Positions 1 through 37,173 of a stretch of 37,173 bases of DNA are shown here, in pieces (within the stretch, counting starts at the first letter, position 1; each line of letters opens with the position of its first letter). The stretch is from Actinomycetes bacterium (GTDB lineage Bacteria > Actinomycetota > Thermoleophilia > BMS3ABIN01). The notes beneath the pieces are model-generated. The model did no database searches, had not been told where the DNA came from, and worked only from the letters and a program-made list of their open reading frames with translations. The DNA lies in contig JAJZQT010000005.1 of the NCBI GenBank assembly GCA_021803005.1, forward strand, positions 10,359 through 47,531, read 5' to 3'. The position numbers were made by a program, and so were the translations under genes.

Positions 1-201
1 AAGGTCGGCAAGGCCAAGGAGAAGAAGGGCGCGGTTCAGTTCCTGCGCGAGGTCAGGGTGGAGATGGGCAAGGTCACCTGGCCTTCTCGCGAAGAGCTGA
101 TCCAGTCGACGATCGTGGTCCTGATCGCGGTCGCCATTTCCGGAGTTTTCATCGCCATCCTGGACGCAATCTTCTCCAGGCTTGTGGGCCTGGTCAGCTA
201 A
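1..201 (+). CDS. secE: Preprotein translocase subunit SecE (5' truncated by window edge)
   Basis: Frame 1 reads ...FLREVRVEMGKVTWPSREELIQSTIVVLIAVAISGVFIAILD...LVS-TAA(199-201): SecE ExxKVxWP motif plus one TM helix, directly upstream of nusG. Not in the ORF track. Confidence 0.95.
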   Translation, partial: KVGKAKEKKGAVQFLREVRVEMGKVTWPSREELIQSTIVVLIAVAISGVFIAILDAIFSRLVGLVS

Positions 202-222
202 CGGTTAAGGGAGCCGGGATCA

Positions 223-747
223 ATGCCATTTAACTGGTACGTCATCAATACTTATTCGGGTCATGAGAACAAGGTCCGCCTCAACCTGCTGCAACGGATC
301 AAATCCATGAGCCAGGAGCAGAACGTCAAGGAGATAGTGGTCCCCACCGAGCAGGTGGTCGAGACCAAGAACGGCCAGAAAGTACAGACCGAGAAACGGG
401 TCTTCCCGGGTTATGTGCTGGTGAACATGCTCATGACCGATGACTCCTGGTCGCTGGTGAAGAACACTCCTGGCGTCACCGGCTTCGTCGGCTCGGCCAA
501 CAAGCCGATCCCGCTGAGCGCCCAGGAAGTGGACCGTATTCTTCATACCTCCACCGTCGAGAAGCCCAAGGCGGTGGCGATGTTCAGCGTCGGCGAGACC
601 GTCAGGGTCATGTCCGGCCCGCTCTCGGACTTCAACGGCGAGATTGCCGAGATCAGCGAGGACCAGAGCAAGCTCAAGGTTCTGGTCAACATCTTTGGCC
701 GCGAGACGCCGGTTGAGCTCAGCTTCGACCAGGTAAAGAAAGTCTAG
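223..747 (+). CDS. nusG: Transcription termination/antitermination factor NusG
   Basis: WYVINTYSGHENKV, FPGYVLV, TPGVTGFVG and C-terminal KOW with IFGRETPVEL; secE-nusG-rplK synteny. Confidence 0.98.
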   Translation: MPFNWYVINTYSGHENKVRLNLLQRIKSMSQEQNVKEIVVPTEQVVETKNGQKVQTEKRVFPGYVLVNMLMTDDSWSLVKNTPGVTGFVGSANKPIPLSAQEVDRILHTSTVEKPKAVAMFSVGETVRVMSGPLSDFNGEIAEISEDQSKLKVLVNIFGRETPVELSFDQVKKV

Positions 748-763
748 CGAAGGATATCCGGCC

Positions 764-796
764 CGGCCCGCGAGGCTTGCGGTGCGGGCCGTTTTT
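764..796 (+). terminator. Intrinsic terminator-like hairpin between nusG and rplK
   Basis: cggcccgc (764-771) pairs with gcgggccg (784-791), followed by ttttt (792-796); enclosed by an outer pairing gaaggata (749-756)/tatccttc (801-808). Confidence 0.55.
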
Positions 797-838
797 GCTG
801 TATCCTTCTTGATTGCGCCGTAAACGGACAGGAAGATA

Positions 839-1261
839 ATGGCTAAAAAAGTAATGACACTCATAAAGTTGCAGATCCCCGCCGGGCAGGCGAACCCCGC
901 CCCGCCGGTCGGCCCCGCTTTGGGCCAGCACGGCGTCAACATCATGGACTTCTGCAAGGCTTTCAACGCCAAGACCCAGCAGGAAGGCAACACGATCATT
1001 CCGGTGGAGATCACCGTCTTCGAGGACCGCTCCTTCACTTTTATCACCAAGACCCCGCCGGCAGCGGTACTTTTGAAGCAGGCCGCCGGCATCGAGAAGG
1101 GCTCAGGCGAGCCCCATCGCGAGAAGGTGGCGACAGTGCCGAGCTCCAAGGTGCGCGAGATCGCCGAGCTGAAGATGAAAGATCTTAATGCCAACGACGT
1201 CGAGGCGGCCATGAAGATCATCGCCGGCACCGCCCGCAGCATGGGAATCGTGGTGGAATAA
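839..1261 (+). CDS. rplK: 50S ribosomal protein L11
   Basis: [42 protein letters not shown]; TAATG overlap with rplA. Confidence 0.99.
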
Positions 1262-1968
1262 TGACAACCAAGACCAGCAAGAGGATGAATGAGGCGCGCT
1301 CGCAGGTGGAGCGCGAGAAGCTTTATACGCCGCTCGAGGCGGTCAAGCTCATGAAGAGCCTGCCGGCGGCCAAGTTCGATGAAACCGTCGAGGTCCATTT
1401 TCGCCTGGGCGTCGATCCGCGCAAGGCCGATCAGATGATCCGGGGCACGACCATGCTCCCGCACGGCACCGGCAAGGAGATGCGCGTGGCTGTTTTCGCC
1501 GAGGGCGACAAGGAAAAGGAAGCCCGTGACGCCGGCGCCGATGTAGTCGGCGGCGAGGATCTGGCCAAGAAGATTGAAGGCGGCTGGTTCGAGTTCGACG
1601 TCTGTATCGCCACGCCGGACATGATGAAAGTCGTCGGCCGTCTGGGCCGGGCGCTGGGCCCGCGGGGCCTGATGCCGAACCCCAAGGCTGGAACCGTGAC
1701 CTTCGACATCGGCAAGGCTGTCGAGGACGCCAAGGCCGGGAAGGTGGAATACCGCACCGACCGCACCGCCATCGTGCATCTGGCGATCGGCAAGGTCTCA
1801 TTTTCCGAGGCCGATCTGCTCGACAACTATGGCACCGTCATCGACGAGCTGATCAAAGCCAAGCCCGCGTCCGCCAAGGGCCGCTATATCAAGAGCATCA
1901 CACTGGCAACAACCATGGGTCCGGGACTGCACGTCGATTCGTCGATCGTCCGCGACTTCATGGACTAG
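1261..1968 (+). CDS. rplA: 50S ribosomal protein L1
   Basis: [46 protein letters not shown]. Confidence 0.99.
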
Positions 1969-2062
1969 GGACGTTCGTTTCCTATGTTTCCTAACTTTGG
2001 GAAACACGGGAAACTGCGGACCTGGCCGGTAAGTTAGGAAACATAGGAAACGAACGTCCCTA
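1966..2062. repeat. 97-bp element with perfect 32-bp terminal inverted repeats (MITE/REP-like)
   Basis: tagggacgttcgtttcctatgtttcctaactt (1966-1997) is the exact reverse complement of 2031-2062, with a 33-nt spacer; begins at the rplA stop codon and has TA at both outer ends. Confidence 0.85.
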
Positions 2063-2065
2063 TAG

Positions 2066-2136
2066 CACCAGAGAAAGCCGGTGCCCATTCCCGCCGGGGA
2101 TGAGCCCAAGGGGCCGAAGGCCCGCCCGCCGAGGTG
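2066..2136 (+). promoter_or_regulatory. Ribosomal protein L10 leader (L10(L12)n-binding autoregulatory RNA)
   Basis: Lies upstream of rplJ; cacc (2066-2069)/ggtg (2133-2136) closing stem, with AGAaaGCCGGT...GAAGG...CCCGCCGAGG resembling the L10-leader consensus as I recall it; no covariance search run. Confidence 0.75.
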
Positions 2137-2178
2137 AGATGAAGGAACGATGCGCTGCAAGGCGGCATCGGCTCCGGC

Positions 2179-2210
2179 AGTCTGCCTCGCGGGGCAGACT
2201 TTTTTATTTT
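2179..2210 (+). terminator. Attenuator-type intrinsic terminator in the rplJ leader
   Basis: agtctgcc (2179-2186)/ggcagact (2193-2200) stem followed by tttttatttt, just before the rplJ SD (ggaggt); same arrangement as the Bacillus rplJL attenuator. Confidence 0.75.
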
Positions 2211-2225
2211 GCCGGGAGGTGAGAG

Positions 2226-2747
2226 ATGAAAAAGGAAGATAAGGCGGCCAAGGTGGCTGAACTGGCCGACAGGGCCAAAGCCAGCACCGCCATGCTCGTC
2301 GCCGACTACCGCGGCATTTCCGTCGCTGAAGCCCGTACACTGAGGACCGAGATGCGTGAGGTTGGTGCCCACTTCGAGGTTACCAAGAACACGCTGATGA
2401 TGCGCGCCGTCGACGAGGCCGGCGCCGCCGAACTCAAGGAGTATCTGGTGGGGCCCAGCGCCATCGCTTTTTGCGACGGGGATGCGGTCGAGCCCGCCAA
2501 GGTGCTCGTCAAGTACGCCAAGGAGCTTAAGCCGCTGGAGATCAAGGGCGGCCTGCTAGAGGGCAAGCTCATCGACGTCGCCAAGATCAAGTTTCTGGCA
2601 TCGCTGCCGCCGCGCGAAGTTCTGCTGTCACAGCTGCTGGGCGCCATGCAGGGTCCGATTCGCGGACTGGCGACAGTCTGTGCCGGTCCCATCCGCGGGC
2701 TGGTGACGGTGCTGCAGAGGGTTCAGGAGCAGAAGGAAGCTGCTTAG
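2226..2747 (+). CDS. rplJ: 50S ribosomal protein L10
   Basis: DYRGISV, VTKNTL, GPSAIAF, LASLPPREVLLSQLLG; precedes rplL. Confidence 0.98.
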   Translation: MKKEDKAAKVAELADRAKASTAMLVADYRGISVAEARTLRTEMREVGAHFEVTKNTLMMRAVDEAGAAELKEYLVGPSAIAFCDGDAVEPAKVLVKYAKELKPLEIKGGLLEGKLIDVAKIKFLASLPPREVLLSQLLGAMQGPIRGLATVCAGPIRGLVTVLQRVQEQKEAA

Positions 2748-2778
2748 CCGCTGAAGAAGCTGCTTAGCCGCTAAAGAA
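2736..2778 (+). repeat. 20-bp tandem duplication spanning the rplJ stop codon
   Basis: gaagctgcttagccgctgaa (2736-2755) then gaagctgcttagccgctaaa (2756-2775); one mismatch. Confidence 0.85.
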
Positions 2779-2821
2779 ACGGCCCGCGCGTCTCATTCAA
2801 ATAGTAAATTCAGGAGGAAAC

Positions 2822-3199
2822 ATGGCAGTTGATTCACTCATAGAAGAAATCAAGAAGCTCAGCGTCACCGAGCTGGCCGAGCTGGTCCACGCTCTGGAGG
2901 ATGAGTTCGGTGTCAGCGCCGCCGCTCCCGTAGCCATGGCCGCAGCGCCTGCCGCCGGTGGTGGCGAAGCCGCCGCCGAAGAGGAGCAGACCGAGTTCGA
3001 CGTCGTGCTCGCCGCGGTCGGCGACAAGAAGATCCAGGTCATCAAGGTCGTGCGCGCCGTCACCGGCCTGGGTCTCAAGGAAGCCAAGGAGGTCGTTGAC
3101 AGCGCTCCCAAGCCTGTCAAGGAGAAGGTCTCCAAGGAAGAGGCCGAGGACATCAAGGGCAAGCTGGAAGAAGTCGGCGCCACCATCGAAGTAAAATAG
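2822..3199 (+). CDS. rplL: 50S ribosomal protein L7/L12
   Basis: [45 protein letters not shown]. Confidence 0.99.
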
Positions 3200-3221
3200 C
3201 AAACGCGTTCTCGAAGTATGT

Positions 3222-3258
3222 GGGGCGGCGCTGCCGAAGGCAGCGCCGCCCCTGCTTT
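3222..3258 (+). terminator. GC-rich hairpin downstream of rplL (probable terminator or REP-like stem)
   Basis: Perfect 14-bp stem ggggcggcgctgcc (3222-3235)/ggcagcgccgcccc (3239-3252), GAA loop, only a weak T tract (tgcttt). Confidence 0.55.
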
Positions 3259-3265
3259 GCACCCC

Positions 3266-3308
3266 GAAAGATTGCTGTCGATCGCCATCATGAAAGATTG
3301 CTGTCGAT
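3266..3308 (+). repeat. Perfect 17-bp direct repeat with 26-bp period upstream of the inserted cassette
   Basis: gaaagattgctgtcgat at 3266-3282 and 3292-3308. Confidence 0.85.
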
Positions 3309-3399
3309 TTACATCGAAAATTTCTGTTGCCCGCACGCGCAAATTTTCTCAGGAAATTGAATGCATGCCACTTCTTTGTTTTTCCGGAATAATGGGTAA

Positions 3400-3481
3400 T
3401 AAAGGGATTGAGCAGCAAAACGATGTATAATTTTTATTGTATGTTAAATCCTGAATGTTTCAATATTAGACGTTTGGTCTT
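3400..3481 (+). promoter_or_regulatory. AT-rich putative promoter region of the five-gene cassette
   Basis: Markedly AT-rich tract with a consensus TATAAT at 3426-3431; no well-spaced -35 box found. Confidence 0.45.
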
Positions 3482-4720
3482 ATGGCCATAAACGCCGTCG
3501 ACAATCGCGATGAGGACGAAGATTTCCCGGTCCCCGAGGGGAGAACTCCGCTTGCCAAGGTAAGGAACTATCTGGCTGACCGCCGCTCGGCCCTGGCCGA
3601 TCAGCGCACGGCCATGTCGCGTGGCCGCACCGGTCTGGCTTTCTTCCGTACGGGCATCGCGCTGGTGGCGATTGCCGTCACCCTGCTGAGGACATTCGGC
3701 TTCGGAATTTTCCTTCCCTTTGATGTGGTGCTCATTGCTGGTGGAGCCGCCGCCATCTATGACGGCCTGCGCTGGTACCTGCCCGTGCGCCGGGACGCCG
3801 CCAGGGATCTCGCCTATATCCCGCCGGCCAGGCCGCCAGGCATCTCGGTGCTGCAGACCGAAGACAAAGGCGAGACCGGCGTACCTGAATTTTTTCGCAG
3901 CACCGCTGTCGATGAAGCCGAGGCCATGCGCGGCGACTGGAGCAGCTTAAGCCCGGTCGAGCGGCGGCGATTCCTCGCCAACGACCGCACCGACCTGGCG
4001 GAGGAGCGCGCACACCTTTCCTCTCTGCGGACAACCATGGCCAAATCGCGTATGGGCCTCGCCTTCACGCGCTCAGGTGTGGCGTTCGCCGGCCTCGGCA
4101 TCGCCCTGGTCAGGAAATTTCCGGCCACAGGCTGGAACTATTTCAATTACTTTCTCATCGCCGTCGGCACATTGATGGCGCTCGAGGGTTTTTACTGGTA
4201 CCTGCCCGGCTACCGGGCCGGCCTCGAGGGCTTGGGCCGGTTCAAGCGCTCGCTGCAGGAACCGGGCATATGGGGCGAGCTGTTTCCGCCGCTCAGGACT
4301 TCCCGCAAGAGCTATCCTCCCCTGAAAGCATCGCAGGCGCCGGGCATCTGGGGGACCACCGGCCTGGCGCTGGAGCGCACGGTGCTGGCAGACCGCCGCA
4401 ACCTGATGTCGCGGCTGCGGACCGTCATGGCCCATTCGCGCACCGGCCTGGCCTTCGTGCGCACCGGCATGAGCATCTCGGCGGTGGGCGCGGGCCTGAT
4501 CGCCTTTCTCACCGTGAGCCCTGCCTGGGGAATATTTGACCTGGCGCTGATTCTGACGGGCGGTGTTCTTATAATCGACGGCCTGCGCTGGTACCGGTAT
4601 TCCGAACGAACGCGCCGGCAGTTCCCTTACTGTTACGGCGACCTCGAGATCAACATTCCGGATTACGGCATTCCCCGCAGCAGGTGGGGCAAGGTGATGT
4701 TCAGCCATGACGACCTCTAA
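3482..4720 (+). CDS. Membrane protein with three DUF202/YidH-like repeats, each an Arg-heptad helix plus a TM hairpin
   Basis: Three internal repeats ending R(T/M)GLAFxR(T/S)G-TM-loop-TM-(D/E)GxxWY; Arg at 21/28/35/42/49/56, 162/169/176/183/190/197 and 299/306/313/320/327; resembles the DUF202 motif LAxERTxLAxxRT. Family call is from motif recognition only. Confidence 0.75.
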   Translation: MAINAVDNRDEDEDFPVPEGRTPLAKVRNYLADRRSALADQRTAMSRGRTGLAFFRTGIALVAIAVTLLRTFGFGIFLPFDVVLIAGGAAAIYDGLRWYLPVRRDAARDLAYIPPARPPGISVLQTEDKGETGVPEFFRSTAVDEAEAMRGDWSSLSPVERRRFLANDRTDLAEERAHLSSLRTTMAKSRMGLAFTRSGVAFAGLGIALVRKFPATGWNYFNYFLIAVGTLMALEGFYWYLPGYRAGLEGLGRFKRSLQEPGIWGELFPPLRTSRKSYPPLKASQAPGIWGTTGLALERTVLADRRNLMSRLRTVMAHSRTGLAFVRTGMSISAVGAGLIAFLTVSPAWGIFDLALILTGGVLIIDGLRWYRYSERTRRQFPYCYGDLEINIPDYGIPRSRWGKVMFSHDDL

Positions 4721-5774
4721 CCCGGCGGGCAAACACGAGGCCATGGCGGACGCGAGCGCGATCGAGTACGACGAACGGCTGCCGGTGCCGCCGCAGCTGC
4801 TCGATGGCCTCGACCCCGAAGTGCTCTCACGCGAACTGATATTTCCCGTTTTCCTGGAAGCGGGGACCGTCGTGCTGGCGGCCGCCGATCCCGGCCGGGT
4901 CCCGTCCGCGGAGATCGGCAGGATCACGCATGGGGCTCCCTATCAGCTGCGCCGGGCGGCGCCCGAGGACATCCGCTGGTTCATCGAGGATTTTATGAGC
5001 GACCGGCCCGGCAGGATTATCGGCACCGAGCGCACCGGCCTGGCATTCTGGCGCAACACCATGGCTGCCTGGCGGACCCGGATGGCGTGTTACCGCAACG
5101 ATCTGGCCAAGGCGAGGGTGTCGCTGAGTATCCTGCGCTGGGGCCTCGGGTTCATCACCGTCGCCAGCGCCTCGGCCGTGCTGGAGCTGAATCTGTCTTT
5201 GACCACATTAATGTATTGGAGTCTGTTAATCACGGGCGGGGCAGTCACCGTGCTCGGCCTCTTCCATTACCTGCGCATCCGCCGCTCGATGATGAAGGCT
5301 CCCGGGCCGCAGACGCTGGTGGAGGTGACCACCGCCACGGTGAGCTTCCTTGAGAACTACGAGCTGCAATGCACGTTCAAACCCAGGGTCAAGGGGACGA
5401 TGCTATCGCGCCTGGCTGACTTCCTGCCCAACTATTGCAGCGTGCTGAGGCCCGAGCCCGCCAGCCGCGAGCGCACCCATCTGGCCCGCGAGCGTGACAT
5501 GCTGGCGGCGCACCGGACCCTGGCAGCCTGTTACCGGACCCTTTACGCCCGCGGCCGGACCGGCCTGGCGTTTATCCGGACGGGAATCGTCTTCCTGGGA
5601 ATCGGAGCCGGACTGGTGCAGTACTTCCAGGTCAATCCGTTGGCGCTCTGGGGCTTGCTGCTGTTCGCGGCGGGCGTGCTCATGATCACCGACGGTCTGC
5701 TCTGGTATGTGCCTGCCAGGAAGGAAGAGCCGGACCTGCGGCGCCTCATGACCACCCCTGCGCGCCAGGCATGA
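4707..5774 (+). CDS. Membrane protein with an N-terminal T2SSE_N/MshEN-like subdomain and two DUF202/YidH-like Arg-heptad repeats
   Basis: Residues about 20-97 (L..L....IFPV...GTVVLAAADP...EI......RAAPEDI..FI) resemble the PilB/GspE N-terminal subdomain; Arg at 109/116/123/130/137/144 and 256/263/270/277/284/291, each followed by two TM helices; overlaps the previous gene by 14 nt. Confidence 0.7.
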   Translation: MTTSNPAGKHEAMADASAIEYDERLPVPPQLLDGLDPEVLSRELIFPVFLEAGTVVLAAADPGRVPSAEIGRITHGAPYQLRRAAPEDIRWFIEDFMSDRPGRIIGTERTGLAFWRNTMAAWRTRMACYRNDLAKARVSLSILRWGLGFITVASASAVLELNLSLTTLMYWSLLITGGAVTVLGLFHYLRIRRSMMKAPGPQTLVEVTTATVSFLENYELQCTFKPRVKGTMLSRLADFLPNYCSVLRPEPASRERTHLARERDMLAAHRTLAACYRTLYARGRTGLAFIRTGIVFLGIGAGLVQYFQVNPLALWGLLLFAAGVLMITDGLLWYVPARKEEPDLRRLMTTPARQA

Positions 5775-5788
5775 GTGCCAGGCATGAG
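5764..5788 (+). repeat. 12-bp direct repeat (13-bp period) spanning the stop codon of the second membrane gene
   Basis: gccaggcatgag at 5764-5775 and 5777-5788. Confidence 0.7.
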
Positions 5789-5817
5789 GGCAATGCTGAC
5801 ATGAAACCACACCCGGC

Positions 5818-7227
5818 ATGAGAATCGAACGCAAGATAATCCTCTCCAACACCATTTACCTGGTGCTCATCCTGATCATCGGGGGCTTCGCGGTCCAGTC
5901 GCTGAACAGCGTCAGTGGCAAGCAGCGCTTCCTGGAGATTGCCGACGACCTCAACACCTCCTTCCTGACCATGAGGCTGGCCGAGAAAAACTATTTTCTT
6001 TTCAACGATAACCAGGCACTTACGGATATGCAGAGCAACATAGCCCAGACCCGCGACATCATGGACTCGGTCCGGGGCGACATCATCCCCGTCATCGGCG
6101 AGCAGAGCTACAACGATCTTAGGAACGGGCTCAATGATTACGCCGCCGCCATCGACGAGGCTGCCGCCAGCCACGCCCGCGACCAGCAGACGGCGGCCGA
6201 CATCCGTGGGAAAGGGCGAACCCTCGAGAACACCTCCAACCACATCATCCAGCTCGAGCGCTCCCGCATCAGCGACATCATTACCCGCTCAAAATGGCTG
6301 CTGTTCTCCTCGTTCTTTGCCGTGCTGGTGGCGGCTCTGATCGCCAGCCGCTCGGTTACGAAGAAGATCCTCGGCCCGATCAAGCAGATTGAGCGCCTGG
6401 CGCGGTCCATCTCCGCCGGTAACTTCAAGAAGATCGAGACGGCCAGGCCCAAGGACGAGTTCGGGCCGGTCATCGACGCCATCAACTCGATGTCGGAGGA
6501 GCTCGAGGAACGTGAGGAAGAGCTGATCCAGTCCAAGAAGCTCGCTTCTATCGGCGTGCTCGTGGCCGGCGTCGCCCACGAACTCAACAACCCCGTCAAC
6601 AACATCTCCATGATCGCGCAGACTTACGACGAAATGTATGTAAAGCTGAGCGAGGAGCAACGCATCGAATTCATGCGCAAGATCGACCAGGAATCGGAGC
6701 GGATCAAGGGGATCGTCAACAACCTGCTTGATTTTGCACGCCCCAAGGAACCCAAGCCGCGGCGGATCGATGTCAACGCGCTGCTGACCAAGGCGCTGGT
6801 GCTGGTGCAGAACACGCTCAATGTTTCCAGCATCGAGACCAATCTCGACCTGGACGATGGTTTGCCGGATATCTTTATCGATGACAACCAGGTGCAGCAG
6901 GTGTTCGTCAACCTCTTTCTGAACGCCGCCCAGGCGATGGCGCCCGGGGGACGGCTGTTCGTAAGCACCAGGCTACAGCCTGACGGGAAAATGGTGGACA
7001 TCATTATCCGGGACACCGGGAAAGGCATTCAGCCAGAGTATCTTCCCCATATCTTCGATCCGTTTTTCAGCACCAAGGAGGCGGGCGGCACCGGCCTGGG
7101 GCTCTCGGTGAGTTACAGCATCATCAAAAATCACGGGGGGAACATCCGGGCGGAGAGCCGCCCCGGAATCGGCACCACTTTCACAATCCAGATGCCAGTC
7201 AACCACATCGAGAAAGGAAGCACATGA
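5818..7227 (+). CDS. Membrane sensor histidine kinase (TM, extracytoplasmic helical sensor, TM, HAMP, HisKA, HATPase; NtrB-like class)
   Basis: Two TM segments, HAMP (GPIKQIERLARSISAGNF...DEFGPVIDAINSM), H-box GVAHELNNP (His254), N-box QVFVNLFLNA, G1 DTGKGI, F-box IFDPFFSTK, G2 GTGLGL. Confidence 0.95.
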   Translation: MRIERKIILSNTIYLVLILIIGGFAVQSLNSVSGKQRFLEIADDLNTSFLTMRLAEKNYFLFNDNQALTDMQSNIAQTRDIMDSVRGDIIPVIGEQSYNDLRNGLNDYAAAIDEAAASHARDQQTAADIRGKGRTLENTSNHIIQLERSRISDIITRSKWLLFSSFFAVLVAALIASRSVTKKILGPIKQIERLARSISAGNFKKIETARPKDEFGPVIDAINSMSEELEEREEELIQSKKLASIGVLVAGVAHELNNPVNNISMIAQTYDEMYVKLSEEQRIEFMRKIDQESERIKGIVNNLLDFARPKEPKPRRIDVNALLTKALVLVQNTLNVSSIETNLDLDDGLPDIFIDDNQVQQVFVNLFLNAAQAMAPGGRLFVSTRLQPDGKMVDIIIRDTGKGIQPEYLPHIFDPFFSTKEAGGTGLGLSVSYSIIKNHGGNIRAESRPGIGTTFTIQMPVNHIEKGST

Positions 7228-7592
7228 GCGCAAGGATAATGGTCATCGATGACGAGAAAATCGTCGGCGACATGGCGAAGATATCGCTCGAGGAAGAGGG
7301 CTATGAGGTTGAGACTTTTCTCAATGCCGACCCGGCCCTCAAGCGCCTGCATGAGACCGTCTTCGACGTTGTGGTCACGGACCTGAAGATGAAAGGCATC
7401 GACGGGCTCGAGGTGCTGCGGACAGTGAAACAGACGCACCCGGACACGAAGGTGATCATGATCACCGCTTTTGCCGACCTCGACGTCGCCATCGAGGCGA
7501 TCAAGGGCGATGTCTTCGATTTCTTCCCCAAGCCGGTGAGGATCAAGGACCTCAAGGAATCCATCAGCAAAGCGCTCGCGGAAGAATCGTAA
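7224..7592 (+). CDS. Single-domain response regulator (receiver only)
   Basis: VIDDE, phospho-acceptor D53 (VTDLKM), T81, K103-P; 122 aa with no output domain; ATGA overlap with the kinase. Confidence 0.95.
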   Translation: MSARIMVIDDEKIVGDMAKISLEEEGYEVETFLNADPALKRLHETVFDVVVTDLKMKGIDGLEVLRTVKQTHPDTKVIMITAFADLDVAIEAIKGDVFDFFPKPVRIKDLKESISKALAEES

Positions 7593-10130
7593 GTGACGCT
7601 GAGGCAGAAAATGTTATCCCTGGTGGGAAGGCATACCGGCCGGCGCGAGTCAGCATCGGTCGATGTCCGCTCGGCTTTTGCCGCCTACAAGAAGATCATG
7701 GACGACAACAGCCGCGCCCTGGAGATCATCACCGACATGGGCGAGACCATGAGCGGCGGCTACCTGTTCGACATCGTCTACCTGCGAAAAGCCTACTCCG
7801 ACCTGGCCGTCAGCATGCGCGTCTGCCTGAAAGATTTCAATCAGCTGACCGCGGGGCGCTACCCTGGGCTCGCAAGCGCCTTCGAAGAGATCGATGAGCG
7901 CATCGATGGCCTGGTTTCAGGCACCGTCCGGCCGCTGGAGCGGCTGACCGTTCGCCTCGGGGATATAACGCCGCCCATGGCGCGGGAAGTGGGGGGCAAA
8001 AGTTTTCATCTGGCAGAGATCAAAAACAGCCTCGGGCTCGCGGTCCCGGACGGGTTTGCGCTGACGATCTTCGCCTTCGAGGAATTCATCCGCCACAACC
8101 GGCTTGGAGAAGCCATAGCCTCGCTGGAGAGCGATGGCGATGAACCCGGGCGCCGCCGCGGGTTGCGCGAGCAGATCCTGGCCGGGGGCTTCCCGCCTTC
8201 ACTGGAAAAAGATCTTGCCGGCTCGCTGGAGTGGCTGCGGGGCCGTTGCGGTGATTGCCGCCTGGCGGTGCGAAGCAGCGCCGAGGAGGAAGACGGGATC
8301 TTTTCCTTTGCCGGGCAGTTCGAGACCGTGCTGAACGTTCCGGCCGAAGCCGGGGCTGTTGAGGATGCCTACCGGCGCGTGGTGGCCAGCCTCTTTTCCG
8401 AAGAGGCCATGGCCTACCAGCGGCGGCTGGGTTACCATCCCGGGAGCCTGAGGATGGCGGTGGGCTGTGTCGCCATGGTCGATGCCGCCGTCAGTGGCGT
8501 TGCCTACACCGCCGATCCGCTCGGCGGCGACCGCGGCGTCATGGTCATCAACTCTTCCTGGGGGTTGGGCAAATCCGTCGTCGAGGGGGCTGTGGACGCG
8601 GACCGGTTCGTTGTGGAAAAGACCCCTCCCTACCAGGTGACCGAGCGGGTACTGGGCAGAAAGGAAACCATGACGGCGCCGATGACCGAAGCCGGGGTGC
8701 AGGAGGTCGAAACCGCCGGCGACAGGCGCCATGCTTCTTCCCTGGCGCCCAAGGAACTCGAGGAGATTGTCCGCCAGGCACTGGCCATCGAGGCATACTA
8801 CAAGCGGCCGCAGGACATTGAGTGGGCCGTCGATGGGAACGGACGCGTTGTGATATTGCAGGCACGGCCGCTGAGGATGAAGGAAACAGCGCCCGCGGAA
8901 AACAAAGCTGCGGCCGCCGGGCGCCCGGTGCTCATGCGCAACAAGGGCAGCGTGGTGCAGCCGGGCGCCGTGGGTGGCAGGGTCTTTTTTGCCAGCTCGC
9001 CGGAGGCGCTCGATGAATTCCCCAGGGACGCTATTCTGGTGGCCCGTCATGATTCACCCCAGTATGTGCGGGTCATGCCCTACGCCTCGGCTATCATCAC
9101 CGATGCCGGCAACACCACCAGTCACATGGCCTCGATCAGCCGGGAGTTCCGGGTGCCCACCGTGGTCAACACCGGCGTCGCCACCAGCGTGCTGAAGCCC
9201 GGCGCCGAGATTACCCTTCAGGCCGGCGAAGACGGCGGCATGACCGTGTACGAGGGAATCGCCCGCGAGATCATCGACGAGCAGCACGACACTTTCCTCA
9301 AACTCGAAGAGCTGTACGAGTTCCGGCGCCGCAAATACGTGATGACATATATCACGCCTCTGAACCTGGTCAATCCCTTCACCGACGACTTCGCGCCTGA
9401 GAACTGCCGCACGATTCACGATATCCTGAGATTCATCCATGAAAAATCGATGCGGGAACTGATCGAGGCCTCGCGGCATACGGAACGCGGCTCCTCGCTG
9501 AAGCGCCTGGACATCCCCTTCATGGACACCATCCACGTAATCGATATCGGGGCCGGGCTCGCCGCCGGCGCCGGCGGCGTCATCACTGTCGAGCAGGTGG
9601 TCTCGGTGCCTTTCAAGGCGATCCTGGAAGGAATGTCATTCCCCGGAGCCTGGCGTAAGGGAGGGGTTCCCATCAGCCTCTCGGATTTCTTCACGGCCAG
9701 CATGCGCACCGGTTCCCTGCTTGAAGACATCGATATGAATCTGGCGGTGATTTCCCATTTCTACATGAACCTGGCTGTCCGCTTCGGTTATCACTACACC
9801 GTGGTCGACTGTTTCGCCAGCCAGAGGGCGGCCAGCAACCACATATATTTTCGCTTCCTGGGTGGCGCCGCCGACCTGTCCAAGCGGCTGCGGCGCATCG
9901 AGATGCTCGAGATAATCCTCGATCATCTGGGGTTTGCCTCCCGGGCCAAAGGCGATCTCATCACCGCCACGATCACGAATATCAGTCAGGAGGAGGCTGT
10001 TCGCATCCTCGACCAGTCGGGCCGGCTGATGGCATTCACCCGCCAGCTGGACGCCATGCTTACCAGCGACAGCGCCGTCAAGGAATATGCCCGGAAATTC
10101 ATCGAAGGCGAGTACGAGCTTTTCGGGTAA
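7593..10130 (+). CDS. PEP synthase/PPDK-family ATP-grasp plus phosphohistidine swivel protein with an uncharacterised C-terminal domain
   Basis: VGGK, VPDGF, LAVRSSA..ED...SFAGQFET, SGVAYT.DP, WGLG.SVVEG, PQDIEWA, ILQARP (nucleotide-binding domain); GNTTSHMASISREFRVP with His511; the C-terminal ~270 aa lack PEP/pyruvate TIM-barrel motifs. GTG start abuts the receiver stop; alternative ATG at 7611. Confidence 0.85.
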   Translation: MTLRQKMLSLVGRHTGRRESASVDVRSAFAAYKKIMDDNSRALEIITDMGETMSGGYLFDIVYLRKAYSDLAVSMRVCLKDFNQLTAGRYPGLASAFEEIDERIDGLVSGTVRPLERLTVRLGDITPPMAREVGGKSFHLAEIKNSLGLAVPDGFALTIFAFEEFIRHNRLGEAIASLESDGDEPGRRRGLREQILAGGFPPSLEKDLAGSLEWLRGRCGDCRLAVRSSAEEEDGIFSFAGQFETVLNVPAEAGAVEDAYRRVVASLFSEEAMAYQRRLGYHPGSLRMAVGCVAMVDAAVSGVAYTADPLGGDRGVMVINSSWGLGKSVVEGAVDADRFVVEKTPPYQVTERVLGRKETMTAPMTEAGVQEVETAGDRRHASSLAPKELEEIVRQALAIEAYYKRPQDIEWAVDGNGRVVILQARPLRMKETAPAENKAAAAGRPVLMRNKGSVVQPGAVGGRVFFASSPEALDEFPRDAILVARHDSPQYVRVMPYASAIITDAGNTTSHMASISREFRVPTVVNTGVATSVLKPGAEITLQAGEDGGMTVYEGIAREIIDEQHDTFLKLEELYEFRRRKYVMTYITPLNLVNPFTDDFAPENCRTIHDILRFIHEKSMRELIEASRHTERGSSLKRLDIPFMDTIHVIDIGAGLAAGAGGVITVEQVVSVPFKAILEGMSFPGAWRKGGVPISLSDFFTASMRTGSLLEDIDMNLAVISHFYMNLAVRFGYHYTVVDCFASQRAASNHIYFRFLGGAADLSKRLRRIEMLEIILDHLGFASRAKGDLITATITNISQEEAVRILDQSGRLMAFTRQLDAMLTSDSAVKEYARKFIEGEYELFG

Positions 10131-10234
10131 CTCGGGGGTTTCCCCGATATCAGGGATGCGCCTTCTTCGGCTCGGCGTCCCAGGTTTCAAACCCGGGCCT
10201 CCGGGTAACATTTTCGGGTACGCTCGAGTATTTC

Positions 10235-10255
10235 AACAAAGGAAACCAACGTCCC
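10235..10255 (+). repeat. Solo copy of the end of the 1966-2062 inverted-repeat element
   Basis: aacaaaggaaaccaacgtccc matches aacataggaaacgaacgtccc (2040-2060) at 19 of 21 positions. Confidence 0.75.
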
Positions 10256-10260
10256 CGGCC

Positions 10261-10289
10261 TTGCTTCCGAAAACCAGTTATGTTATATT
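10261..10289 (+). promoter_or_regulatory. Sigma-70/SigA promoter for rpoB
   Basis: TTGCTT (10261-10266), 17-bp spacer, TATATT (10284-10289), with extended -10 TG at 10281-10282. Confidence 0.75.
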
Positions 10290-10346
10290 TCCTTGTTCGT
10301 GCCTCAGCACGGTCCTATTACCCTGCAATAATCCCATCCGCGAGGG

Positions 10347-13300
10347 GTGAGCCTTTTGGAGCAACTGTCTGACTACGCTGTAAGTCCCCGCCAACGGAGA
10401 TCCTTCTCCAAACTCGAAAAGATTTTAGAGGTCCCCAACCTCATCGATATTCAGAAAAGTTCCTACGAGTGGTTCCTTGATGAAGGTGTGCGCGAGACCA
10501 TCGCCGACATCTCACCGATTGAGGACTATACCGGCACGCTGGCCGTCGAGTTCGGCGAGCATCATTTCGAGCCGCCGACCAGCAGCATCGAGGAGTGCCG
10601 CGACAAGGACGGCAACTACTCGGCTCCGCTGTTCATGACCGTGCGGTTTATCAACAAGGAGACCGGCGAGATCCGTGAGCAGTCAGTGTTCATGGGCGAC
10701 TTCCCCATGATGACCGAGTGGGGAACCTTCATCATCAACGGCACCGAGCGTGTCGTCGTCACCCAGCTGGTCCGTTCCCCGGGCGCCTACGTCATGGAGC
10801 CCAAGGACCCGGCCAAGCAGATGTTCATCGCCAACCTCATGCCATCCCGCGGGTCCTGGCTGGAGCTCGAGATCGACAAGAAGGGCGTCGTCAACGTCCG
10901 CATCGACCGCAAGCGCAAGCTGCCGGTGACGGTGCTGCTGCGCGCGCTGGGTTACGGCAACGATGACGACATCCGCAAGCTTTTCAGCCTGGAGAAAAAG
11001 ACCAGGAAAAAGGAAGGCAGGGAAGAGACGGAATGGATCTGGGGCAAGGGCAAGAATTCCATCTATATAGACAAGACCCTGGACAAGGACACGACTGAAA
11101 GCCAGGAAGCGGCGATGGTCGAGCTCTTCAAGAAGCAGCGCCCGGGCGAGCCGCCCAGCCTGGAGAGCTCCAAGTCGCTGATCAAGGCGCTGTTCTTCGA
11201 TCCCAAGCGCTACGACCTCACCAAAGTCGGCCGCTACAAGCTCAACACGCGCCTGAACTTGAACGTCAAGCCGGACGTGCGCACGCTGACCAACGACGAT
11301 ATCCTCGAGCTGATCCGCGCTCTGATCATCCTGCCGGAGAAGCTGGAGATCCCCGAGGACACGGTCGATTTCGCGGCCGAGGCCAAGGGAATGCCCCGCG
11401 AGGAGATCACCCACGACCTCGACGAGTACGAGCATTTCGGCAACCGCCGGCTGCGCACCGTCGGCGAGCTGGTGCAGGAAGCTTTCCGCATCGGCCTCTA
11501 CCGCATGGAGCGCGTGGTCAAGGAGCGCATGACTACCGAGGACGTGGACGCTATCACGCCTCAGCATATTATCAATATACGGCCCGTGGTTGCGGCGCTC
11601 AAGGAGTTTTTTGGCTCCTCACAGCTGTCGCAGTTCCTGGACCAGACCAATACCCTGGCCGCCCTGACGCATCGCCGCCGCTTAAGCGCCCTGGGCGCCG
11701 GCGGCCTGACGCGTGAGCGGGCCCCGATCGAAGTCCGCGACGTGCATCCGACCCACTATGGCCGCATGTGCCCGATCGAGACTCCTGAAGGCCCGAACAT
11801 CGGCCTCATCGGCTCACTCTCGTCCTTTGCCACGGTAAATGAGTTCGGTTTCATCCAGACTCCTTACCGCAAGGTGGAGAAGGGCAAGGTAACCACCGAG
11901 ATCGTTTACCTGGACGCCAGCGAGGAAGACAAGTACGTCATCGCCCAGGCCAACGCCGAGTTCAATCCCAAGACCGGCAAGTTCCCGGACAACATGAACG
12001 TGCTGGCCCGTACCCGCGACGGCGAGGTAGTTACTGTCAAGCCCAAGGAAGTCGACTTCATGGACGTCTCGCCGCAGCAGATCGTTTCGGTGGCGACGGC
12101 ACTGGTTCCCTTCCTCGAGCATAACGACGCCAACCGCGCCCTCATGGGCTCGAACATGCAGCGCCAGGCGGTACCGCTACTGGTGTCACAAGCGCCGCTG
12201 ATCGGCACCGGCATCGAGTTCCGCGCCGCCATCGACACCGGCGACGTCATCCTGGCCAAGAACTCCGGTAAGATCAAGGAAGTCGACGCCGAGCACATCA
12301 TCATCGAGACCAGCAAGGGCGAGGATGTTTACGTGCTCAAAAAGTTCACCCGTTCCAACCAGGGTACGCTGATGCACCAGAAGCCGCTGCTGGTCGAGGG
12401 TGACCGCGTCAAGAAGGGCGCGGTGCTGGCCGACGGCGCCTCCACCGACATGGGGGAGATGGCGCTGGGCAAGAACCTGCTGGTCGCCTTCATGAGCTGG
12501 GAAGGTTACAACTTCGAGGATGCCATCATCCTCAGCGAGCGCCTGGTCAAGGACGACGTGCTCTCTTCCATCCATATCGAGGAATACGAGGTCGAGGCCC
12601 GCTCCACCAAGCTGGGCGACGAGGAGATCACCCGTGATATCCCCAACCGCAGCGAAGAGTCGCTGGCCGACCTCGATGAAGACGGCATCATCCGTATCGG
12701 CGCCGAGGTTAACGCCGGCGATCTGCTGGTGGGCAAGGTCACGCCCAAGGGCGAGACCGAGCTGACCGCCGAGGAAAAGCTGATCCGCGCCATCTTCAAG
12801 GAGAAGGCCCGCGAAGTGCGCGACACTTCGCTCAAGGTCCCCCACGGCGAAGGCGGCCGCATCATCGACGTCAAGATATTCTCCCGCGACAACGGCGACG
12901 ACCTCGCCCCGGGAGTCAACAAGCTGGTCCGTGTCTACGTGGCCAAGAAGCGCAAGATCGCCGAGGGCGACAAGCTGGCTGGCCGCCACGGCAACAAGGG
13001 CGTCATCTCCAAGATCGTCCCCGAGGAGGACATGCCCTTCCTCGAGGACGGCACGCCCGTGGACATCATCCTCAATCCCCTGGGCGTACCTTCCCGGATG
13101 AACATCGGGCAGATCCTGGAGACGCACCTGGGCTGGGCCGCTTCGCGCGGCTGGGATGACGGCAACGGTTTCCGGGCGCCGGTTCACGTGGCGACGCCGG
13201 TATTCGACGGCGCCAGCCTCGGCGAGATCGAGGAAGCGCTGATCAAGTGCTACGATCACGACCCGGAGAAGAAGATCACTTATTCCTACAACAACGATGA

Positions 13301-13955
13301 GCCCAACCCGGCCGCCGGCAAGGTGAAGCTGTTCAACGGCCTCACCGGCGAGCCTTACGGCGACAAGATCACCGTGGGCTACATGTATATCCTCAAACTC
13401 CTGCACCTGGTGGACGACAAGATCCACGCGCGTTCCACCGGACCCTACTCGCTGGTGACGCAGCAGCCACTGGGCGGCAAGGCCCAGTTCGGCGGGCAGC
13501 GATTCGGCGAGATGGAGGTCTGGGCGCTGGAGGCTTACGGCGCCGCCCATACGCTGCAGGAGATGCTGACGATCAAGTCCGATGACACCATCGGCCGCGT
13601 CAAGGCCTACGAGGCGATCGTCAAGGGCGAGAACATCCCCGAGCCGAACATCCCCGAGTCGTTCAAGGTGCTGCTGAAGGAGATGCAGAGCCTGGGGCTC
13701 GACGTCGGCATCGAGACCGAGGCCGGCGAGAGCGTCGAGATGATCGAGGAAGACGACGAACTCCGCCGCGCCGCCGAGGAGCTTGGCATCGATCTGTCAC
13801 AGGGCCTGAAGAAGAAGGAAGGCCCGGGCGTGGAGGGAGAGGAAGCAGCCGAGCTGCTTGCGGCCGACCAGGAGCTCTCGGTGGAAGAGGGAGCCGAAGA
13901 GGAAGAGGAAGAGGAAGCGGAAACAGAAGCAGAGGCGGAGGTCGAGGTAGAATGA
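10347..13955 (+). CDS. rpoB: DNA-directed RNA polymerase subunit beta
   Basis: [80 protein letters not shown]; acidic C-terminal tail. True start may be TTG at 10356 (SD-like gagggg upstream). Confidence 0.99.
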
Positions 13956-14037
13956 GCCGCGCCATTGATAAAACGCCGTTTCATGATATAACGGCAGGAA
14001 ATATTCCCAGACAAAATTCCAGACTCCGGGAGGAACG

Positions 14038-17964
<3,927 letters not shown>

Positions 17965-17988
17965 AAGCGGCATAACAGTATAAATTAC

Positions 17989-18027
17989 GCTCCGGCCCCG
18001 CGGTTCCCGCGGGGCCGGAGCTTTTTT
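17989..18027 (+). terminator. Intrinsic terminator after rpoC
   Basis: Perfect 15-bp stem gctccggccccgcgg (17989-18003)/ccgcggggccggagc (18007-18021) followed by six T. Confidence 0.92.
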
Positions 18028-18038
18028 CAGTCATCGCC

Positions 18039-18067
18039 TTGACTCCACCTCCGCCTTTCGCTATACT
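18039..18067 (+). promoter_or_regulatory. Sigma-70/SigA promoter of the str (rpsL) operon
   Basis: TTGACT (18039-18044), 17-bp spacer, TATACT (18062-18067). Confidence 0.85.
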
Positions 18068-18215
18068 CCCGTCTTGCGCCCCAAAGAAGGGCGCTTGAGT
18101 CTGTAAAGAACTGGGTAAGTTGATCCGAGCTGCAGACTTCTCCGTACGCCACGGCGAACGGGGAATGGGAGTCTGCTGCTCTTTTGCGTGTGAAAAAAGG
18201 CAACCAAAGGAACCA

Positions 18216-18584
18216 ATGCCGACAGTGAACCAGCTGGTGAGGAAGGGCCGCAAGGCCGGTATCGAGAAGACTTCGACGCCGGCGCTCAAGGGCGCGCCGC
18301 AGCGCCGCGGCGTCTGCACCCGCGTCTATACGACCACTCCCAAGAAGCCGAACTCGGCGCTGCGGAAGGTCTGCCGCGTCCGTCTCACCACCGGCATCGA
18401 GGTAACCGCTTATATTCCCGGCATCGGCCATAACCTCCAGGAGCACTCCGTGGTCCTGGTCAAGGGGGGCCGCGTCAAGGATCTGCCGGGCGTGCGTTAT
18501 AAAGTCGTCCGGGCCGCTCTGGATACCGCGGGGGTCACCGACCGCCGCCAGGCCCGTTCCAAATACGGTGTGAAGACCCCTTAA
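18216..18584 (+). CDS. rpsL: 30S ribosomal protein S12
   Basis: MPTVNQLVR...[24 protein letters not shown]...[12 protein letters not shown]; start moved from the ORF-track 18120 to the conserved MPT ATG. Confidence 0.99.
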
Positions 18585-18592
18585 GGAGTTAA

Positions 18593-19063
18593 ATGCCCCG
18601 CCGAGCCGCAGCCCAGAAACGGGAGACCACTCCCGACCCCATCTATAACAGCAAGCTGGTAGCCCAGTTTGTGAACAAGGTGATGCTGGGCGGCAAGAAA
18701 TCGACGGCGGAGAAGATTACCTACCGCGCCCTCGAGATCATGGGCGAGAAGAAGGGTGACGACCCGGTCGCGGTCTTAAAGCAGGCCGTCGACGCCGTGA
18801 CGCCGTCGCTGGAGGTCAGGTCCCGTCGGGTCGGCGGCGCCACCTACCAGGTGCCGGTCGAGGTTCCTTCCCGCCGGGCGCGCACTCTTGCAATTCGCTG
18901 GATCGTGGGCTATGCCCGCGATCGCCGCGAGAAAACGATGGCCGAGAGGCTGGCCAACGAGTGCCTCGAAGCGCTCGGCAACCAGGGTTCCGCCTGGAAG
19001 AAGAAGGACGATATTTACCGCATGGCTCAGGCAAACAAGGCCTTTGCACATTACCGCTGGTAG
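18593..19063 (+). CDS. rpsG: 30S ribosomal protein S7
   Basis: [39 protein letters not shown]. Confidence 0.99.
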
Positions 19064-19242
19064 GGCGCGGGCAGCCGGCGCCGGTTGAAGCGGCAGGTGT
19101 AAGGATCGAAGCCCGGGGGAAGAAACATATGAATGTCAATAAAAATGTCCGGTGACCGTTAGAGGGTTTCCCGGAACGAAAAGTTTGGATTTTGATGAGC
19201 ACTCAGGCAGCTGTTAACACTAACAACAAGAAGAGCCAGGAC

Positions 19243-21327
19243 ATGACACGCAAGTTTTCCTTGGAGAAAACCAGAAATATCGGCATTATGGCCCATATCG
19301 ACGCCGGCAAGACGACTACCACCGAGCGCATCCTGTTCTACACCGGCAGAACGCACAAGATCGGCGAGGTCCACGAAGGCGCCGCGGTCATGGACTGGAT
19401 GGAGCAGGAGCAGGAGCGGGGAATCACCATTACCTCCGCCGCCACGACCTGCCAGTGGAAGGATTACCGGATAAACGTTATAGACACGCCCGGGCACGTG
19501 GACTTTACCGTCGAGGTGGAGCGCTCGCTGCGGGTCCTCGACGGCGCCATCGCCTTGTTCTGTTCCGTGGGCGGCGTCGAGCCCCAGTCGGAGACCGTCT
19601 GGCGCCAGGCCGACAAGTATCATGTGCCGCGTATCGCCTATGTAAACAAGATGGACCGCATGGGCGCCGACTTCTTCCAGGTGCTGGATATGATGATCAA
19701 GCGCCTGGGCGCGCATCCGGTGGCCGTACAGCTTCCCATCGGCCGCGAGGATGCCTTCCGGGGCGTCATTGACCTGGTCGAGATGAAAGCTCTTGTATGG
19801 GAAGACGACAGCGACATGGGCGAGACCTGGAGGGTCGAGGATATCCCCGAAGACATGGCCGAGTTCGCGCAGGAATGGCGCAGCCACATGATCGAGACGC
19901 TCGCCGACCATGACGAAACGCTCATGGAAGCCTATGTCGAGGGCAAGGATATCGAAAAGAAGCACCTCAAGGAAGTCATCCGCAAGGCCACCAACGCTAT
20001 CGCCATTACTCCCGTCCTCTGCGGCACCGCCTTCAAGAACAAGGGCGTGCAGCCGCTTCTGGACGCGGTCATAGATTACCTGCCCTCGCCGCTGGACGTG
20101 CCCCCGATCAAGGGCATCAGCTCCGACAGGGGCGAGGAGATCCGCAACGCCTCCGATGACGAGCCCTTCGCGGCGCTCGCCTTCAAGGTCATGACCGATC
20201 CCTTTGTCGGCAAGCTCACATATTTCAGGGTCTATTCCGGCACGCTCAAATCGGGCAGCCATGTTTACAACGCCACCAAGGACCGCAAGGAGCGCATCGG
20301 CCGCATCCTGCAGATGCACGCCAACCGCCGCGAGGAGCGCGACGCCATCTACGCCGGCGAGCTCGCCGCGGCCGTGGGTCTCAAGTACACGACCACCGGC
20401 GACACCCTTTGCGACCAGAGCGATCCGATCATTCTCGAGTCGATGGACTTCCCCAACCCGGTTATCGCCGTGGCCATCGAGCCCAAGACCAAGGCCGACC
20501 AGGAGAAGCTGGGCGCCTCGCTGCACAAGCTGGCCGAGGAAGACCCGACCTTCCAGGTCCGCACCGATGAGGAGACCGGCCAGACCGTCATCTCCGGCAT
20601 GGGCGAGCTGCACCTGGAGATCATCGTCGACCGCCTGCTGCGCGAGTTCAAGGTCGACGCCAACGTCGGCAAGCCGCAGGTCGCCTACCGCGAGACCATC
20701 CGCAAGCCGGTGGAGAAGGTGGTCGGCAAGTTCGTGCGCCAGTCCGGCGGCCGCGGCCAGTACGGCCACGTCGTCATCAACCTCGAGCCTTCTGGCCCGG
20801 GCGAGGGCTACGAGTTCGTAGAGAAGATCTCCGGCGGCGTCATTCCCAAGGATTACATCCCCTCGGTCAACGAGGGCATCAAGGAGGCCATGGAAAACGG
20901 CGTCCTGGCCGGGTACCCGATGGTGGGCGTCAAGGTGACGCTCGTCGACGGCTCCTATCACGACGTCGACTCTTCGGAGATGGCCTTCCGCATCGCCGGT
21001 TCGATGGCGCTCAAGTCAGGCGTCGCCAAGGCCAAGCCGGTTCTGCTGGAGCCGGTCATGGAGGTCGAGGTCGTCGTCCCGGAGGAATACATGGGCGACA
21101 TCATCGGCGACCTGAATTCCCGCCGCGGCAAGATCGAGGGCATGGAGCCCCGGGGCAAGGCCCAGGTCATCCGCGCCCGCATCCCCCTGGCGGAGATGTT
21201 CGGTTACGCCACCGACCTGCGCTCGCTGAGCCAGGGAAGGGCGGTTTACACAATGCAGTTCGACCGTTACGAAGAGGTCCCGAGCTCGATCGCCACCGGC
21301 ATCGTGGAGCAGGTCAACGGCAAGTAG
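19243..21327 (+). CDS. fusA: Elongation factor G
   Basis: [48 protein letters not shown]; start placed at ATG 19243 (an upstream in-frame ATG at 19195 is possible). Confidence 0.98.
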
Positions 21328-21337
21328 CCCGCCGGCC

Positions 21338-21367
21338 TTGCCCTGCCGTGGTGGTTTGATATATAGT
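21338..21367 (+). promoter_or_regulatory. Possible internal promoter for tuf
   Basis: TTGCCC (21338-21343), 18-bp spacer, TATAGT (21362-21367) in a 147-bp fusA-tuf spacer. Confidence 0.45.
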
Positions 21368-21474
21368 AACTCGCTCTTTAGGAAGAAATAACAGGAACAC
21401 AAGCTATACGGTGGGTCTAAAGCAGGGCTTTTACCAGGTTTTGCTCAGCGTATTTGGAGAGGAGAGGAGCAAGG

Positions 21475-22680
21475 ATGTCAAAGCAAAAATTTGAAAGAAA
21501 CAAGCCGCACTTGAATGTAGGCACAATCGGCCATATCGATCATGGCAAGACGACCCTGACCGCCGCCATCACGGCCTGCCTGGCCGGACACGGCGAGAAC
21601 GTCGAGGTCAGGAGCTTCGATTCCATTGATAACGCCCCGGAAGAGCGCGAGCGCGGCATCACCATTGCCACCGCCCACGTCGAGTACGAGACCGAGAAGC
21701 GTCATTACGCTCACGTCGACTGCCCGGGCCACGCCGACTATATCAAGAACATGATCACCGGCGCGGCGCAGATGGACGGCGCCATACTGGTGGTAAGCGC
21801 GGCCGACGGCCCCATGCCGCAGACCCGCGAGCACATCCTTCTGGCCCGCCAGGTAGGCGTGCCCTACATCATCGTCTTCCTCAACAAGGTGGACATGGTG
21901 GACGATCCCGAGCTGCTTGAGCTGGTCGAGATCGAGGTGCGCGAGCTGCTCTCCGAGTACGAATTCCCCGGGGACGACATTCCCATCGTGGCCGGCTCGG
22001 CCCTGAAGGCCCTGGAATGCGCCTGCGGCAAGGCCGAGTGCCCCGCCTGCAACCCCATCCTCGAGCTCATGCACGCGGTGGATGAGTATCTGCCCGAGCC
22101 CGAGCGCGACATCGACAAGCCCTTCCTGATGCCCGTCGAGGACGTTTTCACCATCACCGGCCGCGGCACCGTCGCCACCGGCCGTGTCGAGCGCGGCATC
22201 GTCAAGGTCGGCGAGGAAGTCGAGATCGTCGGCATGCAGGAGAAGGTCGACAAGACCGTCTGCACCGGCGTCGAGATGTTCCGCAAGCTGCTCGACGAGG
22301 GACGCGCCGGCGACAACATCGGCGTGCTGCTCCGCGGCACCAAGCGGGAAGACATCCAGCGCGGCATGGTTCTGGCCAAGCCGGGTTCGATCACGCCGCA
22401 CACGCACTTCAAGGCCCAGGTCTACGTGCTCTCCAAGGAAGAAGGCGGCCGCCATACTCCCTTCTTCACCAATTACCGGCCGCAGTTCTATTTCCGCACG
22501 ACTGACGTGACCGGCAGCATCACCCTGGAAGAGGGCGTCGAGATGGTCATGCCTGGTGACAACACCAACATGGAAGTCAAACTGATCACGCCGATCGCCA
22601 TGGAAGAGGGCCTCCGCTTCGCTATTCGTGAAGGCGGCCATACCGTGGGCGCCGGCGCCGTAATCGAGATCATCGAATAA
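21475..22680 (+). CDS. tuf: Elongation factor Tu
   Basis: [54 protein letters not shown]; start at ATG 21475 after GAGGAG. Confidence 0.99.
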
Positions 22681-22711
22681 CTAGAAACCAGAAACTAGGA
22701 ACCGGGTTTAT

Positions 22712-23020
22712 ATGGCTCAGCAAAAGATACGTATAAGACTTAAAGCGTACGACCATGAACTAATCGATCGCAGTGCGCGGTTGATCGTCGAGCAGGCGCA
22801 GCGCACCGGCGCCACCGTGGTCGGCCCCGTGCCGCTGCCGACTGAGAAGAATGTTTACTGCGTCATCAAGAGCCCGTTCAAGGACAAGGATTCGCGCGAG
22901 CACTTCGAGATGCGCACGCACAAGCGGCTGATCGACATCCATCAGCCGACGCCGAAGACGGTCGACTCGCTCATGCGGCTGGACGTACCCGCTGGCGTCG
23001 ACATCGAGATCAAACTCTAA
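22712..23020 (+). CDS. rpsJ: 30S ribosomal protein S10
   Basis: [33 protein letters not shown]. Confidence 0.99.
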
Positions 23021-23040
23021 GAGGGATATTCCGGAACCTG

Positions 23041-23931
23041 ATGGCAGCGATACTTGGAAAGAAACTGGGCATGACCCAGATATTCACCGACGACGGCGAC
23101 CGCGTCGTGGTCACGGTCATCGAGGCCGGCCCCTGCGCCGTGACCCAGGTCAAGACCAGGGCCCGCGACGGTTACCAGGCCGTGCAGATGGGTTTCGGCG
23201 AGCTGAAGAAGAACAAGGTCATCAAGCCGCAGGCAGGCCATTTCAAGAAGGCCGGCGTCGAACCGCGGCGGCACCTGGCGGAGATCCGTGTCGAGGCCGA
23301 GGTGGCCGAGGGCGGCTCCGAGGAAGAGGCCATCCTGAAGCTGGTTGTTCCGGCCGCGGCAACCACCGTCGCCGGGGAGCCTACCGAAGAAGCAGCTAAA
23401 GAAGCAGCCGGAGCGTCTGCCGAGCCTGCGGAAGAGTCAACCGAAGAGCGGGCCGCTGAGGCTGGGGAAGCCGCGGAAGAGACGGCTGAGCCCGCTGGTG
23501 AGGCCAAGGCTGAAGCCAAAGCAGAGGCCAAAAAGGAAGAAAAAAAGTCTACCAAGAAGTCAAAGAAGAAAGCCAGGGCCCCCGAGGCGAAGCCGGAGAT
23601 CACGGTCAACGCTTTTGAGGCCGGCCAGAAGGTAAAGGTAACCGGAGTTTCCAAGGGGAAGGGATTTGCCGGCGTCATCAAGCGCCACAACTTTGCCGGC
23701 GGCCCCGCTTCCCATGGCGCGCATTTTCACCGCGCCCCCGGTTCGATCGGCGCCAGCGCCTATCCCTCGCGGGTGTTCAAGGGTCTGAAGCTGCCGGGAC
23801 AGATGGGCAACAAGAAGTCGACACAGCTGGGACTGACCGTTGTGGGAATCGATGGGGAGAAGAACCTCCTGTTTCTCAAGGGCGCGGTTCCAGGTTCAAG
23901 CAACGGCATAGTTTTCATCCAGACCCAGTAA
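23041..23931 (+). CDS. rplC: 50S ribosomal protein L3 with a large internal low-complexity insertion
   Basis: [44 protein letters not shown]; Ala/Glu/Lys-rich stretch at 23290-23595. Confidence 0.98.
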
Positions 23932-23950
23932 CCATAGGCAAATAAATTTT

Positions 23951-24769
23951 ATGGCTGATAAAGAAGAAAAAACCGAAGAGACCAAACCGGAAGCGGCAGA
24001 GGAAGCCAGTGCCGGGGCAGAAGCCAAGGCCGGGGTAGAGCCCAAGGCCAAGGCTGAAGAAGCCAAGCCCAAGGCCAAGCCTGAAGAGCCCAAGGCCAAA
24101 GCGGCGCCGAAGAAGAAGGCCAAGAAGAAGGCCGTGGAAAAACCTGCCATCAAGGTTCCCGAGATCAAGGCGCTCGGCGAGAAGGAAGCAAAGCTGAGCC
24201 CGGCGGTCTTCGCGATCGAGCCCAAAGTCGGCGTCTTGCACGAAGCGGTGCGCGCCGAGCTGGCGGCCCGCCGCAGCGGCAGCGCCTCCACCAAGAAGCG
24301 CGGTGAGGTCAGCGGCGGCGGCGCCAAGCCCTGGCGCCAGAAAGGCACGGGCCGTGCCCGGGCCGGCTCCAGCCGCATGCCGCACTGGACCGGCGGCGGC
24401 ATCGCCTTCGGCCCCAAGCCGCGCGATTACGGTTTCAAGGTCAACCGCAAGGTCCGCGCCAAGGCGCTGAAGATGGCACTGTCGGCGCGAGCCAGCGAGG
24501 GCAGCATCAAGGTTATCGACGGACTTCCCTTCGACGAGCCCAAGACCGCCGCGGCGGCCGCGGTGCTGGCGAATCTGGATATCAACTACCCGCTGCTGGT
24601 GCTCGTGGGCGAGGATGACGGCAATGCCGCCATGTCCTTCCGCAACCTGCCGCAGGTTACCGTGGTGAGCGCCGGCGAGCTCGGCGTCGCCGATGTCATG
24701 GCCACGCGTTCGGTCCTGCTGACAAAACAGGTTCTGGAGCAGCTCAACGGCCTGGGAGAATCCAGATGA
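23951..24769 (+). CDS. rplD: 50S ribosomal protein L4 with N-terminal extension
   Basis: [40 protein letters not shown]; about 66-aa Glu/Ala/Lys/Pro N-terminal extension. Confidence 0.98.
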
Positions 24770-25053
24770 GAGACCCGCACTCCATCATCCTGGGTCCGGT
24801 CATCTCGGAGAAGAGCTATGAGCTCATCGAGCACAACAAGTACACCTTCAAGGTGGACGCGCGGGCCAAGAAGCCGGCGATCGCCAAGGCGGTAGAGGAG
24901 ATCTTCAGCGTCAACGTCGTCGGAGTCAATACGATCAAGACCAGGTCCAAGCCCAAGCGGCGGGGCATGGTCAGGGGCAGGACCAGCGCCGGCAAGAAGG
25001 CCATAGTGGAATTGTCGGAAGGCCAGAAAATCGAATTCTTTGAAACGATGTAG
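24766..25053 (+). CDS. rplW: 50S ribosomal protein L23
   Basis: PVISEKS, YTFKVD, AVEEIFSVNVVGVNT, KKAIVEL. Confidence 0.98.
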   Translation: MRDPHSIILGPVISEKSYELIEHNKYTFKVDARAKKPAIAKAVEEIFSVNVVGVNTIKTRSKPKRRGMVRGRTSAGKKAIVELSEGQKIEFFETM

Positions 25054-25059
25054 GAGCAG

Positions 25060-25896
<837 letters not shown>

Positions 25897-25906
25897 GAGG
25901 AACCAA

Positions 25907-26191
25907 ATGAGCAGATCGATCAAAAAAGGGCCTTTTGTCAGCGAGAAGCTGTTCGCCCGCATCGAGAAGATGAATGACTCGGGCAAGAAGCAGATGATCA
26001 AGACCTGGTCGCGCTCATCGACGATCTTCCCGGAGATGGTGAGCCACACGATCGCGGTCTACGACGGCCGCAAGCATGTGCCCATCTTCATTACCGAGAG
26101 CATGGTGGGGCACAAGCTGGGCGAGTTCGCCCCGACGCGGACATTCCGCGGGCACGGACATCATACCGAGCGCAGCGTCGGGCTCAAATAA
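25907..26191 (+). CDS. rpsS: 30S ribosomal protein S19
   Basis: [32 protein letters not shown]. Confidence 0.99.
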
Positions 26192-26200
26192 GGGAATTTG

Positions 26201-26608
26201 ATGGCTGCTGATACCGCTACGAAGAAAAAGAAGGCCAATGAGGAGCCCGCCGGGGTGGAAGAGCTCCGGACCGCTACGGCGACGGCCAAGTACGTGCGGG
26301 TCTCCGCGCGCAAGATGAGGCTGGTCGCCGACATGGTGCGCGGCAAAGGCATCGCCGACGCCCGCACGGTGCTCGCCTTCTCAACCAAGCACGCCGCCCG
26401 CGTGGTCGACAAGGTCGTGGCCTCGGCCGTGGCCAACGCCGAGAACAACCACGACATGGACGTCGACGAACTCTTTGTCAGCAGCATCTGCGTGAACGAA
26501 GGGCCGACGCTCAAGCGCATCCGGCCGCGGGCCCAGGGAAGGGCTTTCCGCATCCGCAAGCGGACCTGTCACGTAACGGTCGAGTTAACAACGAGAAAGG
26601 AGGGATAG
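26201..26608 (+). CDS. rplV: 50S ribosomal protein L22
   Basis: [41 protein letters not shown]; short N-terminal extension; ATG 26201 preferred over TTG 26198. Confidence 0.98.
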
Positions 26609-26609
26609 T

Positions 26610-27305
26610 ATGGGTCAGAAAGTGCATCCGGGAGGAATGCGGCTGGGAATCATCCATGACTGGAAATCCCACTGGTACAGCGAGAAAGATTTTGCCAACT
26701 TTTTAATAGAGGATCTGAAGATCCGGGAGCATATCCGCAAGAAGCTCCGTCACGCGGCTCTTTCTGACATCCACATCAAGAAAGACGCGCAGAAGATAAC
26801 CATTGACATCCACACCGCCAGGCCGGGCATCGTCATCGGCAAGAGCGGCGCCGAGGTCGACGCGCTCCGGCGCGAAGTGCACGACATGACCGGCAAGGCA
26901 GTACAGGCCAACATCATCGAGGTCAAGCGCCCCGAACTGGACGCAAACCTGGTGGCGCAGTCGATCGCCGAGCAGCTCGAGGGCCGCGTGGCCTTCCGGC
27001 GGGCGATGAAGCGGGCCATCACCTCGGCCATCCGTTCCGGCGCCGAGGGCATCAAGGTAGCCTGCGCCGGCCGCCTGGGAGGCGCCGAGATGGCGCGCAC
27101 CGAGGGTTACAGCGAGGGCCGGGTGCCGCTGCATACGCTGCGCGCGGATATAGATTACGGTTTCACCGAAGCCCGCACGACCTTCGGCCGCATCGGCGTC
27201 AAGGTCTGGATCAACAAGGGTGAGATCATGCCCGAGGGCTTCAACATGGACAAACTGAAAGCCGACCGCCGCCTGGGTGAAGTTGACGCCCAGAGGCGCA
27301 AGTAA
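26610..27305 (+). CDS. rpsC: 30S ribosomal protein S3
   Basis: [41 protein letters not shown]. Confidence 0.99.
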
Positions 27306-27331
27306 GAGAAAGGCCAAGGCAGGAAGCGACA

Positions 27332-27757
27332 ATGCTTTTACCCAAGAAAACCAAGCACCGCAAACAGCACCGGGGACGCATGGAAGGCGCCACCAAGGGC
27401 GGCTTCCGTGTCGAGCACGGCGAGTACGGTTTGAAGGCGATGGAGCCGGGCTGGATCACGAACCGCCAGATCGAGGCGGCCCGTGTCGCCATGACCCGCC
27501 ACATCAAGCGCGGCGGCAAGGTCTGGATAAATATTTTCCCGCACAAGCCGGCGACCGAGAAGCCGGCCGAGACCCGCATGGGTGGCGGCAAGGGCTCTCC
27601 GGAGCAGTGGGTGGCCGTGGTCAAGCCGGGCCGCGTCATGTTCGAGCTGTCGGGCGTGGCGGTTCCGGTCGCCAAGGAAGCCATGAGGCTGGCGGCGCAC
27701 AAGCTGCCGATCAAATGTAAATTTGTGACCCGCGAAGGTGATCTCTTTGAAGGCTAA
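27332..27757 (+). CDS. rplP: 50S ribosomal protein L16
   Basis: [43 protein letters not shown]. Confidence 0.99.
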
Positions 27758-27965
27758 CGAGCTGCGTGATCTGTCGGACGAGGAGCTGGTCGAGCGCATG
27801 CGCGAGACGCGCAAGCAGCTGTTCAACCTGCGGTTCCAGCACGCCACGGGCCAGCTGGACAATCCGCGCAAGCTGCGGCTGGTCCGGCAGGATATCGCAC
27901 GCATCATGACGGTCCAGGGAGAGCGCGAGCGTAGCGCCGCCGGGGCAGAGGGCCAGGAGGCTTAA
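27747..27965 (+). CDS. rpmC: 50S ribosomal protein L29
   Basis: [34 protein letters not shown]; start placed at TTG 27747 behind the SD-like gaaggtg. Confidence 0.96.
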
Positions 27966-28253
27966 GTGAGCGCCAAAGCAAAGGAAGAAAACAAGGTTTA
28001 CCAGAGCGGCAACCGCAAGGAACGCCGCGGCATCGTCACCAGCGACAAGATGGACAAGACCATCACCGTGCGCATCGATACCGCCAAGGCGCACCGGCTC
28101 TACGGCAAGACCGTGCGCCGGTCCCGCAAGCTGGCGGTCCATGACGAGAACAACGAGGCCGGTATCGGCGACACGGTAAGGATCATCGAGACCAGGCCGC
28201 TATCGAAGAACAAGCGCTGGCGGCTGGCAGAGATCCTCGAGAAAGCTAAATAG
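27966..28253 (+). CDS. rpsQ: 30S ribosomal protein S17
   Basis: [37 protein letters not shown]; GTG start. Confidence 0.98.
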
Positions 28254-28292
28254 ACCGGGAAGCTTCCGGAAATTACAGAAACGGTTGAATAA

Positions 28293-28661
28293 GTGATACA
28301 GGTAGAGACCAGACTCAAAGTGGCAGACAATACCGGCGCCCGCGAGCTCCTGTGCATCAGGATCAAGGGCGGCTCGCACCGCCGCTATGCCCGCGTCGGC
28401 GATACCATCATCGGCACGGTCAAGGCAGCGACTCCGGGCGGCGCCGTCAAGAAGGGCGAGGTCGTGACCGCGGTTGTCGTCCGCTGCAAGAAGGAGCTGG
28501 GCCGCAAGGACGGCACCTATATCGCCTTTGACGAGAACGCGGCCGTGCTCATCGACGCCGCCAAGAATCCGCGCGGGACCCGCATCTTCGGCCCCGTGGC
28601 GCGGGAGCTGCGCGACAAGAGTTTCATGAAGATCGTTTCGCTGGCTCCGGAAGTCCTCTAG
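28293..28661 (+). CDS. rplN: 50S ribosomal protein L14
   Basis: [37 protein letters not shown]; GTG start. Confidence 0.99.
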
Positions 28662-28688
28662 GGCCGGATTGTTGAGGAGATAACAGAT

Positions 28689-29006
28689 TTGTCCAGTAAA
28701 ATGAAAATCAAAAAAGGTGACACGGTGATGGTTATCGCCGGCAAGTCACGCGGCAAGACCGGCAAGGTCCTGCGAGTGGATCCCGAAAAGGAGCGGGTGG
28801 TCGTCGAGCGCCTGAACATGATCAAGCGCCACAAGCGGCCTTCCCCGCAGAACCCCCAGGGGACCCTGGAAAAAGAGGGACCGATCCATGTCTCGAACGT
28901 GATGTTTTACTGTCCGCGTTGCAGCGACGGCGTCAAGCTGGGCGCCAGGCGGACCGACTCGGGCCGCCTGCGCGTCTGCAGAAGCTGCGGCTCGGAATTC
29001 GATTGA
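28689..29006 (+). CDS. rplX: 50S ribosomal protein L24 (with two CxxC pairs)
   Basis: IKKGDTVMVIAGKSRGKTG KOW motif, EGPIHVSNV; CPRC and CRSC. Confidence 0.98.
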   Translation: MSSKMKIKKGDTVMVIAGKSRGKTGKVLRVDPEKERVVVERLNMIKRHKRPSPQNPQGTLEKEGPIHVSNVMFYCPRCSDGVKLGARRTDSGRLRVCRSCGSEFD

Positions 29007-29026
29007 TAAGGGACTGACAGGAAACC

Positions 29027-29569
29027 ATGGCAAGACTAAAAGACCAGTTTGAAAAGGAATTTCTCGGCCAGCTCCAGGAAGAGCTGAAACTGAGCAACCC
29101 CATGGAAGTGCCAAGGGTCTCCAAGATCTCGGTGAACATGGGCGTGGGCGAGGCCAAGACCGACGCCAAGCTGCTCGATGACGCCGTGGCCGAGATGACC
29201 ATCATCACCGGCCAGAAGCCCAAGCTGACGCGGGCCCGGAAGTCCATCGCCAATTTCAAGCTGCGCGAAGGCATGGCGGTCGGCTGCACCGTCACCCTGA
29301 GGGGCGCCCGCATGTATGAGTTCCTGGACCGCCTGATCGCTATCGCCCTGCCGCGAATCCGGGACTTCCGCGGCATCAAGCGCAAATCTTTCGACGGCCG
29401 GGGCAATATGTCCCTGGGCGTCAAGGAACAGATCATTTTCCCGGAAATCGATTACGACTCGATTACCCAGACCAGGGGCATGGACATCACCATAACCACT
29501 ACAGCCCGCAACGACGACGAGGGACGGGCCCTGCTGACCAAGCTGGGCATGCCGTTCCGCGAGCGTTAG
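29027..29569 (+). CDS. rplE: 50S ribosomal protein L5
   Basis: [45 protein letters not shown]. Confidence 0.99.
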
Positions 29570-29577
29570 GAGATTGA

Positions 29578-29763
29578 ATGGCTAAGAAATCACTACAGGT
29601 CAAGGCCGGCCGCGAACCAAAGTACCAGTCCCGCGGCTATCATCGCTGCCGCCGCTGCGGCCGCCCGCGGGGCTACTACCGCAAATTCGGCATCTGCCGC
29701 ATTTGCCTGCGCGAACTGGCCCACCGGGGCGTCATTCCCGGGCTGACCAAGTCCAGCTGGTAG
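29578..29763 (+). CDS. rpsN: 30S ribosomal protein S14 type Z (Zn-binding, 61 aa)
   Basis: RCRRCGRPR...GICRICLRE...PG..KSSW. Confidence 0.98.
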
Positions 29764-29775
29764 GAGGAGTTTGAG

Positions 29776-30174
29776 ATGACCATAACCGATCCTATCGCCG
29801 ACATGCTGACACGCATCCGCAACGCCAACAACGGCGCCAAGGACACTGTCGAGATGCCGGCATCAAAAATGAAGATGGATATAGCCAAGCTTCTCAAGGA
29901 AGAGGGATATATCACCGACTACGCCCTGCTGCGCGGCGAGAGTTTCGACAACATCGTCGTCGATCTCAAGTACGGCAAGGACCGCCAGAAGGTGATCTCG
30001 GGACTGCGGCGGATCAGCAAGCCGGGACGCCGGGTCTACGCCCGCAAGGACGCCATCCCCAGGGTGCTGGGCGGCCTGGGCACGGCGGTGCTGTCGACAT
30101 CCTCCGGCATCATGACCGGCAGGGACGCGGAAAAGAAGGGCGTCGGCGGCGAAGTAATCTGTTTCATCTGGTAA
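29776..30174 (+). CDS. rpsH: 30S ribosomal protein S8
   Basis: DPIADMLTRIRNA, RISKPGRRVY, GLG.AVLSTS.G, GGEVIC. Confidence 0.99.
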   Translation: MTITDPIADMLTRIRNANNGAKDTVEMPASKMKMDIAKLLKEEGYITDYALLRGESFDNIVVDLKYGKDRQKVISGLRRISKPGRRVYARKDAIPRVLGGLGTAVLSTSSGIMTGRDAEKKGVGGEVICFIW

Positions 30175-30217
30175 TCACGGAAACTGATAAAACGGCAACA
30201 GCCGGGAGAAAGATAAA

Positions 30218-30751
30218 TTGTCAAGAATCGGAAGAGCGCCAATAACCGTACCTGACGGAGTCGAGGTCACCATCGACGGCAGCGACGTCACCGTCAAGGG
30301 ACCGAGGGGCAAGCTGGCGGGAAGTTACTCGCCCGAGATGGAGATCGTCCGCGAGGACGGCGCCATCCTGGTGAAGCGGCCCACGAACCAGAAGCATCAC
30401 CGGTCCCTGCACGGGCTTACCCGGACACTGATCGCCAACATGGTCGAGGGCGTGACCAACGGTTTCAAGCGCGAGCTGGAGATCAACGGCGTCGGTTACC
30501 GGGCGACGCTCAAGGGCAACGATCTGGAAGTTCTGGTGGGCAAGTCCCATCCGGAACTGGTGAAGCCGGAGCCGGACACCTCGTTTGAGGTTCCCAAGCC
30601 GACCCAGGTAATCGTGCACGGCATCGACAAGCAGGTCGTCGGCCACCTTGCCGCCAAGATCAGGGCGCTCAGGCCGCCGGAGCCCTACAAGGGCAAAGGC
30701 ATCAAATACGTTGAGGAACACATCCGCAGAAAGGTTGGCAAGAGGGCTTAA
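30218..30751 (+). CDS. rplF: 50S ribosomal protein L6
   Basis: [38 protein letters not shown]; TTG start. Confidence 0.99.
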
Positions 30752-31119
30752 TGGCCAAGACGACTACAGAACTTTTAGCGAGGCAGAAGGTACGGGCGCG
30801 GCGTCACCGGCGTGTGCGGCGTAAGGTCATGGGCATGCCCGACCGTCCCCGTCTGACTGTCTTCCGCTCCAACAAGGGAATCTACGCCCAGATGATCGAC
30901 GATCTCGGGGGCACGACCATCGTCTCCGCCTCGAGCCTGGACGTGAAGGAATCAGGCATCAACAAGACCCAGGTAGCGGAGAAGGTCGGCGAACTGCTGG
31001 CCGCAAGAGCCAAAGAGAAAAACATTGACAAGGTCGTTTTTGACCGCGGCGGCTATCTGTACCACGGCCGCGTCAAGGCGCTGGCCGATGGAGCTCGCAA
31101 GGGAGGAATAAAGTTCTGA
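30751..31119 (+). CDS. rplR: 50S ribosomal protein L18
   Basis: [40 protein letters not shown]. Confidence 0.99.
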
Positions 31120-31120
31120 T

Positions 31121-31900
31121 ATGGCAGACGCATACGAGAAAATCGAATTAGGCAGGCGGGCGCCGGAAATGCAGGAAAAAGTCGTGGCGATCAACCGCGT
31201 CGCCAAGGTGGTCAAGGGCGGGCGCCGTTTCTCCTTCACGGCGCTGGTGGTCGTAGGCGACACCGTCAACCAGGTGGGTGTCGGCTACGGCAAGGCCAAG
31301 GAAGTGCCGCTGGCCATCCAGAAGGCTGTCGAGGATGCCAAGAAGAATCTGTTCCGCGTCCCCAAGTACAAGAATACGATCACGCACAAGGTCGTCGGAC
31401 GTTTCGGCGCCGGCCGCGTGTTGATGAAACCTGCTTCTCCCGGTACCGGCATCATCGCCGGCGGCGGCGTCCGCGCCGTGTTCGAGCTCGCCGGAGTACA
31501 CGACGTGCTGGCCAAGTGTCTGGGAACCACCAACCCGATCAATATGGTCAGGGCCAGCATCGAGGGTCTGAAGTCGCTCAAGGACCCGCGTGAAGTCGCG
31601 ATGCTGAGGGGCAAGACGGTAGCAGAGATTTTGGGCACCGACAGAGCGGACAAAGCTGCGGCCGAGGCCGCGGTGGCCAGGACGGCCGCGGCAGAGAAAA
31701 CCGCTGCGGCCAAACCGGCCGCCAAGGCAAAGCCCGCGGCAGCGAAGCCCGCGGCAGCGAAGGCAAAACCGGCAGCGAAGGCGCCGGCAGCCGCCAAATC
31801 AAAACCGGTGGCCGCAAAGGCGCCGGCAGCCAAGGCCAGGCCCGCGGCAAAATCCGCAGAAAAAGAAAACGCTGACAAGCCCGCGGAGAAGAAAGATTAA
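31121..31900 (+). CDS. rpsE: 30S ribosomal protein S5 with Ala/Lys/Pro-rich C-terminal tail
   Basis: [35 protein letters not shown]; 87-aa tail of KPAAAK-like repeats (31637-31897). Confidence 0.98.
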
Positions 31901-31903
31901 AGC

Positions 31904-32098
31904 ATGAGCCAGATCAAGGTCACACAGACAAAAAGCATAATCGGCCGGCGGGCGGACCATCGCCGGACCGTGCGCGCCCTGGGGCTCAAGCGGATCAACC
32001 ACAGCGTCGTTCACAATGACACTCCCCAGATCAGGGGGATGATCCACCAGGTGCGCTACATGGTCGAGGTCGAGGAAGTCAAAGGGAGCAGCAAGTGA
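31904..32098 (+). CDS. rpmD: 50S ribosomal protein L30
   Basis: [30 protein letters not shown]. Confidence 0.97.
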
Positions 32099-32601
32099 GC
32101 CAGGAAGAAAAGGGCACAGAAGAGGCTCGGTATCTGGGCCTCCATAATCTCAGCCCGGAGCCGGGGTCCAAGCATCCGCGCAAGCGGGTCGGGCGCGGCC
32201 ACGGCAGCGGCCACGGCAAGACATCCGGCCGCGGCCACAAGGGTTTCAACAGCCGTGCCGGCGGCGGCGTGCGCGCCGGTTACGAGGGCGGCCAGATGCC
32301 GCTCTACATGCGGCTGGGCAAGCTGCGCGGCCCCAACAAGAAAATGAGCATGCCCTTCGGTCCTTTCCGGACCCATACGACGGGCGTCAACATATCCCGC
32401 CTGGCGGACAAGTTCGAGGCCGGCGCCGAGGTCACGCCGGACGCCCTGGTGGAAAAGGGAATCATTAAAAACACCAAGACGCCGGTCAAGATACTCGGCA
32501 ATGGTGAAATTGGCAAGGCCATGACGGTCAGGGCCAACGGCTTCAGCAAGTCGGCTCGCGAAAAGATCGAAGCCGCCGGCGGCAAGGCGGAGGTCATCTA
32601 G
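32095..32601 (+). CDS. rplO: 50S ribosomal protein L15
   Basis: [43 protein letters not shown]; GTG start uncertain. Confidence 0.98.
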
Positions 32602-33852
32602 TTGCTCGCTTCTCTGGCCAACGCCTGGAAGGTACCTGAACTCAGGGGCAAGCTCATCTTCACCGCCGTCATGATTGTCATCTACCGCATCGGCGCCGCT
32701 ATACCGGCCCCGGGCATCGACGTCGCCGCCCTCCAGAACCTGATCAATCAGGGCTCCGCCGGTGTGCTCGGGTTCCTCAACCTTTTCTCGGGAGGGGCGC
32801 TTTCAAAGTTTGCCATCTTTGCATTGGGAATCATGCCCTACATCACGGCATCGATTATTTTGCAGCTTCTGACCATGGCTTTCCCGGCGCTCAAGGAACT
32901 TGCGCGCGAGGGCGAGGCTGGGCAACAGAAGATCACCCAGTACACCCGTTATCTCACTGTGGTCCTGGCGCTGGCCCAGTCGGTTGGCTACACGGTGCTG
33001 TTCCGGCAGCAGGGAGCCATTCCCGACCTGGGGCCGCTCAAGCTTTACGAGATCGTCATTACCCTGACCGCGGGCACGACGCTGCTGATGTTCATCGGCG
33101 AGCTCATCAGCCAGCGCGGCATCGGCAACGGCATCTCGCTGCTGATTTTCGCCAGCATCGTCTCCAGCCTGATTCCGGGCATCGTCAAGTTCCGGACCCT
33201 GGACATCGTCACCATCGTCATCTTCCTGGCCATCGGCGCCTTGGTGATCGCCGCCATTGTCCTGGTTCAGGAAGGGCAGCGGCGGATTCCCATACAGTAC
33301 GCCAAGCGGCAGATAGGGCGGCGCATGACCACGGGCGGCAGCACTTATCTACCGCTGTCGATCAACATGGCGGGAGTCATCCCGGTCATCTTCGCCTCGT
33401 CGGTGTTGATGATCCTGCCGACGGTCGCCCAGCTCTTTCCCAACGAATCGATCCAGAGCCTGGCCAATGGCTGGCTGCGTCCTTCCGGCCCGCTGTTCAT
33501 GGTGCTGGAAACGATATTCATCATCGGTTTCACATATTTTTACACAGCCGTGCAGTTCGATCCGATCGAGCGGGCCAACGATCTCAAGAAGTACGGCGGG
33601 TTCATTCCCGGCATCAGGCCGGGCAAACCTACCGCCGTCTATCTGGACCGGGTGCTGACCAGGCTGACACTGCCGGGCGCGTTGTTCCTGGCGGCGATCG
33701 CGGTGCTGCCCCAGATCCTGATCTCGGCCCTGAACATTCCGTTTTATTTTGGCGGCACGTCGATCCTGATCGTAGTGGGCGTCGCCCTGCAGACCATGAA
33801 GCAGATGGAATCGCAACTGCTGATGCGGCATTACGAAGGTTTTCTCAAGTAA
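32602..33852 (+). CDS. secY: Preprotein translocase subunit SecY
   Basis: FALGIMPYITASII.QLL, GIGNGISLLIF, AGVIPVIFA, FIPGIRPG, FGGTSILIVVGV. Confidence 0.99.
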   Translation: MLASLANAWKVPELRGKLIFTAVMIVIYRIGAAIPAPGIDVAALQNLINQGSAGVLGFLNLFSGGALSKFAIFALGIMPYITASIILQLLTMAFPALKELAREGEAGQQKITQYTRYLTVVLALAQSVGYTVLFRQQGAIPDLGPLKLYEIVITLTAGTTLLMFIGELISQRGIGNGISLLIFASIVSSLIPGIVKFRTLDIVTIVIFLAIGALVIAAIVLVQEGQRRIPIQYAKRQIGRRMTTGGSTYLPLSINMAGVIPVIFASSVLMILPTVAQLFPNESIQSLANGWLRPSGPLFMVLETIFIIGFTYFYTAVQFDPIERANDLKKYGGFIPGIRPGKPTAVYLDRVLTRLTLPGALFLAAIAVLPQILISALNIPFYFGGTSILIVVGVALQTMKQMESQLLMRHYEGFLK

Positions 33853-33867
33853 CGACCGGGACTGGTA

Positions 33868-34659
33868 ATGATCGGCCGCAAATCTCCAGCCCAAATAGAG
33901 AAGATGGCCAGGGCCGGAGAGATCGTCGCCGGATGCCTGGAGATGTTGAAGGAAATGTGCCGGCCGGATGTTGCCACGGCGGAGCTCGACCGGGCGGCGG
34001 AGAAGTTTATCAGGGAGCATGGCGGTATTCCGACTTTCAAGGGATACCGGGGCTATCCGGCCTCGATCTGCGCCTCTCCCAATGAGATGGTAGTGCACGG
34101 CATCCCCGGGGAATACCGGCTTGCCGGCGGCGATATCGTCAGTCTCGATGTCGGCGTGACCCTGAAAGGGTGGGTCGGCGACTCGGCCATTACCGTCGAA
34201 GTGGGTGACGCCGGCAAGCTGGCGGAGCGCCTGATGGAGGTCACTGAGGCTTCCCTCTGGCGGGCGATAGCAAAGTGCCGGCCGGGGAACCACCTGGGAG
34301 ATGTTTCCCACGCGGTGCAGGAGTACGTCGAGGCCAATGGCTTTTCGGTGGTACGCACCCTGGTGGGGCACGGCATCGGCCGCAAGATGCACGAGGAGCC
34401 GCAGATTCCCAATTACGGGACATCGGGCGCCGGGCCGGAGCTAAGGGAAGGGATGGTCTTCGCCATCGAGCCGATGGTGAACGCCGGCAGCCACAAGGTT
34501 GTCGTGGGTGACGACCATTGGGCCGTCTCGACCGCGGACAGCTGCCTGTCGGCCCACTTCGAGCACACGGTGGCAGTAACCGCCGCCGGTCCGAGGGTGT
34601 TGACCGCAAGAGCGGGCGAGAAAAATAAAAGTTTGGAGGCTGTGTCATTAGTATGGTAA
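33868..34659 (+). CDS. map: Type I methionine aminopeptidase
   Basis: [16 protein letters not shown]....[31 protein letters not shown]. Confidence 0.98.
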
Positions 34660-34662
34660 AAT
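34633..34662 (+). promoter_or_regulatory. Putative promoter for infA-rpmJ-rpsM-rpsK-rpsD-rpoA embedded in the 3' end of map
   Basis: TTGGAG (34633-34638), 18-bp spacer, extended -10 TG-g-TAAAAT (34654-34662); A-rich UP-like tract at 34621-34630. Confidence 0.6.
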
Positions 34663-34687
34663 GCGCGGTTGGCCGCGAACGGAGATC

Positions 34688-34909
34688 ATGAGTCAAAAAG
34701 AAGAAGCCATAGAACTTGAGGGAGAGGTCGTAGAAGCCCTGCCCAACACGATGTTCAGGGTAAGGCTTGATAACGACCATGAAGTTCTGGCGCACATATC
34801 CGGAAAGATGCGGATGCACTACATCCGCATCCTCCCGGGAGACAGGGTCAAGGTCGAACTTTCGCCGTACGATCTGACCAGAGGCAGGATTACTTACAGG
34901 TTCAAATAG
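34688..34909 (+). CDS. infA: Translation initiation factor IF-1
   Basis: [45 protein letters not shown]; start at ATG 34688 after GGAG. Confidence 0.98.
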
Positions 34910-34911
34910 TT

Positions 34912-35025
34912 ATGAAAGTACGCTCATCGGTAAAACCTATGTGTGAGAAGTGCAAGCTGGTCCGGCGGCACGGCAAGCTGCTGGTCATCTGCACCAACCC
35001 GAGGCACAAGCAGCGCCAGGGTTAA
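34912..35025 (+). CDS. rpmJ: 50S ribosomal protein L36 (Zn-ribbon form)
   Basis: Translated by hand: [37 protein letters not shown]-stop; below the ORF-track length cutoff. Confidence 0.98.
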
Positions 35026-35096
35026 ACGCGGCTTGGCGCCGGGGCGCAAGTGGCGTCCGGCTATGCCGTCATGGATAAAACCTGGAGGTTATTGGT

Positions 35097-35468
35097 TTGG
35101 CACGAATCGCTGGAGTAAATATTCCCCGCGAGAAGCGGGCGGAGATCGGACTCACCTATATATACGGCGTGGGGCGCTCGACCGCGGGCAAGGTCCTCGA
35201 CGATCTGGGGATCGACCGCGACACGTACGTCCGTGACCTCACCGACGACGAGGTCTCGCAGCTGCGAGAGTATCTCGACCGCAACCTCACGGTGGAAGGC
35301 GATCTGCGCCGCGAGCGCTCGCAGAACATCAAGAGGCTCATGGAGATCGGCTGTTACCGTGGCCTGAGGCATCGCCGCGGCCTGCCGGTAAGGGGCCAGC
35401 GCACCAAGACCAACGCCCGCGGGCGCAAGGGACCGCGCCGCACCGTCGGCGTCAAACGCAAGAAGTAA
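35097..35468 (+). CDS. rpsM: 30S ribosomal protein S13
   Basis: [41 protein letters not shown]; TTG start with GGAGG. Confidence 0.99.
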
Positions 35469-35480
35469 TCGAGGGCAGAG

Positions 35481-35876
35481 ATGGCAGCTCCAAAATCAAA
35501 AGCGCGTACGCGCCGCAAGGTCAAGAAGAACATCCCTGTGGGCCAGGCTCACATCAAGACCTCGTTCAATAACACCATCGTTTCCCTGTCTGACAAGGAA
35601 GGGAACGTGATCGCCTGGGAGAGCGCCGGCTCCGCCGGTTTCAAGGGCTCGCGCAAGTCGACTCCTTTCGCCGCCCAGGTGACCGCCGACGCCTGCGCCA
35701 AGAAGGGCATGGAGCACGGGCTCAAAAAGGTGGATGTTTTCGTCAAGGGGCCGGGTTCCGGCCGCGAAACCGCCATTCGCTCGCTTCAGGCTGCCGGCCT
35801 CGAGGTCATGAGCGTCAAGGACGTGACGCCGGCGCCGCACAATGGCTGCCGTCAGCGCAAGAGAAGAAGAGTATAG
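35481..35876 (+). CDS. rpsK: 30S ribosomal protein S11
   Basis: [43 protein letters not shown]. Confidence 0.99.
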
Positions 35877-35887
35877 GAGAGAATTCA

Positions 35888-36508
35888 TTGGCCAAGGATA
35901 CGTCACCAGCCTGCAAGCAGTGCCGCCGCGAGGGTTTGAAACTTTACCTCAAGGGGGAACGTTGCCTCACCGACCGCTGTGCCATCGATCGGCGCTCTTA
36001 CGCGCCGGGCGAACATGGACGCCGCCGGACCAAGCAAACCGAATATCTGACCCAGCTGCGCGAGAAGCAGAAGGCGCGCCGTTACTACGGACTATTGGAA
36101 AAACAGTTCCGCAATTATTACGAGCGGGCCAACCGCCAGACCGGCATCACCGGCGAGAACCTGTTGCGGCTGCTTGAGATCCGGCTCGACAACGTCGTTT
36201 ACCGGCTTGGCTTCGCCGTATCCCGCCGCCAGTCGCGGCAGCTGGTCATGCACGGGCATTTCATGGTCAACGGCCGCCGGGTAGACATCCCGTCGTATCG
36301 CGTCAAGCCCGACGACATCGTCGCGGTCATGGCCAGTTCGTCGGCGCGCGACCTGATCAAGGAAGCCACCGACCTGACGGCGTCGGTCTCGCCCTGGCTG
36401 CAGGCCGACCATGACAACCTTTCCGGGAAAATCCTGAAATATCCGGAACGCGAGGAGATCGATGTTCCGGTGCAGGAACAATTGATAGTGGAGCTGTATT
36501 CTAAGTGA
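35888..36508 (+). CDS. rpsD: 30S ribosomal protein S4 (four-Cys form)
   Basis: [16 protein letters not shown]....[28 protein letters not shown]; TTG start. Confidence 0.99.
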
Positions 36509-36605
36509 GGCAGTTTTCGAGGCAGGGATCGTGAACCCGGCGCTCACGATCCAACAAGCTGTGCCTTCCGGTGCAGGTTCACAATTTTTAGAGACGGAGG
36601 ACGAT

Positions 36606-37173
36606 TTGCTCACATTTCAGGTCCCCAAGATCACACACGAGCAGGTAAAGGACAACAAAGGCGTTTTCGTCGTAGAGCCCCTCGACCGGGGTTTCGGCCA
36701 CACCTTTGGCAACTCGCTGCGGCGGGTGCTGCTGTCGTCGCTGGAAGGCGCGGCTGTGAGCTTGGTAAAGATAGAGGGAGTTTCTCACGAGTTTTCCACC
36801 ATCCCGGGCGTCAAGGAGGACGTGACCGACATCGTCCTCAACCTCAAGCGCCTCACCTGCCTTCTGCACGGTGAGATGGGCGAGGTCGAGGTGAGACTGG
36901 TCAAGAGCGGTCCCGGGGAAGCCACCGGCGCTGACATCGAGTGTCCCGCCGAGCTGGAGATCATCAACCCGGATCTGCACATTGCCAGCCTGGGCAAGAA
37001 GGCCAAGCTCGAGATAACCCTGACTATCAGGCGCGGACGCGGCTACGCCTCGGCCGAGAGCAACAAGGCCGCCGGCGCCGCTATCGGCGTCATTCCCATC
37101 GATTCCAATTATTCACCGGTGACCCGCGTTTCCTACGTGGTCGACCGCGCCCGGGTCGGGCAGCGTACCGACT
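36606..37173 (+). CDS. rpoA: DNA-directed RNA polymerase subunit alpha (3' truncated by window edge)
   Basis: TTG start after GGAGG; translated by hand: ...VEPLDRGFGHTFGNSLRRVLLSSLEG...HEFSTIPGVKEDVTDIVLNLK...RGRGY...IPIDSNYSPV. Confidence 0.98.
   Translation, partial: MLTFQVPKITHEQVKDNKGVFVVEPLDRGFGHTFGNSLRRVLLSSLEGAAVSLVKIEGVSHEFSTIPGVKEDVTDIVLNLKRLTCLLHGEMGEVEVRLVKSGPGEATGADIECPAELEIINPDLHIASLGKKAKLEITLTIRRGRGYASAESNKAAGAAIGVIPIDSNYSPVTRVSYVVDRARVGQRTD

Follow-up and report, generated by a model that had tools for sequence, protein, structure and literature searches.

DUF202 is a widespread bacterial membrane domain, understood so far only through the pore subunits of the eukaryotic VTC complex. 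The locus described here lies in a window of 37,173 nucleotides (the whole stretch of DNA that was analysed) and raises the question of what is built when five DUF202-type units, each led by a long ladder of arginines, are divided three and two between the products of two overlapping genes. The initial annotation had proposed a pseudo-pentameric channel for polyphosphate or another polyanion, related to the VTC pore. Among the titles and beginnings of abstracts listed by full-text literature searches, none concerned DUF202 proteins with several units or a homologue of the VTC pore in bacteria. Both open reading frames are present as that annotation had described them, the protein 2 gene starting within the end of the protein 1 gene (14 nt overlap), and all five unit intervals that it listed are in frame:

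3482..4720, + strand: protein 1 gene (ORF), 412 aa, three DUF202-type units and a conserved C-terminal tail
3542..3793, + strand: unit A1, ladder R21-R56 with 6 Arg plus an in-register R70; TM1, hairpin, TM2
3965..4216, + strand: unit A2, ladder R162-R197 with 6 Arg plus an in-register R211; TM hairpin
4355..4606, + strand: unit A3, ladder R299-R327 with 5 Arg; TM hairpin
4613..4675, + strand: C-terminal tail of protein 1, aa 378-398, with residues nearly invariant in alignment A2
4707..5774, + strand: protein 2 gene (ORF, Pfam), 355 aa, a GSPII/MshEN-type domain and two DUF202-type units
4773..5006, + strand: GSPII/MshEN-type alpha/beta domain, cytoplasmic, aa 23-100 (PF05157)
5031..5285, + strand: unit B1, ladder R109-R144 with 6 Arg; TM hairpin
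5472..5723, + strand: unit B2, ladder R256-R291 with 6 Arg; TM hairpin

In unit A1 the in-register arginines occupy positions 21, 28, 35, 42, 49 and 56. Recounting over the five units confirmed the reported 6+6+5+6+6 = 29 arginines, one every seven residues and leading into the membrane hairpin, and each unit indeed closes with G-x-x-(W/H)-Y followed by basic residues. Arg runs were confined to a spacing of 7; spacings of 2-6 and 8-11 gave runs of at most 3. After shuffling, a run of six or more appeared 10 times in 20,000 for protein 1 and 7 times in 20,000 for protein 2, and the real sequences hold three and two runs of at least five, respectively. The heptad profile, drawn from 45 units of 9 genomes, has Arg at position a (invariant in five columns), Thr at b, Leu or Met at d and Ala or Ser at e, and within the membrane positions a and e of TM1 are rich in Gly, Ala, Ser and Thr, in register with the ladder. 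Acidic residues are few in the window ladders; summed over the five ladder segments of 36 residues, the net charge is +29.

AlphaFold2 models of both proteins contain two helices per unit, supporting the two membrane helices assigned to each unit previously. The model of protein 1 (pLDDT 79.5, pTM 0.78) has helices at 23-72/78-107, 158-212/219-259 and 287-343/347-380, and that of protein 2 (pLDDT 78.6) at 105-158/164-197 and 252-307/313-338. That the Arg periodicity is a low-complexity or chance feature, or that the ORFs are not genes, is a reading to which we attach practically no weight: it conflicts with the shuffle statistics, with these confident folds, with the hundreds of full-length relatives of both proteins (at E<=1e-3, 947 for protein 1 among 8000 candidates scored and 716 for protein 2) and with the column-by-column conservation of Arg, and the conservation data rule it out. 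The units and their ladder are real and non-random. NCBIfam assigned no family to protein 1 or protein 2, and a scan of window positions 3100-10400 for promoters and terminators gave a result no better than shuffles.

The proposed similarity to DUF202 was borne out. PF02656 matched protein 1 over three stretches with 47.9 bits (cut-off 23.4, E 1.9e-12); protein 2 scored 21.9 bits, slightly below the same cut-off. The units of protein 2 match those of protein 1 (blastp E about 1e-16 to 1e-19) and were found by the unit HMM at E 6e-33 and 6e-39, and many relatives of protein 2 carry a precomputed PF02656 match. The link to Vtc1 also held, at a marginal E of about 1e-3 and with a broad query: neither protein 1 by itself nor the 45-unit profile retrieved VTC from the PDB by sequence, both giving only chance matches (E about 0.8), whereas profile A4, built from the five window units and 62 short proteins hand-picked from 150 listed proteins, ranked four distinct Vtc1 sequences at the top (two in 9umg, one each in 8i6v and 7ytj; E 8e-4 to 1.6e-3), the next match following at E 0.16. 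The alignment covers Vtc1 residues 27-88 and sets Vtc1 residue 31 on the penultimate ladder Arg. A Foldseek search with the modelled protein 1 had no match at E<=1e-3, and VTC chains were absent from the best 49 of at least 500 matches; among the matches listed, the best were ABC exporters (TM 0.13-0.21). The ESM Atlas yielded DUF202 clusters only, with all structure matches below TM 0.3.

Modelled as a 1:1 complex, the two proteins scored 0.80 in three runs, and the best of three controls scored 0.00. Of 80 solved complexes, 58 attained the mark used for this score, as did 2 of 110 mismatched pairs, a calibration that is only rough because our own alignments were used. The runs had at least 71% of contacts in common, with a partner pLDDT of at least 66. 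Unit A1 (21-72) packs in the model against B2 (252-305), and A3 (295-342) against B1 (109-156), so that the modelled ring closes in the order A1-A2-A3-B1-B2, which agrees with the earlier suggestion of a five-unit ring formed by a 1:1 pair; in the model Arg lies on the face common to both neighbours. The modelled helices use positions a, b, e and f on one face and g, a, d and e on the other, position c being almost never at an interface. Since positions a (Arg) and e (Ala/Ser/Gly) lie on both interfaces, they should point to the axis, and the Arg should thus face the lumen, an orientation deduced from the contact lists alone. We consider that ring closure and Arg orientation are probably as modelled. 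Contacts outside the units involve tail residues 378, 383-385, 388, 390-391 and 393-398 of protein 1 and residues 19-30, 49-53 and 91-107 of protein 2; the tail, which has low confidence when protein 1 is modelled alone, is placed against the N-terminal domain of protein 2. The complex model may lean on the solved VTC complex, in which case it would report likeness rather than binding.

According to the accessible parts of the VTC accounts (PMC9911596; bioRxiv 10.1101/2023.01.27.525886), five units stand in a ring with TM1 inside, and the basic pore rings are two, formed by R31 and K24. The VTC membrane domain (Vtc1 x3 + Vtc3 + Vtc4; PDB 7ytj, 8i6v, 9umg) is likewise DUF202; basic residues seven apart at the cytoplasmic end of TM1 are common to VTC and the pair, and both the VTC ring and the modelled ring are pseudo-symmetric, with non-identical units. 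By contrast, Vtc1 has three helices where the window units have two, VTC assembles from five separate subunits whereas in the window two polypeptides string the units together as 3 + 2, and the two Arg/Lys rings of VTC compare with a predicted five or six Arg rings along an extended cytoplasmic helix here. The SPX-VTC-DUF202 architecture is named in the accessible text of PMC12388464; unlike VTC, the window pair lacks an SPX or TTM polymerase domain, and neither the two proteins nor the scanned neighbours gave a match to the SPX or TTM/VTC families. The pair further differs from VTC in being bacterial, in carrying GSPII-type domains and in its linkage to a two-component system and a dikinase. 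It is probably a new form of DUF202/VTC-type pentameric pore that serves as a regulated conduit for an anion.

The pair occurs in 245 carrier species, and the arrangement of three units followed by two is conserved. It was found in 70 of 80 related loci, and the 6/6/5/6/6 ladder lengths are kept in nearly all units of these loci. All five unit classes form monophyletic groups of their own (support 0.81-1.0). The expectation that the total is always five repeats therefore stands for those 70 loci and fails in three others, which have 3+3+2 units, a fourth being similar with an apparent frameshift; the expectation that the two genes never occur independently stands throughout, as they were always adjacent. 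Fused forms longer than 721 aa were not found, which is weak evidence. Among the relatives searched in the window's genus, two of six carry the pair, so it is dispensable. The tandem units would hard-wire the presumed pentamer, and because subunit order and stoichiometry would thereby be fixed, the way bacterial DUF202 units assemble becomes open to direct testing.

The N-terminal domain of protein 2, which the initial annotation overlooked together with the conserved histidine kinase, receiver and PpsA-like dikinase genes downstream, matched PF05157 with 35.9 bits (cut-off 23.1, E 7e-9). Its local Foldseek matches were XpsE-N (2d27), PilF GSPII-B, MshE (5htl) and PilB-N (prob 0.98-1.00, rmsd 2.3-5.4 Å over 61-92 columns, with a whole-chain E of only 0.04-0.7), and the PilB(N)-PilZ complex was also among the fold matches. 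GSPII-type domains are protein-docking modules of secretion ATPases. The c-di-GMP-binding motif of MshEN, which we take to be 24 residues long and sought in strict and loose forms, was absent from all 240 relatives and from both window proteins; since this motif is absent, control by c-di-GMP through the domain was set aside.

Downstream of the pair, the window contains three further genes of the conserved neighbourhood:

5818..7227, + strand: sensor histidine kinase with HAMP, HisKA and HATPase_c (Pfam)
7224..7592, + strand: receiver protein, REC only (PF00072, E 2.5e-27)
7593..10130, + strand: PpsA-like dikinase with an ATP-grasp domain (PPDK_N), a swivel-His domain and a 301-aa C-terminal domain that has no family match

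Among 59 loci with at least 5.5 kb of downstream sequence, the histidine kinase follows immediately in 42, a receiver protein is found downstream in 50 and the dikinase in 45. Within the window's family, orthologues of the dikinase are confined to genomes that carry the pair. Directly upstream, many loci (34-48 of 80, depending on the cluster) have a TauE/SafE-family permease (PF01925, E 1.6e-50) with an Alph_Pro_TM partner and Usp proteins; in the window, rplL stands upstream of the pair. None of the genes linked to the pair has a known function in transport or in making a cargo. The two-component system and the uncharacterised dikinase offer handles on cargo and regulation.

Single-unit relatives extend the ladder much further. 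Long-ladder DUF202 proteins such as P0259, P0260, P0262, P0284 and P0265 match the unit profile over their full length and, like the window units, run an R-T-x-L-A heptad into one hairpin, but they have one unit per chain and 12-20 consecutive heptad arginines; they are presumably homo-oligomers. P0265 is a natural DUF202-REC fusion, with the REC domain behind the long-ladder unit, and this domain is 45% identical to the window receiver (E 9e-32). Two other entries of the unit-profile list, P0306 and P0324, proved to be unrelated coiled-coil proteins with Glu/Arg repeats and were set aside.

In the explanation that we favor, with a probability of roughly 50%, the two proteins would form a 1:1 heterodimer whose five DUF202-type hairpins close the ring A1-A2-A3-B1-B2, homologous to the pentameric membrane domain of VTC. 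Ladder and TM1 would be one continuous helix of 50-57 residues in an inner five-helix bundle, and the TM2 return helices would make the outer ring. With heptad positions a (Arg) and e (Ala/Ser/Gly) toward the axis, five or six Arg rings would be stacked roughly 10 Å apart, as computed from helix geometry, in a cytoplasmic stalk and vestibule leading to a membrane pore lined by small residues. This Arg tube may bind and conduct an anion, with a phosphate-type or other oxyanion as the likeliest candidate and a polymer as a possibility. Protein 2 would clamp the tail of protein 1 with its GSPII-type domain, the adjacent PpsA-like dikinase would work together with the pair in most lineages, and control would come from the cytoplasmic side through the co-encoded histidine kinase and receiver, a regulatory link that we infer from the conserved downstream genes and the natural DUF202-REC fusion. 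As a route for anions or polyanions, an extended Arg ladder is unusual in design; in the single-unit relatives it runs to as many as 20 heptads. Keeping 25-30 unpaired arginines in a narrow tube would be energetically demanding without bound counter-ions.

The initial annotation had gone further and named polyphosphate, which an Arg tube like that of VTC would thread across the cytoplasmic membrane. The homology with the VTC pore and the alignment of its pore Arg on the ladder fit such a cargo, as do basic rings far more numerous than the two of VTC and a net charge suited to a polyanion. This cargo did not find support in the genomes: neither PPK1 (PF02503) nor PPK2 (PF03976) was detected in the window's genome (90% complete) or in carriers G002, G009, G015, G018 and G016 (99, 98, 97, 97 and 86% complete), in searches that, as controls, gave hits in 7 and 8 of 14 known genomes. 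The conserved neighbourhood holds no polyphosphate gene, and six upstream and downstream genes scanned with Pfam, NCBIfam or both gave no match to SPX, TTM/VTC or Ppx. We regard a VTC-like polyphosphate channel as rather improbable. An elaboration that we find very doubtful would make the five genes a bacterial counterpart of VTC assembled from different parts, in which the dikinase, seated on the Arg tube, makes or loads a phosphorylated polymer and the pair, governed by the histidine kinase and receiver, threads it through the membrane; that polymer could be polyphosphate made without PPK1 or PPK2. Small sulfur or other oxyanions (sulfite, sulfate, thiosulfate), carried in sulfur-cycling Nitrospirota and their neighbours, are an improbable cargo as well. 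The permease, partner and Usp block upstream of many loci points to them, and carriers are labelled Thermodesulfovibrionales, Dissulfurispiraceae and Candidatus Sulfobium; yet this block is missing from the window and from other loci of its family, its association may reflect merely shared regulation, and a six-ring ladder exceeds what a small ion needs.

A different possibility, unlikely on balance but deserving serious consideration, is that the pair conducts nothing and is a signalling or scaffold complex, a membrane-anchored five-helix stalk that serves the neighbouring two-component system as its output or input module. The Arg/Thr core or surface would then dock the receiver or the dikinase, or bind anionic lipids. 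Tight linkage to the histidine kinase and receiver genes and the existence of a DUF202-REC fusion speak for it, and the 12-20 heptads of single-unit stalks lie far beyond any pore's need. In those relatives Asp or Glu often occupies positions c and g, where it could pair with Arg, and the docking role of GSPII-type domains, with PilB(N)-PilZ among the fold matches, is in keeping with a scaffold. By contrast, the window ladders are poor in acidic residues and strongly basic, small residues are kept in register through TM1, and the only relatives with a known function form a pore, as far as the accessible VTC accounts go; these points argue against a scaffold.

The window's genome also encodes, elsewhere, a single-unit DUF202 protein of 145 aa (59.3 bits). 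Such YidH-like proteins share the DUF202 domain with the pair but have one unit per chain. The Pfam DUF202 model begins at aa 313 of protein 1, the third Arg of unit A3, and typical members should therefore have about three heptads. In the accessible text of PMC10299036, YidH was a candidate from a D-alanine export screen and had no effect in a transport assay. Beyond the DUF202 family, the CorA magnesium channel may be an architectural analogue; no sequence or fold match to it was seen, and it was absent from the Foldseek matches listed for protein 1. CorA is a homopentamer with two membrane helices per subunit, in which a long cytoplasmic stalk helix leads into TM1, the helix that lines the pore, while TM2 is followed by basic residues, and it conducts cations through an acidic/polar lining; the likeness to the pair lies in the presumed pentamer, the two membrane helices, the stalk helix continuing into TM1 and the basic residues after TM2.

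The genes of two membrane proteins, protein 1 with three DUF202-type units (A1, A2 and A3) and protein 2 with two (B1 and B2), head a five-gene block in the window, which is laid out as follows.

1-3199: secE-nusG-rplK-rplA-rplJ-rplL
3482-10130: five-gene block (protein 1, protein 2, histidine kinase, single-domain receiver, PpsA-like dikinase)
3482-4720: protein 1 gene, 412 aa
4707-5774: protein 2 gene, 355 aa, overlapping the protein 1 gene by 14 nt
10347-17964: rpoB and rpoC, after the five-gene block

The initial annotation proposed that the pair supplies 3 + 2 units, each an Arg ladder (Arg at every seventh residue) followed by a two-helix membrane hairpin. This was confirmed: the five units lie in frame, with Arg at an exact spacing of 7 occurring 6, 6, 5, 6 and 6 times, and Arg runs arose at this spacing only. 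The runs are not random, because shuffling produced a run of at least 6 in 10 of 20,000 trials for protein 1 and 7 of 20,000 for protein 2, whereas the real proteins hold three and two runs, respectively, of at least 5 Arg. Alignment of 45 units from nine genomes revealed a heptad with R at position a, T at b, L/M at d and A/S at e, as well as invariant columns comprising five Arg plus L4, A5, G38, G68 and G75. The five ladder segments together have a net charge of +29. The claimed similarity to DUF202 also held, protein 1 scoring 47.9 bits over three stretches against a Pfam cut-off of 23.4 and protein 2, which matches protein 1 in sequence, falling slightly short at 21.9 bits. In unit A3 the Pfam model sets in with the third Arg, indicating that the ladder is two to three heptads longer than in the usual domain.

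In the AlphaFold2 models (pLDDT 79.5 for protein 1 and 78.6 for protein 2), each unit forms an unbroken helix of 50-57 residues, comprising the ladder and the first membrane helix and connected by a short turn to a return helix 26-41 residues long. Since each unit has two membrane helices, all ladders should lie on the same side of the membrane. This side is most likely the cytoplasm, given the basic ladders and the basic residues after the second helix, the cytoplasmic type of the N-terminal domain of protein 2, and one relative with a receiver domain behind the hairpin. The N-terminal domain is of the MshEN/GSPII type (aa 23-100; PF05157, 35.9 bits), and its fold gave local matches to XpsE-N, PilF GSPII-B, MshE and PilB-N. 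The c-di-GMP motif of MshE was found in neither protein and in none of 240 relatives. Most relatives of protein 1 are longer (about 547 aa) and, like protein 2, carry an N-terminal domain of this type, which protein 1 has lost in the genus of the window.

The proposal that a 1:1 pair builds a five-unit ring was favored by complex prediction with 61 alignment rows per chain, which scored 0.80 in three runs compared with 0.00 for the best control. Of 80 solved complexes, 58 reached the score mark, as did 2 of 110 mismatched pairs; these counts hold only roughly here because custom alignments were used. The three runs had at least 71% of contacts in common, with a partner pLDDT of at least 66. 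In the modelled interface the long helices pack as two pairs, A1 (21-72) against B2 (252-305) and A3 (295-342) against B1 (109-156), which are the contacts needed for ring closure. Also part of the interface are the tail (378-398) and linker (279-299) of protein 1, together with the GSPII-type domain of protein 2 at residues 19-30, 49-53 and 91-107. By heptad register, positions a, b, e and f contact one neighbour and g, a, d and e the other, c being nearly absent. Because a (Arg) and e (small residues) occur on both faces, the contact lists suggest that these residues should face the axis. In the membrane part of the first helix, G/A/S/T continue in register at a and e, and A1 and A2 each have one more in-register Arg at the outer end. 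The prediction may reflect a remembered solved complex of VTC, the eukaryotic polyphosphate complex, in which case it would speak for likeness and not for binding.

The suggested relation to VTC stood in part. VTC is described as a pentamer of 3:1:1 composition in which each subunit has three membrane helices and the pore, lined by the five TM1 helices, has two basic rings, Vtc1 K24 and R31 with their Vtc3/Vtc4 equivalents (PMC9911596; bioRxiv 10.1101/2023.01.27.525886); an SPX-VTC-DUF202 (pfam02656) architecture is named in PMC12388464. When a broader profile, made from the five window units and 62 short single-unit proteins picked from the best 150 of a whole-library profile search, was run against the PDB, the best four matches were Vtc1 chains of solved VTC complexes (E 8e-4 to 1.6e-3), the next match having an E of 0.16. 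Vtc1 position 31 aligned with the penultimate ladder Arg (R49, R190, R320, R137 and R284). However, no VTC chain was found in PDB sequences with protein 1 alone or the 45-unit profile, nor among the matches listed by Foldseek for the protein 1 model, and the window units have two membrane helices instead of the three that define VTC subunits. Homology to the VTC membrane domain is thus supported, though marginal.

A search of 60 genomes related to that of the window found protein 1 in 11 of 23 members of the same family and in 2 of 6 members of the same genus, and elsewhere a single weak one-unit match was seen; all complete loci had three units followed by two. A scan of species-representative genomes yielded 245 encoding stretches, from which 80 loci were kept, nine of them from genomes already covered by the preceding check of complete loci. 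Most carry the label Nitrospirota, Thermodesulfovibrionales, Dissulfurispiraceae or Candidatus Sulfobium; for the window's family the labels are Thermoleophilia/Actinomycetes MAGs or BMS3Abin01. The 3-then-2 order occurred in 69 of the 80 loci, or 70 with L112, whose 2-unit gene is hidden by a masked stretch. Three loci (L065, L066 and L083) have 3+3+2 units, as apparently does L093 with a frameshift; the two tandem 3-unit genes ahead of the 2-unit gene may be alternative large subunits. In L069 the 2-unit gene is split, L062, L099 and L106 run off their contigs, and L054 and L097 possess an additional single unit at a distance of 6-7 kb. A search for fused forms above 721 aa gave none, a result of little evidential weight. 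Ladder lengths were as follows.

A1: 6 Arg (75 units), 7 (7)
A2: 6 Arg (68), 7 (11), 3 (3)
A3: 5 Arg (81), 4 (1)
B1: 6 Arg (78)
B2: 6 Arg (75), 5 (2), 4 (1)

Each of the five unit classes was monophyletic (support 0.81-1.0), with 61-72% identity inside a class and 28-42% across classes.

In 59 loci with at least 5.5 kb of downstream sequence, the pair was followed by a histidine kinase (42 loci), a single-domain receiver (50) and a PpsA-like dikinase (45), in exactly this order in 40. Domain searches identified HAMP, HisKA and HATPase_c in the kinase, REC only in the receiver protein, and PPDK_N with a swivel domain in the dikinase, whose C-terminal 301 aa (window 9225-10127) match no family of either Pfam or NCBIfam. 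The only members of the window's family with dikinase orthologues are pair carriers (genera g1, g7 and g8); genus g4 has the pair and lacks the dikinase. Paralogues of about 850-890 aa (33-35% identity) occur in relatives lacking the pair. Upstream, many Nitrospirota loci carry Usp, TauE/SafE and Alph_Pro_TM genes together with an NtrC-type system; the window has none of these there. The position of the block between rplL and rpoB is particular to the window's genus, with other neighbours elsewhere. Directly 3′ of the rplL stop codon is a 13-bp GC-rich hairpin (feature region 3222-3308), followed by a pair of 17-nt direct repeats (about 3267-3283 and 3292-3308) and an AT-rich stretch that extends to the protein 1 start; the arrangement may be a terminator or attenuator combined with an operator that serves the inserted block.

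Sequence, conservation and the controlled model give good support to a VTC-related 3+2 pseudo-pentamer of DUF202 units with Arg toward the axis. The leading reading, to which we give roughly even odds, is that the pair is a regulated anion conduit. The polyphosphate function initially proposed was not supported: neither PPK1 nor PPK2 turned up in the genome of the window (90% complete) or in five other carriers (99, 98, 97, 97 and 86% complete), which makes polyphosphate a weaker candidate for the cargo unless some other enzyme produces it. The main rival, a signalling stalk that does not conduct, seems to us rather unlikely. Among relatives from the library profile search, the single-unit proteins P0259, P0260, P0262, P0284 and P0265 have 12-20 consecutive heptad Arg before one hairpin and, if helical, would form stalks of up to about 200 Å. 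A C-terminal receiver domain is present on P0265, where it shares 45% identity with the receiver protein of the window, and on the truncated P0263. Another relative, P0301 (476 aa), has five short DUF202 units on one chain and is a possible single-chain pseudo-pentamer. The window's genome (G000) also encodes a separate single-unit DUF202 protein of 145 aa (59.3 bits; locus L001, contig C11, 9712-9942).

Follow-up and report, generated by a model that had tools for sequence, protein, structure and literature searches.

What are five genes for membrane, signalling and phosphotransfer proteins doing between rplL and rpoB, in a stretch of DNA whose remaining genes all belong to the translation and transcription machinery? 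The window, by which we mean the whole stretch analysed, comprises 37,173 nucleotides (37 kb) from an Actinomycetes bacterium, and all features given below lie on its + strand. Upstream is rplL (2822-3199; Pfam Ribosomal_L12 and Ribosomal_L12_N) and downstream is rpoB (10347-13955; six Pfam domains of the RNA polymerase beta subunit, Rpb2-type), both outside the cassette. Between them lie g1 (3482-4720), a 412-aa membrane protein that contains three helical hairpin modules of DUF202 type; g2 (4707-5774; 355 aa), in which an N-terminal GspE/MshE-N-like alpha/beta domain is followed by two DUF202-type Arg-ladder modules; g3 (5818-7227), a sensor histidine kinase with Pfam HAMP, HisKA and HATPase_c domains; g4 (7224-7592), a stand-alone receiver (REC) of 122 aa matching Pfam Response_reg; and g5 (7593-10130), a dikinase-type enzyme of 845 aa. 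The open reading frames, their coordinates and all the junctions were as the initial annotation had given them: a 14-nt overlap between g1 and g2, a 43-nt gap between g2 and g3, a 4-nt ATGA overlap between g3 and g4, and no gap between g4 and g5 (or 18 nt with the following ATG as the g5 start, which is that of the 839-aa database form P0001). The reported absence of an integrase, a transposase and flanking repeats also agreed with our results, as Pfam found no integrase or transposase domain in the five cassette proteins and the repeat search found no direct repeats flanking the cassette.

The order rplL-cassette-rpoB recurred in a second genome of the genus (G002), on a contig of 398 kb, and contigs from two other studies (X2 and X4) start at 3246 and 3248, span the cassette and reach into rpoB. 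None of the public contigs compared crosses the stretch 3228-3246, where contigs break; the rplL side is therefore supported by the window's own assembly and by G002.

That stretch belongs to a hairpin (3222-3252) with a perfect GC-rich stem of 14 bp (arms 3222-3235 and 3239-3252), and its fold energy of -39.9 kcal/mol (z = -5.2) was equalled by none of 200 shuffles, which bears out the strong hairpin first noted between rplL and the cassette. It aligns with a hairpin in the short rplL-rpoB spacer of genome G001 and, judged by fold and alignment, is the ancestral terminator- or attenuator-like element of rplL, marking the upstream edge of a cargo slot. It is followed by two 24-nt direct repeats with a GAAAGATTGCTGTCGAT core (3266-3315; family D13, 88% identity, 26 nt apart from start to start), which lie upstream of the promoter-like region of the cassette and are partly conserved in G002. 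The AT-rich upstream region with a TATAAT was likewise found as described: GC is 0.51 over bases 3001-3500 and 0.615 over the window, and the -10-like hexamer, read directly from the sequence at 3426-3431 in an AT-rich stretch 50 nt before the g1 start, is kept in G002. A consensus promoter scan returned further promoter-like sites nearby, no more of them than in shuffled sequence. At the downstream edge, an extended -10-like element of the TGnTATATT type, TATGTTATATT (10279-10289), stands 68 nt before rpoB, and 12 of 19 related loci, among them seven of the nine with cargo, have the identical 11-mer at 68-73 nt before rpoB, within an aligned and conserved rpoB leader. The separate rpoB promoter that had been proposed is thus plausible.

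The premise of a normally adjacent rplL and rpoB is only loosely correct: it stood for 19 relatives, with a spacer of 136-324 nt, and failed for nine of the 41 related genomes in the search (a count that takes in the window's own), in which the interval carries cargo. The cassette occupies this place only in the window's genome and in one congener, its other copies lying elsewhere, and the interval of seven other relatives holds different cargo: a group II intron, a HisKA_3/LuxR pair, NosD-like proteins, a TMEM260-like glycosyltransferase, a subtilase and an uncharacterised protein. In an eighth (G022), cargo follows rplL and the contig ends before rpoB. The rplL hairpin and the rpoB-proximal 11-mer bracket the cargo, which suggests that the cassette has come to lie in a permissive slot, bounded on one side by the terminator hairpin of rplL and on the other by a promoter-like element belonging to rpoB. 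Small insertions after rplL have already been published (PMC8046335). The cases described there resemble ours in placing a few accessory genes after rplL in an otherwise intact cluster, and differ from ours in that here one interval has been filled repeatedly with unrelated cargo within one family, and in that the cargo of this genome derives from another phylum.

The foreign derivation was read from homologue lists and a tree. The nearest non-actinobacterial homologues are from Nitrospirota and Desulfobulbia. The tree was rooted on 12 paralogues. Its six actinobacterial rows group together with support 100, and the clade so formed falls, along with Desulfobulbaceae and Nitrospirota rows, within a larger clade of 19 rows that also has support 100; every deeper branch is Nitrospirota. 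The actinobacterial copies are thus nested in a Nitrospirota/Desulfobacterota radiation, and on this phylogeny the cassette was acquired horizontally by the actinobacterial lineage, as the association made in the initial annotation had suggested. The cassette is patchy in the host family, being present in 6 of 24 genomes.

The linkage of the five genes was followed in other genomes. Among the best 80 of 198 g5 relatives, 60 loci had enough upstream DNA to be informative, and 55 of these kept the order and strand g1-g2-g3-g4-g5; so did 15 of the 16 informative loci reached via g1 in one Nitrospirota order. These loci come from Nitrospirota, Desulfobacterota and one small-genome family of Actinomycetota. 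By the measure of gene order the five genes are one conserved unit, and the earlier proposal to this effect came through the linkage test well. We lean towards reading this unit as a horizontally acquired, self-contained five-gene module that would act as a signal-controlled phosphotransferase with an anion conduit, a function which we infer from the features described below.

Two independent modules that merely travel together could leave a similar pattern, the DUF202 pair being a stand-alone, stress-related membrane system with functional ties to TauE, Alph_Pro_TM and USP, whose genes stand ahead of g1 in other phyla, and g3-g4-g5 serving an unrelated cytoplasmic function. Four loci retain only the g3-g4-g5 trio, paralogues of g5 accompany REC and kinases without DUF202 genes, and in some genomes inserts of 3-10 kb separate g2 from g3. 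Upstream of g1, TauE was found in 25 and Alph_Pro_TM in 27 of the 46 loci with enough upstream DNA, and Alph_Pro_TM is present in all six cassette-bearing genomes of the host family versus 3 of 35 others. Against this, order and strand are kept across three phyla, and the five genes entered Actinomycetota together, with no TauE, Alph_Pro_TM or USP beside them; in the window the g2-g3 gap measures only 43 nt and holds no terminator-like hairpin beyond chance. We therefore consider a mere co-travelling of two modules unlikely.

In the single module that we prefer, the membrane pair would provide the conduit. Pfam DUF202 matches g1 with 47.9 bits (gathering score 23.4) and g2 with 21.9 bits, slightly below the cut-off, and 42 of 45 isolated modules match it at E <= 0.01 (best 2.7e-9). 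The AF2 model of g1 shows three hairpins (pLDDT 74.8), a profile of the single unit finds two modules in g2, and the 3+2 pattern recurs in 44 of 81 sources, most of the others being truncated. The Arg ladder already seen in this pair is real: each module has five to six invariant arginines spaced by seven residues, and five Arg columns are invariant, at exactly this spacing, in 45 of 45 modules. In an alignment of 34 sequences the invariant arginines of g1 are R21/28/35/42/56, R169/176/190/197 and R299/306/313/320/327, while R49 and R183 come close, at 90% or more. For g2, the invariant arginines run from R109 to R144 and from R256 to R291. The N-terminal domain of g2 matches MshEN with 35.9 bits (cut-off 23.1; HMM positions 9-87), and with 39 bits when the N-terminus is isolated; a GspE-N-like domain of this kind also occurs in g1 of other phyla. 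Binding of c-di-GMP by MshEN domains involves an RLGxx...-type motif, and a reading of g2 residues 1-110 by eye found no RLG-type motif.

DUF202 modules are also the membrane part of VTC, the eukaryotic polyphosphate polymerase/translocase (Vtc1:Vtc3:Vtc4 = 3:1:1). According to the structural report, five TM1 helices form the VTC pore and their basic residues stand seven apart (K24/R31, K622/R629 and K698/R705; PMC9911596); the SPX-VTC-DUF202 architecture is described in another paper (PMC12388464). If g1 (three modules) and g2 (two) pair, both assemblies would have five modules, and in both the first helix of each module carries basic residues at a spacing of seven. They differ in that the g1/g2 modules are concatenated in two polypeptides versus five subunits in VTC, in that the g1 module is modelled as two long helices (hydropathy gives at most two hydrophobic segments per g1/g2 module) versus three TM helices, and in that the ladder of five to six rungs reaches far into the cytoplasm. 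The TTM polymerase and SPX sensor of VTC are also missing, the corresponding Pfam domains being absent from all five cassette proteins, and the partner enzyme is of dikinase type. PDB profile searches, Foldseek and a wide VIA search with g1 or the single-module profile returned no VTC row, helical models being hard to match. The proposed link to VTC draws on nothing beyond a shared Pfam family, module count and basic-residue spacing.

We suggest that g1 and g2 between them contribute five DUF202 hairpin modules, matching in kind and number those that form the pore of the yeast VTC polyphosphate channel and each extended by a ladder of five to six invariant Arg-Thr rungs one heptad apart. Together they would most likely form a conduit or binding path with a positive lining, suited to an anionic species, probably a phosphorylated one, that is tied to the g5 reaction. 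On these sequence features the cassette probably handles a negatively charged molecule. The step further is a bold one, and we give it little weight: the cassette might realise the VTC principle in bacteria with another set of parts, in which a receiver-gated dikinase-type enzyme makes or loads a phosphorylated polyanion (e.g. a polyphosphate-like chain) and feeds it across the membrane through a pseudo-pentameric 3+2 Arg-ladder channel. Neither PPK1 nor PPK2 turned up in the 24 host-family genomes, with or without the cassette, and among 38 genomes of a Nitrospirota order, 22 of them with the g1/g2 pair, a single one yielded PPK1; no pattern of polyphosphate kinases complementary to the cassette was seen, which counts against the module as we read it.

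The input to the favoured module would come from g3 and g4. The kinase consists of a TM segment (residues 7-25), a helical extracytoplasmic domain of about 130 aa, a second TM segment (158-176), HAMP, HisKA and HATPase_c, with the H-box and ATPase motifs intact; its sensor part gave matches to HBM and CHASE3 only below threshold. The receiver (Response_reg, 95.7 bits) is the most conserved gene of the cassette, with 68-93% identity to cassette orthologues at other loci, across phyla. Its translation reads DD at 9-10, D in VVVTDLK, T in MITAF and K in FPKP, which we take to be the acidic pocket, phospho-Asp, Thr and Lys of receivers. A HisKA-HATPase_c kinase and a receiver with these residues make up a two-component pair, in which g3 would sense something outside the cytoplasm via its helical domain and phosphorylate g4, and g4 would then act on g5. 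REC adjoins the g5-family gene wherever the locus reaches (upstream in orthologues, downstream in 5/5 paralogue loci) and is fused to the C-terminus in three of the eight odd-length g5-family members tested, so that gene fusions support a receiver-enzyme link.

In g5, an N-terminal region of 120 aa is followed by a PPDK_N ATP-grasp domain (132-439; 255.8 bits), a PEP-utilizers swivel domain (476-544; 62.1 bits) with His511, and a C-terminal domain (about 560-845). The motifs RSSxxxED, QxR and TSH(511) are invariant in 20 sequences. Domains, conserved His and PpsA-like order are those of the PEP synthase/pyruvate phosphate dikinase superfamily, to which phenylphosphate synthase, rifampicin phosphotransferase and PigC/RedH also belong. 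Unlike PEP synthase and PPDK, g5 has the extra N-terminal region and, in place of the PEP/pyruvate TIM barrel, an alpha/beta acceptor domain specific to its family, whose members always come with a receiver domain as neighbour or fusion partner. In this C-terminal domain 42 columns are invariant, with His, Arg, Asp and Asn well represented. It matched no solved structure by sequence or fold (best VIA Z 5.8) and was seen in 1403 representative clusters; among the full-length proteins listed, it lies at the C-terminal end, or close to it, of dikinase-like proteins of about 850 aa. We propose that g5 would load an ATP-derived phosphoryl group on His511 and hand it to an acceptor bound by the C-terminal domain.

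The receiver itself might be that acceptor, with g5 acting as an ATP-driven His-to-Asp donor, its C-terminal domain docking g4, g3 serving as second input or phosphatase, and the membrane pair being the output target of the receiver. The constant adjacency or fusion of REC would fit, as would its conservation, which suits several binding partners, the lack of a match between the C-terminal domain and a known small-molecule-binding fold, and the GspE-N-like protein-interaction domain of g2 (and of g1 in other phyla). We nevertheless hold such a phosphorelay to be improbable: we know of no dikinase-family enzyme that phosphorylates a receiver, a cognate kinase with intact motifs is already encoded, and the many invariant His, Arg, Asn and Asp residues of the C-terminal domain resemble a catalytic pocket.

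Far less probable is that g5 is an ordinary phosphoenolpyruvate synthase with incidental neighbours, as the database names of its homologues ('pyruvate, water dikinase', 'PEP-utilizing enzyme') and its best NCBIfam matches, the PpsA models, would have it. The latter align to the N-terminal 60% of g5 (model positions 9-472 of 798) with 300.8 and 289.4 bits, below their cut-offs of 598 and 739.75; Pfam finds no PEP-utilizers_C domain, the C-terminal 286 residues being a different, conserved domain, and a protein encoded elsewhere in the genome (C83) separately matches the first 545 residues of g5 at 32% identity. A rifamycin phosphotransferase-like resistance enzyme beside its drug target gene is scarcely credible, for although the superfamily is shared (NCBIfam RIF_Ptrans_rph, E 2.8e-55) and g5 lies directly upstream of rpoB, the scores are 188.1 versus 999 and 135.5 versus 1700 bits with only the ATP-grasp residues 117-429 aligned, the swivel domain is mid-protein in g5 and C-terminal in Rph, and other cassette copies lie away from rpoB.

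We found no description of the protein family of this cassette in the literature. If the signal-controlled phosphotransferase with its anion conduit is real, it would be an unstudied signalling-enzyme-channel machine, present in many uncultured Nitrospirota and Desulfobacterota, with a new acceptor specificity for the dikinase superfamily, in a domain that defines more than 1400 representative protein clusters, and a first function for multi-module bacterial DUF202 proteins. Were the likeness to VTC to go deeper, the cassette would be a new route of polyanion synthesis and export in anaerobic sulfur-cycle bacteria, handed on to actinobacteria of a lineage where neither PPK1 nor PPK2 turned up. 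Whatever its function, an entire module of five genes has moved between phyla and now lies within the genome's most conserved gene cluster. In this actinobacterial family, unrelated cargo has landed repeatedly between the rplL terminator and the promoter-like element of rpoB, an interval that is informative about genome plasticity and a candidate site for neutral integration.

The cassette (3482-10130, + strand) follows nusG, rplK, rplA, rplJ and rplL (223-3199) and precedes rpoB (10347-13955), which lies on the same strand and is followed by rpoC. The other genes of the window, which run from rpsL to rpsD and include secY, map and infA, make up a str-S10-spc-alpha cluster of the usual kind; since the window otherwise holds core genes of translation and transcription, the five cassette genes are its sole accessory genes in 37 kb. 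The observations made on this locus in the initial annotation were confirmed. As it had stated, the first two genes overlap by 14 nt, 43 nt separate the second from the third, the third and fourth share an ATGA overlap, and the fifth follows the fourth with a gap of 0 nt; the hairpin that it placed after rplL has a perfect 14-bp GC-rich stem (3222-3252; -39.9 kcal/mol, z = -5.2), with the AT-rich stretch containing TATAAT (3426-3431) located 3ʹ of it. The reported absence of mobile-element genes also held, as neither integrase or transposase domains nor flanking att-like repeats were found. Between the hairpin and this promoter-like region we observed two 24-nt direct repeats (3266-3315, starts 26 nt apart), which may be a regulator site and are kept only in part in G002, a genome of the same genus. 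Elsewhere in the window, the longest open reading frames at 23041-23931, 23951-24769 and 31121-31900 give L3, L4 and S5 of 296, 272 and 259 aa, which exceed the usual bacterial lengths, and adk is absent between secY and map (33853-33867).

The initial annotation had made its five-gene unit depend on the membrane pair and the kinase-receiver-enzyme trio being linked in other genomes as well, and this linkage was checked both from the last gene, g5, and from the first, g1. With each species represented by a single genome, a scan gave 198 relatives of g5; the best 80 of these were examined, and 60 loci had sufficient upstream DNA. The order g1-g2-g3-g4-g5 was present on one strand in 55 of the 60 loci, g3-g4-g5 alone in four, and a different content in one. 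Starting from g1, the pair was present in 22 of the 38 genomes of one Nitrospirota order; 20 of these 22 pair loci were examined, 16 had sufficient downstream DNA, and g3-g4-g5 lay downstream of the pair in 15 of these 16 informative loci. Extra genes separate g2 from g3 by 0-3 kb in some Nitrospirota loci, and the gap reaches about 10 kb in one genome. Since the linkage held from both directions, this comparison leaves the proposed unit standing. There is good support for reading the cassette as a single acquired functional unit. Paralogues of g5 (about 30% identity) have receiver and kinase genes around them and no DUF202 gene, and the g1/g2 and g3-g4-g5 modules can be separated. In some Desulfobulbaceae and Nitrospirota, up to three extra tandem dikinase-like paralogues adjoin the cassette (loci L105:12627-20291, L132:298-5391 and L109:12960-15266).

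The g3 gene (5818-7227) encodes a kinase of the TM-sensor-TM-HAMP-HisKA-HATPase_c type, with a helical sensor part of about 130 aa that matched HBM and CHASE3 below threshold only. It is followed by g4 (7224-7592), a stand-alone receiver of 122 aa, and by g5 (7593-10130), an 845-aa protein composed of a PPDK_N ATP-grasp domain, a PEP-utilizers swivel domain in which His511 is the histidine of the TSH motif, and a C-terminal domain with 42 invariant columns. The ATP-grasp and swivel motifs were invariant in 20 homologues. An assignment of g5 as PEP synthase was rejected because its last 286 residues are not the PEP/pyruvate TIM barrel; the NCBIfam PpsA models align only over positions 9-472 of 798, with scores far under the cut-offs. 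The reading as a rifamycin phosphotransferase was likewise rejected. The C-terminal domain returned chance-level rows only when its profile was compared with PDB sequences, and its model (pLDDT 71.7) found nothing in Foldseek at E <= 1e-3 and reached at most a background-level Z of 5.8 in the wide VIA search; the ESM Atlas gave only the protein's own family. Low-stringency Pfam scans of the g3 sensor and of the N- and C-termini of g5 produced sub-threshold matches only (HBM, CHASE3, HbpS-like).

The receiver and the g5-type enzyme belong together. In cassette loci the g4 gene is directly upstream of g5, and in all five paralogue loci a receiver gene is directly downstream of the g5 paralogue. 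The profile of the C-terminal domain recovered 1403 representative clusters, and in the full-length proteins listed the domain stands at or near the end of dikinase-like proteins of about 850 aa. Among eight proteins of unusual length tested, three (P0158, P0155 and P0172) had a receiver domain fused behind it; another member of the family, P0260, has a lectin/ConA-like C-terminal extension in place of the receiver. Across phyla, identity is 68-93% for g4, the highest in the cassette, 42-77% for g5 and 44-87% for g3.

The membrane pair consists of g1 (3482-4720; 412 aa), with three DUF202-type modules, and g2 (4707-5774; 355 aa), in which a GspE/MshE-N-like N-terminal domain is followed by two more. 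We aligned 45 single modules, five from each of nine genomes. The consensus RTxLAxx is repeated five to six times per module, with five invariant Arg columns at an exact spacing of seven residues, and in each module two hydrophobic helices come after this Arg ladder; Pfam DUF202 was matched by 42 of the 45. In the AF2 model of g1 (pLDDT 74.8, pTM 0.74) the chain forms three long hairpins of helices (residues 23-72/78-107, 158-212/219-259 and 295-342/347-380). PDB sequence searches with the g1 and single-module profiles gave chance-level rows only, Foldseek with the g1 model gave nothing at E <= 1e-3, and the wide VIA search returned designed helical repeats and toroids only, without a row for VTC, the yeast polyphosphate polymerase/channel; its best Z, 11.3, is under the level meaningful for helical proteins. 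A low-stringency Pfam scan of the g1 linker found sub-threshold matches only, and a reading as a c-di-GMP receptor was not favoured. In some Nitrospirota loci (L078, L092 and L099, and also L081, frameshifted) the three-module gene is present twice, for a module count of 3+3+2.

According to PMC9911596, VTC is a 3:1:1 pentamer with a pore formed by five TM1 helices, on which basic residues lie seven apart. The g1/g2 pair resembles VTC in its Pfam family, DUF202, in the total of five modules, and in having basic residues seven positions apart, on TM1 in VTC and on the Arg-ladder helix in the pair. However, the g1/g2 modules are modelled with two helices only, the cassette is without TTM and SPX domains, and sequence and fold searches detected no similarity to the solved chains of VTC. 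As to a polyphosphate role, the distribution of PPK1 and PPK2 is of no help: the 24 host-family genomes yielded no PPK1 (PF02503) and no PPK2 (PF03976), most other families of the host class have both, PPK1 occurs in one of 38 genomes of the Nitrospirota order, whether the pair is present or not, and no pattern divides cassette-positive from cassette-negative genomes.

The most economical reading is a path from g3 through g4 to g5, together with g1/g2, of which we can only infer the biochemical mechanism. The kinase would read an external signal and pass it on to g4, which would act on g5; the enzyme would carry out ATP-dependent phosphoryl transfer via His511 to an acceptor presumably held by its private C-terminal domain, and the pair may provide a long, positively lined path for anionic species. 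The literature searched, with most subscription-journal papers outside the search, contained no description of the cassette, nothing concerning bacteria on DUF202 and polyphosphate, and no paper linking DUF202 with PPDK_N or linking TauE, USP, Thermodesulfovibrionia and PEP-utilizing.

The closest g5 proteins come from Actinomycetota MAGs labelled Thermoleophilia, and the next homologues, at 45-50% identity, from Nitrospirota (Thermodesulfovibrionales, Sulfobium, Dissulfurispiraceae) and Desulfobulbia. A maximum-likelihood tree of 82 proteins of the family (quick method, LG+G4, rooted on 12 paralogues) placed the six actinobacterial rows in one clade (support 100), nested in a larger one of 19 rows (support 100) that also includes Desulfobulbaceae, 'delta' MAGs and two rows from Nitrospirota; the 'Myxococcota' labels in this tree belong to records named 'Deltaproteobacteria bacterium' and are unreliable. 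The deeper branches are all Nitrospirota. This topology fits a putative single transfer into the actinobacterial family, in which the cassette is patchily distributed, with 6 of 24 genomes having it (the window's own, G000, and G002, G003, G013, G016 and G019). The cassette is host-like in composition, with a GC3 of 0.78-0.84 versus 0.77-0.89 in the flanking genes, so no compositional trace of a recent transfer is seen; the transfer was either not recent or from a donor of similar composition. In three Nitrospirota/Desulfobacterota loci (L062:5342-7006, L066:5274-6917 and L089:5261-6859) an MshEN-like domain (about 140 aa) forms the N-terminus of g1, and the actinobacterial g1 of the window and of G016 (L060) is without it; judging from these sequences, loss of the domain appears to have accompanied the transfer to Actinomycetota.

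In Nitrospirota and Desulfobacterota, genes for a TauE/SafE-type permease, an Alph_Pro_TM protein and tandem USP proteins are often found directly upstream of g1, with TauE in 25 and Alph_Pro_TM in 27 of the 46 loci in which 8.6 kb or more of DNA precedes g5. The genome of the window has this same row, TauE, Alph_Pro_TM, USP and USP, on another contig (C45:26067-29750, L139), apart from the window. Alph_Pro_TM is present in all six cassette-bearing family genomes versus 3 of 35 others, a co-occurrence that is a lead and not a test, as related genomes are non-independent samples.

The location of the cassette was supported by other assemblies. On a contig of 398 kb, G002 has the identical order of nusG to rplL, the five genes, rpoB and rpoC. 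Two further studies contributed runs (X2 and X4) whose contigs span 3246/3248-10600 without interruption and thus bridge the cassette and rpoB. No RNA run was among those listed as containing this stretch. The public DNA contigs compared (runs X2-X5) all end at the post-rplL hairpin (3228-3246) and none crosses it, so for the junction on the rplL side the evidence is the assembly of the window itself together with G002. The hairpin is a 31-nt near-palindrome, and an assembly break at this element is the most likely cause of the contig ends.

The cassette occupies the rplL-rpoB interval in G000 and G002 only. In their congener G003 it is at another site, where an IS30-like transposase lies 1 kb away, and in G016 it lies within a polysaccharide gene cluster. 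Just downstream of the cassette of G003 we observed the transposase (HTH_38 + rve) together with a methyltransferase (L059:11573-12550). Among the relatives searched, the rplL-rpoB spacer measures 136-324 nt in 19 loci, and eight others (L051-L058, which are G022, G009, G014, G004, G018, G015, G029 and G003, respectively) hold cargo: a group II intron reverse transcriptase in G003; a HisKA_3 kinase, a LuxR regulator and DUF4440 in G004 and G014; a NosD-like beta-helix protein in G009; a TMEM260-like glycosyltransferase with a NosD-like protein in G018 and G022 (the G022 contig stops short of rpoB); a 510-aa protein of unknown family in G015; and a subtilase in G029. The post-rplL hairpin has a homologous counterpart in the short spacer of the relative G001, and this spacer, like those of G007 and G023, aligns with the final ~90 nt before rpoB. 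In 12 of 19 related loci compared for it, among them seven of the nine with cargo, the 11-mer TATGTTATATT, of the extended -10 form, stands 68-73 nt ahead of rpoB. Given the conserved hairpin and rpoB-proximal element, the cargo always lies between a terminator-like hairpin and the promoter-like element of rpoB, and an insertion at this slot need not disturb rplL or rpoB. Small insertions in the rplL operon cluster are known, such as nrdHEF after rplL in Lactobacillaceae, as described in PMC8046335. What is notable here is that, within one family, a single interval has been reused for differing cargo.
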